In this document: positions 1 to 64,000 of the stretch, piece after piece
How the letters are laid out: each line of letters begins with the position of its first letter
How positions within the stretch are numbered: position 1 is the stretch's first letter
Assembly: GCA_038062875.1 (NCBI GenBank)
Contig: JBBTWF010000001.1
Coordinates: 27,769-91,768, forward strand
Reading direction: 5' to 3'
Source of the DNA: Patescibacteria group bacterium
GTDB lineage: Bacteria > Patescibacteriota > Minisyncoccia > UBA6257 > UBA9933
DNA length: 64,000 nucleotides
Position numbers and translations under genes: made by a program
The notes under the pieces: generated by a model
What the model was told of the DNA's origin: nothing
Databases searched by the model: none
Seen by the model: only the letters and a program-made list of their open reading frames with translations

Positions 1-3
1 TAA

Positions 4-180
4 ATTGGAAATAAAAAAAGCGATTGAATCGATTTATGGTGTGAAAGTAGTTTCGGTTAATGTCGTGAATATTAAAGGCAAGTCCAGGCGAATGGGGAGA
101 ACTCTTGGTCGGACTTCATCGTATAAAAAAGCGATTGTTACGTTAAAAGAAGGCCAGAAGATAGACGTGATGCCTACATA
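4..180 (+). CDS. rplW: 50S ribosomal protein L23, C-terminal part (5' end outside the window)
   Basis: In-frame reading gives ...[46 protein letters not shown], a typical L23 C-terminus; it lies immediately upstream of rplB as in S10 operons. Confidence 0.6.
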
Positions 181-187
181 AATTACA

Positions 188-1018
188 ATGAAACATTACA
201 AACCGACAACTCCATCAAGAAGACATACGACATCCGTTGATTACGGGGTCTTAAGCGCGGTTAAACCGTTCAAGAAATTATTAAAGAAGTTGCCTAAAAA
301 TTCCGGGCGCAACAATCAAGGGAGAATAACTACGCGTCATCAAGGAGGCGGAAATAAAAAGCTTTACAGAATCATTGATTTCTGTCAAAATAAGCTGGAT
401 GTTCCCGCTAAAATCGAATCGTTGGAATACGATCCGTATAGAACCGCTTTTATTGCCAGAATTTTGCATCAAGACGGAGAGCGGAGTTATATTTTAGCCT
501 CAAAAGTAATGAAGGTTGGAGACGAGATTATCGTTTCTCGCAAAGCGCCTTTTAAAGAAGGGAATCGTTTAGAATTAAAAAATATTCCTGTTGGTTATTT
601 AGTTTACAATATTGAATTAAATAAAGGCCAAGGAGGACAATTGGCAAGATCGGCCGGTTCTTATGCCGAGATTTTGGCTCAAGACGGCGACCTAACTCAT
701 TTGAAATTATCGTCAGGCGAAGTCAGGAAAGTGCGCGGGGAAAATTTTGCTTCTTTGGGGCAAGTTTCCAACTCTGACCATAATTTGGTAGTTATTGGCA
801 AAGCCGGTCGTTCGCGTTGGCTTGGTATCAGGCCGACGGTGCGAGGTTCGGCGATGAATCCGTGCGATCATCCTTACGGCGGCGGAGAAGGAAAAGCTTT
901 AAGGGGCACTAAAAGGCCAAAGACGAAATGGGGCAAGGTCACCGGCGGAAGAAAAACAAGAAATAGAAAGAAATGGTCAAATAAAATGATTATTCAAAGG
1001 AGAAAAATTAAAAAATAA
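188..1018 (+). CDS. rplB: 50S ribosomal protein L2
   Basis: 276-aa ORF with L2 hallmarks ([24 protein letters not shown]); position after L23. Confidence 0.95.
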
Positions 1019-1020
1019 TT

Positions 1021-1317
1021 ATGAGTAGAAGTTCAAAAAAAGGCCCGTATGTTTATGAGAAACTATTAAAGAAAATAGCCGGTTTAAAGCCGGACGACAA
1101 AATGATTATCAAAACATGGGCGCGAGATTCCGAAATAGCGCCACAAATGGTCGGTTTCACTTTCGGCGTTCATAACGGCAAAGATTTTATTTCCGTAAAG
1201 ATTGCAGAAGAAATGGTTGGACATCGTTTGGGAGAATTTTCGCAAACAAGAAAATTCACAAGGCACGGAGGGAAAATGCAGAGAGAATTGGAACAAAAAA
1301 CAACGGAAAAGAAATAA
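1021..1317 (+). CDS. rpsS: 30S ribosomal protein S19
   Basis: 98 aa, S19 motifs ([22 protein letters not shown]...GHRLGEF); follows rplB. Confidence 0.93.
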
Positions 1318-1322
1318 GTAAT

Positions 1323-1841
1323 ATGAAAACTCAAATCGCAAAATTAAATTATCTGCGGATGGCGCCGAGAAAAGCTCGTTTAGTCGCTAATACGATTAAG
1401 AAATTATCAATTAACGAAGCCGAGGCCTTACTTTTAGCCAGTCCCAGAAAAGCCGCGGAACCGATTTTAAAACTTTTGCGTTCGGCGATTGCCAACGCTA
1501 AAAACAACAAGCAAATGGAAATCAGTCGTCTTTTTGTTAAAGAAATCAAGGTTGATAAGGGGGCGATGTTAAAAAGATTGATGCCGAGGGCCAGAGGTCA
1601 AGCAGGCGCGATTCAGAAAAAAGGCAGTCACATCACTTTAATTTTGGAGGAATCAGATAAATTAAAGGCGCCAAGATTTAACATTGTTAAGCCGGAAAGA
1701 ATCAAGAAGTCCGAATTTAAAAAAATAAAGGAACAAAAAGAAGCGGAAAGGGAAAAATCGAAAGAAGCGCTTAGAATTGAGACAAAATCGTCAAAAGGTC
1801 CGGGATTTATGAAGAGAATGTTCAGGAGAAAATCTATTTGA
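1323..1841 (+). CDS. rplV: 50S ribosomal protein L22 with a long lysine/glutamate-rich C-terminal extension
   Basis: The N-terminal roughly 115 aa match L22 (KARLVANTIKKLSINEA...). About 55 extra basic residues at the C-terminus are unusual. Position is between rpsS and rpsC. Confidence 0.88.
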   Translation: MKTQIAKLNYLRMAPRKARLVANTIKKLSINEAEALLLASPRKAAEPILKLLRSAIANAKNNKQMEISRLFVKEIKVDKGAMLKRLMPRARGQAGAIQKKGSHITLILEESDKLKAPRFNIVKPERIKKSEFKKIKEQKEAEREKSKEALRIETKSSKGPGFMKRMFRRKSI

Positions 1842-1853
1842 TTATTTATATTT

Positions 1854-2525
1854 ATGGCGCAGAAAATTAAACCAAATTCATTTAGATTGGGGATAAGTAA
1901 GGACTGGAATTCTCGTTGGTTCCCCAAAAAGACCAATTATAAATCTTATTTACAAGAGGATGTTTTATTAAGAAAAGTAATTTTAAAAAAAATCGGAATT
2001 GCTGGAATTGATAAAATTGTCATAGAAAGAACCGGCAATAACTGTAAAATTTTCATTAAGGCTTCCAGACCAGGATTGATTATCGGACGAGGAGGAAAAG
2101 GGGTTGAAGAATTGACTAAATTATTAGAAAGTAAATTAAAAAAAATAAGGAAAGAAAATAAAATTTCCGAGTCCGTTTTTTTAAGTTTAAATATAGAAGA
2201 ATTGAAGCGTTCGGAAATTTCCGCTCAAGTGATTGCTCAGAGTATTGCTTGGGATTTTGAAAAAAGATTGCCTTTTCGGAGAACTATTAAAAAATATTTA
2301 GGCAATATTCTCCAGAATAGAGAAGCAAAAGGAGCGAAAATAGAGGTCTCCGGAAGATTGGACGGATCTGAAATCGCCAGAAGAGAACATTTAGAGCATG
2401 GAGCAATGCCGCTTCAAAATCTTCGGGCTAATATTGATTATGGCGAAGCCACGGCTTTTACCACCTATGGAACGGTCGGAGTAAAAATATGGGTGTATAA
2501 AGGAGAAATATTTAATAAAGCTTAA
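1854..2525 (+). CDS. rpsC: 30S ribosomal protein S3
   Basis: [13 protein letters not shown] start, KH domain and S3 C-domain; conserved gene order. Confidence 0.95.
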
Positions 2526-2535
2526 AAGTTTAATC

Positions 2536-2949
2536 ATGCTTATTCCAAAAAAAGTTAAACATCGCAAATGGCAAAAAGGGCGTTCTAAGAATCGTCAAGT
2601 TGAGACCCGCGGTATTTCGTTGAGTTTCGGGACTTTTGGGCTTCAATCCTTAGAAAATGCTTGGGTTAATTCAAGGCAGATTGAGGCCGCCAGAAAAACG
2701 ATGAGCCATTTTACCAAAAGAGGAGGAAAGATTTGGATAAGGATTTTCCCAGATAAGCCGATAACTAAAAAGCCGCCGGAAGTAACTTTAGGCGGCGGCA
2801 AAGGAGCGGTAGACCATTATGTGTTTCCAGTTAAGTCAGGGAGAGTGTTGTTTGAAATTGACGGGGTAAGCGATGAAACGGCAAAAGAAGCGTTGCGAAG
2901 AGCGGGGCATAAATTACCAGTTAAAACCAGGGTAATATCTAAAATATAA
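2536..2949 (+). CDS. rplP: 50S ribosomal protein L16
   Basis: 137 aa, [16 protein letters not shown] start typical of L16. Confidence 0.95.
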
Positions 2950-2950
2950 T

Positions 2951-3139
2951 ATGAAGAAAAACGAAATCAAACAATTGAAAAACAAACCCCTGCCAGAACT
3001 TCAGAAAAATTTAGCCGATTTTCAAGAGAAATTAAGAAAGATGAAATTTGATTTGGCGGCCGGCAAAGTAAAGAATATCAGAGAAATTAAGGCGATTAAA
3101 AAGGCGATTGCGAGGATTTTAACTACAATAAATATATGA
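2951..3139 (+). CDS. rpmC: 50S ribosomal protein L29
   Basis: 62 aa helical protein in the L29 position ([34 protein letters not shown]). Confidence 0.85.
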
Positions 3140-3366
3140 AACACAAATTACAAGGAATTATAGTTTCCGATAAAATGAATAAGACGAGAGTCGTTGCAGT
3201 CGAACGGCTTAAAAAACATCCGAGATACTTAAAGTATTATAAAATAACTCGGAGATTTAAGGCGCACGACGAGAATAATGAATACAAAACCGGAGATAAG
3301 GTTGTTATTGAAGAAACAAGGCCGTTAAGCAAAGAGAAAAGGTGGAGAATAATTGGAAGAATTTAG
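3136..3366 (+). CDS. rpsQ: 30S ribosomal protein S17
   Basis: 76 aa, [32 protein letters not shown]..., an S17 OB fold; overlaps the rpmC stop. Confidence 0.9.
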
Positions 3367-3434
3367 GGGATAGAATATAGAATTTAGGGACTAAAAATCC
3401 TAAATCCTAAATCCTAAATCCTAAATCCTAAATT
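3367..3434. repeat. Intergenic element of opposed heptamer tandem repeats: (TAGAATA/TAGAATT)n on the left facing (CCTAAAT)x5 on the right, able to fold as a long imperfect hairpin
   Basis: Sequence agaatatagaatttagggactaaaaatcctaaatcctaaatcctaaatcctaaatcctaaat read directly; the left arm is approximately the reverse complement of the right arm. Confidence 0.8.
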
Positions 3435-3800
3435 ATGATACAAGAACGTTCAATATTAAAAGTGGCTGACAACAGCGGAGCTAAAATTGTCCGTTGTTTT
3501 AGAATTTTAGGCGCAACCAGGCGGAGATACGCCGGAATAGGTGATATTATTGTCGCTTCGGTAATTGTCGCCGAGCCGAGAAAAGCCGTTAAGAAAAAAG
3601 ACATAGTTAGAGTTGTAATTGTAAGACAATGTAAGTCATTTCGTCGCTCGGACGGTTCATATATTAAATTTGACGAGAACGCAGTTGTTTTGGTTGATAA
3701 AAAAGAGCCGAAAGCAACAAGAATTTTCGGTCCAGTGCCGAGAGAATTAAAAGAAAGGGGTTTTGAAAAAATAGTTACAATGGCGGAGGAAATAGTATAA
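3435..3800 (+). CDS. rplN: 50S ribosomal protein L14
   Basis: [17 protein letters not shown] start, 121 aa; first gene of the spc-like block. Confidence 0.95.
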
Positions 3801-3804
3801 AAAT

Positions 3805-4110
3805 ATGAAAATTCATAAAAACGACACAGTCCAAATAATTACCGGTAAAGATAGCGGCAAGACCGGAAAAGTTTTAAAAGTTTTTCCTAAAAGGGGATCA
3901 ATTTTAATTGATGGATTGAATATTTATAAAAAACATGCCAAACCAAAAAAACAAGGAGAAAAAGGTCAGATAGTTTTGGTTCCGAGGCCGATTAATGTTT
4001 CAAATATAATGATTGTTTGTTCGGCTTGTCATAAAAATACAAAAGTCGGCTATAAATTAGAAAATAAAAATAAAGTTAGGTATTGTAGAAAATGTTCCGC
4101 TAAAATTTAA
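3805..4110 (+). CDS. rplX: 50S ribosomal protein L24 (KOW domain) with a Cys4 zinc-ribbon-like C-terminus
   Basis: The N-terminal KOW motif (KNDTVQIITGKDSGKTGKVLKV) matches L24. The C-terminus reads CSACHKNTKVGYKLENKNKVRYCRKC. Confidence 0.85.
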   Translation: MKIHKNDTVQIITGKDSGKTGKVLKVFPKRGSILIDGLNIYKKHAKPKKQGEKGQIVLVPRPINVSNIMIVCSACHKNTKVGYKLENKNKVRYCRKCSAKI

Positions 4111-4117
4111 AAAATAA

Positions 4118-4166
4118 ATCCCGCACCTTTTGACGGAGTTTAATGCTTAATTAAAAGGTGCGGGAT
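4118..4166 (+). promoter_or_regulatory. 14-bp stem hairpin (atcccgcacctttt ... aaaaggtgcgggat, about 21-nt loop) immediately upstream of and overlapping the rplE translation start
   Basis: Inverted repeat read directly. In E. coli the S8 autoregulatory target on spc mRNA lies at the rplE start, so the position is suggestive. Confidence 0.4.
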
Positions 4167-4172
4167 AAAACA

Positions 4173-4706
4173 ATGGAAAAAGAAATAATTAAAAAAATAA
4201 AACAAGAATTTGGTTACAAAAATGATTTAGCCGCGCCTCGGCTCAATAAAATTGTTGTCAATACTGGCGTCGGCCGGCTAAGCCAACAGCCAAATTTTGA
4301 AGAAAAGATTTTACCGGAAATTATCAAGGAATTGTCGTTAATTACCGGTCAAAAACCGTCAGCATCGGTTGCTAAAAAATCAATCGCCGGGTTTAAAACT
4401 AGAATCGGTCAGATTATCGGCCTTAAAACAACATTAAGACGCCGAAAAATGTACGATTTTTTAGAGAGATTAATTAAAATCACTTTGCCGCGAGTAAAGG
4501 ATTTTAGAGGAATTAATCTTAAAAATGTTGATAATGGAGGGAATTTAACCATCGGCTTGAAAGACCAATCGGCATTTTCGGAAATTAATCAGGAGCTATC
4601 AAAAGTTGACTTTGGCTTGGAAATAACTATCGTTAGTAATACCAAGAAAAGAGAAGAAGCGATAGGATTATATAGATTATTAGGAATACCGCTTAAGAGG
4701 GATTAG
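4173..4706 (+). CDS. rplE: 50S ribosomal protein L5
   Basis: MEKEIIKKIKQEFGYKNDLAAPRLNKIVVNTGVG, an L5 N-terminus; the ATG at 4173 is preferred over the upstream in-frame GTG at 4158, which lies inside the hairpin. Confidence 0.9.
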   Translation: MEKEIIKKIKQEFGYKNDLAAPRLNKIVVNTGVGRLSQQPNFEEKILPEIIKELSLITGQKPSASVAKKSIAGFKTRIGQIIGLKTTLRRRKMYDFLERLIKITLPRVKDFRGINLKNVDNGGNLTIGLKDQSAFSEINQELSKVDFGLEITIVSNTKKREEAIGLYRLLGIPLKRD

Positions 4707-4783
4707 AATATAGAATATAGGATTTAGGGATTAAAACCGCCCCTAAATTCTAAATCCTAAATACTAAATTCTTTAAAATTATC
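4707..4783. repeat. Intergenic opposed-heptamer hairpin element (tagaatatagaatataggatttaggg ... ccctaaattctaaatcctaaatactaaattc)
   Basis: Same architecture as 3367-3434; lies between rplE and rpsN. Confidence 0.8.
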
Positions 4784-4969
4784 ATGGCAAAAGCTTCAGT
4801 AATAGCAAGATCCAAGAAAAAACCGAAATTTTCCACCAGGATAACAAACAGGTGCTTTCGTTGTGGCAAAAAACGAGGTTATATGCGCGATTTTGGCATT
4901 TGCCGTATTTGTTTCAGGGAAATGGCGTCAAAAGGAGAAATACCAGGAGTGAAGAAGGCGTCATGGTAA
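4784..4969 (+). CDS. rpsN: 30S ribosomal protein S14, zinc-binding type Z
   Basis: 61 aa with CxxC...CxxC ([20 protein letters not shown]), the short Zn-S14 form. Confidence 0.9.
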
Positions 4970-4977
4970 TATAAATT

Positions 4978-5391
4978 ATGTATATAAATTTATTGATACA
5001 ACTTAAAAATGCTCAAGCTGTTGGAAAGGATGCGATTAAGACAACTTATTCAAAAATGGATGAGCGCGTTCTCGATGTTTTAAAGAAAAATAATTTTATA
5101 GAGGCCTACGCGAAAAAGGGAAGAGGAATAAAAAAAGTCCTTGATATTAAATTAAAATATTTTTCCGCCAGAGGCGGATCCGCCTTCGGCGGAAACGGCA
5201 AAAAAAGCGCGATTCAAGATGTTAAATTTATCAGCAAGCCGTCTCGTCGAGTCCAAGTCGGTTATCGTGAATTAAGGCCGGTGAAACACGGTTATGGATT
5301 ATTGGTGGTATCAACGTCTCAAGGCGTTATGGCTGGCAAGGAAGCGAGAAAATTGAAAGTCGGAGGCGAGGCGTTGTTTGAAATTTGGTAA
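4978..5391 (+). CDS. rpsH: 30S ribosomal protein S8 carrying an in-frame palindromic insertion (SARGGSAFGGNGKKS)
   Basis: S8 N- and C-terminal blocks are present; the inserted segment at 5164-5193 is a GC-rich palindrome that recurs in other genes. Confidence 0.9.
   Translation: MYINLLIQLKNAQAVGKDAIKTTYSKMDERVLDVLKKNNFIEAYAKKGRGIKKVLDIKLKYFSARGGSAFGGNGKKSAIQDVKFISKPSRRVQVGYRELRPVKHGYGLLVVSTSQGVMAGKEARKLKVGGEALFEIW
5164..5193. repeat. GC-rich palindromic in-frame mini-insertion TCCGCCAGAGGCGGATCCGCCTTCGGCGGA (family copy 1 of 4)
   Basis: Near-identical 30-mers occur at 6724-6753 (rpsE), 19459-19490 (ligA) and 53886-53915 (murB); each encodes about SA(R/E)GGSA(F/K)GG. Confidence 0.85.
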
Positions 5392-5402
5392 AAATTATTT
5401 TT

Positions 5403-5948
5403 ATGTCTAAAATAGGAAAAAAACCAATAACAATTCCAGAAGGGATAGAAGTCAAAATTAATGACGCTAATTTTGAATTGAAAGGAAAAAATGGAGAGAT
5501 GTCTGTTAATATTTTGCCTTATGTTAAAATAGACATTAAAGATAATCAGATTATCTTTGACATTAAAAATAATTCTAAACAAGCGCGGACTAATTGGGGG
5601 ACAATGCGGTCATTGGTTCAGAACGCCGTTTTGGGATTATGCGAAGGATTTACTAAAATTTTAGAAATTAACGGAGTTGGTTTTCGCGCGGAAATACAAG
5701 GTAGCGATTTAGTTCTTAATGTCGGTTTGAGCCATCCTATAAAATTAAGCCCGCCTAAAGGTATTAAAATTTCCGCTGAAAAAAACATCATTAAAGTTTT
5801 TGGAGTTGATAAAATCGCCGTAGGAGAAACAGCGGCCAAAATCAGGGCTTTTAAGAAGCCGGAACCGTATAAAGGTAAGGGAATTAAATACCAAGGAGAG
5901 ATTATACAAAGAAAAGAAGGCAAGAAGGTCGCGGGAACCACTAAGTAA
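5403..5948 (+). CDS. rplF: 50S ribosomal protein L6
   Basis: MSKIGKKPITIPEGIEVKI, an L6 start; the ATG at 5403 is preferred to the upstream in-frame TTG that overlaps rpsH. Confidence 0.9.
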   Translation: MSKIGKKPITIPEGIEVKINDANFELKGKNGEMSVNILPYVKIDIKDNQIIFDIKNNSKQARTNWGTMRSLVQNAVLGLCEGFTKILEINGVGFRAEIQGSDLVLNVGLSHPIKLSPPKGIKISAEKNIIKVFGVDKIAVGETAAKIRAFKKPEPYKGKGIKYQGEIIQRKEGKKVAGTTK

Positions 5949-5956
5949 ATTGAATT

Positions 5957-6280
5957 ATGACCAAGAGAAAAACATTAAATCAAATAAGATCTCGCAGAAA
6001 AAAGAGGACGCGAGCTAAAATAAACGGCACTTCTGACAAGCCGCGCCTTTCGATTTTTCGAAGCAATCGGAGCATCCAAGTCCAATTGATTGACGACAAA
6101 GTTGGGAAAACATTAATAGCCGCTTCGACAAAAGAAGCTAAGAATTTAGGAGAATTAATTGGCAAGAAGGCGTCTGAAAAAGGGATTAAAAAAGCGGTTT
6201 TTGACAGGGGCGGATATAAATATCACGGTCGAATAAAAAAAGTCGTTGAAGAAGCGCGAAAAGCCGGATTACAAATATGA
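5957..6280 (+). CDS. rplR: 50S ribosomal protein L18
   Basis: 107 aa, KPRLSIFRSNRSIQVQLIDD...FDRGGYKYHGRIKKVVEEARKAGL, L18 motifs. Confidence 0.9.
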   Translation: MTKRKTLNQIRSRRKKRTRAKINGTSDKPRLSIFRSNRSIQVQLIDDKVGKTLIAASTKEAKNLGELIGKKASEKGIKKAVFDRGGYKYHGRIKKVVEEARKAGLQI

Positions 6281-6762
6281 GAGAATTTAAACAACCAACC
6301 GAATTTAAAGACAAGGTTTTAGATTTGCGTCGTGTAACGCGAGTTGTCGCTGGCGGCAAGCGTTTTCGTTTTAGAGCAACCGTGATAATCGGCAATGAGA
6401 AGGGGAAAGTCGGAGTAGGCGTTGCCAAAGGATTAGACGTGGCTCAATCGGTTGATAAAGCCAAAACAGATGCAAAGAAAAAAATAATCGTAATAGATCT
6501 TAAAAATAGAACTATTCCTCATGAAGTTGGGGCGAAATACAGCGCGGCTAAAGTAATAATTAAACCGGCTAAAGTCGGTCATGGTTTAAAGGCCGGCGGA
6601 GCAGTAAGGGCGGTTTTACTTTTGGCCGGTGTTAGAGACGCGACGGCAAAATGTTTGGGCGGAACAAAAAACAAATTAACTAATGCTTTGGCGACGATAG
6701 AAGCGTTAAAAAAACTAAAAACTTCCGCCGAAGGCGGATCCGCCAAAGGCGGAAAAAACTAA
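6277..6762 (+). CDS. rpsE: 30S ribosomal protein S5 with an in-frame palindromic insertion near the C-terminus (TSAEGGSAKGGKN)
   Basis: S5 dsRBD and C-domain are present; the 6724-6753 insertion belongs to the GC-rich palindrome family. Confidence 0.9.
   Translation: MREFKQPTEFKDKVLDLRRVTRVVAGGKRFRFRATVIIGNEKGKVGVGVAKGLDVAQSVDKAKTDAKKKIIVIDLKNRTIPHEVGAKYSAAKVIIKPAKVGHGLKAGGAVRAVLLLAGVRDATAKCLGGTKNKLTNALATIEALKKLKTSAEGGSAKGGKN
6724..6753. repeat. GC-rich palindromic in-frame mini-insertion TCCGCCGAAGGCGGATCCGCCAAAGGCGGA (family copy 2)
   Basis: Direct sequence comparison with the copy at 5164-5193. Confidence 0.85.
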
Positions 6763-6775
6763 AAACCATAAAACA

Positions 6776-7183
6776 ATGCAACTTCATCAACTTCAATCAA
6801 AAATTAAATCAAGGAATAAAAAACGAATCGGCAGAGGCGGGAAAAGAGGCACTTATTCCGGTCGTGGGCAAAAAGGTCAAAAATCCAGAGCCGGCCATAA
6901 AATTAGACCAGCGGAACGCGATTTAATTCAACGTTTGCCTAAACTTCGAGGTTTTAAAAATAAACCGCTTAAATCAAAGCCGGTAGTGGTTAATTTTAGC
7001 GATTTAGAGAAAAAGATTGAAGGCAATATAATTAATAGAGAGATTTTATTAAAAGCGGGATTAATCAGGAAATCGGATAAATTGATAAAAATCTTGGGTC
7101 CAAAAAGCGGTAAAATTACAAAAAAATTTCAGATTGAAGGCGTAGAAATTTCTAATCAACTTAAAGAAAAAATAGCAGCTTAA
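6776..7183 (+). CDS. rplO: 50S ribosomal protein L15 (no rpmD/L30 gene lies between rpsE and rplO)
   Basis: 135 aa, GRGGKRGTYSGRGQKGQKSRAGH motif; only a 13-bp gap to rpsE, so L30 is absent. Confidence 0.9.
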   Translation: MQLHQLQSKIKSRNKKRIGRGGKRGTYSGRGQKGQKSRAGHKIRPAERDLIQRLPKLRGFKNKPLKSKPVVVNFSDLEKKIEGNIINREILLKAGLIRKSDKLIKILGPKSGKITKKFQIEGVEISNQLKEKIAA

Positions 7184-7200
7184 AAGCGTTTTATCGTGTT

Positions 7201-8469
7201 ATGTCCAAAATCCTCCAAATCTTCAAAATCAAAGACCTTCGCAATAAAATTTTAATTGTCGCTTTTTTGTTGCTGTGTTTTAGGGCTTTATCGGTTGTTC
7301 CTATACCGGGAATTGACGTTTCTCGACTGCAGGAATTTTTTTCTTCAAATCAGCTTTTCGGTTTTCTTAATATTTTTTCCGGAGGCGCTTTAGGAAATTT
7401 ATCGATTGTGATGTTGGGAGTCGCTCCTTACATCACAGCTACCATTATAATGCAGCTTTTGACGATGATTTTTCCGAAATTTAAGGAAATGTATTACGAG
7501 GAAGGAGCGGCCGGTCGGGCGAAATTCAATCGTTATTCCCGTTATTTAACGGTTCCTTTGGCCGGACTTCAGGCGTACGGGTTTTTGAATTTATTAATAT
7601 CTCAAAATGTAATTCCTCATTTGGGGATTTTTGACACTTTAAGAAATGTTGTGATTATTTCCGCCGGTTCAATGATTTTGGTATGGCTTGGAGAATTAAT
7701 TAGCGAGCAGAAAATCGGCAACGGAATTTCGCTTATAATTTTTGCCGGTATTGTAAGCGCCTTACCGACAACAATAAGGCAAGCGTTTTTATCTTATGAG
7801 CCTTCAATTTTGCCGACTTACATTACTTTCGCGATAGTGGCGGTTTTTGTAATTGCCGGCGTGATTTTCATTAATGAGGGAGAAAGGAAAATACCCGTTG
7901 CTTACGCTAAACGTGTAAGAGGAATGAAAATGTACGGAGGCGTTTCCAGTTATCTTCCATTAAAAGTCAATCAGGCCGGCGTTATTCCGATTATTTTCGC
8001 CATTTCGATTTTGCTTTTTCCACAGTTTGCCGCGCAAATCAGCGCTGTGATTTCGCAGGATTTCGCTTTAAAATTCAACGAATTAGTCAACAGTGTTTTT
8101 AATAATCAATATTTTTATACCGTTATTTATTTCGTGTTGGTGATGGTTTTTACTTATTTTTACACGGCAGTCACTTTTGACCCGAAAGAGATTTCCAAGA
8201 ATCTCCAGCGGGCAGGCGGATTTATCGCCGGTATTCGGCCGGGTGAATCAACTTCGGTATTTTTATCGAAAATCATCAGTCGGATAACTTTATTCGGCGC
8301 CATCTTTTTGGGGCTCGTGGCTATTTTGCCTAACCTAACTAGAATGGTTACCGGAATCGCCGTGCTTACTATCGGCGGAACCGCGCTTTTAATTGTGGTT
8401 TCGGTTGCTTTAGAATCAATGAAGCAAATAAATTCTCAGTTGATAATGCGTGAATACGAAGAAATATAA
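7201..8469 (+). CDS. secY: Preprotein translocase subunit SecY
   Basis: 422 aa, 10 predicted TM segments, SecY signatures; canonical position after rplO. Confidence 0.95.
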   Translation: MSKILQIFKIKDLRNKILIVAFLLLCFRALSVVPIPGIDVSRLQEFFSSNQLFGFLNIFSGGALGNLSIVMLGVAPYITATIIMQLLTMIFPKFKEMYYEEGAAGRAKFNRYSRYLTVPLAGLQAYGFLNLLISQNVIPHLGIFDTLRNVVIISAGSMILVWLGELISEQKIGNGISLIIFAGIVSALPTTIRQAFLSYEPSILPTYITFAIVAVFVIAGVIFINEGERKIPVAYAKRVRGMKMYGGVSSYLPLKVNQAGVIPIIFAISILLFPQFAAQISAVISQDFALKFNELVNSVFNNQYFYTVIYFVLVMVFTYFYTAVTFDPKEISKNLQRAGGFIAGIRPGESTSVFLSKIISRITLFGAIFLGLVAILPNLTRMVTGIAVLTIGGTALLIVVSVALESMKQINSQLIMREYEEI

Positions 8470-8548
8470 ATTAAGAATATAGAATTTAGAATATAGAATT
8501 TAGGGGCTTAAAATCCTAAATCCTAAATCCTAAATCTTAAATCCTACA
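8470..8548. repeat. Intergenic opposed-heptamer hairpin element (aagaatatagaatttagaatatagaatttagggg ... (tcctaaa)n)
   Basis: Same family as the elements at 3367 and 4707; lies between secY and adk. Confidence 0.8.
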
Positions 8549-9232
8549 TTGATTGCAATTATCTTTTACGGTCCTCCTGGTTCAGGGAAGGGAACTCAAG
8601 CCAGATTAATAGCCGATAAACTCGGTTTAATTCATTTTGATACCGGAAAATATATAGAAAGCGTTGTTCATAATCCAGCAAATAAAAAAAATAAGGAAAT
8701 TCAAAAACAACGGAAAATGTTTGATTCTGGTCTCTTGTGTGAACCCGCTTGGGTGTTGAAAATCATAAAGGAAAGAGTCGAGCAATTGGCCTTAATTGGT
8801 TCGGGCGTTGTTTTCAGCGGTTCGCCTCGCACTTTATTCGAGGCATTTGGAGACAAAAAAAATATCGGTTTAATAAAAATTTTAGAAAAATATTATGGTA
8901 AGAAAAATATTTTTATTTTTAATATTGACATTGCTAAAAAAGAGTCAATAAAAAGAAACAGTAGTCGTTTGATGTGTTCGGTTTGCGGGACTCAACTTCT
9001 CGCCACTTTCAAGAAAATAGCAGAACTTAAAATATGTCCGTTTTGCGGTTCTAAATTGTATCGTCGCACTTTAGATAAATCGGAAATTATCAAAATTCGC
9101 CTAAAAGAATATCAAGAAAGAACTTTACCTATCCCAAAAGAATTAAAAAAACAAGGATATCGGGTTATTCGTATCAACGGCGAACCATTACCAGGGAAAG
9201 TAACGCAATCGATTCTGAAATGGTTATTATAA
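8549..9232 (+). CDS. adk: Adenylate kinase (TTG start) with a Cys4 zinc lid
   Basis: P-loop IIFYGPPGSGKGTQA, lid CSVCG...CPFCGSKLYRR; position after secY. Confidence 0.85.
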   Translation: MIAIIFYGPPGSGKGTQARLIADKLGLIHFDTGKYIESVVHNPANKKNKEIQKQRKMFDSGLLCEPAWVLKIIKERVEQLALIGSGVVFSGSPRTLFEAFGDKKNIGLIKILEKYYGKKNIFIFNIDIAKKESIKRNSSRLMCSVCGTQLLATFKKIAELKICPFCGSKLYRRTLDKSEIIKIRLKEYQERTLPIPKELKKQGYRVIRINGEPLPGKVTQSILKWLL

Positions 9233-9981
9233 AATCCATCAAGGAGATTGAAGTAGTCGCCGCTTCCGGCAGAATTTTGGCGAAAGTTTTTAATGGAGTT
9301 TTGAAACAAGTTAAAATCGGAGCGAGATTGGAGGACTTGGATAGATTGGCTAGACGGCTTATTGAGGAATATGGTGGTCAGCCGGCGTTTTTGGGCTATC
9401 AGCCGGACGGAGCAAGCGTTCCTTATCCTGCAACGATTTGCGCTTCGGTTAATGACACTGTTGTCCACGGCCTTCCTTTAAACTACATATTAAAATCAGG
9501 AGATGTTCTAAAGCTTGATTTTGGAGTTAAATATAAAGGAATGTATTCTGATTCGGCTAAGACAATAATAATCGGGGATGTTTCTAAGACAGCAAAACAA
9601 TTAGTTAGGACAACCGAAAAAGCCCTTGAAGAAGCGATAAAACAAGCTATATCAGGCAATCATCTCGGTGATATAGGATGGACAATCAGCAGGTGCGTTA
9701 AAAAAGCAGGGTTTAACGTTGCAGAAGGACTTACCGGCCACGGCATTGGTTTTGAACTTCACGAAGAGCCGACTATTTATAATTTTGGTAAAAAGGCAAG
9801 CGGTATAGAATTAAAATCAGGAATGGTCTTGGCAATTGAACCTATGGTTTGTGTTGGCAACGGGAAAATAATAAAAAGAAAGGATAATAGTTATGCCACC
9901 GCTGATGGTTCTTTGTCAGCGCATTTTGAACATACGGTGGTGATTACCGAGCTTGGAAATAGAATTTTAACTGTGCTATAA
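9220..9981 (+). CDS. map: Methionine aminopeptidase type I
   Basis: 253 aa, pita-bread fold motifs (VVHGLP, metal ligands D/D/H/E/E); gene order secY-adk-map. Confidence 0.9.
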   Translation: MVIIKSIKEIEVVAASGRILAKVFNGVLKQVKIGARLEDLDRLARRLIEEYGGQPAFLGYQPDGASVPYPATICASVNDTVVHGLPLNYILKSGDVLKLDFGVKYKGMYSDSAKTIIIGDVSKTAKQLVRTTEKALEEAIKQAISGNHLGDIGWTISRCVKKAGFNVAEGLTGHGIGFELHEEPTIYNFGKKASGIELKSGMVLAIEPMVCVGNGKIIKRKDNSYATADGSLSAHFEHTVVITELGNRILTVL

Positions 9982-10004
9982 TAAAGTTCAAATATTAAAT
10001 TAAT

Positions 10005-10730
10005 ATGAAACCATATCTTTCCGTAATTATTCCGGCATACAACGAGGCAAAAAGTTTGCCCTTAACTCTGATTGATATTGATAAGCATCTTTCCGGAGCC
10101 GGTTATTCATATGAAATAGTGGTTGTTAACGATGGTTCAAAAGACGCGACGCCAGAAATTGTAAAAAGATTTTCTCATTTAATAAAAAATCTACGATTGA
10201 TTGATAATCAAGAAAATCACGGCAAGGGTTGGGTGGTGCGTCAGGGAATGCTTGAATCAAAAGGCGACATTCGTTTATTAATGGACGCTGACAATGCCAC
10301 TTCCGTTGACCAATTCAGCAAGATGATTCCGCATCTAAAAGAGGGTTATCAAGTGGTTATCGGCTCGCGCGATATTGAAGGCGCGAAATTAATTCCGCCT
10401 CAACCTTGGTATAAAAGACAGCTTGGCAATATCGGCAATCTTTTTATTCAGATTTTACTTTTACCTGGAATTTGGGATACTCAATGCGGTTTTAAGGCAT
10501 TCACAAAAGAAGCGGCAGAGAAAATTTTTTCTTTAACTAAAATTGACCGTTGGGGTTTTGACCCAGAAGCGCTGGCGCTTGCAAAAAAATTCGGCTATAA
10601 AATTAAAGAAATTCCGGTTACTTGGGTTAATAATCCGATTTCCCGAGTTAAAATCACTACTTATATTCAAGTGCTTTTGGAAGTTGTGAAGATAAAGTGG
10701 TGGATAATAACAGGGAAATATAAAATTTAA
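10005..10730 (+). CDS. Family-2 glycosyltransferase (polyprenyl-phosphate sugar synthase-like, DPM1/GtrB type)
   Basis: LSVIIPAYNEA...VVVNDGSKD...DAD motifs. Confidence 0.7.
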   Translation: MKPYLSVIIPAYNEAKSLPLTLIDIDKHLSGAGYSYEIVVVNDGSKDATPEIVKRFSHLIKNLRLIDNQENHGKGWVVRQGMLESKGDIRLLMDADNATSVDQFSKMIPHLKEGYQVVIGSRDIEGAKLIPPQPWYKRQLGNIGNLFIQILLLPGIWDTQCGFKAFTKEAAEKIFSLTKIDRWGFDPEALALAKKFGYKIKEIPVTWVNNPISRVKITTYIQVLLEVVKIKWWIITGKYKI

Positions 10731-10732
10731 AT

Positions 10733-11188
10733 ATGCAATATCATCTTACCAAAGAACGTCTTAGTGAATTGAAGAGCGAATTGGAACGTTTAAAAAAAGA
10801 AGGCCGTCAGGAAATCGCCGAACGGTTGAAGCGCGCCAAAGAACTCGGCGACCTTTCTGAGAATTCGGAATATTCCGACGCTAAAGACGCTCAAGCCAAG
10901 CTTGAGGGCCGGATTTTTGAATTGGATAATATATTAAGGAACGCGTCAATAATTAAAAAGGGAATCGGCAGTGAGGTTGTTCATATCGGTTCAACAATCG
11001 AGGTTGAAAAAGACGGCAAGCGTTTCATATATACGATTGTTGGTTCTCAAGAAGCCAAACCTGAAGCTAATCTGCTTTCCAACGAATCGCCGCTTGGCAA
11101 AGCGTTTTTGAACAAAAAAGTCGGAGATGTTGTTGAAGTTCAAATACCGCGCGGCGCGGCAAAATATAAAATAATAAAGGTGGAATAA
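10733..11188 (+). CDS. greA: Transcription elongation factor GreA
   Basis: 151 aa; N-terminal coiled coil plus a C-terminal FKBP-like domain (GSTIEVEKDGKRFIYTIVGSQEA). Confidence 0.85.
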   Translation: MQYHLTKERLSELKSELERLKKEGRQEIAERLKRAKELGDLSENSEYSDAKDAQAKLEGRIFELDNILRNASIIKKGIGSEVVHIGSTIEVEKDGKRFIYTIVGSQEAKPEANLLSNESPLGKAFLNKKVGDVVEVQIPRGAAKYKIIKVE

Positions 11189-11190
11189 GT

Positions 11191-12525
11191 ATGATAGAGG
11201 ATATCATTAAAGAAAGACGCCGAAAACTCAAAAATCTTATTGAAAACGGCGTTAATCCTTATCCGTCAAAAATTAGGAGGACGATTTCAATTGTCGAGGA
11301 ATTGAAGGAATTTAATAAATTATCGGCCGCTCGAAAATCGGTTTTTATTGTCGGCAGGATAATGGCTTTGCGTGACCAGGGGAATCTGATTTTTATTGAC
11401 GTAAAAGACGAATCGGGGAAAATTCAAGCGGTTTTCAAAAAGGAAAACGTTAAGAATTTTAAAATCTTAAAACAAAATTTAGACATAGGCGATTTTCTGG
11501 AAATCGGCGGACCGCTTTTTAAGACAAAAAAGGGAGAAAAAAGCGTTGAAGTGAAAAAAGCGGAGATTCTCGCTAAAAGTTTAAGGCCATTACCGAATCA
11601 GTGGTATGGCTTAAAGGACGTTGAAGAGCGGTATCGCAAGCGATATTTAGATATCATTTTAAATTCGGAAATAAAGGAAAATATCCAAAAACGTTCAAAA
11701 ATTATCCAAGATATAAGGGCTGATTTATCAAAAGTCGGTTTTTTGGAAATAGAAACGCCAATACTTCAGGAATTGCCAGGCGGCGCTTTGGCTCGGCCGT
11801 TTATCACTCATCATAACGCCTTAGACGCGGATTTTTATTTAAGAATTGCTCCGGAACTTTATTTAAAAAGATTACTGGTTGCAGGTTTTGAAAAGATTTT
11901 TGAAATTGGAAGAGTTTTTAGAAACGAAGGAATTGATCGCGACCATAATCCGGAGTTTACGATGTTGGAACTTTATTGGGCTTATCAGAACTGGGAGGGT
12001 TTGATGAAATTCACCGAAAAATTGCTTAAAAAATTTATTCCAAATAAATGGGAGAAAATTACTTATGAACAGGCCATAAAAAAATACGCCAATCGCGATT
12101 TAAAGAAATTAAAACCAGAAGAAATTGACGAAATTTTTAAAAAAGAAGCGCGGCCTAAAATCATAAAGCCGACTTTTATTACTCATTATCCGAAATCAAT
12201 TTCGCCGTTGGCAAAATCTTGCGAGGATAATCCGAATATGACCGAAAGATTTCAATTGATAGTTGACGGAATGGAAATCGTTAACGGTTTTTCCGAATTA
12301 AACGACCCTATAGATCAGCGCGAGCGAATGGAGGAGCAAGAAAAGAAATATCGTAAAGGGGACGAAGAGTCGACTCGTTTTGACGAGGACTTTTTGGAGG
12401 CAATAGAATATGGAATGCCGCCGGCAGCTGGTTTGGGAATCGGTATAGACCGGCTTGTAGCGCTTATAACAAAAAGTCATAATATTAAAGAAGTGATTAT
12501 ATTTCCGACATTGCGTCCTAAATAA
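11191..12525 (+). CDS. lysS: Lysyl-tRNA synthetase, class II
   Basis: N-terminal OB anticodon-binding domain plus class II motifs 1-3 (FLEIETPILQ, FRNEGIDRDHNPEFTMLE, GLGIGIDRLV). Confidence 0.85.
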   Translation: MIEDIIKERRRKLKNLIENGVNPYPSKIRRTISIVEELKEFNKLSAARKSVFIVGRIMALRDQGNLIFIDVKDESGKIQAVFKKENVKNFKILKQNLDIGDFLEIGGPLFKTKKGEKSVEVKKAEILAKSLRPLPNQWYGLKDVEERYRKRYLDIILNSEIKENIQKRSKIIQDIRADLSKVGFLEIETPILQELPGGALARPFITHHNALDADFYLRIAPELYLKRLLVAGFEKIFEIGRVFRNEGIDRDHNPEFTMLELYWAYQNWEGLMKFTEKLLKKFIPNKWEKITYEQAIKKYANRDLKKLKPEEIDEIFKKEARPKIIKPTFITHYPKSISPLAKSCEDNPNMTERFQLIVDGMEIVNGFSELNDPIDQRERMEEQEKKYRKGDEESTRFDEDFLEAIEYGMPPAAGLGIGIDRLVALITKSHNIKEVIIFPTLRPK

Positions 12526-12526
12526 C

Positions 12527-13783
12527 ATGTTAGACATCAATTTAATCCGTAGCAATCCAGAATTAGTCAAAAAAGGCGTTTCCGCCAAAAATATAAACCC
12601 TCAATTAGTGGACGAGTTTTTGGTCTTAGACAAAGAATGGAGGGAATTGACCGCCAAATTGGATAATTTGCGGGCAGAGCAGAATAAACTAAGCAGTGAA
12701 AGAAAAATTGACGAGGCAAAAGAAAATAAAATAAAAATTAAAGGGATAGAAGATAAATTAAATGAAACAGAAAAACGGCGCGAGGAAATTTTAATGAGTT
12801 TGCCGAATTTGCCGTTTGATGATGTGCCAGTTGGCAAAGACGAAAGTGGTAATGTAGTAATTCGCGAGGTTAATAAAAAACCCGATTTTGATTTTCAGCC
12901 AAAAAACTATTTAGAACTCGCCGAGAAGCTGGGCTTGATTGATATAGAGCGAGCATCTAAAGTTTCCGGCAGTCGGTTCGGTTATCTAAAAAATCAAGCC
13001 GCGCTTTTTGAATTCGCTTTGATAAAATTGGCGATGGATACGGCGGTTGCCGAAGGATTTACGCCGATTGTTCCGCCGGTAATGGTCAAAAGCAAAATGA
13101 TGAAAGCAATGGGATATATTGACCGCCGTGAAGATCAAGACGAAACATATTTTTTAAAAGAAGACGATTTATATTTAGTCGGGACATCCGAACAGTCAAT
13201 CGGCCCGATGCATAGCGATGAAATTTTTAACGAAAAAGAATTACCAAAAAGATATGTCGGATTTTCAACGTGCTTTCGGCGAGAAGCCGGTTCTTACGGA
13301 AAAGATACAAAAGGTATTTTAAGAGTTCATCAATTTGATAAAATCGAGATGTTTAGTTTTTGTGAGCCGGAAAAATCAAAAGAAGAGCACGGGTTGTTAT
13401 TGGGAATAGAAGAAAAATTAATGCAGGCGCTTGGATTGCCATATCGGGTTTTAAGTATTTGTACGGGCGATTTAGGGGGACCGGCAGCGGCAAAATACGA
13501 CATTGAAGTTTGGTTGCCGGGTGAAAATCGCTACCGCGAAACCCATTCCACTTCCAATTGCACCGACTTTCAGGCGCGCCGGTTGAATATAAAATATAAA
13601 CCTAAAACCCAAAACCTAAAACCTAAAACCGATTATGTTCATACTTTGAACGGCACCGCTTTCGCTATCGGCAGAACACTCATCGCTATTATTGAAAACT
13701 TTCAGCAAAAAGACGGCACAATTTTAGTGCCGGAAGTTTTACAAAAATATTTGGGATTTGAGAAAATTGGGCTGTCCAGTTGA
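12527..13783 (+). CDS. serS: Seryl-tRNA synthetase carrying an in-frame heptamer-repeat insertion (KPKTQNLKPKT)
   Basis: N-terminal coiled coil plus class II core (FRREAGSYGKDTKGILRVHQFDKIEMF); the insertion at 13601-13630 is (CCTAAAAC)-type repeats. Confidence 0.9.
   Translation: MLDINLIRSNPELVKKGVSAKNINPQLVDEFLVLDKEWRELTAKLDNLRAEQNKLSSERKIDEAKENKIKIKGIEDKLNETEKRREEILMSLPNLPFDDVPVGKDESGNVVIREVNKKPDFDFQPKNYLELAEKLGLIDIERASKVSGSRFGYLKNQAALFEFALIKLAMDTAVAEGFTPIVPPVMVKSKMMKAMGYIDRREDQDETYFLKEDDLYLVGTSEQSIGPMHSDEIFNEKELPKRYVGFSTCFRREAGSYGKDTKGILRVHQFDKIEMFSFCEPEKSKEEHGLLLGIEEKLMQALGLPYRVLSICTGDLGGPAAAKYDIEVWLPGENRYRETHSTSNCTDFQARRLNIKYKPKTQNLKPKTDYVHTLNGTAFAIGRTLIAIIENFQQKDGTILVPEVLQKYLGFEKIGLSS
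13601..13630. repeat. In-frame tandem repeat cctaaaacccaaaacctaaaacctaaaacc inside serS
   Basis: Same 7-8-mer repeat unit as the intergenic elements; it encodes a KPKTQNLKPKT loop. Confidence 0.85.
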
Positions 13784-13791
13784 CTGGACAG
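13772..13791. terminator. Perfect 20-bp palindrome CTGTCCAGTTGACTGGACAG spanning the serS stop codon, between convergent genes; likely a bidirectional terminator or protein-binding site
   Basis: Palindrome read directly; it shares the core CAGTTGACTG with the palindromes at 20143 and 22014. Confidence 0.5.
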
Positions 13792-13807
13792 GGAAGATTT
13801 ATAATAT

Positions 13808-14320
13808 TTAAAACTCTGTGGCGTTATCATAAGTAGTAGCGTTTTTGTTTATATAATTTTTTCCAAAACAATTCCAAGGCAATTTTATGTTAAAATCGGG
13901 AAAATGATTTAATATCCATTGAACGTAGGTGTTGCTATTGGGACCCCAAAGTAGATATTTGTCGCGATAAGGATAACTGTTTTTAGATTTTTCTATAAAA
14001 TTGAAAATATTTTTTGCTGCTGAATTTTCATTACCTTCAATATAGTTTAGTAATTTTGCGTTCCACAAAAATTTTGATATATAAGGAATTATTTCAATGC
14101 CCGAAAATGAGGGTAAAGAGTTTACGTGCAGATGTTTACCTATATTAGGATTACGATTATTTTTTTCAAAACGAACTTCCCACCTTGAAATCTCGCCATT
14201 TCTAACACAAACAAACCAAGAATGTATTGCAAAATTACACGGTATCGATGCTGGACAAATAAATAAAAAAACCTGATAGCCATTTGGTTTAACTAATTTT
14301 TGAAAATTCTTTGCCTCCAT
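13808..14320 (-). CDS. Hypothetical protein, DUF3750-like (GPNSNTY motif)
   Basis: 170-aa ORF; the WGPNSNTYVQWILNHFPDF block resembles the DUF3750 signature as recalled from memory, so the assignment is uncertain. Confidence 0.4.
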   Translation of the reverse strand: MEAKNFQKLVKPNGYQVFLFICPASIPCNFAIHSWFVCVRNGEISRWEVRFEKNNRNPNIGKHLHVNSLPSFSGIEIIPYISKFLWNAKLLNYIEGNENSAAKNIFNFIEKSKNSYPYRDKYLLWGPNSNTYVQWILNHFPDFNIKLPWNCFGKNYINKNATTYDNATEF

Positions 14321-14432
14321 AAAAATTAAACGGAGCGATCGATTTTACACAACTAATTATTATGCGAAATCGTGATTTCGGCTTTTGTTTATGCTATAAT
14401 TTTAGATATTAATTATAGAAAAGGCAAATAGT

Positions 14433-15242
14433 ATGATAAAAGACGGCATATATTTTGACGAAAAATTGGAGCGGAGGAGAAAGCGGATGTTAAAAATCAA
14501 AATTTACGGCGGGTTAACGATTTTTTTTCTTTTAATAATAGGCGCCGGGTATTTAGTTGTTTATTCTTCGGTTTTTCAAATAACGCGGATTGATGTTGAT
14601 ATTAACGCGGATTTACGCGGGTTTGAAACGCAAATAATTGAGGACTTAAAAATTCTCTTTACCAATCAGTCAAAAATATCTTCATTTCTTGGACCGGATA
14701 ATATTTTAATTTGGGAAAGCGGAGACGATATTGAGCAATTCAAAAAAAATAATCCATTAATTGCCTATTTGGTTATTAGTAAAGATTACATTGAGCGTAA
14801 AATTAAAATAGAAGTAAAAGGGAGGGAGAAATACGGCGTTTGGTGTAAATCAGCAATCAACTATTGTTGGTGGTTTGATAAAAGCGGTATTATTTTCGCC
14901 GAAGCGCCAATGGTTGAAGGCGCTTTGATAAATAAAGTGAATGATTCCACGGGTCGCGATTTAAAAATCGGCGACACGATTATTGAACAGAGATTTTTGG
15001 ATAATTTATTGAAAATTTTCGCGGTTTTGGAAGAAACGAATTTAGGAAAAGGTTTTTTGAATTTGGAAAATTTGAGTTTGCAAGAAATTATTTTTAATTC
15101 TCCTCTTGGCTTTAAAATATATTTTAGCTTAAGATTTGACCCGCGATTCAGCTTAGCCGGCATTAAGTCCATCAAAGAAATCGGTTTGGAAAAGATGGAT
15201 TATATTGATTTTAGAGTGGAGAATAGGGTTTATTATAAATGA
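14433..15242 (+). CDS. Cell-division FtsQ/DivIB-like protein (single TM plus POTRA-like domain)
   Basis: N-terminal basic segment, one TM helix, then a beta-rich extracytoplasmic domain; weak family-level call. Confidence 0.4.
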   Translation: MIKDGIYFDEKLERRRKRMLKIKIYGGLTIFFLLIIGAGYLVVYSSVFQITRIDVDINADLRGFETQIIEDLKILFTNQSKISSFLGPDNILIWESGDDIEQFKKNNPLIAYLVISKDYIERKIKIEVKGREKYGVWCKSAINYCWWFDKSGIIFAEAPMVEGALINKVNDSTGRDLKIGDTIIEQRFLDNLLKIFAVLEETNLGKGFLNLENLSLQEIIFNSPLGFKIYFSLRFDPRFSLAGIKSIKEIGLEKMDYIDFRVENRVYYK

Positions 15243-17137
15243 TAAATAAATATAGACGTTCCAGCTTTTGCGTCCGGTTTATACGGGTCTTTCAGCGCTT
15301 TCAGCCATCGATATTCGTCTTCGGGATTTCGTAATTGTCCTTGATGAAGTTTACCTATGGCGCCTTGTAAATTATTAATAGAAATCGCTATCCAGTTGAT
15401 TCCTTCTTCTTTAGGGTTGCCTTTTGACGATTGCCAATATTCAACCTTATTTTCTCCTAAGTAATACTTTGAATTTCCGCCGCCGAAATAATCGATCGCG
15501 ATTTTGTCGTTATTAGAAAGATTTTTTTCAACGAATATTTTCAGTCGTTTCAAGTCCTGTCCCCAGTCATAATTTGAATCAACTACATATTTATAGCCGC
15601 TCTCAACTCCGCCGCCGAATTGATTAAAGTAAGAAAGATAATGAGGAGTTGCAAATAAAACTTCCGTTAAGTACCAGATTATTAAAACAGCGATAACAAC
15701 ACCTTTAAAAGAAGTTTTTATAAGATTAAAGATGGTTTTGGCGATTCGTTTCCATAATCTTTCATCATTAATCATTTTTCTGATTGTCCATTTTTTTAGG
15801 GCGCTGGCGGTCAGAATATAAATAAAAGGCATAGTAGGCAGAATATGGCGAATGCCGATATTTAACGGGCTTTTAATGCTGTAGAGCCAGTAGAAAATCA
15901 CAAAAGAAATCATTGAAAATTCGGCGAAATGGGTGCCAATGTAGTCGCTGAAAGTTTTTAGTTTATAGGTTTTAGGTTTTAGGTTTTTAATAATACTCCA
16001 AAGACCCAACAAAAATGCTAATCCGATTAAAATCATTGAAGGAATCGGTTCTTTTAAAATAAAAACCATCGGGAAATAATACCACCAGCCACTGGCCGAG
16101 ACCTCACCCAAGAAATAAGCGGTGTTGCCTCCGGACGAACGTTGCATAACCATTAAAACGCCGAGCATATATTCGGCTAACGGCCGAGTAAGTCGGTTTT
16201 CAGACATAATAATATTAATATCAGCTAAACATCGCAGTTTGTTGTGATTCAAGTCGCATATTTTATTGCTTGGAGCCGGACCGTCGGCAAAAGAAGTTAG
16301 GATTGTTTTAGTGTCGGAAACCTGTTTTTCAACTGGATAGTTAAAAGTGAATAGAAAATAAACCGCGTAGACCAAAGCGTAACCGATTATAAAAATAGAA
16401 ATTAATTGACCTGCGCATTTAAGAAAGTGGAGCAAAATTTTTCTCCATTCAAGATTGATTTTCCAAATTAAGAAAATGATTATTAGAAAAATAAAGAACG
16501 GGATTAAAAGAACGGCGGAAAATTTTATCAATTGGGCGATACCGAAAGCCAAACCAGCCCAAATTAGATGTTTTCGCGACGGAGAAAAAAGAAATTTAAC
16601 GAAATAATAAATAGCCAGAAATATTCCCAAAGCCGCGCCGATATCTGTGGTCACATAATGGCCGTGCGCTAAAACAGCGGGGGAAAATGAAAAGAGAAAA
16701 GTCGGCAATAATGCCCACCAGCGGCCGATTAATTCCCGCGCCCAGATATAAATAAAAATAACCAAGAGCAGAGTTAAAAGCATTGGGCCAAGTCGCGCCC
16801 AACCAACTATTTTATCAGCGTCATTTCCGGATTCATAAAGGAATTGGGCGCCGGCTACCCATTGGCCGTTAACATCGGTTCGCCAAGACGATTTATCAGT
16901 TGGGAAATTTAGGTTTTGAAATAATAAGGGTAAAGCGGACAGGGCTTTAACTAAGGGCGGATGTTCGGGATTAAGTCGATAATCAAGATAGCGGGCATAG
17001 CCGTAGCCAGATGGAATATGCGCCAATTCATCCATAGTGGCTGATTCTTTAAGAGAGGCGTTGAGCATCAAACCAAAACAGGACAGAACCATCAGCGCTA
17101 CCAAGCCCCATTGAATCCAGGAAAGTGTCTTAGTCAT
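15233..17137 (-). CDS. Polyprenol-phosphate-dependent glycosyltransferase of the GT39/GT83 (PMT/ArnT) family, multi-pass membrane, with an in-frame repeat insertion
   Basis: N-terminal DELAH...YxxxP motif (MDELAHIPSGYGYARYLDYRLNPEHPPLVKAL), more than 10 TM segments; 15965-15988 on the minus strand is the heptamer repeat (NLKPKTYKLKT). Confidence 0.7.
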   Translation of the reverse strand: MTKTLSWIQWGLVALMVLSCFGLMLNASLKESATMDELAHIPSGYGYARYLDYRLNPEHPPLVKALSALPLLFQNLNFPTDKSSWRTDVNGQWVAGAQFLYESGNDADKIVGWARLGPMLLTLLLVIFIYIWARELIGRWWALLPTFLFSFSPAVLAHGHYVTTDIGAALGIFLAIYYFVKFLFSPSRKHLIWAGLAFGIAQLIKFSAVLLIPFFIFLIIIFLIWKINLEWRKILLHFLKCAGQLISIFIIGYALVYAVYFLFTFNYPVEKQVSDTKTILTSFADGPAPSNKICDLNHNKLRCLADINIIMSENRLTRPLAEYMLGVLMVMQRSSGGNTAYFLGEVSASGWWYYFPMVFILKEPIPSMILIGLAFLLGLWSIIKNLKPKTYKLKTFSDYIGTHFAEFSMISFVIFYWLYSIKSPLNIGIRHILPTMPFIYILTASALKKWTIRKMINDERLWKRIAKTIFNLIKTSFKGVVIAVLIIWYLTEVLFATPHYLSYFNQFGGGVESGYKYVVDSNYDWGQDLKRLKIFVEKNLSNNDKIAIDYFGGGNSKYYLGENKVEYWQSSKGNPKEEGINWIAISINNLQGAIGKLHQGQLRNPEDEYRWLKALKDPYKPDAKAGTSIFIYHL

Positions 17138-17172
17138 TGAATATTATTATATCATAATTTATAATTAAAGTA

Positions 17173-17583
17173 ATGTGGAAATCTAATAAATTTAAAAAAC
17201 AATCTGGGCAGGTGATGCTTCTGACAATAGTGGTTTTAAGCGGAACGCTTATGACAGTTTCAGGAGTTGTTGGGTTTTTAATGCTTCATAAAATAAGGCA
17301 GTCAACGGATATTGTTAATTCCGCTAAGGCGATTTTTGCCGCTGACAGTGGAATTGAATGGGAGCTTTACAGGTGTTTTAAATGCAAATCAGTTGAAATT
17401 TGCGATTTTTCTTGCGCGTCTCCTTACGACAATCCGCCTCCAATGACAAATAGTTCCAATTTTACCGCTATCATCACCGATATTGACACTGATGGAAAAC
17501 CGGATTTTATAAAATCAATCGGCAAAGCCGGAAACACTGCTAGGGCCTTTCTAATGATGCTCCAAGGCGCAACCGGACCCTAA
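17173..17583 (+). CDS. PilX-like pilus-assembly protein N-terminal domain protein
   Basis: KKQSGQVMLLTIVVLSG...NSAKAIFAADSGIEWELYR resembles the PilX N-terminal pattern (Q.G..L...L ... A..AAE.G.E). Confidence 0.35.
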   Translation: MWKSNKFKKQSGQVMLLTIVVLSGTLMTVSGVVGFLMLHKIRQSTDIVNSAKAIFAADSGIEWELYRCFKCKSVEICDFSCASPYDNPPPMTNSSNFTAIITDIDTDGKPDFIKSIGKAGNTARAFLMMLQGATGP

Positions 17584-17610
17584 ATTTTTGCTTAATAAAA
17601 ATTTAATAAG

Positions 17611-19701
17611 ATGGATAAAAAAGCCGCCAAAGAACGAATAGAACATCTCAAAAAAACAGTAAATCATCATCGCTATCTTTATCATGTTTTAGACCGTCAA
17701 GAAATATCTGACGCGGCTTTGGATTCTTTAAAAAAAGAACTTTTTGATTTAGAACAAGAATTTCCGGAATTTATCACTTCGGATTCTCCGACTCAAAGAA
17801 TTGGAGGCCAACCGTTAAAACAATTCAAAAAAGTTCGTCATGAAGCGCAGATGCTTTCTTTTAACGACGCTTTTTCCGAGCAGGATATGAGGGATTGGTT
17901 GAAGCGCGTTGAAAATTATCTTGGTTCTAAAATAACCCAAAACCCAAAACCCAAAACCCAAAACCTCTTTTATTGCGAATTAAAAATAGACGGTCTAGCG
18001 ATTGAGCTGGTTTACGAAAACGGCATTTTAACGCAGGGGTCAACTCGAGGAGATGGAATTGTTGGCGAAGATGTGACGCAGAATTTAAAAACTATTGAAG
18101 CGATACCGTTAAAACTAAAAACCAAAAACTTAAAAACTAAAAAACTTGTTGTAAGAGGCGAGGTCTTTATTAAAAAAAAAGAATTTGAAAGGATTAATAA
18201 AGAGCAGATTAAAAAAGGAGAAAAAGTTTTTGCTAATCCGCGTAATCTCGTGGCAGGTTCAATTCGCCAGCTTGACCCGAAAATTACCGCCAGTCGCAAA
18301 TTAGATTCGTATATTTATGATATAGCAACGGATTTAGGCATTGCTGTTCATGAAGAAAAACATAATTTTCTTGAGTCGTTTGGTTTTAAAATTAATTCTC
18401 ATAATAAAGCGGTTGGGTCGTTAGAAGAGGTTTTTAAATTTCGCGACTATTGGGAGAAGCATAGAGATAAATTACCTTACGAAATTGATGGCATTGTGAT
18501 AATTGTTAATGATAATAAAATTTTTGAGGAAGCCGGAGTTATCGGCAAAGCGCCGAGGGGCGCGATTGCTTATAAATTTTCGGCTAAGGAGGCAACGACG
18601 ATTGTTGAAGATATTAAAATCCAAGTTGGTCGGACCGGCGCGTTAACGCCCGTAGCTATTTTAAGGCCCATAGAATTGGGCGGGATAAGAATTTCGCACG
18701 CTACTTTGCATAATTTTGGCCAGATTAAACGGCTGGAATTGAAAATCGGCGATACTGTTATTATTTCAAGGGCAGGAGACGTAATTCCCCAAGTAAGTAA
18801 AGTATTAAAGGATTTGCGAAACGGGAAAGAAAAAGAATTTAAAATACCCGCTAATTGTCCAGTTGACGATTCAAAAGTAATAAAGCAGGGGGAGATTTAT
18901 CGTTGTTCTAATAAAGATTGCGGCGCTAGAAATAGGGAATCGTTGCGTCATTTTGTTTCTAGGGCGGCTTTTGATATTAGGGGATTGGGAGGTAAAATTA
19001 TAGACCGATTTCTTGACGAGGGTTTGATCAGCGACGCGGCTGATATTTTTACTCTTGAAGAAGGGGACATCGCCGGTCTTGAAAGATTCGGCGAAAAATC
19101 CAGTCAAAACATAATTTCTGAGATTCGGTCCCGTAAAATTATAAATTTAGCGAGGTTTATTTATGGTTTGGGGATTTTACATATCGGTGAAGAGACGGCT
19201 TTGCTTCTTGCGAAAGCAGTGTCAAGTATTAAGTATTCCGCCTTCGTGGCTGCTTCGGTGGGCAAGCAAGTATTAAGGCCTGTTCAAATATCGGAAATTT
19301 TAAAAAACTTTTCATTAGAAAAACTTCAAGAAATTCCCGATATCGGGCCTAAAGTGGCGCAGAGTATTTATGATTGGTTTCATAATAAGCGAAGTGTTGA
19401 GTTTTTAAAGAAATTGGAAAAAGTTGGAATTCAAATAGAAATTCCCAAACTAAAAACTTCCGCCAGAGGCGGATCCGCCTTCGGCGGAAAAACCTTCGTA
19501 TTAACCGGCAGTTTGGAATCAATGAGTCGTGAACAGGCAAAAGAAAAAATCCGTTCGCTGGGCGGCGATATTTCAGAATCAGTTAGCAAGAAAACCGATT
19601 ATTTAGTGACTGGTTTTGAACCTGGCTCAAAATACGAAAAAGCGAATAAATTAGGAGTGAAAGTGATTAATGAAAAAGAGTTGTTGGAATTACTTGGTTA
19701 A
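17611..19701 (+). CDS. ligA: NAD-dependent DNA ligase LigA with three in-frame repeat insertions
   Basis: Adenylation site KIDG (CELKIDGLAIELVYENG), OB fold, Zn finger (CPVDDSKV...CSNKDC), HhH and BRCT domains. Insertions lie at about 17934-17967, 18111-18145 and 19459-19490. Confidence 0.95.
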   Translation: MDKKAAKERIEHLKKTVNHHRYLYHVLDRQEISDAALDSLKKELFDLEQEFPEFITSDSPTQRIGGQPLKQFKKVRHEAQMLSFNDAFSEQDMRDWLKRVENYLGSKITQNPKPKTQNLFYCELKIDGLAIELVYENGILTQGSTRGDGIVGEDVTQNLKTIEAIPLKLKTKNLKTKKLVVRGEVFIKKKEFERINKEQIKKGEKVFANPRNLVAGSIRQLDPKITASRKLDSYIYDIATDLGIAVHEEKHNFLESFGFKINSHNKAVGSLEEVFKFRDYWEKHRDKLPYEIDGIVIIVNDNKIFEEAGVIGKAPRGAIAYKFSAKEATTIVEDIKIQVGRTGALTPVAILRPIELGGIRISHATLHNFGQIKRLELKIGDTVIISRAGDVIPQVSKVLKDLRNGKEKEFKIPANCPVDDSKVIKQGEIYRCSNKDCGARNRESLRHFVSRAAFDIRGLGGKIIDRFLDEGLISDAADIFTLEEGDIAGLERFGEKSSQNIISEIRSRKIINLARFIYGLGILHIGEETALLLAKAVSSIKYSAFVAASVGKQVLRPVQISEILKNFSLEKLQEIPDIGPKVAQSIYDWFHNKRSVEFLKKLEKVGIQIEIPKLKTSARGGSAFGGKTFVLTGSLESMSREQAKEKIRSLGGDISESVSKKTDYLVTGFEPGSKYEKANKLGVKVINEKELLELLG
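17934..17967. repeat. In-frame tandem repeat (AACCCAAAAC)n inside ligA (NPKPKTQNL)
   Basis: Direct repeat read from sequence. Confidence 0.8.
18111..18145. repeat. In-frame tandem repeat (CTAAAAAC/CAAAAAC)n inside ligA (LKLKTKNLKTKKL)
   Basis: Direct repeat read from sequence. Confidence 0.8.
19459..19490. repeat. GC-rich palindromic in-frame mini-insertion TCCGCCAGAGGCGGATCCGCCTTCGGCGGA in ligA (family copy 3)
   Basis: Identical to the rpsH copy; preceded by ctaaaaact. Confidence 0.85.
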
Positions 19702-19733
19702 TAATCTTTTTTGTTTTATGTTAAAATATTTTT

Positions 19734-20033
19734 ATGGAAAAACTTAGTAAAAAAACTTTAGAATATTTGGCTGGATTAGCGAGGATTGAATTAGATAAAA
19801 AGGGCGAGGATAAGTTATTAAGGGATTTACAAAAAATCTTCGATTATTTTGAGGAACTTAAAGAAGTTAATACGGAGAATGTTGAATCGATGACTGGCGG
19901 TAATATTTTTTCGGAAAATGTTTTTCGCGAAGATATTCAAAACTTAAAGCTAAAAGCTAAAAACTCAAAGCTAATTGAGGTGTTCCCGGAAGAAAAAGAC
20001 GGATTTTTGAAAGTGCCGCCTGTTTTTGAATAA
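19734..20033 (+). CDS. gatC: Asp/Glu-tRNA amidotransferase subunit C, with a repeat-derived LKLKAKNSKL segment
   Basis: 99 aa; LAGLARIELDKKGEDKLLRDLQKIFDYFEEL is a GatC signature; tandem repeat at 19940-19975. Confidence 0.8.
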   Translation: MEKLSKKTLEYLAGLARIELDKKGEDKLLRDLQKIFDYFEELKEVNTENVESMTGGNIFSENVFREDIQNLKLKAKNSKLIEVFPEEKDGFLKVPPVFE

Positions 20034-20084
20034 TTAATTTCAATTACGTAACCTGATTTCGTAACATTGAAAATATTGATATTG

Positions 20085-20130
20085 AGGCGCTCTAACGCAT
20101 TAGAGCGCTCTAACCGGTTAGAGCGCTTGA
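20085..20130. promoter_or_regulatory. Compound palindrome GCGCTCTAAC-GC-ATTAGAGCGCTCTAA-CC-GGTTAGAGCGC: three overlapping inverted copies of a 10-mer, a candidate operator or attenuator
   Basis: Read directly; the central TTAGAGCGCTCTAA is itself palindromic. It sits 65 bp upstream of the Cys-rich ORF. Confidence 0.5.
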
Positions 20131-20142
20131 TATAATTTGGCT

Positions 20143-20162
20143 GGTGCAGTTGACTGCACCAC
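20143..20162. repeat. Palindrome TGGTGCAGTTGACTGCACCA, the upstream flank of the Cys-rich gene
   Basis: An identical 18-bp core (GGTGCAGTTGACTGCACC) recurs at 22015-22032 just after the same gene. Confidence 0.85.
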
Positions 20163-20193
20163 TTCTATATAATTATCAAAATTGAATTAGACT

Positions 20194-21972
20194 ATGAACC
20201 CAGAAACAAAAATTTGCCAGAATTGTAAAAAGGATTTTACAATTGAACCCGACGATTTTTTGTTTTACGAAAAAATAAAAGTCCCAGCGCCGACTTTTTG
20301 CGAGGAATGCCGGGAACAGCGAAGAATTGCTTTTCGCAATGAACGCAGTTTATACAAAAGAAAATGCGATTTATGCGGAGAAATCGTGGTTTCTCGGATT
20401 TCGTCGGACAAACTCTATCCGATGTATTGTAAAAAATGTTGGTGGTCAGACAAATGGGACGCGTTGAGTTATGGAAGAGAATATGATTTTAACAAGACCT
20501 TTTTTGAACAGTTTAAGGACTTATTGTTTTCAGCACCTCATATTTCGCTTTTGAGCAGTAATACGGTCAATAGCGAATGGGTTAATCAGGAAACCGATGA
20601 TAAAAATTGTTATTTAAATATAGGCGGACATTACAACGAGGATTCGGCTTATAACACTTACGAACTTTACGGCAAAGATTGTTTTGATAATTTCTGGATT
20701 TTCAAAAGCGAACTTTGTTATGAAAATATAAATTGCGAGCGGTGTTATAAAACTTTATTTTCCAGGGATTGTTTTGATTGCGTAGATACTGTTTTATCTT
20801 TTGATTGCCGAAATTGTCAAAATATCTTTGGTTGCGCCGGCTTAAGAAATAAGCAATATCATATTTTTAACAAGCCAGTTTCTAAAGAAGAATATCAAAA
20901 ATTTTTAAAGGACAATCCGCTGGCTTCGCGCAAAAATCTTTTATCATTCAAAGAAAAAGTCAAACAAATTTGGTTGTCAGCGCTTTATCGTGATAAATTT
21001 ATAGTGAAATCAGTTAATTCTTGGGGAAATTTTATCAATGAATCAAAAAAATGCCAAAATTGTTGGAATGCTGAAAAAGTGGAAGATTGTAAAAATTTAT
21101 ACGTAGCCGCGTCGTTAAAAGACACTTATGATGCGACATCTTACGGCTGGGGAGAGTTATGTTACGAAGGCGCTCATTCGGTTGGTTTGTACAACTCAAA
21201 ATTTTTTCTTTATAGCGTTGGAGGAGGTAAAGCGGGAAACAGACAATCATCATTTTTAGAATATTGTTATGCGGTTATGGACAGCCATAATTGTTTCGGT
21301 TGCGCCAATTTAAGAAATAAAGAATATTGTATTTTAAATAAACAGTATACTAAAGAAGAATACGAAGCGCTTATCCCCAAAATCAAAAAACATATGGAAG
21401 AAATGCCGTATATTGACAAAAGGGGTAGAATTTATAAATACGGTGAATTTTTCCCGATTGAATTTTCACCATTCGGTTATAATGAAACCGCAGGGCAAGA
21501 TTATTATCCTTTGACTCGCGAACAAGTTTTAGAAAACGGTTATTCTTGGAACGATTATGAATCAGATATGAAATATGAATTTTCCGATTACGAAATTCCC
21601 GATGATATTGGCAGTGTTAAAGACGATATTTTGGACAAAATTTTAAAATGCGAGGTCTCGAGCAAAGCGTATAAAATTATTCCGATGGAACTTGAGTTTT
21701 ACAGACGAATGGGATTGCCGATTCCGCGCCGTGCGCCGCTCCAACGGCACAAAGACAGAATTAGCCAATTATTACCGAGGAAATTATTTAAACGGCAATG
21801 CCAATGTGAAGGAGGGCAAAGCGTAAAGCGCGAATCGCAAAGCGTATATAAAAATACAATCAAGCATTTTCATGGAGACGATTCTTGTCCAAATCAAATT
21901 AACACTCCGTACGCGCCCGATAGACCGGAGATTGTATACTGTGAAAAGTGCTATTTAGCAGAAGTAGTATAA
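20194..21972 (+). CDS. Hypothetical 592-aa cysteine-rich protein with about 10 CxxC pairs and an internal repeat, inserted between gatC and gatA
   Basis: ORF read directly; no family recognised. N-terminal CQNCKK...FCEECREQRR...CDLCGE...YCKKCWW. The internal motif C-x-C-x2-LRNK-x-Y-x-I-x-NK-x4-EEY occurs twice (CFGCANLRNKEYCILNKQYTKEEYEAL and CAGLRNKQYHIFNKPVSKEEYQKF). Confidence 0.6.
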   Translation: MNPETKICQNCKKDFTIEPDDFLFYEKIKVPAPTFCEECREQRRIAFRNERSLYKRKCDLCGEIVVSRISSDKLYPMYCKKCWWSDKWDALSYGREYDFNKTFFEQFKDLLFSAPHISLLSSNTVNSEWVNQETDDKNCYLNIGGHYNEDSAYNTYELYGKDCFDNFWIFKSELCYENINCERCYKTLFSRDCFDCVDTVLSFDCRNCQNIFGCAGLRNKQYHIFNKPVSKEEYQKFLKDNPLASRKNLLSFKEKVKQIWLSALYRDKFIVKSVNSWGNFINESKKCQNCWNAEKVEDCKNLYVAASLKDTYDATSYGWGELCYEGAHSVGLYNSKFFLYSVGGGKAGNRQSSFLEYCYAVMDSHNCFGCANLRNKEYCILNKQYTKEEYEALIPKIKKHMEEMPYIDKRGRIYKYGEFFPIEFSPFGYNETAGQDYYPLTREQVLENGYSWNDYESDMKYEFSDYEIPDDIGSVKDDILDKILKCEVSSKAYKIIPMELEFYRRMGLPIPRRAPLQRHKDRISQLLPRKLFKRQCQCEGGQSVKRESQSVYKNTIKHFHGDDSCPNQINTPYAPDRPEIVYCEKCYLAEVV

Positions 21973-22013
21973 TAGAGACGAAAGGTAAGAGATAAAAAAA
22001 ATAAAAAATATAG

Positions 22014-22033
22014 CGGTGCAGTTGACTGCACCA
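22014..22033. repeat. Palindrome CGGTGCAGTTGACTGCACCAG, the downstream flank of the Cys-rich gene
   Basis: Same 18-bp core as the palindrome at 20143. Confidence 0.85.
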
Positions 22034-22043
22034 GTGGTAAGGA

Positions 22044-23486
22044 ATGATAAAAAAAATGGATTTACAGAATCTGACAATTAAAAAATTCCATCAAGGACTG
22101 ATAAATAAAGAATTTTCCGCTTCGGAAATTACAAAAGAGTTTTTTGATTATATTGACGGAAAAGATTCTAATATTAACGCTTATTTGCGTTTAACAAAGG
22201 ATTTGGCTATGTCGCAGGCCAAAGCGGTTGACACGGATTTGGCTACTGGCAAGAATTTGGATATTTTGGCCGGCGCGCCATTGGCGATTAAGGATAATAT
22301 TTTGATTGAAGGCGAGTTAACAACGGCAGCTTCCAAAATTTTGGAAAATTATCGCGCGAGCTATGACGCAACTGTAATTAAAAAACTTAAAGATAAGGGC
22401 GCGGTTTTTCTCGGCAAGACCAATTTAGATGAATTCGCGATGGGCTCTTCAACGGAAAATTCCGCTTTTGGGCCGACAAAAAATCCTTTTGATTTGGAGC
22501 GGGTTCCAGGCGGTTCATCTGGCGGTTCAGCCGCGGCAGTGGCAGTTGATATGGCATTAGCGGCTCTCGGTTCTGATACTGGCGGTTCAATCAGGCAACC
22601 GGCAAGTTTCTGCGGAGTGGTCGGTTTGAAGCCGACTTATGGCGCTGTTTCTCGGTACGGATTAATAGCAATGGCTTCAAGTTTGGACCAAATTGGGCCT
22701 ATTACTAAAACCGTTGGGGATGCGGAGATTTTATTTGATGTTATTAAAGGAAAAGATAAATTAGATTCAACTTCTATTAAACCTAAAACCCAAAACCTAA
22801 AACCTAAAACCTCAAATTATACCATCGGACTGCCGAAAGAATATTTTGCTGGCGGATTAGATAAAGATGTTGCTATCGCCGTTGACGAAGCGATTAAAAA
22901 TTTGAAAGGCATGGGGATTAAATTCAAAGAAATAAGTTTACCCCATACTAAATACGCGCTTTCTTGTTATTACATTATTATGCCGGCGGAAGTAAGCGCC
23001 AACCTCGCCCGTTTTGACGGCATTAGATATCCACAACCTAAAACCTACAATCTAAAACCCAAAACCTTATTGGATGTTTATTTAAAAACCCGGGGCGAGG
23101 GATTTGGCGAAGAAGTAAAACGAAGAATTATTTTAGGAACATTTGTTTTGTCGTCAGGATATTACGACGCTTATTATACCAAGGCGCAAAAAGTCCGTAA
23201 TTTGATAAAACAGGATTTTGATAAAGCATTTAAAGAAGTTGACGTGATTTTGACTCCGGTCGCGCCGACTCCGGCTTTCAAAATCAATGAAAAAACAAAA
23301 GATCCGCTTTCAATGTATTTGTCGGATATTTTCACAATTCCGGTTAATCTGGCGGGTCTTCCGGCAATTTCAATACCAGTTAACCTAAAACCTAAATTAC
23401 CAGTTGGGTTTCAGTTGATTGGCAATTATTTTCGCGAAGCGGATATTTTAGAAATAGGAAAGCGGTACGAAAATGAGAATTATTAA
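22044..23486 (+). CDS. gatA: Glutamyl-tRNA(Gln) amidotransferase subunit A (amidase signature family) with three in-frame heptamer-repeat insertions
   Basis: Amidase signature GGSSGGSAAAVA...GSDTGGSIRQPASFCG. Insertions at 22780-22813 (IKPKTQNLKPKTS), 23034-23066 (PQPKTYNLKPKT) and 23381-23400. Confidence 0.9.
   Translation: MIKKMDLQNLTIKKFHQGLINKEFSASEITKEFFDYIDGKDSNINAYLRLTKDLAMSQAKAVDTDLATGKNLDILAGAPLAIKDNILIEGELTTAASKILENYRASYDATVIKKLKDKGAVFLGKTNLDEFAMGSSTENSAFGPTKNPFDLERVPGGSSGGSAAAVAVDMALAALGSDTGGSIRQPASFCGVVGLKPTYGAVSRYGLIAMASSLDQIGPITKTVGDAEILFDVIKGKDKLDSTSIKPKTQNLKPKTSNYTIGLPKEYFAGGLDKDVAIAVDEAIKNLKGMGIKFKEISLPHTKYALSCYYIIMPAEVSANLARFDGIRYPQPKTYNLKPKTLLDVYLKTRGEGFGEEVKRRIILGTFVLSSGYYDAYYTKAQKVRNLIKQDFDKAFKEVDVILTPVAPTPAFKINEKTKDPLSMYLSDIFTIPVNLAGLPAISIPVNLKPKLPVGFQLIGNYFREADILEIGKRYENENY
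22780..22813. repeat. In-frame (CCTAAAAC)n repeat in gatA
   Basis: Read directly. Confidence 0.8.
23034..23066. repeat. In-frame degenerate (CCTAAAAC)n repeat in gatA
   Basis: Read directly. Confidence 0.75.
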
Positions 23487-23790
23487 AAAACCGAAAACTC
23501 TTTTTTGGACTAATCACAGCCAGGCGAAGATGCGTTTTTATAAATTATCAGAGCAAAGAGTAAAAAGGGTGATTCATTCGCCGAAAAGAGTAGAGAGCGG
23601 GATCGCGCCTAACACCGTTGCTATGCTTCAGTCGGCCGGCAGTAAAAAGCATCCGTACGAAATCTGGGTAATGATTCAAGACAAGGCAAGCAAGCGTAAA
23701 ATCATTTCCACTTGGCGTTATCCGGGGATAACCAGGGCTGGCGAACCGTTGCCAGATGGAATTTTAAGAGAAATAGATGATATTGAATAA
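23473..23790 (+). CDS. Small hypothetical protein, DUF4258-like (T.H...RM..R.I motif), overlapping the gatA stop
   Basis: TNHSQAKMRFYKLSEQRVKRVIHSP resembles the DUF4258 N-terminal pattern (T.HA.eRm.eR.I); it occupies the slot where gatB would be expected. Confidence 0.35.
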   Translation: MRIIKKPKTLFWTNHSQAKMRFYKLSEQRVKRVIHSPKRVESGIAPNTVAMLQSAGSKKHPYEIWVMIQDKASKRKIISTWRYPGITRAGEPLPDGILREIDDIE

Positions 23791-23816
23791 AATTCTCCCT
23801 TGGGCTTTTAAATTTG

Positions 23817-23845
23817 TTGACAAAAATTATTAAGTATGTTATTTT
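23817..23845 (+). promoter_or_regulatory. Sigma70-like promoter TTGACA-N17-TATTTT upstream of the HhH/IS110-like gene, followed by a strong RBS (AAAGGAGAGAG)
   Basis: Hexamers and spacing read directly. Most neighbouring genes lack such clear signals. Confidence 0.5.
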
Positions 23846-23911
23846 GTTAGACAGTATAGGGTCTAACTCTATTAAAATAATTTAAAATAAGGTACGAAAG
23901 GAGAGAGTAAA

Positions 23912-24676
23912 ATGGCGGAAAAAATAGTTGTAGAAGTAAAAGAAGAAAACCCGTTTGTGTTTTTGGTAAGATCAATGTTGCAGGTTGAAAAATTAAGAGT
24001 TGCAACGCAAGTAAGACAAACTCATTTGAAGTTGCAGGCGAGGGTTGATTTAGAGACGGATAAACTTCTCGAAAGAATAGATGACCTCGAGAAGTATGCT
24101 GACGAGAGGATAGCATCTTTAATAAAAAGCCATCCTGCATATCCGTGGTTTAGCCGCGTCAAGGGCGTTGGTAAAGAAAATATTGGCAAGGTTATTGGCC
24201 TTGTTGATATTGAAAAAGCTAACACTATCAGCGCGCTCTGGAAGTTTGCTGGTTACCATGTTGATAACGGCAAAGCTCCAAAACGCGTGAAAGGCGGCGG
24301 TAAACTGGGATACAACAGCCAACTTCGTTCAATGTGCTGGAGACTTGCCAGTTCCTTACTCAAAGGACAGGGCAAGTTTTATAAGTATTACCTCGTAGAA
24401 AAAGGAAAGTATCAGAGCAGATTTATATCTCAGGGGATGAAGATTGTTCCGGCGAGCCAGTTGTCGAGAAATAACGGTAAAAAACAGGAGACAGAAGGAA
24501 AAATTTCTGAAGGGCATATTCATAATATGGCTCTTCGGAAAATGATTAAACTCTTTCTCGCCTGTTTATGGTTGGAATGGAGAAAGGCAGAAGGATTATC
24601 TACAAGATCTCCATATTCTCATGAGTATCAAGGGCACACAACAATGATAAGCCCTGAGGAGATGGTGGACAGATAA
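23912..24676 (+). CDS. Protein homologous to the C-terminal coiled-coil plus HhH 'Tnp' half of IS110-family recombinases (Transposase_20-like), lacking the N-terminal RuvC-like DEDD domain
   Basis: HPAYPWFSRVKGVGKENIGKVIGLVDIEKANTISALWKFAGYHVDNGKAPKRVKGGGKLGYNSQLRSMCWRLASSLLK matches the IS110 pattern (IPGIG...A..L.EIGDI.RF.S...L..YAGL.P....SG......ISK.GN..LR..L..AA). The C-terminal ALRKMIKLFLACLW aligns with the ARKL..I...L tail. The N-terminal 45 aa is unrelated to DEDD nucleases. Confidence 0.55.
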   Translation: MAEKIVVEVKEENPFVFLVRSMLQVEKLRVATQVRQTHLKLQARVDLETDKLLERIDDLEKYADERIASLIKSHPAYPWFSRVKGVGKENIGKVIGLVDIEKANTISALWKFAGYHVDNGKAPKRVKGGGKLGYNSQLRSMCWRLASSLLKGQGKFYKYYLVEKGKYQSRFISQGMKIVPASQLSRNNGKKQETEGKISEGHIHNMALRKMIKLFLACLWLEWRKAEGLSTRSPYSHEYQGHTTMISPEEMVDR

Positions 24677-24699
24677 GCCATACCACTCGAGGAAACCAA

Positions 24700-25030
24700 G
24701 GGGCTAGAGCGAGCCGTGATAATTAAGAAAACCAATGCATGTGAGCGAGCCACAACTAAAGAGCAAACCAAGAGATAGAGCGAGTCGGGTTTATCAAGTA
24801 GCCCAATGATAAGGAGCGAGTCATCGCAATCAAGTAAACCAGAGGAGAAGAGCGAGCCAGAGTAGTTGAGAAAACCAGTCCGTGGGAGCGAGCCAGAGTA
24901 GTTGAGAAAACCAGCATAAGCGAGCGAGCCAAAAAATGAGATGAAAACCAAAGTATAGAAGCGAGCCGGGCATATAGAGAAAACCAAAGAAATAAAGCGA
25001 GCCATATGAGGAGAGAAACCCAGATACACA
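24700..25030 (+). repeat. Array of 9 direct repeats with about 36-bp period; each unit is GAGCGAGCC - variable 12-14 nt - AAAACCA - variable about 8 nt
   Basis: Unit starts at about 24706, 24743, 24777, 24814, 24850, 24885, 24921, 24958 and 24994; non-coding on the plus strand (stops in all frames). Confidence 0.8.
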
Positions 25031-25036
25031 GAGCTA

Positions 25037-25072
25037 AGCCCAGAAGTTGAATATTCAACTTCTGGGCTTTTT
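25037..25072 (+). terminator. Rho-independent terminator: 15-bp perfect stem AAGCCCAGAAGTTGA/TCAACTTCTGGGCTT followed by a T-run
   Basis: Read directly; it closes the HhH-gene plus repeat-array unit. Confidence 0.8.
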
Positions 25073-25103
25073 AATTTTTATGAAAAAGTGTTAAATTGTA
25101 GTT

Positions 25104-26108
25104 ATGAAACTTTCCATCGGCATTGTTGGTTTGCCTAATGTCGGCAAGTCAACGCTTTTTAAAATTTTAACCAAACAAGAGGTGAATATCGCTAATTATC
25201 CTTTCGCGACCATAGACCCTAATGTCGGGGTTGTTGCGGTTCCGGACGAACGGCTGGAAAAATTGGCGAAATTGAGCGCTTCCAAAAAGATTGTTCCGGC
25301 GTTCGTGGAATTTTATGATATCGCCGGCCTTGTTAAGGGCGCCAACAAAGGCGAGGGCTTGGGCAACCAATTTTTAAGCCATATCCGCGAAACGAATGCT
25401 ATTGTCCATATTGTTCGTTGTTTTCAATCAGCGGAAATTATTCACGTTGAAACCGAAATTAATCCATTAAGGGATTTGGAAATTATCAATACCGAATTGA
25501 TTTTAAAGGACTTGGAAACCGTTGAAAAAAGATTGAATAGTTTGGAAAAAGAAGCGAGAACAGGCGAGAAGCAAAGAACCAAAGATTTGGAAATTTTAAA
25601 AACAATTAAAGAAAATTTAAATAAAAATATTTTAGCGATTAATTCGGGGGAAATCGCAGTCGAACAGGTTATAAAAGAATTAAATTTATTGACAGCTAAA
25701 AAAGTCATTTATTTATTAAATGGAGAACCAAAAGATGTAAGCGATGAATTAAGTGGAGCGATTAAGGAGTTAAACTCGGATTATTTAATTGTTGATTTGG
25801 CAATCGCTGAAAATATTGACGAGTTAATAAAGAAAGCGTATGAAATTTTGGGTTTGCTTAGTTTTTTCACAACTGGCGAAGACGAAACGCGCGCTTGGAC
25901 TATTAGAAAAGGCGAAATAGCTCCGCAGGCGGCTGGCGCGATTCATACGGATTTTGAAAAGAAATTTATTAAAGCGGAAACGGTCGGTTATGAAAAACTT
26001 TTGGAAAGCGGCTCGTGGAACAGCGCCAGACAAAAAGGATTTCTCCGATTAGAAGGGAAAGAATATGTCGTCCAAGACGGAGATGTAATAGTAGTAAGAC
26101 ATGGGTAA
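25104..26108 (+). CDS. ychF: Ribosome-binding ATPase YchF (Obg-family GTPase)
   Basis: G1 [10 protein letters not shown]2 region, C-terminal TGS domain ([18 protein letters not shown]). Confidence 0.9.
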
Positions 26109-26168
26109 GAGTTGAAATTTGTTAGAAAATTTGAGAAAATATAAGTATCATTAAATTAACTATTAATT

Positions 26169-27557
26169 ATGAATAAAAAAAGAGTAAAAATGGCGGATAT
26201 TGTAAGGACGACGCGGCCGACTCATTCGGTTGATCCAGAGCGCAAAGCCAGTTTCTTGGTGGAAAACAAACACGTTCAAGAATCAAAAAATAAAAAACAC
26301 GAAGATAAAATTTTAAATGAATTAAGCAAAAAAGTCGAGTATTTTGAAAAAGAAGAGGTTGACGTATTTAACAAAGAAGACGCTCATCGCAAAAAAAGAT
26401 TTTTTTCCTTAAGAAAACCAAAATGGAAAACTTTTATTTTGTTGATTTTGATATTAATTTTAATCGGAGGCGGAGCTTATTGCGCTGTTACATTTCTTCC
26501 GCGGGCGGAAATTAAAATTATTACAGAAAAATCCAATTGGGAATATAACGATTCAGTAATCGCGAGTAAGAAAATTAGCGGAGTTGATTTAGCCGGAAAA
26601 AAAATTCCCGCGGAAGTTTTTTCTCAGAAAAAAAACAACAATCTTTTGTTTCCGGCGACCGGGACTAAAGATGTTAAGCAAAAAGCAATCGGCAAAATCA
26701 TAATTTATAACGCTTACAGTTCAGAGTCGCAGTTGCTAATCGCCAATACTCGTTTTCTGGCTCCTGATGGGAAAATTTTCCGTCTAACCAACAAAATTAT
26801 CGTTCCGGGAGCTAAAATCGTTGAAGGAAAAATTATTTCTTCAAGTATTGAGGCGGGAGTGATGGCTGACGCGGCTGGTGAAGAATACAATATTAAACCC
26901 GTTGAATATTTTTCTATTCCCGGTTTTAAGGATTCGGCGAAATACAAAGGATTTTACGCTGAATCAAAAAATTCAATGACTGGCGGTTTTATAGGAAAGA
27001 TGGCCGTGCCGACCGATGAGAACATTAAGCAGGCAAAAGAAAAAAACAGGCAAATTCTGCAACAAGCGTTGAATTCTTTTATATATTCGCAAATACCGGA
27101 GGGTTTTAAGATTATTGAGGGAGCCGAACAATTTAATATTATAAAAGAAACCGTTAATAAAGAAACCGACGCGGTCGGAAATTTTGCGGTCTTCGGCGAA
27201 GCCGAACTTTCAATAACCGCTTTTAAAGAAGAAGACGCGAAGAATTTAATAGTTAGTTTAGCGAAAGGAGAATTAGGCAAGGAATTTGAGCCAAAGGAAT
27301 ATCAATTGAATTACGGAATCAGCAGGGCAGATATTAATAACGGTTCGATTTCATTCCCAGTTGATTTTCAAGGAGTTTTTTGGCAAGCAATAGATATTGG
27401 AACATTCAGAGAATCAATAAAGAATAAAAGCGAATCGGAGTTGAGAGGCGCGGTTTTTTCTTTGCCTAAGGTGGAAAAAGTAGAGGTTTCTTTCTGGCCT
27501 TTTTGGGTTAATCAGGTGCCAGATAATACTGATAGGATAAAAGTGGTAATAGAATAA
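26169..27557 (+). CDS. Hypothetical membrane-anchored protein (basic cytoplasmic N-terminus, one TM helix, large extracytoplasmic domain)
   Basis: ORF structure only; no family recognised. Confidence 0.45.
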   Translation: MNKKRVKMADIVRTTRPTHSVDPERKASFLVENKHVQESKNKKHEDKILNELSKKVEYFEKEEVDVFNKEDAHRKKRFFSLRKPKWKTFILLILILILIGGGAYCAVTFLPRAEIKIITEKSNWEYNDSVIASKKISGVDLAGKKIPAEVFSQKKNNNLLFPATGTKDVKQKAIGKIIIYNAYSSESQLLIANTRFLAPDGKIFRLTNKIIVPGAKIVEGKIISSSIEAGVMADAAGEEYNIKPVEYFSIPGFKDSAKYKGFYAESKNSMTGGFIGKMAVPTDENIKQAKEKNRQILQQALNSFIYSQIPEGFKIIEGAEQFNIIKETVNKETDAVGNFAVFGEAELSITAFKEEDAKNLIVSLAKGELGKEFEPKEYQLNYGISRADINNGSISFPVDFQGVFWQAIDIGTFRESIKNKSESELRGAVFSLPKVEKVEVSFWPFWVNQVPDNTDRIKVVIE

Positions 27558-27599
27558 AGGTTATTTGACTTTTAAATTTGCTTAATATATTATTCTTAC

Positions 27600-27839
27600 G
27601 TGGCATTTGGCAGGAAGAAATTTTTAAATAAAAAACCATCAGAAAACCAGATTGAAGGGATGGTTATTGAAGCGTTGCCCGGAGCCAGTTTTAAAGTTAA
27701 GATAATGGGAGATAAAGATATTTTGGCTTATCTTGCCGGAAAAATGAGGATGTATCATATTAAGGTTTTGCCTGGCGATAAAGTTCTTTTGGAACTTAGT
27801 CCTGATGGGAATAGGGGGAGAATAGTTAGAAGATTATAA
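27600..27839 (+). CDS. infA: Translation initiation factor IF-1 (GTG start)
   Basis: S1-like OB fold (GMVIEALPGASFKVKIMGDKDILAYLAGKMR); first gene of the displaced alpha-operon block. Confidence 0.9.
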   Translation: MAFGRKKFLNKKPSENQIEGMVIEALPGASFKVKIMGDKDILAYLAGKMRMYHIKVLPGDKVLLELSPDGNRGRIVRRL

Positions 27840-27845
27840 ACAATT

Positions 27846-27959
27846 ATGAAAGTGCGTTCATCAGTAAAAAAAATTTGTAAAAATTGTAAAACCGTCCGGC
27901 GTCAAGGACGGATTTATGTGATTTGTAAGATAAAGAAACATAAGCAGAGGCAAGGATAA
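27846..27959 (+). CDS. rpmJ: 50S ribosomal protein L36 (37 aa; not in the supplied ORF track)
   Basis: Manual translation [37 protein letters not shown] with the zinc ribbon C-x2-C...C-x-x-H-like pattern; it lies between infA and rpsM. Confidence 0.85.
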
Positions 27960-27960
27960 T

Positions 27961-28344
27961 ATGAGATTAATCGGCATAAACATTCCAGATAATAAAAGGA
28001 TGGAGATCGCCTTAACGTATATCTACGGCATTGGCCGTTCTTTAGCGACTCAAATTTTACAATCAGTTAAGATTGATATTGGTAAGCAAGCCAAGGATTT
28101 AACACAAGAAGAAGTCAGCCGCCTTAAGGAATTTATTGAAAAGAATTATAAAATTGAAGGTGAATTGCGCCAAATTATCAAACAAAACATCGGTCGCCTT
28201 AAGGAAATTAAATGTTATCGCGGAACCAGGCATTTGAAGAGATTGCCGGTAAGGGGTCAGCGAACCAAGACAAATTCTCGGACAATCAGAGGCAATGTCA
28301 GAAGAACGGTTTCCAGCGGTAAAAGAAAAACAGACCTTAAATAA
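27961..28344 (+). CDS. rpsM: 30S ribosomal protein S13
   Basis: MRLIGINIPDNKRMEIALTYIYGIGRSLA, an S13 start. Confidence 0.95.
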   Translation: MRLIGINIPDNKRMEIALTYIYGIGRSLATQILQSVKIDIGKQAKDLTQEEVSRLKEFIEKNYKIEGELRQIIKQNIGRLKEIKCYRGTRHLKRLPVRGQRTKTNSRTIRGNVRRTVSSGKRKTDLK

Positions 28345-28349
28345 AAAAT

Positions 28350-28808
28350 ATGGGTAAGAAAAAAATAACTCAAAAAACCGAAGAAGAGGTTTTGAAGGAA
28401 AAGGAGAAACTTGAGACGGCGATGACAAAAGCCGCTTCTAAAAACCAAAAAGAACCGAAAAGAATAGAAATCGGCAGGGCTTATATTAACGCGACTTATA
28501 ATAATACTATTTTAACGATTACCGATAAAGACGGTAGCGTAATAGCTTGGTCTTCAGCCGGCTCTTTGGGGTTTTCCGGTCCTAAAAAAGCAACACCTTT
28601 CGCCGCTTCAAAAGTAGTGGCTGCTGTTGTTGAGAAATTAAAGAAATCAAAACCGGAGAATTTGGAAGTAATCGTTAAGGGCGTTGGAAGCGGTCGAGAT
28701 TCAGCGGTGAGGTCTTTAGCCAATCAAGGGTTTAATATTTTATCAATTAAAGATGTTACGCCGATTCCGCATAACGGGCCAAGACCGACAAAAACGAGAC
28801 GCGTATAA
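28350..28808 (+). CDS. rpsK: 30S ribosomal protein S11 (with a lysine/glutamate-rich N-terminal extension)
   Basis: Core GRAYINATYNNTILTITDKDGSVIAWSSAGSLGFSGPKKATPFAA, an S11 signature. Confidence 0.9.
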   Translation: MGKKKITQKTEEEVLKEKEKLETAMTKAASKNQKEPKRIEIGRAYINATYNNTILTITDKDGSVIAWSSAGSLGFSGPKKATPFAASKVVAAVVEKLKKSKPENLEVIVKGVGSGRDSAVRSLANQGFNILSIKDVTPIPHNGPRPTKTRRV

Positions 28809-28819
28809 ATTATAAAATT

Positions 28820-29437
28820 ATGAAAAGATCGTCAGAAAAAAAAGAACGTTCATTGGGGATGAAACTTTTCTTAAAAGGGGATCGTTGTAATTCTCCAAAA
28901 TGCGTAATGATTAGGCGTCCTTATAAACCCGGAATTCACGGCAAGGGACGGCATCGGGCGCTTTCCGAATATGGACAGCAATTGCTTGAAAAACAGAGAA
29001 TCAAAGCGAGCTACGGGTTAAAAGAAACGCAAATGCGCAATATTTTTAAAAAAGCGTTAAGTAAAACCGGCGCGACGGTGGGTGAAATTATAATTAAATC
29101 ATTGGAACGGCGTCTTGATAACGCGATTTTTCGTTTAGGATTCGCTTCTTCAAGAGTTGTTGCCAGACAATTGATAAATCACGGACATTTTTCGGTGAAT
29201 GGCAGAAAAATAACAATACCTTCATTTCAAGTTAAGCCGAATGATATTATTTCAATTAGGCCTTCTTCGGCGAACCTCTTGATTTTTAAGAATTTATCCG
29301 ATATAATTAAAAAATACGAAGCGCCGGATTGGCTGGCGATTGACAAGGAAAAAATTGAAGGTTTAGTCGTGTCGTTGCCAAAAGACATAGAAATGCCTTT
29401 TGATATTAATTTAGTGGTTGATTATTATTCAAGATAA
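28820..29437 (+). CDS. rpsD: 30S ribosomal protein S4
   Basis: Zn-ribbon-like N-terminus (CNSPKC) plus S4 domain (RRLDNAIFRLGFASSRVVARQLINHGHFSVNGRKI). Confidence 0.95.
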   Translation: MKRSSEKKERSLGMKLFLKGDRCNSPKCVMIRRPYKPGIHGKGRHRALSEYGQQLLEKQRIKASYGLKETQMRNIFKKALSKTGATVGEIIIKSLERRLDNAIFRLGFASSRVVARQLINHGHFSVNGRKITIPSFQVKPNDIISIRPSSANLLIFKNLSDIIKKYEAPDWLAIDKEKIEGLVVSLPKDIEMPFDINLVVDYYSR

Positions 29438-29439
29438 TT

Positions 29440-30231
29440 ATGGAATACGCTCGTTTAAGTGAAACGGTAAAAATTAAAAAAATTTCCGAAACCGATAAAA
29501 TTGGTATTTTTGAAATTGAAGGACTTTTTACAGGATATGGCCTGACTTTAGGCAATGCTTTGCGTCGCGTCCTTCTTTCTTCATTGCCGGGCGCGGCTAT
29601 CACCAGAGTGAAAATAAAAGGGGTTCCCCATGAATTTTCTACGATTAACGGAGTGATGGAAGACGTGGTGGAAATCATTTTAAATCTTAAAAAGATTCGT
29701 TTTAAATTTTTTGCCGATGAACCGCAGATTCTTACAATTAAAGAAAAAGGAGAAAAGAAAATAACGGCCGCAGACATAAAAACCAATTCTCAAGTTGAGG
29801 TAGTTGATTTAGAGGCGCCGATCGCCACTTTGACCAGTAAAAACGCCGAATTGGATATAGAGATTACCGTTGAGAAGGGATTGGGTTATGTGCCGGTTGA
29901 AATCAGGAAATCCGAAAAATTACCGATTGGAACGATTGCGATTGACGCTATTTTCACGCCGATTACCAAAGTAAATTTCATTATTGAAAATATGCGGGTT
30001 GGAGACAGAACCGATTATAATCGATTAAGAATTATTATAGAGACAGACGGTACGATATCTCCTTCAAAGTCCTTGCATAAAGCCAGTAATATTTTAAAAG
30101 ACCATTTTGATAAAGCGTCGGCAATTGAGGTGCAAGAAGTTAAAGAAATTGTTCCAACAAAAGAAACCAAAAAAGCCAAAACAATAAAAACAAAAATAGT
30201 TAAAAAGGCGGTTAAAAAGAAAAAGAAATAA
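29440..30231 (+). CDS. rpoA: DNA-directed RNA polymerase alpha subunit, N-terminal domain only; a lysine-rich tail replaces the alpha-CTD
   Basis: 263 aa against about 330 typical; alpha-NTD motifs (GYGLTLGNALRRVLLSSLPGAAIT) are present. The final about 40 aa are a poly-K tail with no alpha-CTD HhH. Confidence 0.8.
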   Translation: MEYARLSETVKIKKISETDKIGIFEIEGLFTGYGLTLGNALRRVLLSSLPGAAITRVKIKGVPHEFSTINGVMEDVVEIILNLKKIRFKFFADEPQILTIKEKGEKKITAADIKTNSQVEVVDLEAPIATLTSKNAELDIEITVEKGLGYVPVEIRKSEKLPIGTIAIDAIFTPITKVNFIIENMRVGDRTDYNRLRIIIETDGTISPSKSLHKASNILKDHFDKASAIEVQEVKEIVPTKETKKAKTIKTKIVKKAVKKKKK

Positions 30232-30239
30232 AGGTAAAT

Positions 30240-30590
30240 ATGAGGCATCTTAAAAAAAATAGAAAATTTCATCGAAAAAAAGGGCAACGAACAGCCCTTT
30301 TTAAAAATTTGGCTAATAATTTAATTTTAAAAGGAAAAATCGAGACCACGGAAGAAAAAGCCAAGACGATCAAATCAAGAGTGGAAAAATTGATAACCGT
30401 CGCGAAAAAACAAAATTTGGCGGCTTTAAGAATTTTAATCAGCCGTTTATCGAAAAAAATGGCTGAAAAACTTTATTATGAAACAGCTCTTCGTTATAAA
30501 GAACGCAAAGGAGGATATTTAAGAATTATTAAGTCCGGGAAAAGAAGAAAAAACGACGGAGCAAAAATGGCGATAATTGAATTTGTGTAA
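30240..30590 (+). CDS. rplQ: 50S ribosomal protein L17
   Basis: MRHLKKNRKFHRKKGQRTALFKNLANNLI, an L17 start; follows rpoA. Confidence 0.9.
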   Translation: MRHLKKNRKFHRKKGQRTALFKNLANNLILKGKIETTEEKAKTIKSRVEKLITVAKKQNLAALRILISRLSKKMAEKLYYETALRYKERKGGYLRIIKSGKRRKNDGAKMAIIEFV

Positions 30591-30592
30591 AT

Positions 30593-30940
30593 ATGGATAT
30601 TACAATCGACGCTAAAAATAAAAAATTAGGCAGATTGGCTTCCGAGATAGCTTCTTTTTTACAAGGGAAAAACGACCCAAAACACGAGTCGCGTTTTGAA
30701 GGCGATAATCGCGTGATTGTAAAAAATATCGGCAAAATAGAAATAAGCGGGCGAAAAATTAAAGACAAAGTTTATTATCATCACACCACTCAAATCGGCC
30801 ATTTAAAAAAACAGACGTTTCAGCAGGTTTGGGACAAACTCGGTCCGGCAGAAGTTTTACGCCGAGCCGTGGTTGGAATGTTGCCAAAAAATAAACTGCA
30901 GGCGAAAAGGATAAAAAGATTAATTATAGAAAATGCCTAA
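30593..30940 (+). CDS. rplM: 50S ribosomal protein L13
   Basis: 115 aa; rplM-rpsI pair; RLASEIASFLQGK motif. Confidence 0.88.
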   Translation: MDITIDAKNKKLGRLASEIASFLQGKNDPKHESRFEGDNRVIVKNIGKIEISGRKIKDKVYYHHTTQIGHLKKQTFQQVWDKLGPAEVLRRAVVGMLPKNKLQAKRIKRLIIENA

Positions 30941-31388
30941 ACAATCACCAAAAATTACTAAAATAAAAAAACAAGAAAAAGAAGCGGTTCCAGAAAAAAA
31001 GGAGCGTTATTTTGAGGCGGTTGGACGCAGAAAAACAGCCATAGCCAGGGTTAGGCTTTATACTAAGAAGCTCGGTTTTACGATTAACGGCAGAGATTTG
31101 GATAAGTATTTTCCTGTTTTGCGTTTTCAAAAAGAAGCTATAATGCCTTTGGTTAAAATGAAGATCTCCGATAAATTAGGCGTAACCGTGAATGTAAAAG
31201 GCGGAGGTTTATCGGCCCAATCCGGCGCTGTTCGCCACGGTATCAGTCAGGCGTTAGTTAAGTTCAACCCGGAATTTAAGAAGAGATTGCGCAAAGTAGA
31301 TTATCTTACCCGTGATTCCAGAATGGTGGAACGCAAAAAACCAGGCCTAAAAAAGGCAAGGCGAGCGCCACAATGGAAGAAGCGATAA
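30933..31388 (+). CDS. rpsI: 30S ribosomal protein S9 (with an N-terminal extension)
   Basis: C-terminal GGGLSAQSGAVRHGISQAL...RKKPGLKKARRAPQWKKR, the S9 signature. Confidence 0.9.
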   Translation: MPKQSPKITKIKKQEKEAVPEKKERYFEAVGRRKTAIARVRLYTKKLGFTINGRDLDKYFPVLRFQKEAIMPLVKMKISDKLGVTVNVKGGGLSAQSGAVRHGISQALVKFNPEFKKRLRKVDYLTRDSRMVERKKPGLKKARRAPQWKKR

Positions 31389-31389
31389 T

Positions 31390-31821
31390 ATGACTTCTGA
31401 TAAATTTATTTTTATTTTTCTGTTTTTAATTTTGTTTCTTCATGTCGCGGCGATGATTAATTTTTGGTACTGGACTTATGCTTGGTTTGACATTCCGATG
31501 CATTTTTTGGGCGGTTTTTGGGTGGCTTTATTATTTTTCAATTTAAATTCAAAATTTAATTTTCTCCCTAATAATTCGTTATCCGGTAATTCAATAATTA
31601 ATAATTTAACAATCATAGTTTTGTCTCTCGGTTTCGTGGCCTTAGTGGCGGTTTGCTGGGAATTTTTTGAGTTTCTTTATGATGTTTTCATCTCATCTAA
31701 GGGATATGCCGGAGTTGCTCAATTGGGCGTTGCCGACACGATAGGGGATTTATTTTTAGGTCTTTTAGGCGGTTTAACCGCATCAATAATTATTAGAATT
31801 AGGCAGGAAATAAATTCATAG
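31390..31821 (+). CDS. Hypothetical integral membrane protein (4 predicted TM segments)
   Basis: Hydrophobic ORF only. Confidence 0.4.
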   Translation: MTSDKFIFIFLFLILFLHVAAMINFWYWTYAWFDIPMHFLGGFWVALLFFNLNSKFNFLPNNSLSGNSIINNLTIIVLSLGFVALVAVCWEFFEFLYDVFISSKGYAGVAQLGVADTIGDLFLGLLGGLTASIIIRIRQEINS

Positions 31822-33129
31822 CGCTATTTTCCACAAAGAGTTGTTTTGAATAAAATAAATTAAATTATTTTCTCGGTCGTAAAAAAATTGCAAAGATTGA
31901 TTAACGATAGCATATTGGTTCAAAGGCAAGCGGTCGTCAATTTCAATAAAATCGAACCGGTTGTCGTAATCGACAAAAAGATGCTCTGAATCCGCGTGCC
32001 AGATAATTTTTCTAATTTTTGACTTATTTTCTAAATTTAACCGGATAACATCGCCGGTTTTTTTGTTAATGTTTTGACGCAAGTCCTCCAAAAAGTGGAT
32101 ATTAACCCATCCGTCATTATCAAGAAAAGCGATTTTTTTATTGTCCGGCGAAAAAACAAAATCTTTGGCTGAATGGGCGATTTGGAGTAGCTCCTGGTTA
32201 GATGGATTGAATATATAAATATCGTCAAAATTGTCCAAAAAAGCGATTTTATTGTCAGCGTTGTCAACGCCGATTTTTTTAATTTCAGAACCTTTTTCAA
32301 TTGCCAACGGTTTTTGATTAAGCGCGGTTTTTGTTTTTAGGATTAAATTATAAGAGTAGAGGGTATAGCTTTTAGGTTTATCCGCCAGCTGGCGGATTTG
32401 GCTTTTAGTTCCTGTTTCATAGTAGATATTCGAATTCCCAATTGCCCAAGCTATCGGTTGTTCATTAATTATAGTATTTAAAATTAAGCGGTTGGTGTCT
32501 AAAATTTTCAATCCTTTTTTCGTTTCAATAATAAGTTTATCCGATTCAAAAGGATGAAAAGCAATACTTATAATATCAGTTTTTTCTTTACCAGAAGCGT
32601 TGTCAAAAGCAACGTTAATATTAAAAGCCGTTGACAGATTATTTAAATCATAAAGATAATACATTTGGCTCCCAGATTCTTTCAATATAATTTTATTGCC
32701 GTCTTTGCTTAAAGCAATGAATTCATCGCCTTTTATTTTTTGAGAATTTCCCAGCGACTCTTTTCTAATTTCTTGAGGAATTAAAATTACGTCGATTAAT
32801 TCGCTTACAACCGCTGATTCAACTGAAATATTTTTAAAGTAGGGGAGATATCCGTCTTTTTTAAGTTCAATTTTATAAGATTTAGATAGAAGATTTGGAA
32901 CTAAAGTGCCTTTCTGAATAATGCCCGAGCGGTTTTTAAAGTAGATATTGTTTATTTTTATAAAGGCGTCTTTTGGTTTTGTTTCAATATAAATCGCCCC
33001 AGTTTTTTTGAAATGAAAACTTGCGGGATTAAATCTCCAACCGTTGGAATATAAAATCGCTCCGGCGCCGGACAAGATAAAAATAAAGAATAAGCCGTAG
33101 AATAAGAAACGACGAGTTTTTAAGGTCAT
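31816..33129 (-). CDS. Hypothetical exported protein: N-terminal TM/signal, PEGA-like domain, then TolB-like beta-propeller repeats
   Basis: IYIETKPKDAFIKINN (PEGA-like) and repeated ...FSPDNKKIAFLDN... blades. Confidence 0.45.
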   Translation of the reverse strand: MTLKTRRFLFYGLFFIFILSGAGAILYSNGWRFNPASFHFKKTGAIYIETKPKDAFIKINNIYFKNRSGIIQKGTLVPNLLSKSYKIELKKDGYLPYFKNISVESAVVSELIDVILIPQEIRKESLGNSQKIKGDEFIALSKDGNKIILKESGSQMYYLYDLNNLSTAFNINVAFDNASGKEKTDIISIAFHPFESDKLIIETKKGLKILDTNRLILNTIINEQPIAWAIGNSNIYYETGTKSQIRQLADKPKSYTLYSYNLILKTKTALNQKPLAIEKGSEIKKIGVDNADNKIAFLDNFDDIYIFNPSNQELLQIAHSAKDFVFSPDNKKIAFLDNDGWVNIHFLEDLRQNINKKTGDVIRLNLENKSKIRKIIWHADSEHLFVDYDNRFDFIEIDDRLPLNQYAIVNQSLQFFYDRENNLIYFIQNNSLWKIAL

Positions 33130-33203
33130 TTTTAAATAGTTTTTAGTTGTTAGTTTTTGGCTTTTAGTTTATTATAATTCAATAAAGATATATTTAAAAG
33201 AGT

Positions 33204-34502
33204 ATGAACAGTTATATTATTAACGGAGGGAGAAAATTAAAAGGAGAGGTGATTATTAATCCGTCAAAGAATTCGGCAACCGCTATTTTGATTGCTTCGT
33301 TGTTAAACAAGAAAAAAACGACTATTGCCAATCTTCCTAAAATAGAAGAGGTTTTTAGAATAATTGAGGTTTTGGAAAGTATTGGCGTTAAAACAAAATG
33401 GAAAGGGAAAGCGCTTGAGATAACCCCTTCCGCAAAATTTACTCTTAATAAAATAAATATAAAAGCCGCCATTAGAACACGAAGTATAATTTTATTTATA
33501 GGCGCTTTAGTTCATAAATTTGGTTCTTTTGGTTTGCCAATGTCTGGAGGATGCAAACTTGGAGTAAGAACGATAATGCCCCATATTTACGCTCTGGAAA
33601 ATTTTGGAATTAAAATAAAGATGCTTTGCGATAAATTAAACGTAAGCCATAAAAAACTTCGTCCTGCGGGAGAAATTATAATGTATGAATCCGGAGACAC
33701 CGCGACTGAAAACGCCATTCTTGCCGCTTCGCTGATACCAGGAAAGACCGTTATAAAATTCGCCTCGTCAAATTATCAGGTTCAAGATTTATGTTATTTT
33801 TTAAGTAAATTGGGAGCGCGCATTGACGGAATTGGTTCAACAACTTTAACTATCTTAGGAAAAAGAAAATTATCCAAGGACATTAAATATTATTTGACCG
33901 AAGACCCGATTGAATCAATGCTTTTTCTTGCGGCGGCAGTTGTTACTAAATCGTCAATTATTATAAAAAGATGTCCCATTGAGTTTTTAGAGATAGAGCT
34001 TTTGAAGTTGAAAAAAATGGGATTTAGGTATAAGCTCTTAAGAAGTTATAAGGCAAGAAACGGATATGGAAAATTAGTGGATATTAGGACTTTTCCTTCA
34101 AATTTAACAGCCCCGGTTGAGAAGCTTTACGGAAGGCCGTTTCCAGGATTAAACATAGACAATCTTCCTTTTTTTGTTCCGATTTCCACGCAAGCCAAAG
34201 GGGAAACGCTGATTCACGATTGGGTTTACGAGAATAGGGCGATTTATTACGCTGAATTGAATCGGCTTGGAGCCAATGTGCGGCTTGCCGACCCGCACCG
34301 TATTTTTATAACTGGACCGACAAAACTGGAAGGAGCGGAAATTATGTGTCCGCCGGCGCTTCGGCCTTCGGCGATTATTTTAGTGGCGATGCTGGCGGCA
34401 AAAGGAAAATCGATTCTTAGAAACACTTATGCGATTGAGAGAGGATACGAAGATTTAGTTGGAAGATTGAAGAAATTAGAAGCAGATATAAAGAGAATAT
34501 AG
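33204..34502 (+). CDS. murA: UDP-N-acetylglucosamine 1-carboxyvinyltransferase
   Basis: EPT fold; active-site Cys in LPMSGGCKLG; a cell-wall gene neighbourhood. Confidence 0.85.
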   Translation: MNSYIINGGRKLKGEVIINPSKNSATAILIASLLNKKKTTIANLPKIEEVFRIIEVLESIGVKTKWKGKALEITPSAKFTLNKINIKAAIRTRSIILFIGALVHKFGSFGLPMSGGCKLGVRTIMPHIYALENFGIKIKMLCDKLNVSHKKLRPAGEIIMYESGDTATENAILAASLIPGKTVIKFASSNYQVQDLCYFLSKLGARIDGIGSTTLTILGKRKLSKDIKYYLTEDPIESMLFLAAAVVTKSSIIIKRCPIEFLEIELLKLKKMGFRYKLLRSYKARNGYGKLVDIRTFPSNLTAPVEKLYGRPFPGLNIDNLPFFVPISTQAKGETLIHDWVYENRAIYYAELNRLGANVRLADPHRIFITGPTKLEGAEIMCPPALRPSAIILVAMLAAKGKSILRNTYAIERGYEDLVGRLKKLEADIKRI

Positions 34503-34568
34503 AATTTAGAATATAGAATTTAGGGAACGAAAATCCTAAATCCTAAATCCTAAATCCTAAATCCTAAA
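34503..34568. repeat. Intergenic opposed-heptamer hairpin element (tagaatttagaatatagaatttaggg ... (tcctaaa)x5)
   Basis: Same family as 3367 and 4707; between murA and mreB-1. Confidence 0.8.
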
Positions 34569-35576
34569 ATGTTTACTCGCAAAATAGGCATTGACCTTGG
34601 AACTGCTAATACGGTTGTTTTTGTGCCGGGACGCGGCTTTGTTATTAATGAACCGACCATAGTCGCTTTAAATGTACCGGACAACACTGTTTTGGCGGTA
34701 GGCAAAGAAGCTAAGGAAATGATTGGCCGAACACCTGAGGACATCGCTCCTTATCAGCCGTTGAAAGACGGGGTGATCGCGGATTATTACATAACAAAGG
34801 CAATGTTGAAATATTTTATAACTAAAGCAACCGGTCAATTTAATTTTTTCAAGCCCGAGGTGGTGATTTCAGTGCCGGCCGGCATTACTCAAACAGAGCG
34901 TAGGGCTGTGGATAACGCGGCTCGGGAAGCCGGAGCCAGAAAAACGTATGTTGTCAGAGAACCGATTTTAGCAGCTTTAGGCGCGGGCATTTCTATTAAT
35001 TCCCATTCCGGAAATATGATTATAAATATCGGCGGAGGAACATCTGAAACAGCCGTAATTTCTTTAGGTGGGATTGTTTCATGGGAGAGTTTGAGAATCG
35101 CCGGCAATAAATTCGACCAGGCGATTATTGATTATATTAAAAAGAAATATTCGCTTTCAATCGGCGAACAAACCGCGGAATTGATAAAAATAGAAATCGG
35201 TTCCGCTTTACCAACAAGAGCAAAATTAAGTTTTCAGGTGCGAGGAAGAGATTCGGTCTCCGGTTTGCCGAAAGATATAGTGATTAATTCTAATGAAATT
35301 GCCGAGGCGCTTAATCGTCATTTGATGGATATCGCCGCTTCAGTCCAGAATGTCTTTAATGTGACGCCGCCGGAATTGGTGTCGGACGTAATGGCTAAGG
35401 GAATCATAATTTCCGGAGGCGGAGCCCAATTACGCCACATTGACGAATTTTTCAAAAGGATATTGGGCGTGCCCGCTTATATAGCCGAAGATTCGCTTTT
35501 TTGCGTTGCCAAAGGAACGGGATTGATTTTAGACCATTTGGAGGTTTATAAGAGGACGTTATTGAATAAACGCTAA
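34569..35576 (+). CDS. mreB: Rod-shape protein MreB paralog (copy 1, stand-alone)
   Basis: Actin-fold motifs IGIDLGTANTVVFV, GGGTSE, IISGGGAQL. Confidence 0.85.
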   Translation: MFTRKIGIDLGTANTVVFVPGRGFVINEPTIVALNVPDNTVLAVGKEAKEMIGRTPEDIAPYQPLKDGVIADYYITKAMLKYFITKATGQFNFFKPEVVISVPAGITQTERRAVDNAAREAGARKTYVVREPILAALGAGISINSHSGNMIINIGGGTSETAVISLGGIVSWESLRIAGNKFDQAIIDYIKKKYSLSIGEQTAELIKIEIGSALPTRAKLSFQVRGRDSVSGLPKDIVINSNEIAEALNRHLMDIAASVQNVFNVTPPELVSDVMAKGIIISGGGAQLRHIDEFFKRILGVPAYIAEDSLFCVAKGTGLILDHLEVYKRTLLNKR

Positions 35577-35677
35577 ATAGAATTTAGAATATAGGATTTA
35601 GAATTTAGGGAACTTTTAAAAATCGAATTTAATTCTTCCCCAAATTCTATATTCTAAATTCTAACCCCTTATTATTT
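35577..35677. repeat. Intergenic opposed-heptamer hairpin element with a longer loop
   Basis: atagaatttagaatataggatttagaatttaggg ... ccccaaattctatattctaaattctaacccc. Confidence 0.75.
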
Positions 35678-36526
35678 ATGGTTGGCCACGAGGATTTAAT
35701 TAAAGATTTCAAAAAATTAACAGACAATAGTAAGCTTTCTCACGCTTATTTATTTTTTGGCGAGTCGCAAGTCGGGAAATTCTTCTTTGCCCGACATTTA
35801 GCTAATTTTTTGGAGAATAAGATTTTTAGTCCGCCTCTTTCTTTTTTAAGCGAAACAATTATTATTTCTTCCGATAATGAGGGCGATCATAAGGGTTCTA
35901 TCGGCATTGACGCGGTTCGTTCGTTAAAACATTTTTTATATCAAAAACCCGTGGTTTCGAAACGGCGGACGGCGATTATCAGAGACGCCGAGAATTTAAC
36001 TGCAGACGCCCAGAACGCCGTTTTAAAAATTTTGGAAGAACCGCCGACGCAATCGTTGATTATTTTTACGGCTGATAATTATGAAAATCTTTTCCCTCCG
36101 GTTTTATCCCGTCTCCAAAAAATCTATTTTCCAAGAGTTTCGTCTGTTAAAATAGAGGAATTTTTAACAAGTAAATATAAAATTAGTAGTGAAAAAGCGA
36201 AGAAAATATCCGCCGAGTCATTCGGTCGTCCTGGCCGGGCAATTGATTTATTGGAAAATAAAAATTTGGAAAATGCCAAAAAAATGGCGAAAGAGTTTTT
36301 ACGGATTAACAATTTGACGGGGAAAAGGCGTTTTATCAAAGAAAATTTCGTGAATAAAGAGGATAAATTTGACGATTATATAATTGATAAATTTTTTGAA
36401 TTTTTGATTATTGAGCTTCGTCATGATTGCGTTCGAAATTATAAGGGACTCCAAGAAGTTTTTAAAAGATTAGTTTTAATCAAGCAATTTAACGTAAATA
36501 AAAAATTACAGCTTCAATGTTTATAA
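35678..36526 (+). CDS. holB: DNA polymerase III delta-prime-like clamp-loader subunit (AAA+ fold)
   Basis: N-terminal SHAYLFFGESQVGKFFFARHLANFL and sensor motifs; weak. Confidence 0.5.
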   Translation: MVGHEDLIKDFKKLTDNSKLSHAYLFFGESQVGKFFFARHLANFLENKIFSPPLSFLSETIIISSDNEGDHKGSIGIDAVRSLKHFLYQKPVVSKRRTAIIRDAENLTADAQNAVLKILEEPPTQSLIIFTADNYENLFPPVLSRLQKIYFPRVSSVKIEEFLTSKYKISSEKAKKISAESFGRPGRAIDLLENKNLENAKKMAKEFLRINNLTGKRRFIKENFVNKEDKFDDYIIDKFFEFLIIELRHDCVRNYKGLQEVFKRLVLIKQFNVNKKLQLQCL

Positions 36527-36527
36527 T

Positions 36528-37619
36528 ATGGGTAAATTAGGCGAAAATAAATCAGGAGGGAATAAGACAGGCGACGCCATAGTAATAGTGTTAATTTGGG
36601 GAGGGTTGGCGACTATGTTATTCAATTTTCTTCCAAGTATTAATTTTCCGAATAATTCTTTAGCTTCGGCGTTTTCGGTTTTTAACCCTCCGGCCGAAAG
36701 CCGTTATTATAAAGAAATAATCAGTATCTCCAAAGATAAAGAAAATTTTCAAAACGTTGCTTTTCATTCCGAAAATCAAGCGGATATTTTTGATATTAAG
36801 GCGTCAGTCGCGAGTTCGGATTTGTTTTTCGCGGGTTCCGATAATGGTTTATTCGTCAGCCGCAACGGTGGTTTGGATTGGTACGTTTTTTCCGATTTAG
36901 AAAAAGAAATCGACTCTTCCGAAATTTATAAAATTTTAACAGGCGCGGAACAAAATAACGAAATTTTCATTTCCGCGTTTAAGAACAATAAAGGAGTGGT
37001 TTATAAGACCACTGATGATTTTTTTTCTTTGGAAAAGATATTTGAAATTAACGACGAAGCGGTTTACGATTTCGCGATTTCCGGAGATTCTTTGTATTTT
37101 GGTTTATCCGATGGAAGAATTTTAATTTATTCCATAAACAAGAAAGAAGTTTCCGTTTTAACGGATTTGGGTTCGCCGATAGTCGGTTTGGAAATCAGAA
37201 ATAACGGTAATTTTATTTACGCGCTTTTAAAATCTGGGAATTTTTTAGTTAGCGAAAATGGAGGTAAAAGTTTCAGCCGATGTAAATTTTCAGATATATA
37301 TCGGGGCGTTAAAATCAAAATGTTTTTTGTTGAGCCAACTAATAATTTTGCCATTTACGCGGCCACTAATTACGGCTTAGCGCGTTCTTATGATTTCGGA
37401 AATAGCTGGAAAATGTTAAAATCAATTCCTTCGGAGGACTCGGCGGTTAGCGCTTTATACATTGATAAAGGAGAAATTTACGCGGCTTCTGGAGAAAAAA
37501 TCTATAAAAGCCGTGATTTTGGCTTAAACTGGCTTATTTTAGACCCGCAGATTGGGGAGAGAGTAATTTCAACAATTATAATAGATAATGGTAGGATTAT
37601 CGTAGGAACTAAAGATTAA
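36528..37619 (+). CDS. Hypothetical membrane-anchored protein with BNR/sialidase-like beta-propeller repeats
   Basis: Repeated S-x-D-x-G-x-(S/T)-W motifs (SRNGGLDWY, SENGGKSF, SYDFGNSW, SRDFGLNW). Confidence 0.45.
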   Translation: MGKLGENKSGGNKTGDAIVIVLIWGGLATMLFNFLPSINFPNNSLASAFSVFNPPAESRYYKEIISISKDKENFQNVAFHSENQADIFDIKASVASSDLFFAGSDNGLFVSRNGGLDWYVFSDLEKEIDSSEIYKILTGAEQNNEIFISAFKNNKGVVYKTTDDFFSLEKIFEINDEAVYDFAISGDSLYFGLSDGRILIYSINKKEVSVLTDLGSPIVGLEIRNNGNFIYALLKSGNFLVSENGGKSFSRCKFSDIYRGVKIKMFFVEPTNNFAIYAATNYGLARSYDFGNSWKMLKSIPSEDSAVSALYIDKGEIYAASGEKIYKSRDFGLNWLILDPQIGERVISTIIIDNGRIIVGTKD

Positions 37620-38168
37620 ATGGATATCATAAAAGATTTACAAATTAAAATAGACGAATCAATCCAGTATTTTAAGAATCAGATTTCAAGTATTCGCGGA
37701 GGTAGGCCCACGCCTAAATTAGTGGAAAATATTTCGGTTGATTATCTTGGGCAGAAATTATCAATTAGGCAATTGGGTTCAATTATTATTGTTCCGCCAA
37801 GAGAGATTCAGATTTCCGTATGGGACAAGCAAGGCGTGGCTAATGTCGCCAAAGCCATTGAGTCGTCTAATTTAAATATCAGCGCCAACATTGAAGGCAA
37901 TTTAATCAGAATAAATTTGCCGCCTTTGTCTCAAGAGCGCCGATTGGAATTAATTAAAGTGGCGAAAAAAGAATCCGAAGAAACAAAAATAAAAATTCGT
38001 TCTTTTCGCGACGAAACTAATAAAAAAATAAGTCATCAGTTGGAACAAGGCGGAATTACCGAAGACGATAAATTTAAATTAAAAGAAGAAGCGCAAAAAT
38101 TGGTTGATAAAAGTAATGAAGAAATTGAGAAGTTATTAGGAAATAAAGTAAAGGAGATAGAAGAGTAA
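37620..38168 (+). CDS. frr: Ribosome recycling factor
   Basis: 182 aa; ...SSIRGGRPTPKLVENISVDYLGQ...INLPPLSQERR... Confidence 0.9.
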   Translation: MDIIKDLQIKIDESIQYFKNQISSIRGGRPTPKLVENISVDYLGQKLSIRQLGSIIIVPPREIQISVWDKQGVANVAKAIESSNLNISANIEGNLIRINLPPLSQERRLELIKVAKKESEETKIKIRSFRDETNKKISHQLEQGGITEDDKFKLKEEAQKLVDKSNEEIEKLLGNKVKEIEE

Positions 38169-38169
38169 T

Positions 38170-39210
38170 ATGTTCATAGGGATTATCGCGGTTATAATTT
38201 TTTTATCAATTTTAATTTTAGTCCATGAACTTGGGCATTTTTTGGCTGCCAAGAAATTCGGTTTATTGGTTGAAGAATTCGGTTTTGGTTTGCCGCCGCG
38301 AATTTGGGGCAAGAAAATAGGGGAGACAATTTATAGCGTTAATGCTTTGCCTATCGGGGGCTTTGTTAAAATTTTTGGCGAAGATGGAGAAGATGCGACC
38401 CTAAAAACCCGAATTTCGGGTCGCATAGAAAGAAGTTTCACAAGTTTAAAAATCTGGCAAAGGGCGCTCATTCTTTTAGCCGGCGTCTTTATGAATTTTT
38501 TGCTCGGTTGGCTGGTGATTTCAGTTGTTTTTTTCATCGGTATTCCTCAAACGATTTTAATTACCGAAGTGGCTCCTAATAGTCCGGCGTCTGAAATCGG
38601 TTTAATGTCAGGCGACAGAATAGCTAATTTTTCCAAAATGGATGAATTTATCGGATATGTTAATGATAATAGAGGTAAAGTGATTAATTTAGAGATTGAA
38701 CGTTTAGATAAGTCGTTTAGCGTTCAAGCAACGCCAAGAATAAATCCACCCGAAGGGCAGGGCGCTTTAGGCATTTCTTTGGCTGAAGGCGGTTCGCCGA
38801 AAATGGGCGTTTTTGAGGGATTTTATGAGGGATTGAAAACCTCGGCGGAAATCGTTAAAAGTATTTTCTTGGCTTTATTCGGTTTGATTAAGTCGGCTTT
38901 TGTTGGCAAGGGGAGTTTGGAATCAGTGGCAGGCCCGGTTGGAATCGTAAAAATTACCGCTCAAGCCGGCAGTTTGGGATTTGTTTATTTGCTTCAGTTG
39001 TTAGCTTTGATTTCTTTGAATTTAGCCGTAATAAATATAATTCCTTTTCCGGCTTTGGACGGCGGTCGTTTGCTATTTTTGTTTATTGAGAAAATCAAGG
39101 GCTCGCCACTTAATCCTAAATTTGAAAAATTCTCCAATGCCGCGGGAATGGTTTTGCTGTTGCTTTTAATGCTGTTGATTACAATAAAAGATATCTCAAG
39201 ATTTTTCTGA
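38170..39210 (+). CDS. rseP: Site-2 protease, M50 family (RseP-like), with a PDZ domain
   Basis: HELGHFLAAKKFG (HExxH) in TM1, PDZ (GLMSGDRI), and a second metal-ligand region near LDGGRL. Confidence 0.8.
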   Translation: MFIGIIAVIIFLSILILVHELGHFLAAKKFGLLVEEFGFGLPPRIWGKKIGETIYSVNALPIGGFVKIFGEDGEDATLKTRISGRIERSFTSLKIWQRALILLAGVFMNFLLGWLVISVVFFIGIPQTILITEVAPNSPASEIGLMSGDRIANFSKMDEFIGYVNDNRGKVINLEIERLDKSFSVQATPRINPPEGQGALGISLAEGGSPKMGVFEGFYEGLKTSAEIVKSIFLALFGLIKSAFVGKGSLESVAGPVGIVKITAQAGSLGFVYLLQLLALISLNLAVINIIPFPALDGGRLLFLFIEKIKGSPLNPKFEKFSNAAGMVLLLLLMLLITIKDISRFF

Positions 39211-39214
39211 ATTC

Positions 39215-39356
39215 CTCGCGAGCAATTCATCAAGAAAACACGCTATCTCCGACCCCAGCGTGGTCGGAGCGCTTGCTCTCGGCCTCACTCTCCTCGCTGT
39301 GCTCGGAACCATGCCCGTTCGGCCTGCGAGACAGTTTTCTTGATGAATTGCCCGCG
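39215..39356. ncRNA. GC-rich 140-nt extended hairpin with a 23-bp outer stem and nested inner hairpins; a candidate structured RNA
   Basis: Outer stem CGCGAGCAATTCATCAAGAAAAC/GTTTTCTTGATGAATTGCCCGCG (22/23 bp pairs); inner stem CTCCGACC/GGTCGGAG. It starts 5 bp after the rseP stop. Confidence 0.4.
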
Positions 39357-39430
39357 GTAGAATACAAACAACACTTGAGATTTTTATACATTATTCAGAA
39401 CAGGCAGGCAGAGCAAAATAGATAAAGACA

Positions 39431-39604
39431 GCCAGAAAATCTTTTTAGAGTGAGTATCGCGGAGCCGAAGAGAAAATCTCTGAGCGAATAGGAAATTTGT
39501 CGGGCACCCCCGACGAAGGGAGGCAGGGTGGCAAATTTTCGTATATGAGCGAAGTTAGATTTTCCTTCGGCGGAGCGCACGAACGAAGAAAGATTTTCTG
39601 GACT
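39431..39604. ncRNA. Candidate structured RNA of about 175 nt, closed by a 13-bp stem CCAGAAAATCTTT/AAAGATTTTCTGG with nested hairpins
   Basis: Nested inverted repeats read directly (gtcggg/cccgac; gagaaaatct/agattttc); GC-rich against the flanks. Confidence 0.35.
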
Positions 39605-39943
39605 ATAAACGACTTTCGGGAATTTCACATTTTAATTATTTTTTAATTATCAAAAACGTCATTATAACGGCGTTTTTTGATGTATTGACAAATAAAGCAA
39701 AGTATGCTATTATTTTAGCAGAAAATTAAGATGCAAGGATAAATTTTTAACCGCATTTTCGGCCCACCATAAGGACGAAAGAATTTATTTTATATAATTT
39801 TCATTTCGTCCTCCTACCCGAAATCGGGAAACAAAATTTCGCGGCTTCGGACAAGAGAAAAAAGTTCTTTGAAAAATTAAAATGGAAATTCTTGCCTTTG
39901 GCGAGGGATTAAACGTTTATAGAAGTAAAAAAGAAGGGAGAAT

Positions 39944-40207
39944 ATGATGGAAAAAATAGGAATTGGAATTCTCGTAATAATTATTTTGGCAATGGTGATA
40001 CTGGTCAATATGTTTTTAGGGATTCTGTTGTTGGATTACACGTCGTCGATTATTGGCATGCCTATCCAAAATTCTATCAGTAATCTTTTTCTGGTGGGAA
40101 TTTTATGGGTTTTCATGACGGCGTTTGCTGGCGCCGTGTGTTACCTTATCGGTGATGTTGTTTTAAAAGTGGCAAATTTTTTGAAATTAAGGGGAGTAAT
40201 AAAGTAA
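39944..40207 (+). CDS. Small hypothetical membrane protein (2 TM segments)
   Basis: 87-aa hydrophobic ORF with an RBS-like AAGGGAG upstream. Confidence 0.3.
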   Translation: MMEKIGIGILVIIILAMVILVNMFLGILLLDYTSSIIGMPIQNSISNLFLVGILWVFMTAFAGAVCYLIGDVVLKVANFLKLRGVIK

Positions 40208-40318
40208 GTAAATTTAGTAAATTTTCAGAGAGGCCTGCGCGAGTTTTCCGCATTGCCTCTCTTTTTATTTGTTTTTTTATGTTTTGACTTAAAAATGTTT
40301 TTTGATTAAGATAAAGAT

Positions 40319-41551
40319 ATGCGTCAATCAACTCTTTTTACTAAAACTCGTAGAGAAGCGCCGAAAGACGAAGAAGCAGTCAACGCCAAACTGCTTATTC
40401 GAGCTGGTTTTGTTGATAAACTAATGGCAGGGGTCTATACTTTTTTGCCTTTGGGTTTTCGAGTGCTTAAAAAAATTGAGAATATTGTAAGAGAGGAAAT
40501 TAACAAAGCGGACGGAGTGGAAATTCTGATGCCAACGCTTCAGCCAAAAGAAAATTGGCAGAAAACTGGACGCTGGGACACGATGGACGATTTATACAAA
40601 GTTAAAGATAAAAGCGAAAAAGAATTCGCTTTGGGTCCTACGCACGAAGAAGTTATTTTTCCTTTATTAAAAAAATATATTTTTTCTTACAAAGACCTGC
40701 CGCTTTATATTTATCAAATACAGAATAAATTCAGAATGGAATTAAGAGCGAAATCCGGACTTTTGCGCGGAAGAGAATTTTTAATGAAAGACCTTTATTC
40801 GTTTCATACCAATGAAGAAGACAGAGATAAGTATTACGATAAAATCATAGAGGTCTATAAAACAATTTTTGACAAAGTCGGCATAGGCGAAAAAACATAT
40901 TTTACGCTCGCGCCGGGAGGGACTTTTTCCAGACATTCCCATGAATTTCAGACGATTACGGAAGCCGGCGAAGACATAATCCATATCTGCGAGGCCTGTA
41001 AGATTGCAATTAATGACGAAATAATAAAAGAACAAAAATCTTGTCCGAAATGCGGAAAAAATAAATTTCAAAAAGAAAAATCCGTTGAGACGGGGAATAT
41101 TTTTAAATTAAAAGATAAATTCGCGGAGGATTTTGATTTAAAATTCAGAGACAAAGACGGATCGGAAAAATTTGTTTCAACTGGATGCTACGGGTTAGGA
41201 TTCGGACGTTTGATTGGAGTTGTCGTAGAAGTAAATCATGATGATAAAGGAATAATCTGGCCGGAATCAATCGCGCCGTTTCAAGTTCATTTGTTAGATA
41301 TAAGAGGAAAGGGGCAAGAGGAAAGAGGAAAGAAAATTTACGAAACTTTACAGAAAAATGGAGTTGAAGTATTGTATGATGACAGAAATGATGCCAGCGC
41401 GGGCGAAAAATTCGCTGACGCGGATTTAATCGGTATTCCGTACAGAGCCGTAATCAGCGAAAAAACCGGGGATAAAATTGAAATAAAAAAGAGGAGCGGT
41501 AAAGAAATTAAATTAGTTAGCGAGAAAGAGTTAATTAAATCTCTGATATGA
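40319..41551 (+). CDS. proS: Prolyl-tRNA synthetase, short form without the editing insertion, with an inserted Cys4 zinc ribbon
   Basis: Class II motifs (FRMELRAKSGLLRGREFLMKD, GCYGLGFGRLIGVV); C-terminal anticodon-binding domain; ribbon CEACK...CPKCGKN. Confidence 0.85.
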   Translation: MRQSTLFTKTRREAPKDEEAVNAKLLIRAGFVDKLMAGVYTFLPLGFRVLKKIENIVREEINKADGVEILMPTLQPKENWQKTGRWDTMDDLYKVKDKSEKEFALGPTHEEVIFPLLKKYIFSYKDLPLYIYQIQNKFRMELRAKSGLLRGREFLMKDLYSFHTNEEDRDKYYDKIIEVYKTIFDKVGIGEKTYFTLAPGGTFSRHSHEFQTITEAGEDIIHICEACKIAINDEIIKEQKSCPKCGKNKFQKEKSVETGNIFKLKDKFAEDFDLKFRDKDGSEKFVSTGCYGLGFGRLIGVVVEVNHDDKGIIWPESIAPFQVHLLDIRGKGQEERGKKIYETLQKNGVEVLYDDRNDASAGEKFADADLIGIPYRAVISEKTGDKIEIKKRSGKEIKLVSEKELIKSLI

Positions 41552-42591
41552 AGATTTTTAATTATTTTACAAAAGACATAGGAATTGATTTAGGTACGGC
41601 CAATTCATTGGTTTATCTTAAAGGCGAGGGGATAATCGTTAATGAGCCGTCAATCGCCGCGGTTAATAATAAAACCGGACAGGTTTTGGCAATCGGCGAG
41701 GAAGCTAAAAAAATGTTGGGCCGGACTCCCAGCCACATTACAGTAATCAGACCATTGATTAACGGCGTAATTTCAGATTTTGATATGACCCACGAGATGC
41801 TCAGGCATTTTTTCAAAAAAATCAACAATAATCCGATTCTGAATTATCACCGCGCAGTTATTGGAATTCCGACCAATTTAACCGAAGTGGAAAGAAAATC
41901 CGTTGAAGACGCGGTGGTAATGGCCGGAGCAGCTAAGGCCTATTTAATTGAAGAGCCGGTTGCCGCGGCTCTTGGCGCGCGATTGCCGATTAACGAGCCG
42001 ACAGCCAATATGATTATTGATATCGGTGGTGGCACTACTGATATCGCCATTATTTCAATGGGGGGAACGGTTACAGCTAAGAGTTTAAAAATTGCCGGTG
42101 ATAAATTTAATGACGATATTATTAAATTTATTCGCGATGAGTTTAAATTAGCAATTGGCGAGCCCACTGCCGAAGAATTAAAAGTCGCTATCGGTTCAGC
42201 GGTTCCAATTGATGAAAAGTTGGAATTGGCAATTCGCGGTCGCGATATGGCAACAGGTCTTCCTCGTGAAGTAGTGGTTAAAGGCGGTCAAATAAGAGCG
42301 TCAATCAGCCGTTCTTTGCGTTCAATTATTGAGGCCGTTAAAGAGACAATTGAAATCGCGCCTCCGGAATTAGTAGGTGATATTTTAAAACGGGGCATTT
42401 TTCTCTGTGGCGGAGGCAGCTTATTAAAAGGAATCGACCAGTTGATTGAGAAAGAAATTTCCGTTTCTGCGATTATTGTTGATGACCCGTTAACCTGCGT
42501 AGTTAGAGGAACCGGCATTGCCGCTGAAAATATTACCGAATATCAGCATGTTTTTGCCATCGCGTTGAAGCCGATGGATATAAACATTTAA
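41548..42591 (+). CDS. mreB: Rod-shape protein MreB (copy 2, in the mreBCD-mrdA cluster)
   Basis: IGIDLGTANSLVYL, IDIGGGTTD, GIFLCGGGSLL. Confidence 0.9.
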   Translation: MKIFNYFTKDIGIDLGTANSLVYLKGEGIIVNEPSIAAVNNKTGQVLAIGEEAKKMLGRTPSHITVIRPLINGVISDFDMTHEMLRHFFKKINNNPILNYHRAVIGIPTNLTEVERKSVEDAVVMAGAAKAYLIEEPVAAALGARLPINEPTANMIIDIGGGTTDIAIISMGGTVTAKSLKIAGDKFNDDIIKFIRDEFKLAIGEPTAEELKVAIGSAVPIDEKLELAIRGRDMATGLPREVVVKGGQIRASISRSLRSIIEAVKETIEIAPPELVGDILKRGIFLCGGGSLLKGIDQLIEKEISVSAIIVDDPLTCVVRGTGIAAENITEYQHVFAIALKPMDINI

Positions 42592-42626
42592 TTTTCAATT
42601 TCTAATTTTTAATTTTTAATAACCAG

Positions 42627-43310
42627 ATGAAAAAAGGTATTTTAATCGGTTTAATTATTGTTTTGACTTTCATTGTTTTTTTCACGGATTTTTTTATACC
42701 AAAAAATTTTTTAGACAAGCCGATTAATTTACTTCGGTCTTTTCTCTCTCAAAGCGACGTTTATAAAGAAAATTTATTTCTTAAACAGGAGATCGAGGAT
42801 TTACGGGCGCAGATGCAATTAATAAATATAAGAGGAAATGGAGAAGAGGAAAGAGGAAAGTTAATCACCAAAATTTTTTCCGCTTATCCTTTTAATATTA
42901 AAAATACTTTAACTTTAAATGTGGGAACAAAACAGGGGATTAAAAAAGGAATGACGGCGACTTTCGGTGAAAATATTTTACTCGGACAAATCATAGATGT
43001 TTTTGAAGATAAAAGCGTTATACGGACAATTTTTGACCCCAAGTGGCAGTTGTCGGTCAGAATCGGCCAATCCGAAATTGACGGGCTTTTAATTGGCGGA
43101 ATTGAACCGAAAATCACTCTTTTGGAAAAAGATAAACCATTGCAAGTCGGCGACGTTGTTTATTCAGCGAGTTCAGATCTTCCTTACGGTTTGAAAATCG
43201 GCGAAATCGCGGGAATTAAACAATCCAGCGGAGATGTTTTCAAGGAAGCCCGTTTAAAAACATCTTATAATATTAATGATCTAAAGGAGGCGTATGTTTT
43301 AATTTTCTAA
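42627..43310 (+). CDS. mreC: Rod-shape protein MreC
   Basis: N-terminal TM, coiled coil, beta domain; position after mreB. Confidence 0.7.
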   Translation: MKKGILIGLIIVLTFIVFFTDFFIPKNFLDKPINLLRSFLSQSDVYKENLFLKQEIEDLRAQMQLINIRGNGEEERGKLITKIFSAYPFNIKNTLTLNVGTKQGIKKGMTATFGENILLGQIIDVFEDKSVIRTIFDPKWQLSVRIGQSEIDGLLIGGIEPKITLLEKDKPLQVGDVVYSASSDLPYGLKIGEIAGIKQSSGDVFKEARLKTSYNINDLKEAYVLIF

Positions 43311-43753
43311 TGTTTAAAAAAAAATTAATTCTTTTTTTTATTATTATTTGTTTCAGTTTTCTCCAGACGGTTGATTTTTCTATTTTCGGCGTTAAACCCA
43401 ATTTGGCTTTAGTAGCGGTTATTGCCGCTGCTTTTTTTATTTCGGATATTTGGGAAGGCGTATTATTGGCGGTTATAGCGGCTTTAATTTTGAAATTCAG
43501 TCCGGGGTTTAGCAAAGAAATTTTAATCTTTTTTTTAATCGTTGCCGCGGCGATTATCGCGAAAAAGTATCTTCCTTGGCGTTCAATGATTAATTTAATT
43601 TTTTTAATTATTTCCGCTACTTTACTTTTTTATGTTTTTTCGTTTCCGACATCGATTATCTCCGGTATTTTTATTCAGGAACTAATTTATAATATATTGA
43701 TTGGAATTTTTATATTTATTGTTTTTTCTTTCTGCGTTAAGCGCTATATATGA
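43310..43753 (+). CDS. mreD: Rod-shape protein MreD-like (polytopic membrane)
   Basis: 147 aa, about 5 TM segments; position between mreC and mrdA. Confidence 0.5.
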   Translation: MFKKKLILFFIIICFSFLQTVDFSIFGVKPNLALVAVIAAAFFISDIWEGVLLAVIAALILKFSPGFSKEILIFFLIVAAAIIAKKYLPWRSMINLIFLIISATLLFYVFSFPTSIISGIFIQELIYNILIGIFIFIVFSFCVKRYI

Positions 43754-45657
43754 GAAAAAAACCTGAATTTTTATTAGAAGAAGCCGTGCTTGACGATTTA
43801 GCGCAAGATTTCGATGTTATGGAATTGCCGCTTTCCAAGCGCGCTTTTAAGTTACTAGGTTTATCCGTTATCATAGTCATAGTCATCGTCATAGTCAGAG
43901 TTTTATATTTAGGAATTTGGCAGGGAAATTTTTACAAAACTATAGCTCAGATTAACGCCAATCAAATCATTGTTTTGCGAGCCGAACGAGGAATAATTTT
44001 TGATCGATTTAATAAGCCAATGGTTGAAAACTTGCCGAGTTTTCAATTAGATTTAATTCTCGCTGAATTGTTAAAAAATCCGCAAGAACGCGAGCAAACG
44101 CTGGAAGCCATTGCCAAAACCGTCGGTTTGTCTCCGTCTTATGTGGAGAATCTTATTAAAGATATTGATTTGGAAAAACAAAATTCTTTAATCTTAGCCA
44201 AAAATCTTACAATTGAACAGGTTATTCAATTAAAAAGTTTAAATTTTAAAGCCCTCAGAATCGAAGAAAATTTTGAGCGCCAATATTCCGATTCAAAAAC
44301 CAACGCGCATATTCTTGGTTATACCGGAATTGCCAATAAAGAAGATTTATCGGGAAATTCCGAATTTTTACTTAACGATATCGTCGGAAAATCCGGCTTG
44401 GAAAGTTATTATGACAAAGAATTGCGCGGTCAAGACGGCCAAAGAGCGAATTTTCGCAATGCCAAAGGAGAAATTATTGATGAAAAACTTTTGACCGAGC
44501 CGGTGGCCGGAGACAATCTTTATTTAACTATTGACAGTGAGTTTCAGTCCTATTTTTACCAGCGTTTAAAACAAGGGTTAAATAGTTTGGGACGTCAGTC
44601 CGGCGTTGGAATCGCCATTAATCTCCAAAACGGAGAGGTCTTAGCGCTGGTTAGTCTGCCAAGTTTTGACGCCAATCAAAATTTAAGCGATTTTTTTTCT
44701 GACCCTAATAAACCGTTTTTTAATCGAGCCATCAGCGGGGCTTACGCTCCAGGCTCAACCATTAAACCGCTAGTTGCTTTGGCGGCTTTAAAAGAAAATA
44801 TCATCACTCCGACTCAAGAAATTTTTTCCCGCGGCTATTTGGAAATTCCCAATCCTTATCATCCGGAACAACCGAGTCGTTTTCTTGATTGGAAACCGAA
44901 TGGTTGGGTGAATTTATATTCGGCTTTAGCGCGTTCTTGCAATATTTATTTTTACGCGCTTGGCGGCGGTTTGCCGTCTTCGGTCAGCGGTATAATGCGA
45001 GGCGGCTCTGATAATATAAAAGGATTAGGCATAGAGAAATTAAAAGAATATTGGGGAAAATTCGGTTTAGGAGAAACAACGGGCATTGATTTGCCCGGAG
45101 AAAATAATGGATTTTTACCCGACCCGAAAGAAAAAGAACAGCGAACCGGCGAGCCGTGGCGACTGGGCGACACTTATAACGTAAGCATCGGTCAAGGCGA
45201 CCTTTTAATCACTCCAATTCAGTTGATTAATTACATCGCGGCTATTGCTAATGGCGGAAAGATTTTCCAGCCGTTTATCGTAAAAAAAATTATTTCTGAA
45301 GATGGACATGTAATTAAAGAAAGACAGCCGAAAATTCTCAAAGATTATTCTGAATTTGATAATTATATTAAAGAAGTCCAAAAAGGAATGGTTGATGTTG
45401 TGGAAAAATCCTACGGCACCGCTTATCTTTTAAATGATTTACCGGTAATGGTAGCGGCGAAGACAGGCACGGCTCAGATTGAAGGCAATGAGAAAATAAA
45501 CGCTTTTTTCGTCGGTTACGCGCCTACTGACAATCCTCAATTAGTAGTTTTAGTCCTTGTTGAAAACGCCCGAGAAGGCAGTTTAAACGCCGTGCCAATA
45601 GCCAAAGACGTATTTAATTGGTATTATTACAATAGACTAAAGATAGGTGTTAGGTGA
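43750..45657 (+). CDS. mrdA: Penicillin-binding protein 2 (peptidoglycan D,D-transpeptidase)
   Basis: SxxK (STIKP), SxN (SCN) and KTG (KTGTAQ) transpeptidase motifs; N-terminal TM and dimerisation domain. Confidence 0.85.
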   Translation: MRKKPEFLLEEAVLDDLAQDFDVMELPLSKRAFKLLGLSVIIVIVIVIVRVLYLGIWQGNFYKTIAQINANQIIVLRAERGIIFDRFNKPMVENLPSFQLDLILAELLKNPQEREQTLEAIAKTVGLSPSYVENLIKDIDLEKQNSLILAKNLTIEQVIQLKSLNFKALRIEENFERQYSDSKTNAHILGYTGIANKEDLSGNSEFLLNDIVGKSGLESYYDKELRGQDGQRANFRNAKGEIIDEKLLTEPVAGDNLYLTIDSEFQSYFYQRLKQGLNSLGRQSGVGIAINLQNGEVLALVSLPSFDANQNLSDFFSDPNKPFFNRAISGAYAPGSTIKPLVALAALKENIITPTQEIFSRGYLEIPNPYHPEQPSRFLDWKPNGWVNLYSALARSCNIYFYALGGGLPSSVSGIMRGGSDNIKGLGIEKLKEYWGKFGLGETTGIDLPGENNGFLPDPKEKEQRTGEPWRLGDTYNVSIGQGDLLITPIQLINYIAAIANGGKIFQPFIVKKIISEDGHVIKERQPKILKDYSEFDNYIKEVQKGMVDVVEKSYGTAYLLNDLPVMVAAKTGTAQIEGNEKINAFFVGYAPTDNPQLVVLVLVENAREGSLNAVPIAKDVFNWYYYNRLKIGVR

Positions 45658-45725
45658 TAGGTTTTAGGTGTTAGATATTTTTAAGTTTTTTATCCTAAAA
45701 CCCAAAACCTAAAACCCAAAACCTA
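45640..45725. repeat. Opposed 8-mer repeat hairpin element (GGTGTTAGGTGATAGGTTTTAGGTGTTAG ... CCTAAAACCCAAAACCTAAAACCCAAAACCTAA) overlapping the 3' end of mrdA
   Basis: A variant of the heptamer family; the left arm encodes the last residues of PBP2. Confidence 0.75.
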
Positions 45726-46760
45726 ATGAATAGCGAACTACGACAAGACCTTGTTTCCGGCGACTGGATTGTTCTTTCTCCTCAAAGAGCAAAACGTCCG
45801 GCTGATTTAATTAAAAAATCGGAAAAAAGAAAAAAAGCGCCGCTCAAAGGGTGTCCCTTTGAAGACCCGCAGAAATCCGGTAACGGCGAACCCATATTAA
45901 TATATCCAACTAAAAGCCAAAAACTAAAAACTAAAAACTTGTTCGAATGGTGGGTTCAGATTATTCAAAATAAATATCCGGTTTTTGTATCAGGGTTAGA
46001 TTCGAAAGATGGTATTCATATTTGCGCCAGCGTATTTCAGAAGGGTCCTTATTTAGTTATAGACGGCAGAGGTTATCATGATTTAGTAATTACTAAAAAT
46101 CATCACAAAAATTTTGCTCATCTTCCTGAACAACAAGCAGAGGCGGTTTTAAAGATTTTTCAAAACCGTTATAAAATGTTTTTAAATGATTCATGTTTGG
46201 CTTATACTTCGATTTTTCACAATTGGGGACCGAAATCCGGGGCTTCAATTTATCACCCTCATTACCAGATAATCGCTTTGCCGGTGATTCCGCCGGATGT
46301 CCAGCATTCGCTTAATGGTTCATCTGATTATTTTAAAAAATATCGTAAATGCGTTCATTGCGTGATGATTGAATGGGAAAAGAAAAACCGTTCGCGAGTT
46401 GTTTTTGAAAATAAAGGCGCCATCGCTTTCACGCCTTTTGTTTCGCGAGAGCCGTTTGAAGTGAGAATTTTCCCCAAATCTCATTCTCCTTTTTTTGAGG
46501 ATGCTCCTAAAAAAGAATTAAGCGACGTTGTCGAGGCGTTACAAAATATTCTTTTGAAAATAGAAAAGAAATTAAATGACCCGGATTATAATTTTTTTAT
46601 TCATACGGCGCCGATTCGCGACAAACAAAAATATGGTCATTATCATTGGCACATTGAAATTTTGCCGAAAATAAGCACTTCTGCCGGATTTGAACTTGGA
46701 ACTGGAATTGAGATTACGGTCGTTGACCCGGACGAAGCGGCTAAAATTCTTAAATTGTAA
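45726..46760 (+). CDS. galT: Galactose-1-phosphate uridylyltransferase-like HIT-superfamily nucleotidyltransferase with an in-frame repeat insertion
   Basis: HxHxQ-type motif IYHPHYQII and a second half-barrel (HYHWHIEILPK); repeat (AAAAACT)n at 45912-45940 (KSQKLKTKNL). Confidence 0.65.
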   Translation: MNSELRQDLVSGDWIVLSPQRAKRPADLIKKSEKRKKAPLKGCPFEDPQKSGNGEPILIYPTKSQKLKTKNLFEWWVQIIQNKYPVFVSGLDSKDGIHICASVFQKGPYLVIDGRGYHDLVITKNHHKNFAHLPEQQAEAVLKIFQNRYKMFLNDSCLAYTSIFHNWGPKSGASIYHPHYQIIALPVIPPDVQHSLNGSSDYFKKYRKCVHCVMIEWEKKNRSRVVFENKGAIAFTPFVSREPFEVRIFPKSHSPFFEDAPKKELSDVVEALQNILLKIEKKLNDPDYNFFIHTAPIRDKQKYGHYHWHIEILPKISTSAGFELGTGIEITVVDPDEAAKILKL

Positions 46761-46765
46761 TTTAA

Positions 46766-47404
46766 ATGATATCAGCGTTTCTACAGGCAATTTCTAATTT
46801 TATTTTGCTGATAATTCAAAAAATCGGTTATCTTGGAATTTTTTTCCTGATGTTGCTTCAGAGTTTAAATATCCCAATTCCGTCGGAGATAACAATGCCT
46901 TTTTCTGGTTTTTTGGTCCATCAAGGGATATTCTATTTTTGGTTGGTTGTTTTAATCGGCGTTTTTGGTAATTTAATCGGCGCTTTGATTTCTTATTATT
47001 TAGCTTCCGCGTTGATTAAAAATGGCTGGCGGGAGAAATATAAAATTTTAAGAATTTTAATAAGCGAACACAATCTTCAATCCGCCGAGAAATGGTTTCA
47101 AAAATACGGTCCGTTCTCAATTTTTCTTGGCAGAATGATGCCGATTGTCAGCACCTTCATCTCTTTTCCGGCCGGATTGGCGAAAATGAGGATTTCAACT
47201 TTTTCTATTTTAACTTTTAGCGGTTCGTTTGTTTGGTCGACTTTCCTTACTTATCTCGGATTTATTTTTGGAGAAAATTGGCATGTCTTACAAATTTATT
47301 TCAGGAAATTCGATTATTTGATTTTGATAATAATTTTATTTGTGTTTGGCTTGTGGCTGAAACGACATTTTAAGTTAAATAATAAAAATAAGCATGTTTT
47401 ATAA
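46766..47404 (+). CDS. DedA/SNARE-associated family membrane protein
   Basis: GYLGIFFLMLLQSLNIPIPSE...F.GRMMP, DedA motifs. Confidence 0.7.
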   Translation: MISAFLQAISNFILLIIQKIGYLGIFFLMLLQSLNIPIPSEITMPFSGFLVHQGIFYFWLVVLIGVFGNLIGALISYYLASALIKNGWREKYKILRILISEHNLQSAEKWFQKYGPFSIFLGRMMPIVSTFISFPAGLAKMRISTFSILTFSGSFVWSTFLTYLGFIFGENWHVLQIYFRKFDYLILIIILFVFGLWLKRHFKLNNKNKHVL

Positions 47405-50030
47405 TCAAACCCATTCTGAGATTTTAGAAAATTTAAAATCAAGTGAAAGCGGATTAACGCAGGATGAGGCGGAGAAACGTTTAAAAGAATATGGTTTTAA
47501 TGAGTTGTCGGAAGTTAAACTTGACAATATTTTTATTATTTTTCTTCGGCAGTTTCAAAGTTCGTTGATTTATATTTTATTTGGCGCGGCTTTGGTTGTT
47601 TTTTATTTAGGCGGGGTAGTTGATGGATTAATTATTTTAGCGGTTCTTTTATTTAACGCTTTTGTCGGTACTCTTCAAGAAGGTAAAGCGCAAAACACTT
47701 TATCGGCTTTAAAAAAATTTATTAAAACCAAAGCCGTGGTTCTGCGCAACGGAAAAGAAATTATTGTTTCTGATGAACAGCTTGCGCCGGGCGATATTAT
47801 TATTCTTCAGGAAGGAGAGAAAATTCCGGCTGATGCCAGAGTAATTGTTTCTAATAATCTTAAAATTGACCAAGCTGCCTTGACCGGCGAATCAGAGTCG
47901 GTTTTTAAAATAGCAGAAATTCTTTCCCGTAAGGATTTACAAATCGCTGACCAGAAAAATATGGTTTTTAAAGGAACTTATATTGTTTCCGGAAATGGTC
48001 AGGCAGTGGCGGTTAATACCGGCGTCAATACGATAATTGGAAAAATCGGCCAAAAAATTGCCTTTATTGACACGGAAATACCGCTTAAAAAAGATATTCG
48101 TCAGCTTTCGCGATTTATTATTTTTACGGTCGCTTTAATCAGCGTTGTTTTATTTATCGCAGGTGTTTTTTTCGGAAAATCTTTAATAGAAATGTTTAAG
48201 GTTGTGGTTGCTCTTTCGGTTTCTGTTATCCCCGAGGGCTTGCCGATAGTTATTACTTTGGTCTTGGCTACCGGCGTCTGGCGGATGGCAAAACGCAATG
48301 CCTTAGTTAAACGGCTTCAAGCGGTTGAGGCCTTAGGCCAGACAAAAATCATCGCTCTCGATAAGACCGGAACTATCACAAAGAATGAATTGGCGGTTAA
48401 AAGAGTTTTTATTAATGGAAAATTTTTTGAAATTGGCGGAGTCGGTTATGAGCCAAAAGGAGAAATTTATTACGGCAAGCAATTAATTTCTCCGCCGGAT
48501 TTTCCGGAATTGATTTTGGCAGGTAAAATAGCGGCTTTTTGTTCTAATGCTTATGTTTTTTATTCAGAAGAAGACGAGACCTATAAAATCAGCGGTGATC
48601 CGACTGAAGCCGCGATTTTAGTTTTCAGTAAAAAAATGGGTTTTCAAAAAGAAATTATTGAAAAACAGCACCCACTTATTAAAGAAATCCCTTTTGATTA
48701 TAAAATAAAATATCGTCTGACTTTGCGGCAGAAAGATGAAAGGGGATTTTTATCAGTCATCGGCGCGCCAGAAGAGGTGCTTTTTTTATGCGAACTTACC
48801 AAAAAAGAAAAAGAGGATTTAGAAAGTATTTTTCACAAGATGTTAGCCGAAGGATTGCGGGTTTTGGCTTTTGCCTATAAAGAAGTCGGTCTTAAAAGAA
48901 AAATTGAGCTCGAGAAAACGGAATTTATTTTCGGCGGATTTTTCGGAATGAAGGACGGCTTGAAAGAAGAAGCCAAGAAAGCGATTAAACAAGCGCAGGA
49001 GGCGGGTATTAGAATAATAATGATTACCGGAGACCATAAAATAACCGCTCAGGTAATCGCCAAAGAAGCGGGAATTTTTAAAGATAACGACGAGGTTTTG
49101 ACCGGCAAAGATTTAGAAGAAATTTCTGAAGAAGAATTAAGTTTAAAACTGCCAAGGGTTTCGGTTTTCGCCCGAGTGACGCCTGAACATAAATTAAGAA
49201 TTATTGAGGCCTTTCGGAAAAGAAAAGAAATTATCGCGATGACCGGCGATGGCGTTAATGACGCGCCTTCTTTGGTGGCAGCTGATTTGGGAATAGCAAT
49301 GGGCAAAATCGGCACTGAAGTTGCCAAAGAAGCGTCTGATATTATTCTTTTGGACGATAATTTTGAAACTATCATTATAGCCATTGAAGAAGGAAGAAGT
49401 ATTTATAAGACGATTAAAAAAGTAATTACGTATCTTTTTTCCACAAGTTTAGGCGAGGTTTTAACTATTAGCATCGCGCTTTTTTTCGGTTATCCTTTGC
49501 CGCTTTTAGCCAGCCAAATTATTTGGCTTAATTTCGTCACGGACGGTTTTTTAACCGTGGCTTTAGCAATGGAGCCGAAAGAAAAAGGATTACTCCGGGC
49601 GAAATTTAAAAGACCAGGCAGATTTTTAGTTGATTCATTGATGATTCAGCGGATGTTCGTGATGGCTTTGCCAATGTCAATCGGCGCATTCTTTGTTTTT
49701 CAGAGATATTTAGATTTTGATTTAACTAAAGCCATGACGATGTGTCTGACAACTTTGGCGATTTTTCAATGGTTTAATGCCTTTAATTGCCGTTCGGAAA
49801 ACAAGTCAATTTTTCGAATGAATTTTTTCTCAAACAAATGGTTGATTGGAGCAATGTTTGTCGTAATTTCTTTTCAATTATTGGCAGTTTATCATCCAAT
49901 AATGCAGAGAATTTTACATACCGCCGCTTTGGAATTATCTGATTGGCTGATTGCTATCGCTATTGCTTTTTCTATTATAATATTTGAAGAAGTCAGAAAG
50001 GCAATTTACAGAAAGATTTTTAAGGATTAA
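47394..50030 (+). CDS. P-type cation-transporting ATPase (type II, Ca2+/Mg2+-like)
   Basis: DKTGTIT phosphorylation site, TGES actuator, MITGDH and GDGVNDAPSL; 10 TM segments. Confidence 0.9.
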   Translation: MFYNQTHSEILENLKSSESGLTQDEAEKRLKEYGFNELSEVKLDNIFIIFLRQFQSSLIYILFGAALVVFYLGGVVDGLIILAVLLFNAFVGTLQEGKAQNTLSALKKFIKTKAVVLRNGKEIIVSDEQLAPGDIIILQEGEKIPADARVIVSNNLKIDQAALTGESESVFKIAEILSRKDLQIADQKNMVFKGTYIVSGNGQAVAVNTGVNTIIGKIGQKIAFIDTEIPLKKDIRQLSRFIIFTVALISVVLFIAGVFFGKSLIEMFKVVVALSVSVIPEGLPIVITLVLATGVWRMAKRNALVKRLQAVEALGQTKIIALDKTGTITKNELAVKRVFINGKFFEIGGVGYEPKGEIYYGKQLISPPDFPELILAGKIAAFCSNAYVFYSEEDETYKISGDPTEAAILVFSKKMGFQKEIIEKQHPLIKEIPFDYKIKYRLTLRQKDERGFLSVIGAPEEVLFLCELTKKEKEDLESIFHKMLAEGLRVLAFAYKEVGLKRKIELEKTEFIFGGFFGMKDGLKEEAKKAIKQAQEAGIRIIMITGDHKITAQVIAKEAGIFKDNDEVLTGKDLEEISEEELSLKLPRVSVFARVTPEHKLRIIEAFRKRKEIIAMTGDGVNDAPSLVAADLGIAMGKIGTEVAKEASDIILLDDNFETIIIAIEEGRSIYKTIKKVITYLFSTSLGEVLTISIALFFGYPLPLLASQIIWLNFVTDGFLTVALAMEPKEKGLLRAKFKRPGRFLVDSLMIQRMFVMALPMSIGAFFVFQRYLDFDLTKAMTMCLTTLAIFQWFNAFNCRSENKSIFRMNFFSNKWLIGAMFVVISFQLLAVYHPIMQRILHTAALELSDWLIAIAIAFSIIIFEEVRKAIYRKIFKD

Positions 50031-50049
50031 ACTATTAATTAGATTACAT

Positions 50050-50856
50050 ATGAAGAAGCTCATAGTTTTTAACTGGAAAATGGCGCCCGACTCGTTAAAA
50101 AAAGCGAAGCAACTTTTTAATTTAGCCCTAAATTCTTCCGCCAAAGGCGGGAAATCTCATATTCTAAATTCTGAAATTGTTGTCTGCCCGCCGTTTATTT
50201 ATTTATCAGAACTCGTTGGTCTTATTAATAAGACCAAAATTAAATTAGGAGCGCAAAACGTTTTTTGGGAAAACCCATTGGTTGGTGGAGGCGTTTATAC
50301 CGGTGAAATCTCGCCAAAAATGCTGAAAAATTTAGGAGTGGAATACGCGATTATTGGCCATTCCGAACGCCGGAAATATTTAAACGAAACCGATGAAATA
50401 ATTAATAAAAAGGTTTTAGCGGCACTAAAAGCGGGGTTGAAAGTGATTTTATGTATTGGCGAGGATTTATCAATTCGCAAACGTGGCAAAAAAGCAGTTG
50501 AAAAATTTATTAAAAACCAATTAGGAAAAGACTTAAAAAATTTATCCCTAAATTCTATCCGCCAGCTGGCGGACTCTATTCTAAATTCTCGTCTTATTAT
50601 TGCTTACGAACCCATCTGGTCCATCGGCACCGGCCATTCTGATACTCCGCAGGACGCCTTGGAAATAATAAAATTCATTAAAGAAACCCTCAATTCTCAA
50701 TTCTCAATTCTCAATTCTAAAATATTATACGGCGGCTCTGTCGATTCCAAAAACATCGTTAAATTTTTAAAACATCCCGAAATCGACGGCGCGCTCATCG
50801 GCCACGCGAGCTTGAAAACGGGGGAAATCAGGAAAATTTTTAAAGAACTTTATTAA
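50050..50856 (+). CDS. tpiA: Triosephosphate isomerase with several in-frame repeat insertions
   Basis: FNWKM start motif, IIGHSERR, YEPIWSIGTG, YGGSV. Insertions: the palindrome at 50217-50238 and ctaaattct-type repeats at about 50540-50590 and 50690-50725. Confidence 0.85.
   Translation: MKKLIVFNWKMAPDSLKKAKQLFNLALNSSAKGGKSHILNSEIVVCPPFIYLSELVGLINKTKIKLGAQNVFWENPLVGGGVYTGEISPKMLKNLGVEYAIIGHSERRKYLNETDEIINKKVLAALKAGLKVILCIGEDLSIRKRGKKAVEKFIKNQLGKDLKNLSLNSIRQLADSILNSRLIIAYEPIWSIGTGHSDTPQDALEIIKFIKETLNSQFSILNSKILYGGSVDSKNIVKFLKHPEIDGALIGHASLKTGEIRKIFKELY
50217..50238. repeat. 22-bp perfect palindrome TTGGTCTTATTAATAAGACCAA in frame in tpiA (LVGLINKTKI)
   Basis: An identical 22-mer occurs at 60657-60678 in pgk. 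Confidence 0.9.
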
Positions 50857-50928
50857 AAAAAGAAAAGGTGTTATAATTTTAAAAAACAGCGGTTTAGTCG
50901 GCTGCTGCTTAATAATAATAAAAAAATA

Positions 50929-51687
50929 ATGGAAAACAACAACGGCGTAAAAGTCAAAAATACGGCGGTCGCGGTTTTTATGGTTTTTCTGACGTTAATA
51001 CTTTTTTATTCTCTTTTTTGGGGGCCGGCGAAGAAATTCGGCGATTCTTTAATATCGGCAAAAACCGTTTCCGTATCTGCCGAAGGTAAAGTAACAGTAT
51101 CACCAGATATCGCAAAAATTTCTTTTTCGGTGGTTTCCGAAGGCGTCAATCCAAAAGCGTTAGCCGAGGATAACAATAAAAAAATGAATTCCGCCATCAA
51201 TCTTATAAAGTCGCAGGGCGTTGATGAAAAAGACATTAAAACCGTTGAGTACAATCTAAATCCGCGTTACGAATACGATGAAAAGACAAAGAAAACATTT
51301 ATCAGCGGTTATTCTTTGACTCAGTCGGTCTTGGTAAAAGTCCGCGATCTTGATAAGACAGCGGAAATTTTGGCTGGTTTGCCTGAATTAGGCATTAATC
51401 AAATCGGTCAAATTTCTTTTGAAATTGACGAGCCGGAAAAATATTTAGTTGAGGCAAGAGATCAAGCGTTCAATAAAGCAAAAATAAAAGCCGGGGAAAT
51501 GGCGGCGAAAAATGGCGTTCGGCTCGGGAAAGTGATTAATTTCAGCGATTATCAATCAGGCCCGATTCCTTATTACAATTCGTTCGGCAAGGGCGGGCAG
51601 ATGGAAGCGTTGTCTCCAGCGCCGTCAATCCAACCGGGTTCGCAGGAAGTAACGGTGAATGTGAGCGTGACTTATGAAATTAAATAA
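50929..51687 (+). CDS. SIMPL-domain (DUF541) exported protein
   Basis: N-terminal TM/signal; ...SVSAEGKV...ISFSVVSEG... and the C-terminal pattern typical of SIMPL proteins. Confidence 0.65.
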   Translation: MENNNGVKVKNTAVAVFMVFLTLILFYSLFWGPAKKFGDSLISAKTVSVSAEGKVTVSPDIAKISFSVVSEGVNPKALAEDNNKKMNSAINLIKSQGVDEKDIKTVEYNLNPRYEYDEKTKKTFISGYSLTQSVLVKVRDLDKTAEILAGLPELGINQIGQISFEIDEPEKYLVEARDQAFNKAKIKAGEMAAKNGVRLGKVINFSDYQSGPIPYYNSFGKGGQMEALSPAPSIQPGSQEVTVNVSVTYEIK

Positions 51688-52474
51688 ATCAGCTGTGAGC
51701 GCTATAATTATTTTAGTGGCTTTGGCGACGATTATCGGTTTATCGGGATTAAGTTTTATTATTCCTTCGGAAACGCGTAAAGTATCGGATAATCTCGATG
51801 ATAATCAACGTGAATCAATAAATATGGAGAAGATTTTTCTTACAGCAAAAGATGGAGTGAAAATCGCCGCTAATTTATATTCCGTGAAGCCGACTCGCGG
51901 TTGGTTGGTTTTGACGCATATGATGCCGGCGACGAAAGAGTCATATCAGGACTTAGCCAAAAGATTTCAGAATCTCGGTTATGAATGTCTTGCTATTGAT
52001 TTAAGAGGGCACGGAGAGTCGGACAAAGGCCCCGATGGTTTTATGAAGTTTTCCGACAGCGAGCATCAAAAAAGTATTCTTGATTTAGAGGCAGCGGTTG
52101 ATTATTTGATTGAAAATAGGGGAGCGAGCGTTGTTAGAATTTCTTTTATCGGCGCTTCCATTGGAGCGAATTTATCGTTACAATATATAAGTGAGCATTC
52201 GGAATTTAAGACAGCGATTTTACTTTCGCCTGGTTTGAATTATAAAGGGATTAAAACCGAGCAGATGGTTGAAAAATTAAAAGATGGGCAAAAAGTTTTT
52301 TTCGTAAGCAGTCGTGATGATGTGTCCAACGCCGACCAAAACCAGGTGCTTTACGATTTAACGCCAGATGGTATAATAAATAATATCAAGATTTATGAAA
52401 CCGCAGGCCACGGCACGGATATTTTAGAAAACGAACCGAAATTAATAAATTTAATTATTGATTTTATAAAATAA
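51674..52474 (+). CDS. Alpha/beta-hydrolase-fold protein
   Basis: Nucleophile elbow GASIG and HG motif near the C-terminus; N-terminal TM. Confidence 0.6.
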   Translation: MKLNKSAVSAIIILVALATIIGLSGLSFIIPSETRKVSDNLDDNQRESINMEKIFLTAKDGVKIAANLYSVKPTRGWLVLTHMMPATKESYQDLAKRFQNLGYECLAIDLRGHGESDKGPDGFMKFSDSEHQKSILDLEAAVDYLIENRGASVVRISFIGASIGANLSLQYISEHSEFKTAILLSPGLNYKGIKTEQMVEKLKDGQKVFFVSSRDDVSNADQNQVLYDLTPDGIINNIKIYETAGHGTDILENEPKLINLIIDFIK

Positions 52475-52507
52475 AATGAATTTGTTAATTAAGCATAGAA
52501 AATAAAA

Positions 52508-53149
52508 ATGAATAAAAAAGATTATATACTTGGAATTTCATCCGGACTACTTATAGGGGTTTTGGCTTTACCTGTAATAAGGGCTATAAAGCCGGAGATA
52601 TACGGAAAATTCGCATTTTTAGTTATACCATTTTTTTTAATCGGCACGCCTCTTGGACTGATAGTTGCTAATTATATCGGCAGAAAAATTTCAATAATAT
52701 GGCAGATTGGGAAATTCGGCGTAATCGGTGTCTTGAATACATTGGTTGACTGGGGAGTTCTGGCGATATTAATTTTTTCTTTCAGGAAATATTTGAATAT
52801 AGATTCAAAAGATTTACTGATAGCTGGAATCGCGTTCTACTCTTTATACAAAGCAATTTCGTTTATAATCGCGAATATAAATAGTTATTACTGGAATAAA
52901 TACTGGACATTCGCAACCGGTGTTGCCAAAAAAACAAAGGCGGAGTTTCTGCAATTTTTTATGGTTAGTATTTTAGGTTTTTCCATTAATGTCGGTATTG
53001 CTTCTTATGTATTTAAATATATTCATCCTATTGGCGGGCTTAATTTTGACCAATGGGGCATTATCGGAGCGGCAGTAGGAAGCGTGGTTGGCTTGGCTTG
53101 GAATTTTATCGGCTATAAATTTATTGTTTTCCACAGCCCAAGGTCTTGA
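52508..53149 (+). CDS. GtrA-family membrane protein (polysaccharide synthesis or flippase accessory)
   Basis: KFGVIGVLNTLVDWGVL, a GtrA signature. Confidence 0.7.
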   Translation: MNKKDYILGISSGLLIGVLALPVIRAIKPEIYGKFAFLVIPFFLIGTPLGLIVANYIGRKISIIWQIGKFGVIGVLNTLVDWGVLAILIFSFRKYLNIDSKDLLIAGIAFYSLYKAISFIIANINSYYWNKYWTFATGVAKKTKAEFLQFFMVSILGFSINVGIASYVFKYIHPIGGLNFDQWGIIGAAVGSVVGLAWNFIGYKFIVFHSPRS

Positions 53150-53184
53150 CATTTATAAGTGAATTATATTATAATAGCAATAAT

Positions 53185-53385
53185 AGATGAGTATCAGTAA
53201 TCCTTAACGATGATATCGATTGAGGATTGCCCACAATTTGTTTGGCCGAGCACATAATATTTATGTGCTCGGTTTTGTTTTTACTGGATTTTTTGTATAC
53301 TTAAATTGGAGCCGCGGGACGAGCACTCATCTATTACAAACAGAATTGGAGGTCACCGCTCGCGGCTCCACGAGTTTGTATTTTC
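53185..53385. ncRNA. Candidate structured RNA or leader upstream of murB: long-range pairing AATAGATGAGTAT/GCACTCATCTATT enclosing two hairpins
   Basis: Inner hairpins CCGAGCACATAATATTTATGTGCTCGG+T-run and GGAGCCGCG...CGCGGCTCC; the GC-rich ORF 53220-53420 in the track is probably spurious. Confidence 0.35.
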
Positions 53386-53391
53386 CCGATT

Positions 53392-54381
53392 ATGTTTCAA
53401 AAAAGAGTTTTACTCAGTAAATACAGTAATTTTAAAATCGGGGGACCGGCGAAATATTTTTTTGAAGCAAAAAATGTAGAAGAAATTATAAAAGCGGTTA
53501 AATTAGCGAAGCGTTTAAAAACGCCTTTTTTTATTTTAGGCGGCGGAACCAATATTTTATTTAGCGATAAAGGATTCAACGGGTTGGTTTTAAAACCTAA
53601 TATTAAATTTATTAAAAGAAATGGAAATTTTTTGCGAGTCGGCGTTGGAGTCCAAATATCTCAATTGCTTAATTATTCAATAAATAATAATTTAACTGGC
53701 TTAGAGTGGTCGGCCGGTATTCCCGGAACGATTGGTGGAGCGGTTAGGGGCAATGCCGGCGCGTTCGGCGGAGAAATGAAAGATATAATCACGGAGGTTT
53801 CGAGTTTGGATATTTCAGAAGCGCGTTTTAAAATTATAAAAAGAAAAAAATCAGATTGTTGTTTTGGTTATCGTTCGAGTATATTCTCCGCCGAAGGCGG
53901 ATCCGTCTCTGGCGGAAAAAATTCAAAAACGAAGGAGATTATTACGGAAGTTGTTTTGCGATTAAAAAAAGGCGAAAAGAGTAAAATAAAAGAAATTATA
54001 AATAGAAACATCAGTTACCGTCGGAAAAATCACCCTCTGGGATATCCCAGCGCCGGAAGTGTTTTTAAAAATGTGGATATCGTTGATTTTCACGAATATG
54101 AGCGCGAATATCGTAAATATTTAAATAAAAGATTCGTAAAAATTAGCGGAAAATTCGCACCGATTAACGATGGTAAGATTCCAGCCGCTTATTTAATTGC
54201 AGAAGCCGATTTAAAGGGAATTTCTCGCGGCGGAGCGATGATTTCGTCTAAACATCCGAATTTTATTGTTAATATTTCTAATGCTACGGCAAAAGATGTA
54301 AAAAATTTGATTAAATTAGCAAAGAAAGAAGTAAAAAATAAATTTAAAGTAGATTTAGAAGAGGAAATAGTTTTTGTTTGA
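53392..54381 (+). CDS. murB: UDP-N-acetylenolpyruvoylglucosamine reductase with an in-frame GC-palindrome insertion
   Basis: FAD-binding FKIGGPAKYFFE...GGGTNILF, catalytic Ser region; the insertion at 53886-53915 encodes SAEGGSVSGGKN. Confidence 0.8.
   Translation: MFQKRVLLSKYSNFKIGGPAKYFFEAKNVEEIIKAVKLAKRLKTPFFILGGGTNILFSDKGFNGLVLKPNIKFIKRNGNFLRVGVGVQISQLLNYSINNNLTGLEWSAGIPGTIGGAVRGNAGAFGGEMKDIITEVSSLDISEARFKIIKRKKSDCCFGYRSSIFSAEGGSVSGGKNSKTKEIITEVVLRLKKGEKSKIKEIINRNISYRRKNHPLGYPSAGSVFKNVDIVDFHEYEREYRKYLNKRFVKISGKFAPINDGKIPAAYLIAEADLKGISRGGAMISSKHPNFIVNISNATAKDVKNLIKLAKKEVKNKFKVDLEEEIVFV
53886..53915. repeat. GC-rich palindromic in-frame mini-insertion CTCCGCCGAAGGCGGATCCGTCTCTGGCGGA (family copy 4, slightly degenerate)
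   Basis: Compared directly with the copies at 5164, 6724 and 19459. Confidence 0.8.
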
Positions 54382-54645
54382 GGAAAATTTTTATTTTTAA
54401 TGAAATTAAAGTTATCCACAGTTTACATTTAATCTAATTGTTCTAAAATTAATATAAAGATTGAAAAATTATTTTTTAAATTATCAATCTTTTAGTAAAG
54501 TTATATAATCTAATACGGTTGAATGGTCGGCAATCGTGTTAAATTTAAAAATTCTTAATTAGTCGATATTGAGCTTAACGTGAAATATCGACAATACGCC
54601 ACAATGGCAAAGAAAAAAGCAGGAAAAAAAAAGAAGAAATAAATT

Positions 54646-54706
54646 CTTTCCCCCTCTTTCCCCACTTAATAAAAGCGACAAGAAAGAGGGGTTTTTATTT
54701 TTAATA
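54646..54706 (+). terminator. Hairpin CCCTCTTTC...GAAAGAGGG followed by a T-run, just after a 12-codon lysine-rich mini-ORF (MAKKKAGKKKKK, 54604-54642)
   Basis: Read directly; upstream of hpf. Confidence 0.45.
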
Positions 54707-54727
54707 AAATAAGTTATAATATATAAT

Positions 54728-55081
54728 ATGAAAATCAACATTAAAACAACCAACTTGGAAATCACCCCCGCTATTAACGATTATTTAGAATTAAAAATCG
54801 GCTCTCTTAAGCGTTTTCTTAATAAATTTGAAAAAGACGATGAGGTGATTATTTCCACGGAAATTGCCAAGACAACCAAGCATCACAAAAAGGGAGATGT
54901 GTTCTACGCTGAAGCCAATATTTGTTTACCGGGAAAAATTTTAAGAGCCGAACATTCCGATTGGGATATTAGGGTGGCGATTGATAATGTTAGGGACAAA
55001 CTTCAACAAGAAATAAAGAAATATAAAACAAAGAAAGAAATTTCTCGTAAAATTGGAGCTAAGTTGCGCGGGAAAAAATAA
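54728..55081 (+). CDS. hpf: Ribosome hibernation promoting factor / RaiA family
   Basis: MKINIKTTNLEITPAINDYLELKIGSLKRF, the YfiA/HPF fold signature. Confidence 0.8.
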   Translation: MKINIKTTNLEITPAINDYLELKIGSLKRFLNKFEKDDEVIISTEIAKTTKHHKKGDVFYAEANICLPGKILRAEHSDWDIRVAIDNVRDKLQQEIKKYKTKKEISRKIGAKLRGKK

Positions 55082-55096
55082 TTTGCGGATTATTAT

Positions 55097-57592
55097 ATGT
55101 TTAATTTTTTTAAAAATATTTCAAAAAAACAATCTTATGCGCCTCTAATCGAGGCGATTAATAATTTTGAGCCGGCTTTAGAAAAATTAACGGATGAAGA
55201 ATTAAAAAAGAGAAGCGAAGGAATTAAAAAATCTGTTGCTGAGGATACTAATTTTAATTTAGACGATTTATTACCTGAAGCGTTCGCTTTAACGCGGGAA
55301 GCCGCGAAACGAACACTTAATCAGCGTCACTTTGACGTTCAATTAATCGGTGGCATTGTTCTCCACCAAGGAAAAATCGCAGAGATGCTTACTGGAGAAG
55401 GAAAAACTTTGGCAGCCACGGCGCCAGCTTATTTAAACGCTTTAACCGGAAAAGGCGTTCATATTATTACTGTGAATGATTATTTGGCTCGGCGCGACGC
55501 AGTTTGGATGGGACAGATTTATTACGCGTTAGGAATGTCGGTGGGGTGTTTGACTCATGAATCCGCTTATTTATACGACCCGGGTTATGTCAATGAAAAA
55601 GATAAAGAACGCGATATTTTGGGCGGCTTTAAGGTGATTCAGGATTTTTTAAAACCAATTAGTCGTCGCGAAGCGTATCAAGTCGATATTCTTTACGGCA
55701 CCAATCATGAATTCGGCTTTGATTTTCTTCGGGATAATTTAGCTTATCGTTTGGAAGACCAGGCCCAAAGCAATAAATACAATTATGCGATTATTGACGA
55801 AGTTGACAGTATTTTAATTGACGAAGCTAGGACGCCATTGATTATCGCGGCGCCGGACGCCGAATCCAGCGATTATTATCGGATTTTTTCCAAAGTCGTC
55901 GAGCGGCTCCAGAAAGATGAGGACTACGCGGTTGATGAAAAAATGAAATCAGTTAATATTACTGACGTTGGAATCGATAAAGTTGAAAAAATTCTTAGCG
56001 TTGAAAATTTTTATGGTTCGGAAAATTTCCGTTTAGTCCATTATTTGGAAGAATCTTTACGCGCTAAAGCGCTGTTTCATTTAGATAAGAATTATGTTGT
56101 GAAGAATGGCGAAATTATTATTGTTGACGAGTTTACGGGTAGGATGATGCACGGCCGCCGATATTCCGGCGGACTTCATCAGGCGATTGAAGCCAAAGAA
56201 GGCGTAGCCATCAAGCAGGAGTCAAAGACATTCGCCCAGATTACAATTCAGAATTATTTCCGTTTATACAAAAAAATCGCCGGGATGACAGGAACGGCTC
56301 AAACATCAGCTGAAGAATTTCATAAAGTTTATAATTTAGAAGTAGTTAGTATCCCGTCTAATAAACCGACAATCAGGCAAGATTTATCAGACCTTATTTA
56401 TAAAAACCTTGAGGCAAAATATAGGGCTGTTATTGACGAAATTAAAAATCGGCATTCAATGGGCCAGCCGATTTTAATAGGCACCGCTTCAATTGAAAAA
56501 AATGAAATTTTGTCGGATTTACTGAAACAAGTCGGCATCCCTTACGAGGTCTTAAACGCTAAGAATCATGAGCGGGAAGGCGCGATTATCGCCCAAGCCG
56601 GAAAATTGGGAGCTGTTACAGTTGCCACTAATATGGCTGGCAGAGGAGTTGACATTGTTTTAGGCGGCAATCCGGCAGACCCATTGGAAGCTCAAAAAAT
56701 AAAAGAAATCGGCGGTCTTCATATTATCGGCACTGAACGGCACGAAGCTCGGCGAATTGATAATCAATTGAGGGGAAGAGGCGGTCGGCAAGGCGACCAG
56801 GGTTCTTCCCAATTCTTTTTGTCTTTAGAAGACGATTTGCTTCGGATTTTCAGCGGCGAAAAAATAAAGTCGTTTATGGAAAGATTTAATTTGCCGGAAG
56901 ACCAGCCGATTGAATCAAAATTGGTCTCAAAAGTCGTTAACGAGGCGCAAAAGAAAATTGAGGGATTAAATTTTGACGCCCGAAAACATCTTTTGGATTT
57001 TGACGATGTTTTAAACAAACAGAGAACGGCGGTTTATTCAAAGCGTCAGGCAATTTTGGGATCTCAAGCTATCGGCGAAGAGCTTAAAAAAATTATTTTT
57101 AGCGCTTTTGAACGGATTAAAAATCAAGTTGCGAACGAAGAAGAATTAAAAAAGATTTTAAATGAATCTGGTATTGAATTATCGGAAGGCGGACTTCTGA
57201 ATATTGACGTGGAAATAGAAAGCCTTCTTAAAGATTTTCAAGAACAAACCAAAATGAAAATTTTGGGAATTTTAGATATGCTTTGGATGAGTCATTTGGA
57301 AAATATGGAGGCATTGTCGGAATCGGTTCGGTTAAGGGCTTACGGTCAGCACGACCCATTAGTTGAATATCGGCATGAAGGCAGACGTTTGTTTAAGGAT
57401 TTATTCGTTAATTTTGAGGGATTGGTATTCGGCAATATTTTTAAAACACAAGCTGGCACCGGCAATCAATCTCAAGGAGTAAAAAAAGTTGTTTTGTCTA
57501 ATGAAATTAATAGCGGACAGAAAAAAATAGGACGAAATGATTTATGTTTTTGCGGTTCTAATAAAAAATATAAAAAATGCCACGGAGCTTAA
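55097..57592 (+). CDS. secA: Preprotein translocase ATPase SecA (with a C-terminal zinc-binding tail)
   Basis: DEAD-like motor motifs (MLTGEGKT, DEVDSILIDEARTPLII), preprotein-binding domain and wing domain; the tail reads CFCGSNKKYKKCHG. Confidence 0.95.
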   Translation: MFNFFKNISKKQSYAPLIEAINNFEPALEKLTDEELKKRSEGIKKSVAEDTNFNLDDLLPEAFALTREAAKRTLNQRHFDVQLIGGIVLHQGKIAEMLTGEGKTLAATAPAYLNALTGKGVHIITVNDYLARRDAVWMGQIYYALGMSVGCLTHESAYLYDPGYVNEKDKERDILGGFKVIQDFLKPISRREAYQVDILYGTNHEFGFDFLRDNLAYRLEDQAQSNKYNYAIIDEVDSILIDEARTPLIIAAPDAESSDYYRIFSKVVERLQKDEDYAVDEKMKSVNITDVGIDKVEKILSVENFYGSENFRLVHYLEESLRAKALFHLDKNYVVKNGEIIIVDEFTGRMMHGRRYSGGLHQAIEAKEGVAIKQESKTFAQITIQNYFRLYKKIAGMTGTAQTSAEEFHKVYNLEVVSIPSNKPTIRQDLSDLIYKNLEAKYRAVIDEIKNRHSMGQPILIGTASIEKNEILSDLLKQVGIPYEVLNAKNHEREGAIIAQAGKLGAVTVATNMAGRGVDIVLGGNPADPLEAQKIKEIGGLHIIGTERHEARRIDNQLRGRGGRQGDQGSSQFFLSLEDDLLRIFSGEKIKSFMERFNLPEDQPIESKLVSKVVNEAQKKIEGLNFDARKHLLDFDDVLNKQRTAVYSKRQAILGSQAIGEELKKIIFSAFERIKNQVANEEELKKILNESGIELSEGGLLNIDVEIESLLKDFQEQTKMKILGILDMLWMSHLENMEALSESVRLRAYGQHDPLVEYRHEGRRLFKDLFVNFEGLVFGNIFKTQAGTGNQSQGVKKVVLSNEINSGQKKIGRNDLCFCGSNKKYKKCHGA

Positions 57593-57599
57593 TTTTTTG

Positions 57600-59396
57600 A
57601 TGAATAATATAAGAAATTTCGTTATTATCGCGCATATTGACCACGGCAAGTCAACTTTAGCTGATAGATTTCTGGAGATTACCGGAACTGTTGAATCCCG
57701 CAAAATGAAAGAGCAGTACTTAGATCAATTGGATTTAGAAAGAGAACGTGGGATTACTATAAAAATGGCTCCTGTGCGGATGTCCTATATTCTTTCGCCT
57801 CAGGCGGAAAATTCTCAACCCTACATTCTTAATCTTATTGACACGCCAGGCCATCCGGATTTCTCTTACGAGGTCTCTCGGGCCTTAATAGCTGTTGAGG
57901 GAGCTATTTTATTGGTTGATGCCACTCAAGGTATTCAGGCGCAAACTTTAGCTAATTTTCATATTGCTAAACGAGCGGGTTTAAAAATAACAGGCGCAGT
58001 CAATAAAATAGATATGAATCCGCCGCAGTTGTTTCAAGTAATGAAAGAGTTAGCGGATTTGATAGGTTGTTCTATTGAAGAAATTTATAAGATTTCCGCA
58101 AAAACTGGAGAAGGAGTGGAGGAACTTTTAAAAGCGGTTATTAGAAATACGCCACCGCCGAAAAATTTAATGCCCGAATCCACTCGAGCTTTGGTGTTTG
58201 ATTCTTTTTACGATGACCATAAAGGAATTATCGCGTCAGTAAGAGTTTTTGATGGCGAAATAAAAGGCGACAATGATATGCGTTTAATCGCCACCGATAC
58301 TCCTTTTAAGATTAAAGAAATCGGTTATTTTTCTCCGCAATTGATGCCGGCAAAATCATTAAATACCGGAGAAATTGGTTATGTCGCTACTGGTATTAAA
58401 GATCCGGAGAATGTAAAAATCGGCGATACGATAACAATTGGCGAATCGCAAAGCGCAAATCGTAAAGCGTTGGCATTGGAAGGTTATCAGGAGCCAAAAC
58501 CGGTGGTTTTTGTGTCTTTTTATCCGGAAGAAAGTGATAATTACGATGATTTAAAAAGAGCGCTGCAGAAATTAAAATTAAACGATTCAGCGTTGAAATT
58601 TGAACCTGACTTTAATGATGTTTTGGGAAGGGGATTTAAGGGGGGATTTTTAGGCAAACTTCATTTTGAAATTACGGCAGAGCGTCTTGAGCGGGAATTC
58701 AATATGAAAACCATCAATAGTTTCCCGTCCGTAGCTTATAAGATAAAAAAGAAAAATGAATGGTTGGTTATTGAAAATCCCAAAGATCTTTCGGGCGATT
58801 TCGACGAAATCCAAGAGCCTATAGTTAATTTGGAAGTTATTACGCCAACGATTTATCTGGGCGGTATTTTTCAACTAAAAGAGATTTTCAGGATAAATGA
58901 TATTCATGCCCATAATCAAGGAGACAGAACGTTAATCACCGCGAAAATGCCTTTAGCTGAATTAATTTCCGATTTTGACGACAAACTTAAATCCGTTTCC
59001 AACGGTTTCGCTTCTTTCAGTTATGAATTAGTCGATTACAAGAAGTCAGATTTGCAAAAATTGGAAATTTTAGTCGCTGGCGATTTAGTCGCCGGTTTAA
59101 TAAGGGTCTTTCCCAGAAAATCCATTGAGCATGAAGCGAGAAAAATGGTTGAGAAACTTAAAAAAGTATTGCCTCGTCAGCAGTTTAGCCAGGCGATTCA
59201 GGCGGTTGTTGGGAGCAAGATTATTGCCCGCGAGACGGTCCCGGCTTTCAGGAAAGACGTTACGGGTTATCTTTACGGAGGCGATCGCACCCGTAAAATG
59301 AAGCTCTGGAAAAAACAGAAAAAAGGCAAGAAGCGGCTAGAGAAGATGGGAAGCGTAAAAATATCTACAGACGTATTCAAAAAAATGATACAATAA
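57600..59396 (+). CDS. lepA: Elongation factor 4 (LepA)
   Basis: NFVIIAHIDHGKSTL, DTPGH, NKID G-motifs plus a LepA-specific C-terminal domain; ATG at 57600. Confidence 0.95.
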   Translation: MNNIRNFVIIAHIDHGKSTLADRFLEITGTVESRKMKEQYLDQLDLERERGITIKMAPVRMSYILSPQAENSQPYILNLIDTPGHPDFSYEVSRALIAVEGAILLVDATQGIQAQTLANFHIAKRAGLKITGAVNKIDMNPPQLFQVMKELADLIGCSIEEIYKISAKTGEGVEELLKAVIRNTPPPKNLMPESTRALVFDSFYDDHKGIIASVRVFDGEIKGDNDMRLIATDTPFKIKEIGYFSPQLMPAKSLNTGEIGYVATGIKDPENVKIGDTITIGESQSANRKALALEGYQEPKPVVFVSFYPEESDNYDDLKRALQKLKLNDSALKFEPDFNDVLGRGFKGGFLGKLHFEITAERLEREFNMKTINSFPSVAYKIKKKNEWLVIENPKDLSGDFDEIQEPIVNLEVITPTIYLGGIFQLKEIFRINDIHAHNQGDRTLITAKMPLAELISDFDDKLKSVSNGFASFSYELVDYKKSDLQKLEILVAGDLVAGLIRVFPRKSIEHEARKMVEKLKKVLPRQQFSQAIQAVVGSKIIARETVPAFRKDVTGYLYGGDRTRKMKLWKKQKKGKKRLEKMGSVKISTDVFKKMIQ

Positions 59397-59403
59397 TAAC
59401 GGC

Positions 59404-59664
59404 ATGAAGATTATCATTGTTATCATTATCGTTATTGTTATTATTATGGTGTTGGCCTATGTTTATTTCAGTTTTCAGGAACAGCGACAGATGAAAGAAA
59501 ATCTTTCCAATTTAAACGCGCAAATTAAAACGCTTGTTGGAGAAAATGACGAGCTTAAATCGGAAATTGAATATTTCTCTCATCCGGAAAATCTAGAAAA
59601 GGAATTGAAAACGAAATTTAATTATCGGAAACCGGACGAAAAAATGATGATTATTGTACCGTGA
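59404..59664 (+). CDS. FtsB/DivIC-like septum formation initiator (TM plus coiled coil)
   Basis: Hydrophobic N-terminus, then a heptad coiled coil (NLNAQIKTLVGENDELKSEIEY) and KPDEK, resembling the FtsB PGE motif. Confidence 0.45.
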   Translation: MKIIIVIIIVIVIIMVLAYVYFSFQEQRQMKENLSNLNAQIKTLVGENDELKSEIEYFSHPENLEKELKTKFNYRKPDEKMMIIVP

Positions 59665-60248
59665 TTAAAATGAAATACAAAAAAATACTATTTTGGCTTA
59701 TCCCCCTTATTTTAATTGCCGGAGGACTATATTTTATATTATCCGATTCTTATCCTGTGGCTTTGGTTAATGAGCAGATAATTGAGGCGAGAGATTTTGA
59801 AAAGGACTATGCCAGCGCTCTGCGATATTATCAGAGTGTTTTTAAGGTTTACAAGGAAGATGCGGCAAAACTTGATTCCCAAGAATCTAAACAGGAAATC
59901 AGGCGGGCGACTTTGGATAAATTGATTGAAAATAAACTGATTCGCGAAAATTTGGAGAAATTGATTAAAAACGATGAATTAAAAAATATGGTTGCTCAAA
60001 AAATCAAAGAAGCCGTTAAAGAAAGCCCCGATATTCAAAAAGGCGTTCAGACGCTTTATGGGCTTTCATTAGATGATTTTAAGCAAAGAATTTTAGCGCC
60101 TCAAGCGGAAAGGGAAATTCTTGAAGGTCGGTTGTATCTTGACGGTAAAAAAATAGATGAATGGCTGAAACAAGAAAAATCCAAAGCCAAAGTAATAATT
60201 TTAATTTCCGGTTTTGGTTGGGACGGAGAAGGAGTTATAATTAAATAA
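59661..60248 (+). CDS. Hypothetical membrane-anchored SurA-N-terminal-like chaperone domain protein
   Basis: N-terminal TM plus a helical domain; weak. Confidence 0.35.
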   Translation: MIKMKYKKILFWLIPLILIAGGLYFILSDSYPVALVNEQIIEARDFEKDYASALRYYQSVFKVYKEDAAKLDSQESKQEIRRATLDKLIENKLIRENLEKLIKNDELKNMVAQKIKEAVKESPDIQKGVQTLYGLSLDDFKQRILAPQAEREILEGRLYLDGKKIDEWLKQEKSKAKVIILISGFGWDGEGVIIK

Positions 60249-60254
60249 CTAATT

Positions 60255-60325
60255 TGCGGGATTAGTATAGTGGTAATACGCAACCTTCCCAAGGTTGAGT
60301 CGCCGGTTCAATTCCGGTATCTCGC
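60255..60325 (+). tRNA. tRNA-Gly (anticodon CCC)
   Basis: Manual cloverleaf: acceptor GCGGGAU/AUCUCGC (one G-U pair), D-arm AGUAUAGUGGUAAUAC, anticodon stem CAACC/GGUUG with loop UUCCCAA, T-arm GCCGG-UUCAAUU-CCGGU. Confidence 0.85.
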
Positions 60326-60336
60326 TTTTTTAAAAA

Positions 60337-61506
60337 ATGAAATTTTTAAGCGATTTAAAACAGAAAAATTTACGAGATAAAACCTGTCTTTTACGGGTTG
60401 ATTTTAATATTCAAAATGTTGATTTACGTAGATATTCGCAAAAAGCTCCGTTTAGAATAGAAGCGGTTTTGCCGACGATTAAATTTTTAACCAGCAGGGG
60501 AGCGAAGGTGGTGATTTTGAGCCATCGCGGTCGCCCCAAAGGGGCAAACCTCGCCCAAAAGGCGGGAAGGCCAACTTCGTTATCTCTTAAGCCGTTCGTA
60601 AAAATTTTATCTTCTTTATTAAAAAATCCTGTTAATTTTATAACTCTAAGCGAGCTTGGTCTTATTAATAAGACCAAGCAAAAAATAAAAAATGCGAAAC
60701 CTGGGAGTGTTTTTTTGGTAGAGAACCTTCGTTTTTTCCCGGTCGAAGAAAAAAATGACAAAAAATTCGCAAAGCGGCTGTCTTTTTTGGGTGATATTTA
60801 TATAAATGACGCTTTTGCGGTGAGCCACCGAAAAAATGCTTCGGTTGTCGCCATTACGAAGTTTCTTCCAAGCTATGCCGGCTTGCTTTTGGAAAAAGAA
60901 ATAAAAAATTTAAATAAGGCGATGAAAAATCCTCAAAAACCTTTAGTCGTTATTTTGGGCGGCGCTAAAATTTCAGATAAAATCAGCGTGATTAAAAATT
61001 TTCTAAAAAATGCCGATTGTTTTTTGCTCGGCGGGGGAGTGGCAAATACTTTTTTTGCGGCTCAAGATTTGCCGGTCGGCGGTTCGCTTTATGACAAAAA
61101 CTCAATTCCTTTTATTGCTAATTTATTGAAGTTTAATTTTAACAAATTGATTTTGCCGATAGATTTAGTTGTTCATCAACGAGATATTTTAGATATCGGA
61201 TTGAGAACTATTGAAAAATATTCAAAAATCATTAAGGATGCCAAAACAATCATTTGGAACGGGCCAATGGGATATATTGAAGATCCTAAATTCGCAAATG
61301 GTTCAAAAGAAATAGCTAAGGTGATTATGGCTAACAAAAAAGCATTTGTAGTGGTTGGCGGCGGCGAAACAGTCGTTTCGTTAAAGTCCCCAAATTCTAA
61401 ATCCTATATTCTAAATTCTAATGTTTTCATTTCCACCGGCGGTGGAGCAATGTTGGAATATTTGGCGGGCAAAAAACTGTCGGGTATAACGGCTTTAAAT
61501 AAATAA
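60337..61506 (+). CDS. pgk: Phosphoglycerate kinase with in-frame repeat insertions
   Basis: N- and C-domain motifs (RVDFN, SHRGRPKG, GGGVANTF, GPMGY, GGGA). Insertions: the palindrome at 60657-60678 and (ctaaattct)-type repeats at 61389-61421. Confidence 0.9.
   Translation: MKFLSDLKQKNLRDKTCLLRVDFNIQNVDLRRYSQKAPFRIEAVLPTIKFLTSRGAKVVILSHRGRPKGANLAQKAGRPTSLSLKPFVKILSSLLKNPVNFITLSELGLINKTKQKIKNAKPGSVFLVENLRFFPVEEKNDKKFAKRLSFLGDIYINDAFAVSHRKNASVVAITKFLPSYAGLLLEKEIKNLNKAMKNPQKPLVVILGGAKISDKISVIKNFLKNADCFLLGGGVANTFFAAQDLPVGGSLYDKNSIPFIANLLKFNFNKLILPIDLVVHQRDILDIGLRTIEKYSKIIKDAKTIIWNGPMGYIEDPKFANGSKEIAKVIMANKKAFVVVGGGETVVSLKSPNSKSYILNSNVFISTGGGAMLEYLAGKKLSGITALNK
60657..60678. repeat. 22-bp perfect palindrome TTGGTCTTATTAATAAGACCAA in frame in pgk (ELGLINKTKQ)
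   Basis: Identical to the tpiA copy at 50217-50238. Confidence 0.9.
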
Positions 61507-61507
61507 T

Positions 61508-62341
61508 ATGAAAAATATTGTAATTTTATATCACGCCGATTGCCCAGATGGTTTTGGGGCGGCTTGGGCCGCCTGGAAAAAATTTGGCAAAAAAGCCGAA
61601 TATATAGCTGTTTTTCATCAGCAGCCGATACCTAAAGGATTAAAAAATAAAGAAATTTATTTAGTTGATTTTTGTTATCCAATTTCAGAAATGAAAACAC
61701 TTAAAAAAGAAGCGGCTTCGGTTACAGTGATTGACCATCATATTACGGCTAATTCGGCTATTAAAATCGCCGATAATTATCTCTATAAAAACAGTAATTC
61801 AGGTTCGGTCTTAAGCTGGAAGTATTTTCATCCAAAGAAATCAGTTCCTAAATTATTGCTTCACATTGAAGATATTGACCTTTGGCGATTTAAATTGCCG
61901 TTTACCCGCGAAATAATAGAGGCGTTAGAATCTTTTGATTTTGATTTCAGGATTTGGGATAAAATCGCCGCTGATATCAATAATTCCAAAAAATTCAAAA
62001 AATACGTTATGGACGGCAAGATTATTTTGAGATACCAAAAAGAAATTTTGAATTATCTTCTACGTCAGGCCGATAAAGTCAAGTTTAACGGTTACGAGGT
62101 TTTAGCGGTGAATTCGCCGGTTTTTAATTCTGAATTAGGGCATCTTTTATCAAAAAAGAAATCGTCATTTGGCGTAGTTTGGTATCGCAATAATCACAGT
62201 AATATTTTTTCTTTAAGATCTGATGGTAAAGTTGATGTTTCTAAAATTGCCAAAAAATACGGCGGCGGAGGACATAAATCAGCTGCTGGTTTTTCTTTGG
62301 ATATTAAGAAAGGATTGCCGTGGAAATATATCAAAAATTAA
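61508..62341 (+). CDS. DHH-superfamily phosphoesterase (NrnA-like)
   Basis: N-terminal ILYHADCPDGFGAA, a DHH-type metal-binding motif. Confidence 0.55.
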   Translation: MKNIVILYHADCPDGFGAAWAAWKKFGKKAEYIAVFHQQPIPKGLKNKEIYLVDFCYPISEMKTLKKEAASVTVIDHHITANSAIKIADNYLYKNSNSGSVLSWKYFHPKKSVPKLLLHIEDIDLWRFKLPFTREIIEALESFDFDFRIWDKIAADINNSKKFKKYVMDGKIILRYQKEILNYLLRQADKVKFNGYEVLAVNSPVFNSELGHLLSKKKSSFGVVWYRNNHSNIFSLRSDGKVDVSKIAKKYGGGGHKSAAGFSLDIKKGLPWKYIKN

Positions 62342-62799
62342 CTATGGCTATTAACAATAATAATGACAAAATAATTATATATTGCGATGGAGGAAGTCGG
62401 GGAAATCCGGGACCGGCGGCTATCGGAGTTGTTATTAAAGAGGAAAGCGAAAAGAGAAAAGAGGGGAGAGAATATTCAAAATTCATCGGTGAGGCGACGA
62501 ATAACGAAGCCGAATATCAAGCGGTGATTTTTGGGTTGAAAAAAGTAAAACAATTAATCGGCAAAGAAAAAGCCAAAAAAGAAAAAATTGAGATTAAAGC
62601 AGACAGCGAATTAATCGTCAATCAACTGAACGCTGAATATAAAATTAAAGAAAAGGGCTTAATCCCGTTTTTTATTGAAATCTGGAATCTGCGGCAGGAT
62701 TTCGGAGAAGTGAATTTCGTTCATATCCCCAGAGAACAAAATAAAGAAGCCGACAGATTAGTGAATGGGGAATTAAACGGTAAAAATACGCTTTATTAA
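62320..62799 (+). CDS. rnhA: Ribonuclease HI
   Basis: IIIYCDGGSRGNPGPAAIG...EATNNEAEYQAVIFGL...D...H..N.EAD, RNase H-like catalytic residues. Confidence 0.85.
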   Translation: MEIYQKLTMAINNNNDKIIIYCDGGSRGNPGPAAIGVVIKEESEKRKEGREYSKFIGEATNNEAEYQAVIFGLKKVKQLIGKEKAKKEKIEIKADSELIVNQLNAEYKIKEKGLIPFFIEIWNLRQDFGEVNFVHIPREQNKEADRLVNGELNGKNTLY

Positions 62800-62807
62800 A
62801 CAAAAAA

Positions 62808-63162
62808 CCGGCAAGTCATAAGCCGGATTCTGTTCCGCCAATCGGCGGATAACGATAATTTGTCTGGGCCTTCGATTACTCTAGGGCTCTTGCGGTACTC
62901 TCCGACTTTACGTCGGAGTACGACCTTGCACCCAGTAAGGAATTTAGCCGTTTCACCTCTGCTTTTTTATCCCTATGGCAGAGCTAGACCTTCTACGTTA
63001 GGATCGGGTCTCCCGAACCTTTCGGTTCTAAGGCGTCACTGTTCGCACCTCTAAGATTACTCTCGACGGCTGTTAGCCGCTACAATTACCAACGCTAAGC
63101 GCTGGCTGGGTGTCCGGACTTTCCTCCCCGACTTACGCCGGAGCTATCGTCTGACTTGCCGA
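62808..63162 (-). ncRNA. rnpB: RNase P RNA (bacterial type A-like), minus strand
   Basis: The reverse complement contains GGGGAGGAAAGUCCGGACACCC (CR-I/P4), AGAGGUGAAACGGCU, and ACAGAAUCCGGCUUAUGA (CR-V/P4 3' strand). P1 pairs UCGGCAAGUCAG with UGACUUGCCGG, followed by UUUUUU. The GC-rich region carries only a spurious ORF (62860-63054). Confidence 0.8.
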
Positions 63163-63240
63163 TTTTTTATAATTATACTCCTTTAAAATAATTTTGTCAA
63201 CCACGGCTTATGATTTATGAGTGGCAATAAGCAATAGATT

Positions 63241-64000
63241 TCATTGACTTGTTGTAAATGATTGCCCTGTTGATGTGGCGGTATTATTTGCCGCATTTTT
63301 TGATTCCACAGCGAAATAATAAGTGCTACTCGCGGTTAAACCGCTTAAACCAAGTAAATGGCTCATTGACAAAGTCAAAGTGCTTACGGAAAGTGTACTG
63401 GTGCTTGAAACATCAAGCGGCGAAATAGTTGAATAATACGCTTTGCTGGTAGATGCTTCATTTGTTGTCCAAGTAATTGTTGCGGTGCTGGTGGTGGCAT
63501 TTACTGAAATTGCTGAAATTATCGGGGCAGTTGTATCAGGCGTTGAAGTCGCTTGTTCTAATTTTTTGGCTATTCCTATTGGCAATATTTGGCATAAAGG
63601 GATAATCGGTTGTTCGTCTTTCTGTTTTTTTAACCAGCCTGGAGCGATTAAATGGCCCGGCGGAACAATGGCGCAAAGCCGGCCGGCGTTAGATATTTTA
63701 TCATCGTCACTTTTTTCTTTTTCAGCTTTTTCAAACGCCAAAGGATGTTCTTTGAGCAATTCATTAAGTTTAAGTTTTGTTTTTGGACCGACAAATCCGA
63801 CTTTTTCCAAACTATGTTTTTCTTGGAATTTTCTGATTGCTTTTGTCGTAAGCGGACCGTAAAAACCGGTGATTAACCCTTCTGGATAAATGCTCGAATC
63901 AGCGGCTAAAAGCGCCTGAAGCGTCTTTACATTCTCGCCCCTATCTCCTTCTTTTAATGTGACTGCAATTTCCGAAATAGTTTGCGTTACTTCCTGCTGT
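63241..64000 (-). CDS. Exported protein with a peptidoglycan-binding domain (PG_binding_1-like) and a fibronectin type III-like domain; its 5' end lies beyond the window
   Basis: The reading frame continues upstream of the TTG at 63810 (…LKEGDRGENVKTLQALLAADSSIYPEGLITGFYGPLTTKAIRKFQEKHSL, a PGBD pattern). The C-terminal Thr/Ser-rich segment has an FN3-like ...TITWTT...YYF..... pattern. Confidence 0.5.
   Translation of the reverse strand, partial: QQEVTQTISEIAVTLKEGDRGENVKTLQALLAADSSIYPEGLITGFYGPLTTKAIRKFQEKHSLEKVGFVGPKTKLKLNELLKEHPLAFEKAEKEKSDDDKISNAGRLCAIVPPGHLIAPGWLKKQKDEQPIIPLCQILPIGIAKKLEQATSTPDTTAPIISAISVNATTSTATITWTTNEASTSKAYYSTISPLDVSSTSTLSVSTLTLSMSHLLGLSGLTASSTYYFAVESKNAANNTATSTGQSFTTSQ

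Follow-up and report, generated by a model that had tools for sequence, protein, structure and literature searches.

The small palindromes described here have their closest described counterparts in the repetitive extragenic palindromes of Enterobacteria and Pseudomonas (REP/BIME) and in the Rickettsia palindromic elements (RPE), which are 100–150 nt long, insert in frame into genes and add a peptide segment. Integron attC sites span 57–141 nt, with R''/L''–L'/R' boxes and the core GTTRRRY. The E. coli operator trpO reads TGTACTAGTTAACTAGTAC and is used below as a lead only. Tandem arrays of VirB2 pilin genes are known from Patescibacteria (PMC12102498). Our literature searches found no published description of the dyad elements reported here or of REP-like elements in CPR, nothing relevant on split gatC–gatA gene order, no description of the ORF592 family or of DUF8128, and no account of the role of the TrpR-like regulator in this clade.

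The gatC–gatA junction

The window, the whole 64-kb stretch of DNA analysed here, carries orthologs of both gatC and gatA, genes for subunits of one enzyme. Separating them is a gap of 2,022 nt occupied by a 592-codon open reading frame, referred to here as ORF592, so that the contiguity of a GatCAB operon is lost. The features are listed below.

13772–13791, + strand: third hairpin, CTGTCCAG-ttga-CTGGACAG, where serS and a DUF3750 gene end in convergent orientation
19734–20033, + strand: gatC, 99 aa (TIGR00135, E 4.4e-21, 75 bits, cut-off 47.1)
20087–20127: double overlapping palindrome, four TTAGAGCGC arms (20087–20126; 0.47 expected)
20128–20136, + strand: perfect extended −10, TGATATAAT
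20142–20161, + strand: hairpin copy 1, TGGTGCAG-ttga-CTGCACCA, 33 nt before the ORF592 ATG
20194–21972, + strand: ORF592, 592 aa, core member of a Patescibacteria-specific family with multiple zinc fingers and a predicted β-solenoid
22015–22032, + strand: hairpin copy 2, GGTGCAG-ttga-CTGCACC, 23 nt before the gatA start at 22056
22056–23486, + strand: gatA (TIGR00132, E 2.1e-185, 617 bits, cut-off 481)

That a 592-aa protein with many CxxC pairs splits gatC from gatA, as the initial annotation had it, is confirmed by the gene calls and by the TIGR00135 and TIGR00132 matches. On contigs identical to the window gatC is also assigned PF02686; an alternative in-frame start of gatA lies at 22044, and the gene caller picks 22056 on the identical contigs (L080 among them). 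Eight contigs encoding an identical ORF592 protein are reported to share the arrangement of the window, and the arrangement is fixed across all contigs of the population.

Elsewhere in the clade the two genes are normally contiguous, as had been assumed in describing ORF592 as an insertion between them. Adjoining each other in five of six nearest relatives, gatC and gatA overlap by 8 nt in L088 and L089 and are spaced by 1 nt (L141), 43 nt (L139) or 54 nt (L140). Occupying the junction in L090 instead is a gene for a GNAT acetyltransferase, with a palindrome of the family described below 75 nt upstream of it and no second copy downstream. That the unit of about 2 kb containing ORF592 was inserted secondarily, splitting a gatC–gatA pair that is otherwise contiguous, is well supported.

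The window comes from a groundwater member of Patescibacteria (Parcubacteria/Paceibacteria type). Also well supported is that gatC and gatA abutted and were translationally coupled in its ancestor, and that one copy of a lineage-restricted, strongly conserved core gene family was relocated into their junction. In the mechanism that we propose, gatC would remain grouped with the upstream ligA, closed off by the TTAGAGCGC double hairpin. A coupled pair encoding subunits of one enzyme has been uncoupled by insertion twice independently within a single clade, and the region offers a clean natural case of how such genomes re-punctuate a broken operon.

The ORF592 protein family

The CxxC pairs of ORF592 number exactly ten (first cysteines C8, C36, C58, C79, C181, C193, C205, C287, C367 and C583), in keeping with the earlier estimate of about ten. 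The internal duplication reported with them is present, at residues 213–234 (GCAGLRNKQYHIFNKPVSKEEY) and 369–390 (GCANLRNKEYCILNKQYTKEEY), but the motif had been misread: it runs G-C-x2-LRNK-x-Y-x-I-x-NK-x4-EEY and does not begin with C-x-C.

Searches of Pfam, NCBIfam, PADLOC and PDB sequences with ORF592 returned nothing useful, and PHROGs gave only weak matches, the best at E 6e-4, to families without an assigned function. A profile of 87 family members matched nothing among PDB sequences beyond LIM-like noise (E 0.19). Of the Pfam models, only zf_Tbcl (PF13451) and zf_Tbcl_2 (PF23477) match these 87 members, one in 22 and the other in 39 of them (E ≤ 0.01), with ORF592 itself below threshold. 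The family, with at least 7,996 homologs that fall into 4,581 clusters at 50% identity (E ≤ 1e-3) or 1,975 (E ≤ 1e-30), is common yet unannotated; ORF592 belongs to no annotated enzyme family, a result that would have counted against the initial annotation.

An AlphaFold2 model built on the 87 sequences has a pLDDT of 88.1 and a pTM of 0.90 (30 close homologs alone gave a pLDDT of 68). Two N-terminal zinc fingers, the first of treble-clef type with its four cysteines conserved at 98–100%, are predicted to lead into a two-lobed β-solenoid laddered with cysteines, followed by a conserved YGEFFP...GYNET domain and, at the C terminus, a zinc ribbon. In the model the coils stack and superpose on solved solenoids, as expected of the β-solenoid fold class; Foldseek against the PDB returned nothing useful, and no solved structure matches the whole of ORF592. 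The protein is predicted to be a cytoplasmic multi-zinc protein and probably serves as a scaffold for binding, not as an enzyme of any known class.

Orthologs of ORF592 are 60–74% identical across many Patescibacteria lineages (71–79% for GatA), and its GC content (0.359) and GC3 (0.336) are similar to those of the neighbouring genes, which speaks against the gene being accessory cargo. One partial match was the only trace of the family in the viral contigs scanned, so the family is not phage-borne. That ORF592 is a long-standing resident of the genome, native in composition and with no recognisable mobile element as its carrier, is well supported. Its relatives form co-directional tandem arrays, with up to seven full-length copies in one 13.8-kb locus (more if truncated end copies are counted), often adjoining DUF8128/VirD4-like genes; the window ORF at 26169–27557 was considered as a DUF8128 homolog and rejected (BLASTP E = 2). 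Orthologs of 70–74% identity occur in five unrelated gene contexts. Neither gat nor ligA genes were found near family members at 79 other GTDB loci, nor gat genes in the five close-ortholog contexts, and these contexts lend no support to the suggested link to tRNA or amidotransferase function.

Among the larger wholly uncharacterised protein families of Patescibacteria, this family might work with the orphan VirD4-like/DUF8128 coupling ATPases of the phylum, and could be a diversified repertoire of adaptors or translocated substrates that act like effectors in an episymbiotic lifestyle. Alternatively, it could form a metal-laddered cytoplasmic filament, and the copy between gatC and gatA would then be the housekeeping founder of the family. 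Owing to its tandem amplification, strong constraint, confident model and VirD4-like neighbour, the family is well suited to biochemistry.

Hairpins and a putative promoter at ORF592

Flanking ORF592 is an 18-mer, GGTGCAGTTGACTGCACC, that occurs exactly twice in the window (20143–20160 and 22015–22032; none expected in 100 shuffles). The copies are in direct orientation and their identity reaches 19 nt (...CCA). In each, an asymmetric TTGA separates arms of 7 bp, lengthened to 8 bp in copy 1, and the 18-mer differs from its own reverse complement at two positions. The identity of the flanking palindromes therefore stands, whereas their description as perfect does not, and the first ends at 20160 rather than 20162. 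A third family member, previously noted at the serS stop, is present at 13772–13791, where it encodes the last serS codons and carries the TGA stop in its loop (ORF end 13783).

The complex palindrome upstream, described as triple, is built from the four TTAGAGCGC arms, which fold as two overlapping 9–10-bp hairpins. It is flagged as terminator-like (11 pairs), has an RNA fold z of −4.7, and recurs in part in L090 (9375–9393). Judged from its sequence, it may act as a terminator for ligA–gatC, as a second operator over the −35 region, or as both.

Directly downstream of it is the perfect extended −10, and hairpin copy 1 begins 6 nt past this motif. TGNTATAAT occurs eight times in the window (3.3 expected), six of these in the correct orientation and no more than 140 nt ahead of a gene start. 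These statistics suggest that ORF592 has its own promoter, with a predicted transcription start at about 20143, where hairpin copy 1 begins. The other possibility raised initially, a dedicated regulated module, fits a gene with its own extended −10 and the presence of related palindromes before gatC in relatives.

An Rfam scan over 13–26 kb found no family at the hairpins. The TTGACT of the hairpin loop was rejected as a −35 box, its spacers to the nearest TATAAT being 12 and 14 nt, and CAGTTGATTGG in gatA (23412) and its L090 counterpart were rejected as family members, as they encode a conserved GFQLIG motif. A second palindrome of the window lies in frame within the TPI and PGK genes, encoding GLINKTK.

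A clade-wide dyad element

The hairpins belong to a dyad-symmetric element family with the consensus GT[CG]CA[AG]-T[TC][GA]A-[CT]TG[GC]AC. Seven contigs of the clade contain 21 sites, and 916 kb of loci from other Patescibacteria contain none; 11 of 24 columns are invariant over these sites, and two subtypes coexist, one of them GGTGCAG. Dispersal beside unrelated genes agrees with the generic punctuation that the initial annotation had set against its own proposal, although 21 sites fall far short of the hundreds that it envisaged. Most of the 45 metagenome matches to the 18-mer were discounted, as those in contigs of 52–73% GC and the true terminators of unrelated taxa are uninformative.

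In relatives, elements precede gatC, an ABC exporter gene and the gene of a TrpR-like regulator, some directly abutting start codons. In the Hainich H51 contigs the exact 18-mer follows glyA, is found at two places within a 551-aa ORF and also lies between genes near gltX. Density varies from three copies per 64 kb in the window to six per 11 kb in L089 and at least nine in 9.3 kb of the H51 contigs. Three copies lie inside ORFs, one in gatC of L090 and two in the 551-aa membrane-protein ORF of L123, and the peptides encoded in frame are SVQLTAP, SVQSTAP and GVQLTGQ.

At six of ten pairs, non-conserved outer flanks included, both partners have changed and the dyad symmetry persists; covariation is 0.437 against 0.165 in shuffled alignments (0/500). 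In L140 the second unit of each tandem, at three of three sites, reproduces in exact reverse complement a first unit that is internally asymmetric. Such compensatory changes and mirrored units are expected of a base-paired hairpin and not of independent protein half-sites, which weighs against the operator reading proposed below.

A candidate TrpR-like regulator

The best explanation of the whole, to which we give a probability of about 0.55, is that a resident ORF592 gene was relocated into the gatC–gatA junction and that the dispersed dyad elements are cis-regulatory, most likely operators of TrpR-like type. On sequence grounds they most likely punctuate a small regulon, as operators or as 5' hairpins. 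The order RRF, TrpR-like gene, ABC exporter, gatC, gatA is common to L089 and L140, with palindromes before the TrpR-like gene, the exporter and gatC–gatA, in tandem pairs at the latter two; before the TrpR-like gene the palindrome ends about 20 nt ahead of its TTATAAT. On an independent contig, L136, a 39%-identical TrpR-like gene lies beside the GGTGCAG subtype. TrpR-like genes occur only in these palindrome-bearing loci (L089, L136 and L140); the other loci examined have none. Their products match PF01371 (E 2e-9 to 5e-8) and PDB 3KOR (E 6e-4). The YerC-like structures 3KOR, 3FRW and 3G1C are deposited solely as 'possible' or 'putative' Trp repressor, and to our knowledge such structures have no assigned function.

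We take the elements as candidate operators for the TrpR-like helix-turn-helix protein (YerC/YecD-type) of this clade, and copies that are transcribed would also fold into a stem-loop at the mRNA 5' end. In the window, copy 1 would lie at about +1 of the ORF592 transcript and copy 2 just ahead of gatA, so that after the insertion ORF592 and gatA would each carry the element that governs gatCA in relatives. The transcription start, any co-transcription and binding of the regulator at the elements are predictions. A tblastn search with both TrpR-like proteins found no TrpR-like gene in the 64-kb window, which leaves the regulator unproven for this genome. Several positions also speak against operators: the three copies inside ORFs, copies at convergent gene ends with no promoter to regulate (serS/DUF3750 in the window and three in L097), and copy 2, directly upstream of which no strong promoter is visible. 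These very small dyad elements, linked with a TrpR-like regulator and with genes of aminoacyl-tRNA supply, provide a concrete, testable handle on transcriptional regulation in Patescibacteria.

Alternative explanations

The palindromes could instead be small dispersed repeats like REP/BIME with no dedicated regulator, active mainly as RNA stem-loops that protect 3' or 5' mRNA ends or insulate cistrons, or as single-stranded DNA hairpins, and spread or homogenised by a palindrome-specific mechanism; those flanking ORF592 would merely punctuate a three-gene arrangement. We consider this possible but doubtful. In its favour, the compensatory symmetry extends to variable outer flanks, the tandem units of L089 and L140 have perfect 16–20-bp long-range complementarity, with three different mirrored bases at one position, and one mismatch in L123 2466–2508 (G–T) is G·U-compatible. 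The copies at convergent 3' ends (serS and the three in L097), the very uneven density among related genomes and the TTGA on the coding strand in all three window copies also fit. Yet the core sequence, and not structure alone, is kept across genomes at 75–79% GatA identity, and L089 and L140 have elements in corresponding positions ahead of three shared transcription units. One of these positions precedes the −10 of the regulator gene, where the element would fall outside the regulator transcript; a TrpR-like gene adjoins the element in two independent lineages. The copy in gatC of L090 replaces sequence at constant length, pointing to selection rather than insertion.

A broader combination, in which the ORF592 family is an unrecognised major system of Patescibacteria and the palindromes are a new class of miniature repeats that are tolerated in frame and double as TrpR-like operators, seems unlikely to us as a whole. 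As one part of it, the palindromes could double as operators of TrpR-like regulators over genes of aminoacyl-tRNA supply (gatCA, serS, gltX and glyA).

It is very unlikely that each hairpin simply ends the upstream transcript (gatC, ORF592 or serS) as an intrinsic terminator. The stems are GC-rich, 7–8 bp long and 3' of stop codons, the 18-mer acts as a classical A-tract/T-tract terminator in unrelated low-GC contigs (L095, L110, L113, L121 and L124), and a terminator consensus scan picks up copy 1 as well as the minus strand of copy 2. None of the three window copies, however, is followed by a T-run on the + strand: the tails are ACTTCTATAT, AGTGGTAAGG and GGAAGATTTA, lacking the U-tract that follows the hairpin of a rho-independent terminator, whereas genuine terminators of the window at 25036–25069 and 53246–53272 have T-runs. 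Copy 1 is moreover downstream of a perfect extended −10, and copies in relatives lie within ORFs or directly abut start codons.

Hardly credible is the mobile cassette first suggested, in which site-specific or hairpin-directed recombination of the integron attC or IS200/IS605 kind moved ORF592 together with one hairpin and the direct 18–19-nt repeats are recombination or duplication scars: the direct 19-nt identity, the lack of a fixed genomic home for the family and the different gene in L090 with its upstream palindrome agree with it, but identical or near-identical copies are the norm at non-cassette sites (glyA, gltX, the membrane-protein ORF, the ABC exporter and the TrpR-like gene), no hairpin of this family flanks ORF592 orthologs at 79 loci or in five close orthologs, the GNAT insert has no downstream copy, and the gene is native in composition, conserved on a par with GatA and essentially absent from viral contigs. 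With elements at gene boundaries throughout related genomes, the identity of the flanking copies says nothing about a cassette. The window neighbours scanned are housekeeping genes or have no Pfam match.

Comparison with known systems

Like integron cassettes, the unit is a single promoter-proximal ORF between hairpin-forming repeats, inserted in one orientation; unlike them, it has a simple hairpin, forms no array and shows no integrase among the neighbouring genes scanned, and ORF592 has its own putative promoter. At 18–20 nt the element is shorter than an attC site, and its sequence fits neither the attC core (GTTRRRY) nor the inverse core (RYYYAAC): the third R of the core is C in GTTGACT, and CTCTAAC and GTTAGAG of the other palindrome are each one base off.

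The ORF592 protein differs from the 'probable treble clef' proteins of zf_Tbcl and zf_Tbcl_2 in that no Pfam or NCBIfam model spans its 590-aa architecture. It shares 4–10% identity with cysteine-rich β-solenoids (the Tenebrio antifreeze protein and CsgA-like curli repeats), a fold-class resemblance without homology, and unlike curli or antifreeze proteins it has no N-terminal signal peptide visible by eye in the sequence. With the VirB2 arrays (PMC12102498) the family shares tandem amplification of strongly diverged paralogs in very small genomes and a connection to type IV secretion, orphan VirD4-like coupling proteins being common in the phylum. VirB2 pilins are small and secreted, whereas these are large zinc proteins, and their neighbour is an orphan DUF8128/VirD4-like gene, not virB4.

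As in RPE, palindromes lie inside coding sequences without breaking the frame, but protein length is unchanged in the sole alignable case, GatC of L090. REP/BIME are likewise short, GC-richer, imperfect palindromes in many copies at gene boundaries within and between operons, with frequent inverted tandem pairs, conserved stem sequences and dyad symmetry kept by compensatory change. The present family is a short imperfect palindrome in many dispersed copies (21 sites, seven contigs), but is not strictly extragenic, given the in-ORF copies and the overlap of the serS copy with the stop codon. It differs further in being much shorter (16–22 nt), in its three in-frame intragenic copies, clade specificity and two subtypes, and in lying beside a TrpR-like gene.

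With TrpR-family operators the elements share dyad sites of about 18 bp, a central AGTTRACT, tandem arrangement and a position ahead of the regulator's own gene, and dyad sites at promoters that include that of the regulator, as for TrpR/YerC, occur in L089, L140 and L136 only; the half-site differs from the CTAG of trpO.

Organization of the gatC–gatA junction

Between gatC and gatA lies ORF592, a gene for a multi-CxxC zinc protein, flanked on each side by the same 18-mer, GGTGCAGTTGACTGCACC. This observation of the initial annotation is confirmed with small corrections: the 18-mer, which occurs nowhere else in the 64 kb and gave no matches in shuffled sequences, is identical on both sides but is not a perfect palindrome, having a 7–8-bp stem with an asymmetric TTGA centre.

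Features of the junction
17611–19701, +, ligA
19734–20033, +, gatC
20143–20160, hairpin copy 1
20194–21972, +, ORF592 (592 aa)
22015–22032, hairpin copy 2
22056–23486, +, gatA (in-frame ATG also at 22044)

Serving as the comparison set for gene order were the loci of the six closest GatA proteins (75–79% identity). The two genes overlap by 8 nt in L088 and L089 and are separated by 1 nt in L141, whose context (ligA-x-gatC-gatA) is like that of the window, by 43 nt in L139 and by 54 nt in L140. Inserted between them in L090 (GatA identity 77%) is a gene for a 158-aa GNAT acetyltransferase (4469–4945). Contiguity is therefore ancestral, with at least two invasions of the junction; judged by gene order, the split in the window is an insertion, and the GNAT gene is a second, independent invasion. 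All eight contigs with an identical ORF592 protein are reported to share the window arrangement, and the composition of ORF592 is unremarkable (GC 0.359, GC3 0.336).

The ORF592 protein and its family

ORF592 has the ten CxxC pairs and the duplicated module described initially, except that the module starts with GC (GC-x2-LRNK-x-Y-x-I-x-NK-x4-EEY). The window protein has no match among Pfam, NCBIfam and PADLOC models or PDB sequences, and its PHROGs matches are weak and to families of unknown function; among 87 family members only treble-clef finger models match (zf_Tbcl_2 in 39, zf_Tbcl in 22). The AlphaFold2 model, computed from an 87-sequence alignment with a mean column identity of 41% (pLDDT 88.1, pTM 0.90), starts with two zinc fingers at the N terminus, followed by a coil region of two lobes, each closed by an LRNK...EEY helix, then by the segment YGEFFP-x-E-x-SPFGYNET, which is highly conserved, a third finger in degenerate form and a C-terminal zinc ribbon. 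Core CxxC pairs are spaced by 12 residues family-wide (181/184, 193/196 and 205/208, from cysteine conservation). As modelled, the architecture is new, although it is built from parts of known fold classes; we infer that the protein is a multi-zinc scaffold for binding rather than a known enzyme.

Homologs number at least 7,996; among the matches listed, every named one belongs to Patescibacteria lineages and the best are 60–74% identical over their full length, and ORF592 is conserved at about the level of GatA. When a profile was searched against 1.84 billion representatives, 4,581 clusters matched at E ≤ 1e-3 and 1,975 at the stricter E ≤ 1e-30; almost all are 540–600 aa long. Across the 79 GTDB loci of the family there are 185 full-length copies, each in the same direction as the query copy, with two or more in 59% of loci and a maximum of seven, within 13.8 kb. 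Paralogs in the arrays (for example, those of L008, L027, L041 and L072) are 29–47% identical, and many adjacent copies share a 1-nt overlap, predicted to couple their translation, or are <50 nt apart.

Neither gatC, gatA nor ligA is near a family gene in any of the 79 loci, which leaves the suggested role as an amidotransferase-associated factor unsupported. Orthologs of 70–74% identity occupy five unrelated genomic contexts. ORF592 is neither gat-linked nor cargo. Clustering of flanking ORFs gave one recurrent neighbour, the DUF8128 family; its longer proteins include a coupling ATPase domain of the VirD4/TraG type. The family is present in 24 of the 79 loci, as a same-strand direct neighbour in about 15, at a density of 39 copies per 916 kb of family loci versus 1 per 131 kb of control loci. 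A gene combining Sigma70_r4 and HARE-HTH recurs in seven family loci; the 64-kb window has neither neighbour. A 2025 survey of 2,918 Patescibacteria genomes, which does not mention the ORF592 family, counted 5,713 VirD4-like coupling proteins, mostly far from virB4 (PMC12102498).

Distribution of the hairpin elements

Upstream of copy 1, four TTAGAGCGC arms (20087–20126) form two overlapping 9–10-bp hairpins, which recur in part in L090. Another, related hairpin, CTGTCCAG-ttga-CTGGACAG, occupies 13772–13791. The serS frame ends …GLSS-TGA inside it, with the stop codon within the loop, so that the element supplies the final codons and stop of an essential gene; the gene that follows, a genuine DUF3750 gene, is convergent on it.

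The nearest relatives of the window have the motif, and ~916 kb of other Patescibacteria loci contain no copy. L089 has six GTCCAAT[TC][GA]ATTGGAC copies: two that lie 5′ of a TrpR-family gene, a tandem pair in inverted orientation before an ABC exporter and a pair abutting gatC. L140, from a different assembly, shares this synteny (RRF-TrpR-like-ABC-gatC-gatA) and has an element pair at each of the three places. In L090, GTCCAGTTAACTGGAC lies within the gatC 3′ end, 75 nt upstream of the GNAT insert, with GatC length unchanged. A metagenome scan found the exact 18-mer in 45 DNA stretches, most of them uninformative, being either contigs of high GC or genuine terminators in other taxa; the informative ones are three Hainich H51 contigs of similar coverage. 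In L136 the exact element follows glyA and also a second TrpR-like gene; L123 has it twice within the ORF of a 551-aa membrane protein, where it encodes SVQLTAP and SVQSTAP; and in L097 it lies, along with GTCCAAT-type copies, between convergent genes in 490 bp of intergenic sequence close to gltX. Exact copies at unrelated loci make identity normal for this element; the match between copies 1 and 2 is therefore no evidence for a cassette, and the proposed mobile cassette bounded by identical palindromes is unsupported.

Palindromes unrelated in sequence lie directly 3′ of ORF592 orthologs in other lineages (L084, 7775–7811; L091, 4945–4970); one consists of two adjacent shared-arm hairpins (GCTATGC-tata-GCATAGC / CGCTATGA-cgcg-TCATAGCG), comparable to window 20087–20127. 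The unrelated contig Ga0182739_1000639 (L108, L098; GC 67%) has at least seven copies of GTGCAGT[TC][GT]ACTGCAC, and in the low-GC contig L109 (1729–1922) the 18-mer lies within an 88-bp tandem repeat, indicating that the core is recruited as a repeat in other organisms.

Other repeats occur in the window. A perfect palindrome, TTGGTCTTATTAATAAGACCAA, encodes GLINKTK in two glycolytic genes, at 50216–50237 in triosephosphate isomerase (49984–50856; PF00121, E 1e-72) and at 60654–60679 in phosphoglycerate kinase (60337–61506; PF00162, E 5e-114), and may act as an operator within the gene, in the manner of a cre-like roadblock, or represent a palindromic element inserted in frame. Near-identical AT-rich intergenic elements at 8470–8550 and 34490–34565, composed of the 7-nt repeats (TAGAATT)n then (CTAAATC)n, have predicted pairing with G.U wobbles in the minus-strand transcript only; a 34-nt match (94%) lies in L123 (2006–2039). 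A canonical terminator at 25036–25069 has a 15-bp stem, AAGCCCAGAAGTTGA-atat-TCAACTTCTGGGCTT, then TTTTAATTTTT; its weak, sub-threshold Rfam match to Teg23 (25.3 bits versus a gathering score of 166) is probably chance.

Possible roles of the elements

We rank first, with a probability of about 0.45, that the elements are protein operators. Counting for this are the invariance of the core sequence at 11 of 24 columns across 21 sites in seven contigs, and the placement of sites, common to L089 and L140, ahead of three transcription units; the site before the TrpR-like regulator gene ends ~20 nt upstream of its TTATAAT. In two independent lineages a PF01371 gene neighbours the element, the proteins being only 39% identical and the palindrome subtypes different; none of the other loci examined has this gene. 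Site-adjacent genes include gatCA, serS, gltX, glyA, the ABC exporter and the regulator itself, which looks like a regulon for amino-acid and aminoacyl-tRNA supply.

A regulator-independent, REP-like hairpin comes second and is rather doubtful. In favour of a hairpin, dyad symmetry is kept through two-sided changes at 6 of 10 pairs, non-conserved outer flanks included, with a covariation score of 0.437 versus 0.165 when shuffled (0/500) that is lost when the partner is slid; second units in L140 are the exact reverse complement of internally asymmetric first units; and some copies stand at convergent gene ends. The two readings are compatible, as an operator at +1 would also be a 5′ stem-loop of the transcript. 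Plain terminators are unlikely, because the hairpins have no T-run after them, whereas genuine window terminators have one.

At ORF592, a perfect extended −10, TGATATAAT (20128–20136), ends 6 nt before copy 1, so the transcript would start with a stem-loop or operator. The dedicated regulated module suggested initially is plausible. The TGNTATAAT motif occurs eight times in the window versus 3.3 expected, in six cases with the start of a gene in the right orientation ≤140 nt downstream. Before gatC in L089 and L140, a TAAATA box likewise stands ~6 nt from the palindrome. The TTAGAGCGC double hairpin, upstream of this promoter, would close the ligA–gatC transcript. No promoter as good is seen in the window sequence before copy 2, so transcription from the ORF592 promoter may continue across copy 2 into gatA. 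We infer this whole local picture from sequence.

Of greatest interest, above the gat split itself, are two by-products: a large, tandemly amplified zinc-protein family of predicted novel structure, recurrently beside orphan VirD4-like genes, and clade-specific miniature dyad elements apparently tied to a TrpR-like regulator. The centre of these elements, AGTTRACT, is one that we take to resemble the Escherichia coli trp operator, as a lead only.

Follow-up and report, generated by a model that had tools for sequence, protein, structure and literature searches.

TIGR (Tandem Interspaced Guide RNA) arrays and the TIGR-associated (Tas) proteins constitute RNA-guided DNA-targeting systems that were described in 2025 (Faure et al., 2025). 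They were discovered by way of the remote relationship of their Nop domain to IS110 (PMC12045711). In characterised systems it is the variable spacers, not the repeats, that specify the DNA targets, and each of the two repeats runs from a box D (UG or AG) to a box C (CCA), matching the symmetric protein dimer. The SpTIGR array was experimentally found to be transcribed, processed and bound as RNA, with residues Y289 and H296 of its protein SpTasH catalysing metal-independent maturation of the pre-tigRNA (PMC13421893). Among TasA proteins, FpTasA from Flavonifractor plautii (dual-repeat) binds 36-nt tigRNAs and MbTasA from Minisyncoccota (stem-loop; also Patescibacteria) is an RNA-guided repressor. 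Repression is published for stem-loop TasA only, whereas for dual-repeat TasA RNA binding and processing are what has been published.

The region 23817-25080 of the window, i.e., the whole 64-kb stretch of DNA analyzed here, is very probably a self-contained dual-repeat TIGR-TasA system of the nuclease-less subtype, carried as a chromosomal 1.3-kb cassette by a Wolfebacteria-like Patescibacteria (CPR) bacterium. Since TIGR-Tas was described in 2025, the locus represents a member of a known system type and not a new kind. One promoter is followed by a 254-aa ORF, an array of repeats with a period of 36 nt and a strong terminator; a previous sequence-only reading had described the region as a discrete module of promoter, protein, non-coding array and terminator, and all of these parts were found again:

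23817-23845 (+): sigma-70-type promoter TTGACA-17-TATTTT with TG extension, 10/12 matches
23897-23905 (+): Shine-Dalgarno sequence AAAGGAGAG as read from the sequence, 7 nt before the ATG
23912-24676 (+): tasA ORF, 254 aa, TIGR-associated protein without nuclease domain
24614-24637 (+): codons from Y235 (24614-24616) to H242 (24635-24637), predicted pre-tigRNA processing dyad in a C-terminal loop
24672-25040 (+): dual-repeat TIGR array; 10 units, each 35-37 nt long, and a final 3′-truncated edge repeat AGCTAAGCC
25036-25080 (+): rho-independent terminator, perfect 17-nt arms (25036-25069) plus T-tract

The promoter-like site scores highest of all such sites in the region, in agreement with the near-consensus sigma70 promoter noted before, and its function is predicted. 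As there is no terminator between the tasA ORF and the array, the layout suggests that tasA and the array are presumably driven by this single promoter. The perfect-stem terminator that was said to close the array is likewise present; its arms are followed by TTTTTAATTTTT, and its 5′ arm starts within the terminal truncated edge repeat. An antisense ORF of 133-145 aa that gene callers place over the array is spurious. No partner gene accompanies the cassette within the 64-kb window, and neither tas paralogs nor second arrays were found there; an Rfam scan of the whole window returned RNase P RNA and one tRNA, with no family at the array. Four other assemblies, originating from several independent samples, contain the locus with 100% sequence identity, and no array variation exists among these four.

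The assignment of the protein is primarily supported by the NCBIfam model NF052498 “TIGR-Tas” (“TIGR_Tas_endo” equivalog), which matched with E=4.7e-59 and 199.9 bits (cutoff 100), protein residues 17-224 spanning model positions 3-215 of 215. The sole sequence relatives in the PDB are TasR (9mty_A, 7e-24; profile search E=2e-33) and TasH (21kl_A, 8e-17), with alignments limited to the C-terminal ~170-190 residues that follow the ~110-150-residue nuclease domains of these proteins. The window protein consists of coiled-coil helices (residues 14-41 and 47-71) and a subsequent Nop domain. In line with this, a Foldseek search with the AF2 model (pLDDT 86, pTM 0.82) gave TasH (2e-10) and TasR (2.8e-10) as best matches with TM values of 0.67-0.73, next the IS621 recombinase as a weak match (E=2e-3, TM about 0.5), and Nop5 far behind. 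An HMM profile search did not reach IS621 by sequence. Pfam searches yielded zero matches to the window protein even at E<=10, and no nuclease domain. Due to this lack of a nuclease domain the protein is of the TasA type, the subtype in which the Nop domain is not fused to HNH or RuvC. The word “endonuclease” in the NCBIfam product name finds no support, as far as DNA is concerned, in the domain content. In GenBank the protein is annotated as hypothetical (MEK7555259.1), and its accession and locus tag have no match among the listed rows of the supplementary tables of Faure et al.; correct labelling of proteins of this type matters for catalogues of RNA-guided systems.

The sequence-only reading had related the protein to IS110/IS1111 recombinases, and one of its interpretations was a decayed element of this family that has lost its DEDD domain and lies beside its repetitive target. 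The similarity holds as remote homology, as seen from the Foldseek match to IS621 and from weak PF02371 (Transposase_20) matches in 7/27 family members (best 8.4e-6), and PHROGs even labels the family “transposase”. The window protein itself, however, is not a decayed IS110 recombinase and has no Transposase_20 match at E<=10, a result that the earlier reading had itself named as refuting its claim; with no Pfam match at all, assignment to IS110 was given up. The earlier reading was correct that a DEDD/RuvC domain is absent: in the model the coiled coil is preceded by only 13 residues, which leaves no room for a DEDD domain. Nor is there a DEDD/RuvC remnant upstream, since the 105-aa ORF located there (orf105) belongs to the host and is found as well where the module is absent. 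Furthermore, the family, which has its own NCBIfam model, comprises 522 homologs of uniformly about 250 aa, is highly conserved with 56 invariant columns, and is represented here by an intact ORF carrying all 56 of these residues. Together with the absence of a bridge-RNA-like two-loop structure and the fact that the repeats accompany the gene in unrelated genomic contexts (see below), these observations effectively refute a decayed IS110 element.

Each unit of the array is composed of an edge repeat (AGCGAGCCA), a 9-nt spacer A, a loop repeat (AGAAAACCA) and a 9-nt spacer B, i.e., 9/9/9/9 nt with a period of 36 nt and repeats alternating between AG-CGAG-CCA and AG-AAAM-CCA. The 36-nt period given by the earlier reading stands, whereas its count of nine has to be raised to 10 units (24672-25031) once two units that deviate by a 1-nt indel and the first unit, which is degenerate and overlaps the stop codon, are included:

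24672-24707 (+): unit 1, degenerate edge repeat GATAAGCCA, spacer A TACCACTCG, loop repeat AGGAAACCA, spacer B AGGGGCTAG
24708-24743 (+): unit 2, edge AGCGAGCCG, A TGATAATTA, loop AGAAAACCA, B ATGCATGTG
24744-24778 (+): unit 3 (35 nt), edge AGCGAGCCA, A CAACTAAAG, loop AGCAAACCA, B AGAGATAG
24779-24814 (+): unit 4, edge AGCGAGTCG, A GGTTTATCA, loop AGTAGCCCA, B ATGATAAGG
24815-24850 (+): unit 5, edge AGCGAGTCA, A TCGCAATCA, loop AGTAAACCA, B GAGGAGAAG
24851-24886 (+): unit 6, edge AGCGAGCCA, A GAGTAGTTG, loop AGAAAACCA, B GTCCGTGGG
24887-24922 (+): unit 7, edge AGCGAGCCA, A GAGTAGTTG, loop AGAAAACCA, B GCATAAGCG
24923-24959 (+): unit 8 (37 nt), edge AGCGAGCCA, A AAAAATGAGA, loop TGAAAACCA, B AAGTATAGA
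24960-24995 (+): unit 9, edge AGCGAGCCG, A GGCATATAG, loop AGAAAACCA, B AAGAAATAA
24996-25031 (+): unit 10, edge AGCGAGCCA, A TATGAGGAG, loop AGAAACCCA, B GATACACAG

The edge repeat of unit 1 is degenerate at its 5′ side and shares nucleotides with the last codon and the stop codon of tasA, and the last edge repeat (AGCTAAGCC), starting at 25032, is truncated at its 3′ side and continues into the hairpin at 25036-25069. Both the dual-repeat anatomy and the truncated first and last edge repeats correspond to the published description of TIGR (PMC12045711). Units 6 and 7 have an identical spacer A (GAGTAGTTG), and 9/10 units have kept their box C and box D positions intact. TIGR-Tas arrays are recognised by two alternating repeats of 8-12 nt, two spacers of ~9 nt and a 36-nt unit, as found here, and the fixed 36-nt units without palindromic stems in combination with the C-terminal Y/H loop of the protein place the system in the dual-repeat class. 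When the whole 64 kb were searched for the motif AGCGAGYC-N10-AGNAANCCA with up to 1 mismatch, 8 matches were obtained, all of them within 24708-25022, and 100 shuffles yielded 0; the repeat is accordingly no genome-wide filler as far as the window extends. The array is also the window's strongest lag-36 periodicity signal.

RNA folding revealed that the array is no more stable than shuffled sequences (z=+0.67), and TIGR precursors have likewise been reported to show no excess RNA structure. A structured RNA of the bridge-RNA kind is therefore rejected. The guide-like RNA that had been suspected by analogy to bridge RNAs is nevertheless supported by the anatomy of a TIGR guide array, and the earlier interpretation as a transcribed repetitive RNA appears to be essentially right. 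Another suggestion, a domesticated helix-hairpin-helix (HhH) protein that binds the repeats as double-stranded DNA in an iteron- or parS-like manner, could draw on a GVG helix-hairpin-helix-like motif (residues 77-97), on the repeats directly adjoining the gene and on occasional ParB associations in the family. Against it speak the strand asymmetry of the array (AT skew 0.48), its position on the coding strand between ORF and terminator, the strict phasing of the variable spacers, and an edge repeat shared with SpTIGR, an array that acts as RNA. In addition, the protein has a conserved RNA-processing dyad, Y235/H242, which aligns with Y289/H296 of SpTasH at a constant offset of 54 and is invariant in 27 homologs. 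The suggestion is thus extremely improbable, and wrong in substance in that characterised relatives bind the repeats as RNA.

The linkage of gene and array, on which the sequence-only reading had also staked its case, holds in related genomes. A blind periodicity scan (30-44 nt) gave lag 36 as strongest and adjoining tas in 19/20 genome loci and 6/6 viral loci, that is in 25/26 related loci, the exception being truncated by a contig end. The related loci have the same repeats and different spacers, and AG-N4-CCA is found in edge and loop repeats alike across 174-264 units. Many of them also share the array ending, with a truncated edge repeat running into a hairpin. Among 20 loci no flanking gene beside tas is conserved, and the proteins that flank the module in the window do not turn up again there.

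The cassette is neighboured by gatA, orf105 and ychF. In two close relatives the 1.3-kb module is absent at the same gatA-orf105 / ychF site, at which all three neighbours are found, and for this reason the module is regarded as an inserted cassette. It is bracketed by an imperfect direct repeat:

23801-23817 (+): left copy TGGGCTTTTAAATTTGT, module membership uncertain
25063-25079 (+): right copy TGGGCTTTTTAATTTTT, 15/17 identical to the left copy, module membership uncertain

The left copy represents the tail of a host terminator that is intact at the empty site, and 2/60 shuffles score equally well as the flanking repeat. In other loci, direct repeats reached nominal significance in 3/17 only, so flanking repeats are not established as a general feature. 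One extended reading envisages a mobile tasA-array cassette without a recombinase of its own (with a gap upstream of ychF, a duplication of the ~17-bp terminator tail, reassortment of 18-nt half-units and reuse of spacers with different partners), or else a chromosomal TasA that, in a reduced CPR genome, has been co-opted to repress host or episymbiosis genes in a programmable manner; we consider this quite unlikely. The ychF-upstream gap referred to is a terminator/promoter gap. If the reading were true, the empty-site loci would offer a handle on two TIGR questions, namely cassette spread and spacer acquisition.

For the TIGR-TasA system favored here, a mechanism in five steps can be proposed. 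Judging from the layout, the promoter would give rise to a single RNA comprising tasA and the array and ending at the terminator. As suggested by the homologous structures of TasR and TasH, TasA would dimerize via its N-terminal coiled coil, each Nop domain holding one repeat per unit through box D (AG) and box C (CCA). As in SpTasH, the Y235/H242 loop would then cleave the precursor within each edge repeat, probably at AGCG^AGCCA, and release ten tigRNAs of 36 nt, each built as AGCCR-spacerA-AGAAAACCA-spacerB-AGCG. According to the published targeting rule, spacer A would base-pair on one strand of the DNA and spacer B on the opposite strand, in the stretch next to it; the target would accordingly read 5′-[spacer B sequence][reverse complement of spacer A]-3′, which for unit 6 predicts the 18-bp target GTCCGTGGGCAACTACTC. 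The DNA would be stably bound and bent, and not cleaved, as expected for a TasA without nuclease domain; transcription or replication would thereby be blocked at the target. RNA-guided DNA binding without cleavage thus is the likely function, and a nuclease may act in trans with TasA.

Potential self-targets in the 64-kb window were searched for in both spacer arrangements (spacer B plus the reverse complement of spacer A, and the converse), allowing gaps of 0-2 and at most 4 mismatches; real pairs performed like the mismatched-partner (shuffled) controls. Exact scans of IMG/VR with units 6, 7, 1, and 10 gave 2, 0, 1, and 0 hits, respectively, compared to 1 for a control arrangement of the same composition. 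The unit-6 match in contig L025 is located inside an ORF, and this contig is matched by no other unit. The IMG/VR matches were treated as chance. Target matches of 256 parsed units against 370 kb of related loci equalled the control as well.

The self-target not being found in 64 kb would also fit a functional TIGR-Tas system with an output beyond repression, in which TasA recruits a nuclease, recombinase or ParB-like partner of the host or of a mobile element for defence or inter-element competition. This is additionally suggested by relatives on predicted viral contigs that adjoin ParB-like, RecT-like and exonuclease genes, and by TasA-ParB operons, for which roles in mobile-element inheritance have been proposed (PMC12045711). 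The window cassette, in contrast, has no partner gene, its neighbours all being present at the empty site, and the 20 loci have no flanking gene in common; recruitment is therefore tentatively kept as a possible, albeit unlikely, explanation. The unsuccessful target searches, the degenerate unit 1 and the 1-nt indels in units 3 and 8 might furthermore be taken as signs of an inactive relic that is no longer expressed or functional. Considering the intact ORF with all family-invariant residues, the near-consensus promoter, the perfect terminator, the box C/D positions kept in all but one unit and the identity of the locus across independent samples, such a relic appears very improbable.

With the nuclease-less TIGR-TasA system as the preferred reading, the locus leaves the current picture of TIGR-Tas unchanged. 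It provides a clean, minimal chromosomal example of dual-repeat TasA in Patescibacteria, for which close relatives supply the matching empty site, and is useful for asking what role nuclease-free TIGR systems play in their hosts and how such cassettes move.

Regarding known systems, the locus resembles CRISPR in having a phased repeat-spacer array beside an effector gene, transcribed and processed into guides (as predicted here). It differs in that each 36-nt unit combines two 9-nt repeats, which alternate, with two 9-nt spacers for opposite-strand pairing, and in the lack of cas genes and of a PAM, the neighbours being gatA and ychF. CRISPR-Cas, which would call for cas genes, identical repeats of 25-36 nt and spacers of ~30 nt, was ruled out by the 9-nt repeats and spacers and by these neighbours. 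Similarity to Nop5 of the box C/D snoRNP (Nop5-fibrillarin-L7Ae) is non-significant (1nt2, E~1), and the present system has no fibrillarin or L7Ae partner and would target DNA, not RNA. IS110/IS621 shares remote homology in the RNA-binding (Nop-like, Transposase_20) domain and a bipartite guide RNA. Unlike these elements, the present locus has neither a DEDD/RuvC catalytic domain (PF01548) nor element ends, and instead of a single two-loop bridge RNA it contains a multi-unit array without significant fold.

TaTasR/ParTasR (PDB 9MTY), the top PDB sequence match, has the same coiled-coil and Nop architecture and dual-repeat 36-nt guides, but carries RuvC at its N-terminus and has UG as box D, whereas the window system has no RuvC and an AG box D; a beta-hairpin insertion (residues ~175-199) of the window protein is absent from TaTasR. 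The TasA proteins FpTasA, MbTasA, and PlTasA consist, like the window protein, of a solo Nop domain and a coiled coil and adjoin a TIGR array. The tigRNAs of MbTasA and PlTasA are of the stem-loop type and neither protein has the Y/H loop, in contrast to the dual-repeat window system, in which it is present, and FpTasA is only 26% identical to the window protein (BLASTP E=1e-15), FpTIGR having a CCN box C where the window array has CCA. SpTIGR-TasH of Salicola phage CGphi29 (Faure et al., 2025; PDB 9W03/9W04/21KL) differs in being phage-encoded and not located in a CPR chromosome, in the N-terminal HNH nuclease of SpTasH, which cuts both DNA strands and has no counterpart in the window protein, and in a sequence identity of only about 25%. 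Still, SpTasH is the closest structure to the window protein (TM 0.73) and its Y/H processing dyad is conserved; both arrays have an AG box D, a CCA box C, a 36-nt unit and a conserved purine at the spacer end (N8A in SpTIGR spacers), the SpTIGR loop repeat AGACAACCA is near-identical to AGAAAACCA, and its edge repeat, (A)AGCGAGCCA, is identical to the one found here.

The module is laid out in the sequence as a single promoter, one ORF, an array that begins at the stop codon of this ORF and one terminator, the ORF being:

23912..24676, + strand: tasA ORF, 254 aa, with AAAGGAGAG upstream of the start

The near-consensus promoter claimed in the earlier, sequence-only reading of this DNA was confirmed by a consensus scan, in which TTGACA-17-TATTTT with a TG extension (23817-23845; 10/12 matches) was the best promoter-like site of the region. 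The perfect-stem hairpin said to close the array was found as well (25036-25069, followed by a T-tract), although its arms comprise 17 nt and not 15 bp. Promoter, ORF, repeat array and terminator, i.e., all physical parts of the proposed module, are present in the sequence. In GenBank the tasA product is named "hypothetical protein AAB516_00330" (MEK7555259.1). Public gene calls (ENA, Logan) also place a minus-strand ORF of 133-145 aa over the TIGR array, both in the window (24628-25029, - strand) and in the locus L021 (1505-1906, - strand); this ORF is spurious and arises from the repeat being rich in purines and poor in stops. Homolog ORFs extending into translated arrays were observed at the N-terminus of the homologous protein P0037 and the C-terminus of P0052, with "…ERA…EKT…" per 12 residues.

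A Pfam search with the 254-aa protein yielded no match even at E<=10, and therefore the previous assignment to Transposase_20 fails for the window sequence. The NCBIfam model NF052498 "TIGR-Tas system RNA-guided endonuclease" (equivalog), on the other hand, was matched with E=4.7e-59 and 199.9 bits (cutoff 100), residues 17-224 of the protein aligning with positions 3-215 of the 215 in the model. The sole sequence relatives in the PDB are TasR (9mty_A, E=7e-24; 2e-33 by family profile) and TasH (21kl_A, 8e-17), with alignments confined to their C-terminal ~170-190 residues, past the RuvC or HNH domains. An AlphaFold model built with 27 homologs (pLDDT 86, pTM 0.82) consists of 13 disordered residues, the helices 14-41 and 47-71, which form a coiled coil, and then a helical Nop domain. 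Foldseek searches returned the cryo-EM structures of TasH and TasR as top matches (E~1e-10, TM 0.67-0.73), followed by the bridge-RNA recombinases IS621 and ISCro4 (E~2e-3 to 2e-2, TM about 0.5), while a match to Nop5 was not significant. This ranking indicates that the resemblance to IS110 recombinases noted before is real but remote. PF02371 is weakly matched by 7 of 27 family members, and in PHROGs the family is filed as "transposase" (phrog_4285, E=1.6e-40). A remote IS110 relationship was also the route by which TIGR-Tas was discovered (PMC12045711). Since the protein contains no nuclease domain, it is of the TasA subtype; the NCBIfam equivalog name "RNA-guided endonuclease" clashes with this absence of a DNA-nuclease domain.

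In TIGR arrays, edge and loop repeats of 8-12 nt alternate, with spacers A and B of ~9 nt between them, and the arrays are processed to 36-nt tigRNAs (Faure et al., PMC12045711). A blind scan of lags 30-44 identified lag 36 as the strongest periodicity of the whole window, exactly at the array. The 36-nt-period array of the sequence-only reading is thus real, but an in-register parse gave ten units (24672-25031) instead of nine. Nine are canonical, two of these with a 1-nt indel, whereas unit 1 is degenerate, its edge repeat overlapping the end of tasA (final codon and stop). Units have the form AGCGAGCCA / N9 / AGAAAACCA / N9, and unit 10 is followed by a terminal partial edge repeat, AGCTAAGCC. 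Both repeats are AG-N4-CCA, and the array ends are truncated, with the terminator next. For TIGR arrays it was described that both kinds of repeat start with box D and end with box C (CCA), that the first edge repeat is 5′-truncated and that the last is 3′-truncated and followed by a rho-independent terminator (PMC12045711). The motif AGCGAGYC-N10-AGNAANCCA gave 8 matches at <=1 mismatch, all within 24708-25022, and none elsewhere in the 64 kb (0 expected from 100 shuffles), which within the window refutes the idea of a genome-wide filler. Both spacers are confined to purines at their final position (G 64-70%, A 27-29%; 171 units). Folding of the array RNA, suggested earlier as a check, revealed no excess secondary structure (z=+0.67 vs shuffled), and TIGR precursors have likewise been published as lacking it. 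The window array shows every sequence-level feature published for TIGR arrays.

The Tas family comprises 522 proteins at E<=1e-3, mostly of 240-300 aa. Linkage was surveyed in 20 genome loci and 6 viral loci encoding relatives 43-71% identical. The association of array and homologous gene, which the sequence-only reading had put up for checking, holds: lag 36 was the top periodicity (lags 30-44) directly upstream or downstream of tas in 25/26 loci, the single exception being cut by the contig end. Repeats are alike across loci while spacers differ, and no spacer pairs are common to unrelated loci. No protein encoded beside the cassette in the window was found next to tas in any of the 20 genome loci, so the conserved unit is exactly gene plus array. 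Relatives 43-68% identical occur in MAGs labelled Dehalococcoidales, Aenigmatarchaeota, Cloacimonadota and Clostridiales (L006-L008, L013-L015, L017, L020, L029-L034, including viral contigs). This distribution suggests horizontal transfer, or else carry-over from phage or binning. On predicted viral contigs the neighbours are ParB-like, RecT-like, exonuclease and methyltransferase genes, and the viral arrays L030 and L032-L034 have whole units in common.

Within the window array, units 6 and 7 (24851-24922) have an identical spacer A, GAGTAGTTG, but different partner spacers. Together with L008 (4151/4223), L015 (2678/2858) and L019 (6537/7414), four cases of single-spacer reuse within an array were found, compared to ~0.035 expected by a hand estimate based on the match probability per pair, which is a hint that arrays evolve through duplication or recombination at 18-nt half-units.

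The cassette is neighboured by housekeeping genes, namely gatA (Amidase, E=5e-155), ychF, and then infA and rpsM, of a host that is close to Candidatus Wolfebacteria according to its YchF relatives. The retrieved locus L035 (YchF 86% identical) matches the window collinearly between gatA and rpsD, with 83-84% nucleotide identity, and lacks the cassette: 100 bp (1102-1201) take the place of the window's 1323 bp (23766-25088). L040 (YchF 87% identical) carries the same ychF-upstream sequence as L035 at 220-297, again with the cassette absent, and both share the window's gene order gatA-orf104-ychF-orf462-infA-rpsM. Since the empty site, too, carries the 105-aa ORF that precedes tasA in the window, this ORF belongs to the host and not to the system. 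The empty site has a terminator hairpin and, after it, TTTTAAATTTGTTATAAT-ATG; in the window, the tasA -35 box adjoins the 3′ half of this host hairpin with its tail (…CCCTTGGGCTTTTAAATTTGT). The tail of the array terminator, TGGGCTTTTTAATTTTT, is 15/17 similar to the host terminator tail at the left, so that an imperfect 17-nt direct repeat, TGGGCTTTTAAATTTGT / TGGGCTTTTTAATTTTT, which stems from that tail, lies on either side of the cassette. Either a target-site duplication or a chance likeness of two terminator tails could account for this repeat; it is only marginally above shuffles (2/60 score equally) and has convincing counterparts in no more than 2 others of the 17 loci.

A 592-aa cysteine-rich ORF (20194-21972) and a 462-aa ORF (26169-27557) flank the region, neither with a Pfam match; the latter is kept beside ychF in relatives. 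An intergenic element of ~60 nt, (AGAATATAGAATTT)x2 + GGG + 4 nt + (AAATCCT)x5, is present in at least 3 copies (3395-3433, 8463-8546, 34494-34568), the last two ending 0-3 nt before + strand start codons (8549.., 34569..). It contains no Shine-Dalgarno sequence and may serve in this genome as a common promoter or leader module. Short tandem runs comprise AACCCAA x4.6 (17934-17965), AAACCTA x5.4 (22779-22816, within the gatA coding sequence), CCTAAAACCCAAAA x2.4 (45694-45726) and CTCAATT x4.3 (50689-50718). Rfam and ARAGORN searches over the window yielded nothing besides:

60256-60326, + strand: tRNA-Gly(CCC) (Rfam/ARAGORN)
62804-63162, - strand: bacterial RNase P RNA class A (112.5 bits)

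Regarding the mode of action, Y235 and H242 are invariant among 27 homologs and align at constant offset with Y289 and H296 of SpTasH, the catalytic dyad of metal-independent pre-tigRNA maturation (PMC13421893). By analogy to characterised relatives, a TasA dimer would bind one unit, and these C-terminal loop residues would cleave the precursor inside every edge repeat. The SpTIGR half-edge construct suggests AGCG^AGCCA as the probable site, which would yield 36-nt RNAs of the form AGCCR-spacerA-AGAAAACCA-spacerB-AGCG. Spacer A is expected to base-pair with one strand of the DNA and spacer B with the neighbouring segment of the opposite strand; the 8-nt 3′ overhangs that have been published imply the target geometry 5′-[B][rc(A)]-3′. 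With no nuclease domain, the complex is expected to bind DNA and bend it without cutting. One Patescibacteria TasA, of the stem-loop type, has been shown to act as a reversible RNA-guided transcriptional repressor; for dual-repeat TasA, the published evidence covers tigRNA binding only (PMC12045711). Self-targets in the window (both arrangements, gaps 0-2, <=4 mismatches) equalled mismatched-partner controls, exact IMG/VR scans with four units gave 2, 0, 1 and 0 hits vs 1 for a same-composition control, and a search with the 256 units of all loci through the whole 370 kb of retrieved DNA equalled the control. This absence of targets agrees with the literature, according to which natural targets are hard to identify given the short spacers and the metagenomic context.

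The TIGR-Tas class was published in 2025; structures of its members have been solved, and an NCBIfam model and follow-up work exist. The locus shows each sequence-testable defining feature of dual-repeat TIGR-TasA and is a new, previously unlabelled member; the matched empty site, single-spacer reuse within arrays and several mis-annotations are added by this analysis. It differs from IS110 transposases in having no DEDD domain, no above-threshold Transposase_20 match and no bridge RNA, it does not have the defining features of CRISPR, and in contrast to TasR (RuvC) and TasH (HNH) its protein has no nuclease domain. Its repeats closely resemble those of SpTIGR, the array of Salicola phage CGphi29 that has been characterised by experiment: the two have identical edge repeats and near-identical loop repeats (AAGCGAGCCA and AAGACAACCA in SpTIGR). 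The purine-ended spacers of the window array also mirror SpTIGR's "N8A spacer outside the AG box D".

Follow-up and report, generated by a model that had tools for sequence, protein, structure and literature searches.

REP/BIME, ERIC, Correia (CREE) and Rickettsia palindromic elements are non-coding, imperfect palindromes of 35–150 nt, located in intergenic regions or 3'UTRs and present or absent among related genomes. REP-type repeats reach hundreds of copies per genome. In BIMEs, the Y and Z REPs are units paired in inverted orientation. The rod-like elements described here share with these repeats the non-coding palindromic nature, the location, the presence/absence among relatives and a probable transcription within mRNAs. 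Two-rod units have the inverted pairing of BIMEs, and terminal inverted repeats, a further shared trait, bound one of them, the B + A unit. In contrast to the classical elements, the rods are 170–200 nt long, occur at about one copy per tens of kb, lack a target-site duplication and any identified cognate transposase or RAYT (REP-associated tyrosine transposase), and show deep covariation and strand-specific purine loops at ~60% RseP identity.

Integron attC sites and the end hairpins of IS200/IS605 likewise have a covarying structure with variable stem sequence and strand-specific mismatched or extrahelical bases, without target-site duplication. The rods are several times longer and have multiple symmetric internal loops. 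Their ends, AAAATCTTTT...AAAAGATTTT, lack the attC cores RYYYAAC / GTTRRRY, and the neighbouring genes include neither an integrase nor TnpA.

Bacterial SRP (4.5S) RNA is also a rod-like hairpin, and in Escherichia coli its domain IV has the order CAGG ... GGAA ... AGCA. CAGG and AGCA flank the apical helix in one group (group 2) of the main rod family described below, family A. Family A differs from SRP RNA in having no GNRA tetraloop or model match, another pairing register and a locus that is unstable among close relatives.

Orphan or 3'UTR-derived structured non-coding RNAs are the subject of three surveys from the Breaker laboratory (PMC6429828, PMC8632094, PMC11109978). The rods would be picked up by the same signature, namely a long intergenic region that is GC-rich within an otherwise AT-rich genome, covariation and no match to a known class. 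A term search of PMC11109978 found none of the names 'Candidate Phyla', Saccharibacteria and Patescibacteria, and Rfam 15 contains no motif matching family A.

CPR/Patescibacteria genomes are extremely compact, and almost no literature was found on their non-coding RNAs; searches for CPR SRP RNA, 6S RNA and structured-RNA surveys returned nothing relevant. Here, the longest spacer of one window (the whole 64-kb stretch of Patescibacteria DNA that was analysed) is resolved into an insertion and native gene furniture. The analysis yields a covariance model for a well-supported family missed by Rfam 15 and a model for a related family. It also provides evidence for small cassettes moving among intergenic sites of streamlined genomes that are otherwise poor in non-coding DNA.

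The rseP–proS gap

The gap between rseP (RseP, TIGR00054, 259 bits) and proS (ProS, TIGR00409, 438 bits) measures 733 nt (39211–39943). When non-overlapping ORFs of 80 aa or more are placed greedily across the 64 kb, 70 gaps with a median of 9 nt are left in the window, and this one is the longest. The spacer is identical in a second, independent assembly of the strain (ENA) and is therefore not an assembly artefact. No additional copies turned up in the window by self-BLAST of the spacer or by mismatch searches using the arms of the repeats.

Several features claimed in the original prediction were confirmed, including the exceptional length, the absence of any ORF above 77 aa (the longest has exactly this length) and three sets of inverted repeats, all located in the gap. 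The first set has 23-nt arms (39217–39239 / 39334–39356) with 96% complementarity, and the second has 13-nt arms, CCAGAAAATCTTT / AAAGATTTTCTGG (39432–39444 / 39589–39601), with 100%. The third consists of the 9-nt arms AGGACGAAA / TTTCGTCCT (39772–39780 / 39804–39812) and the hairpin CCCGAAATCGGG (39817–39828). The tract had been called GC-rich, which applies to its first ~400 nt (0.44–0.61 in 100-nt windows; 0.37 in the whole 64-kb window) and not to the complete gap (0.41), the 3' third of which is AT-rich. It had also been taken as a single object and is instead a mosaic of at least two mutually unrelated units, unit 1 (39211–39625) and unit 2 (39652–39907). Their features are listed in Table 1.

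Table 1. Features in and around the rseP–proS gap; positions are those of the window.
Feature	Position	Strand	Remarks
Possible extended module 1 rod	39193..39381	-	Inverted repeat and minus-strand fold of 39190–39385
Non-coding indel cassette, 415 bp	39211..39625	.	Module 1 + spacer + module 2 + 22-nt tail
Module 1 core	39217..39356	- (inferred)	23-bp outer stem, loop hairpin (39247–39269), branched domain (39280–39340)
Module 2, family A rod of ~170 nt	39433..39603	+	Model R1, 155.9 bits, E = 3.5e-30 (sequence included in the R1 seed alignment)
Module 2 terminal loop GACGAAGGGA	39512..39521	+	Closed by CCC(S)C / G(C)-A-GGG, bulged A
Intrinsic-terminator-like hairpin with U-run	39652..39678	+	Native rseP terminator; directly 3' of rseP in L214
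Near-consensus sigma-70 promoter	39685..39713	+	TTGACA, 17-nt spacer, TATTAT, extended TG
Module 3, putative RNA of ~190 nt (leader or sRNA)	39720..39907	+	Hairpins 39772–39812 and 39817–39828
87-aa ORF	39944..40207	+	Hydrophobic stretches (read from sequence); ORFan in variable segment
Second terminator and proS promoter	40227..40312	+	GAGAGGC...GCCTCTC followed by Ts; TTGACT-17-TAAGAT

Unit 2 comprises the rseP terminator, a promoter and a lineage-conserved putative RNA, module 3, followed by variable sequence. The promoter agrees with the consensus at 11 of 12 positions, and its counterpart in the closest relative, L214, reads TTGACA-17-TATCAT. Module 3 is 91% identical between the two genomes, the only ones that carry it, and the surrounding genes are 85–90% identical. 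A run of ~95 consecutive identical columns (window ~39771–39863) covers both of its hairpins. The fold z-score of module 3 is only -2.2 against dinucleotide shuffles, and no Rfam hit was obtained for it. The sequences 3' of 39907 are unrelated in the window and L214. L214 lacks the 87-aa ORF, which has no NCBIfam family match; a search of 5.8 billion proteins for its homologues returned only the ORF itself. Homology is high again at the second terminator and proS promoter, where the region is 95% identical.

The insertion cassette and its empty site

Unit 1 is a cassette placed immediately 3' of the rseP stop codon and 5' of the native rseP terminator. The orthologous rseP–proS site of L214, with genes 85–90% identical at the nucleotide level, lacks modules 1 and 2, and the boundaries of the difference are clean. 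There, ~45 nt lie between the rseP stop codon and the counterparts of the window's terminator, promoter and module 3, and homology with the window is picked up again at ~39626. Loss of the cassette from L214 by simple deletion could account for this difference as an alternative to insertion.

The cassette ends, as read from the sequence, are pairable over 7 bp (GAATTCC / GGAATTTC). Comparison with the empty site of L214 reveals no flanking direct repeats that would indicate a target-site duplication. To the right of the cassette, a ~25-nt similarity to the rseP 3' end was considered as a target duplication and rejected as too weak. As regards MITE hallmarks, terminal inverted repeats are found in the B + A unit (28 bp) and are represented in the window cassette only by the 7-bp pairing, and target-site duplications were not found. 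In the 75-nt spacer between modules 1 and 2, a sigma-70 scan gave no promoter for either module, and weak matches were seen by eye.

Module 2 and family A

Module 2 folds into a rod with a z-score of -7.4 on the plus strand against dinucleotide shuffles. The folding energy is about -72 to -73 kcal/mol on this strand vs. -55 to -59 kcal/mol on the minus strand. Model R1 matches it over its full length (model positions 1–171) and gives 167.6 bits for L195, a copy outside the seed. Family A, to which both belong, was found in 13 distinct Patescibacteria contigs and is a previously undescribed structured family.

Compensatory substitutions show that the rod structure is upheld. Double changes occur in 32 of 50 pairs (alignments A5 and A7; 12–13 sequences), 90.4% of the cells are paired vs. 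35–47% with partners slid, and the observed pairing score was reached in none of 500 shuffles. The element is strand-asymmetric, with more G.U than A.C pairs (588 Watson-Crick, 22 G.U and 12 A.C combinations), at a ratio of only ~2:1. Unpaired positions are 75% purine, and the purine-rich internal loops are often symmetric, as in GGA/GGA or GA-GC-GAA on both sides. The comparison of synteny and covariation among relatives suggested earlier for this spacer shows covarying repeats in module 2 and both modules absent at the L214 site. A novel sRNA had been one of the candidates named, and covariation places module 2 in a novel structured non-coding family, the expression of which is putative.

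The terminal loop of family A has 10–11 nt, GACGAAGGGAA, and is invariant partly because the search pattern demanded it. Its closing pair (alignment columns 102–125) covaries in group 1, being A-U twice and G-C five times. The closing helix has an A-tract, stem, U-tract layout (AAAATCTTTT...AAAAGATTTT at its ends), and the closing helices of solo rods serve as terminal inverted repeats.

One copy of family A occurs in the window and one per contig elsewhere. In ~620 kb of rseP loci, none was found beyond the window except in L009. The neighbours of 12 copies are unrelated and their orientations vary (mraZ, hpf-secA, znu-like ABC transporter genes, ftsW, rplJ), and therefore family A is not a cis-regulator of a single gene class. 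No flanking direct repeats were found at the solo copies. The family is kept across genomes with RseP only ~60% identical.

In a metagenome scan with the apex motif, ~90 of 109 matches were due to chance in GC-rich DNA. Fifteen matches in viral contigs, all in GC-rich contigs, were likewise attributed to chance. The candidates L129, L130 and L152 were discarded, as their motif sits in unrelated purine-rich sequence. Plasmid and phage collections gave no match. A link to DnaA boxes or oriC was also dismissed, since three family-A copies adjoin DnaA-box clusters and the window copy does not.

Module 1, family B and the B + A unit

Module 1 is a second structured element, in the position held elsewhere by family B. 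Its outer stem encloses a hairpin with the conserved loop CCAGCGT, and its fold z-score is -5.9 vs. dinucleotide shuffles. The minus strand folds better (-72.1 vs. -66.9 kcal/mol), its loops are rich in purines (33 of the 44 unpaired bases) and it contains CCGAGC-ACA-GCGAGG, with tandem G.A pairs. The purine-loop strands of modules 1 and 2 are directed away from each other. A homologue of module 1 is located in L009 upstream of the family-A copy, and in this comparison of two sequences 8 of 21 pairs are compensatory, as are 6 of 9 in the loop hairpin.

Module 1 may extend into a longer rod, the outer arms of which are 77% complementary over 22 nt and overlap the last 18 nt of rseP. Its 5' end on the minus strand, AAAAATCTCAAG, resembles the AAAATCTTTT at the ends of family A and family B members. 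This extension is weakly indicated, and chance gives comparable repeats of 72–77% in this AT-rich DNA.

Family B is represented by model R2, which matches L001, L008, L012, L127 and L140 and cross-matches family-A copies. The two families are related, each model recognizing the other family at 20–49 bits. Membership of module 1 in family B was rejected, as R2 matches neither the window nor the L009 module 1 at E <= 5. Module 1 and family B share only the local hairpin (CCGAGC-ANA-GCGAGG) and the 5'-terminal AAAAATCT.

Families A and B are joined in L127 and L140 in a 470-bp unit, B + A, with 90% identity between the two copies. It is bounded by 28-bp terminal inverted repeats, TGTAAGA..AGCCTTGTTTACATT, its flanks are unrelated between the two contigs, and its orientation relative to neighbouring genes is opposite. 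The L140 flanks contain an ambiguous TTAAG / TTTAAG direct repeat. In L009, module 1 and family A lie between frr and rseP and not 3' of rseP. Solo B copies directly follow the stop codon of frr in L001 and L012 and that of rseP in L008.

Nature of the rods

Modules 1 and 2 are tentatively interpreted, with somewhat less than even confidence, as a structured element that is low in copy number, relocates and acts in the form of one single strand, probably as RNA. Relocation is supported because the L214 site is empty, the position in L009 differs and B + A occurs at unrelated loci. The cassette would be a non-autonomous element, selfish or semi-domesticated. Its active form would be one single strand, most likely an RNA that is produced here as the 3'UTR of rseP. 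The rod and its purine loops may be read by a trans-acting protein, which would either propagate the element or process and protect the transcript 3' end. If the rods are mobile, they represent an unusual structure-dependent non-autonomous element. A degraded mobile element had been among the earlier suggestions; the block of modules 1 and 2 does behave as a mobile or relocating insertion and is intact and structurally constrained rather than degraded. Against the interpretation, no transposase or target-site duplication was identifiable, and copies are far fewer than in classical MITE or REP families. Conservation at ~60% RseP identity and the conserved loops fit a host-useful RNA gene as well as a selfish element.

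Such RNA genes form the main alternative, which is a possible though unlikely explanation. Families A and B and module 1 would be chromosomal genes for trans-acting, protein-binding structured RNAs (RNP scaffolds), inherited vertically, shuffled by local rearrangement and loss, and expressed from their own weak promoters or released from operon transcripts by processing at their long closing helices. If the rods are RNAs with a protein partner, they would point to a previously unknown ribonucleoprotein complex in a major bacterial radiation. Deep covariation, conserved purine-rich loops, a single copy per contig and the rseP linkage repeated in five related genomes (the window, L009, L001, L008 and L012) agree with this explanation. 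In many cases a copy is oriented divergently from its neighbours or convergently with them and therefore needs its own promoter, and TAnAAn-like -10 motifs were seen just 5' of most copies. However, the cassette is missing at the orthologous site of L214 in spite of the high gene identity, and B + A with its terminal inverted repeats occupies unrelated loci. There is no room for promoters between B and A in L127 and L140, because only ~12 nt separate them, and the sigma-70 scan gave no convincing promoter between modules 1 and 2.

A broader version of the preferred interpretation, in which families A and B and module 1 together constitute a new class of mobile structured nucleic acid in CPR, selfish or semi-domesticated, is rather unlikely. 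The strand-specific fold of the protein-free rods of 170–200 nt, with its symmetric purine loops, would then itself be what an enzyme, encoded by the host or in trans, recognizes as substrate for relocation. Insertion would take place behind stop codons without target duplication, with co-option as 3'UTR-derived RNAs.

It is improbable that the rods are bidirectional terminators, or RNase III processing or mRNA-stabilising hairpins, selected in cis at gene ends in the manner of REP and ERIC. The position of solo copies at ~10 nt or less from stop codons, the A-tract and U-tract of the closing helix and the occurrence of both orientations relative to the operon would suit such a role. Yet 170–200 nt with conserved purine loops far exceeds the needs of termination, and in the window a separate conserved terminator stands 3' of module 2. 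Moreover, the strand asymmetry is kept where the purine-loop strand is antisense to the operon (L001, L008, L012, L140).

A riboswitch or leader for the small membrane protein and proS had also been proposed. For the whole tract, a cis-regulatory leader of the small ORF, of proS or of both, whether riboswitch, T-box or attenuator, is very improbable. Module 3, well conserved in L214 and lying between a strong promoter and the next ORF, is the only leader-like unit within the tract. Modules 1 and 2 precede the native rseP terminator and the downstream promoter, and the copies of family A adjoin unrelated genes. Module 3 is followed by an ORF without homologues, the place of which is taken in L214 by unrelated sequence, proS has its own terminator–promoter pair, and Rfam riboswitch and T-box matches are absent.

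Known RNA classes fare no better. With Rfam 15, RNase P and one tRNA are the only hits above the gathering threshold in the 64 kb, and a scan of the whole window at E <= 0.5 added nothing relevant. At E <= 10, nothing relevant was found in 39100–40350, 39255–39615, L009 3650–4000 or L127 2000–2420, which leaves 6S, SRP, tmRNA, RNase P, T-box and known riboswitches, named in the original prediction as candidates or as models for scanning, without a match. ARAGORN detected no tRNA or tmRNA. The genuine RNase P RNA is located at 62804–63162 on the minus strand, elsewhere in the window as had been stated, and the resemblance of module 2 to RNase P CR-I/CR-II found no support.

An SRP-like apex was seriously weighed for group 2, where members of family A read CCAGGNCCC...GGGAAGCAGGG, a motif which we take to recall domain IV of E. 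coli 4.5S RNA. The window copy has GGGCA at the SRP-like CAGG position. In group 1, the covariation of columns 102–125 places CCC opposite the second GGG, and this destroys the SRP-like symmetric loop. For module 2 and family A, identity with a strongly diverged SRP (4.5S) or 6S RNA overlooked by Rfam models is scarcely credible: the rod shape, the length of ~170 nt and a window without a canonical SRP or 6S match favour it, and it is opposed by this covariation register, the failure of the SRP and 6S models to match at E <= 10, including within a 421-nt sub-window around a group-2 copy, the absence from module 2 of a GNRA tetraloop capping an SRP-type helix, the absence of a 6S-type large central bubble from the A5 consensus (loops of at most ~5 x 9 nt, mostly symmetric) and the missing element at this site in the close relative L214.

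Other GC-rich gaps at rseP loci

The GC-rich frr–rseP gaps of L027, L048 and L047 were examined as possible distant homologues and set aside. Those of L027 and L048 appear to encode a small secreted protein on the minus strand.

Genomic setting of the rseP-proS gap

The source is a Patescibacteria (CPR) genome, with nearest RseP relatives in Paceibacterota- and Wolfebacteria-like metagenome-assembled genomes, and the window has a GC content of 37%. Locally the genes run holB, a BNR-repeat protein gene, frr and rseP and then, beyond the gap, an 87-aa ORF, proS and mreB. The identities of RseP, ProS and Frr were confirmed with NCBIfam equivalog models, and the order from holB to mreB is widely conserved across the phylum. 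The gap between rseP and proS, called exceptional in the original prediction, is 733 nt long, more than any other of the window's 70 intergenic gaps (median 9 nt), and all the inverted repeats described there were found in place. Its description as GC-rich holds for the first ~400 nt, not for the remainder. Three structured parts are distinguished here as modules 1, 2 and 3, with fold z values against dinucleotide shuffles of -5.9, -7.4 and only -2.2, respectively.

Coordinates of features in the window
Feature	Position	Strand	Remarks
Gap	39211-39943		between rseP and proS
Cassette	39211-39625		modules 1 and 2
Module 1 core	39217-39356		
Module 2	39433-39603	+	
Native rseP terminator	39652-39678		hairpin with U-run
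Sigma-70 promoter	39685-39713		11/12 consensus positions; downstream of rseP terminator
Module 3	39720-39907	+	
87-aa ORF	39944-40207		hydrophobic
RNase P RNA	62804-63162	-	Rfam 15
Structured intergenic module	53181-53336		stem-closed
AT-rich gap	54382-54727		346 nt, GC 0.24
Perfect DnaA box	54412		TTATCCACA; within AT-rich gap
20-bp palindrome	20087-20127		GCGCTCTAAC...GGTTAGAGCGC; in 160-nt gap
CCTAAAT repeat run	3406-3434		in 485-nt gap 2950-3434 (noted region 3360-3434)

The spacer is identical in an ENA assembly produced independently for this strain. Same-strain ENA assembly L218 is otherwise 100% identical and has extra bases within rseP (L218 3713-3744 versus window ~38869-38882), a local duplication of about 30-44 nt, so that the RseP called there is truncated to 240 aa; the extra bases reflect either strain variation or an assembly artefact. 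Short-read Logan contigs of the strain from several samples (L081-L089) break at shared coordinates. One break falls in the loop of the module 1 inner hairpin (39257-39263), one sample has a break at the module 2 apex (39513), and adjacent contigs overlap by only 7 nt. Coverage may drop at strong hairpins, or the loop may be heterogeneous. In some relatives, rseP is interrupted by or fused with a ~150-aa Pfam PF13366 segment (L012 4228-4688; proteins P0007, P0052, P0108), which suggests an insertion inside rseP.

Module 2 and family A

Module 2 is a member of a new structured family, family A. The gap was compared with 80 rseP loci of GTDB species representatives, and similar DNA was present only in L009 (RseP 61% identical), where module 2 is complete and module 1 is represented by its inner part, both on the same strand. 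These modules sit between frr and rseP in L009 and after rseP in the window, and 13 of the 49 module 2 pairs are compensatory between the two sequences. Scanning metagenomes for the apex motif gave 109 loci, of which about 90 were chance matches in GC-rich DNA; in L129, L130 and L152 the motif is present and the surrounding sequence is unrelated and purine-rich. The remaining 15 low-GC loci are true homologues, several being duplicate loci of one sequence. Counting the window and L009, 13 distinct copies are found in Patescibacteria-like contigs.

The RNAalifold consensus of a 12-sequence alignment (A5) is a single rod of 50 pairs, with double changes in 32. Standard pairs are formed by 90.4% of the cells, compared to 35-47% when 3' partners are slid by 1-3 columns, and the covariation score is 0.46 versus about 0.1 with slid partners; none of 500 shuffles matched the observed values. 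Every copy is recovered by the family-A model R1, at 134-173 bits, L195 from outside the seed included (model E-values are rough because calibration was shortened).

A 12-bp helix (AAAATCTTTT / AAAAGATTTT) closes the rod. Several of its internal loops are symmetric and made of purines (GGA/GGA; GA-GC-GAA on both strands; GUGAGUA / UACGAAC with tandem G.A), and it ends in a terminal loop of 10-11 nt, GACGAAGGGA(A), the invariance of which is partly due to the search pattern. Paired cells include 588 Watson-Crick, 22 G.U and 12 A.C, purines occupy 75% of unpaired positions, and in the five copies tested the complement folds less stably than the modelled strand, by 3-17 kcal/mol. Hence a single, specific strand constitutes the functional form; for module 2 in the window this is predicted to be the plus strand. 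The strand-specific rod structure is under selection.

Module 1 and family B

Weaker R1 matches of 37-46 bits lie on the opposite strand, adjoining the A copies of L127 and L140; L012 has a similar match between frr and rseP, and L008 one between rseP and proS. Together with a further copy between frr and rseP in L001, which is the closest GTDB relative (RseP identity 79%), they make up family B, rods of about 200 nt. The family-B model R2 scores B members at 134-223 bits and cross-matches A copies at 22-49 bits; the two families are related.

Window module 1 holds exactly the position of B relative to A. Its membership in family B was rejected, as R2 does not match it; all that it shares with the L001 copy is the minus-strand 5' end AAAAATCT and one local hairpin (CCGAGC-ANA-GCGAGG), which has tandem G.A on the minus strand. 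Module 1 is conserved with L009 (two sequences only). The stems below the hairpin loop CCAGCG(T/A) are wholly different in the two genomes, with 6/9 pairs compensatory, and the outer stem occurs in both with different sequences. The minus strand has the better fold and purine-rich loops in both genomes, which suggests that module 1 may work on this strand; the purine-loop strands of modules 1 and 2 would then point away from each other.

Presence, absence and relocation

The elements are low-copy, and present or absent between close relatives. In the closest relative, Logan contig L214, frr, rseP, proS and mreB are 85-90% identical in nucleotides to those of the window, and neither module 1 nor module 2 is found (R1 without match). 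The L214 rseP stop codon is followed by ~45 nt and then by the same terminator hairpin, promoter and module 3. This makes the cassette an indel of 415 bp whose edges are clean and whose ends can form 7 bp with each other; comparison of window and L214 shows no target duplication. The cassette is also missing at the rseP-proS site of two other relatives (RseP identity 78-80%). Family A occurs once in the 64-kb window, an R1 search of ~620 kb of other rseP loci gave no A copy except L009, and plasmid and phage collections held nothing similar to the element.

Two-rod units with terminal inverted repeats relocate. The B + A pair, 90% identical between L127 and L140, is flanked in both by 28-bp terminal inverted repeats (TGTAAGA..AGCCTTGTTTACATT), lies among unrelated genes (ABC transporter genes in L127; amidohydrolase and ftsW in L140) and has opposite orientations relative to its neighbours. 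Sites just 3' of stop codons are favoured: solo B copies begin at most about 10 nt from the frr or rseP stop codon. Solo A copies adjoin unrelated genes (mraZ, hpf-secA, rplJ, a tRNA gene).

The original prediction had offered a novel sRNA or a degraded mobile element; a new structured family and an insertion cassette were found, and degradation is contradicted by the selection on the rod. We tentatively favour, at slightly below even chances, a relocating non-autonomous element: A, B and module 1 elements would move as non-autonomous units, their active form would be a single strand, probably RNA, and a trans-acting protein would read the purine loops. Since the rseP terminator lies downstream of the cassette, transcription in the window would yield this RNA as the rseP 3'UTR. 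The main rival, in which two genes for trans-acting RNAs are inherited vertically and now and then rearranged or lost, is rather unlikely, and that the rods are cis-acting terminator or processing hairpins is improbable.

In L147, L114 and L158 the family-A copy is directly followed by a cluster of two or three DnaA boxes (TTATCCACA and variants with one mismatch), with mraZ divergently upstream in L147 and L114; no such cluster lies alongside the window copy. The frr-rseP gap of two Staskawiczbacteria (L027 3523-3955, L048 3532-3982) is GC-rich with a strong fold; instead of a structured RNA it seems to encode a small protein on the minus strand whose N-terminus (MKLFIAFQTSALL...) resembles a signal peptide.

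Module 3 and the region upstream of proS

All three predicted modules stand, not as one object: the L214 comparison separates module 3 from the cassette. Its ~190 nt are 91% identical to L214, with ~95 consecutive identical alignment columns (window ~39771-39863) covering both hairpins noted earlier; beyond 39907 the sequences are unrelated. The 87-aa ORF has no homologue besides itself among 5.8 billion proteins, and its segment is completely different in L214, ~170 nt without a convincing ORF. A second terminator and the proS promoter are common to both. Module 3 is probably a lineage-conserved leader or small RNA, judging from this conservation. A riboswitch is not demonstrable, because the two sequences are too alike for covariation and Rfam gives no match; as an explanation of the tract, a leader or riboswitch is very improbable and would apply to module 3 only.

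Known RNA families

Rfam 15 matches in the whole window are RNase P RNA, so that rnpB is elsewhere in the window as predicted, and one tRNA. The proposed 6S, SRP, tmRNA, RNase P, T-box and riboswitch candidates were not borne out at E <= 10 in the gap, its sub-windows or the homologous regions of two other genomes, and ARAGORN found nothing. The RNase P RNA itself scores only 112.5 bits (gathering threshold 100), and housekeeping RNAs of this lineage are therefore near Rfam detection limits.

One subset of family-A copies (group 2) reads CCAGGNCCC...GGGAAGCAGGG, recalling the CAGG / GGAA / AGCA found in E. coli 4.5S RNA, domain IV. Unlike SRP RNA, family A has no GNRA tetraloop, and GGGCA replaces CAGG in the window copy. 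In another subset (group 1), covariation between alignment columns 102 and 125 (A-U twice, G-C five times) pairs CCC with the distal GGG, and the SRP-like loop is gone. No SRP model matched, even with a 421-nt query, and SRP RNA was rejected on these grounds; no family-A internal loop resembles the 6S central bubble. A divergent SRP or 6S RNA is the least credible reading.

Other structured sites in the window

The module at 53181-53336 is closed by a perfect 12-bp repeat (TAATAGATGAGT / ACTCATCTATTA) and contains a perfect 12-bp inner hairpin (CCGAGCACATAA / TTATGTGCTCGG) followed by a T-run. The module is closely preceded by TATAAT, has fold z values of -5.2 (plus strand) and -6.0 (minus strand), and may be a small RNA gene. 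The AT-rich gap with the DnaA box has a plus-strand fold z of about -4.9 against mononucleotide shuffles, and is a candidate origin of replication or DnaA-regulated region.
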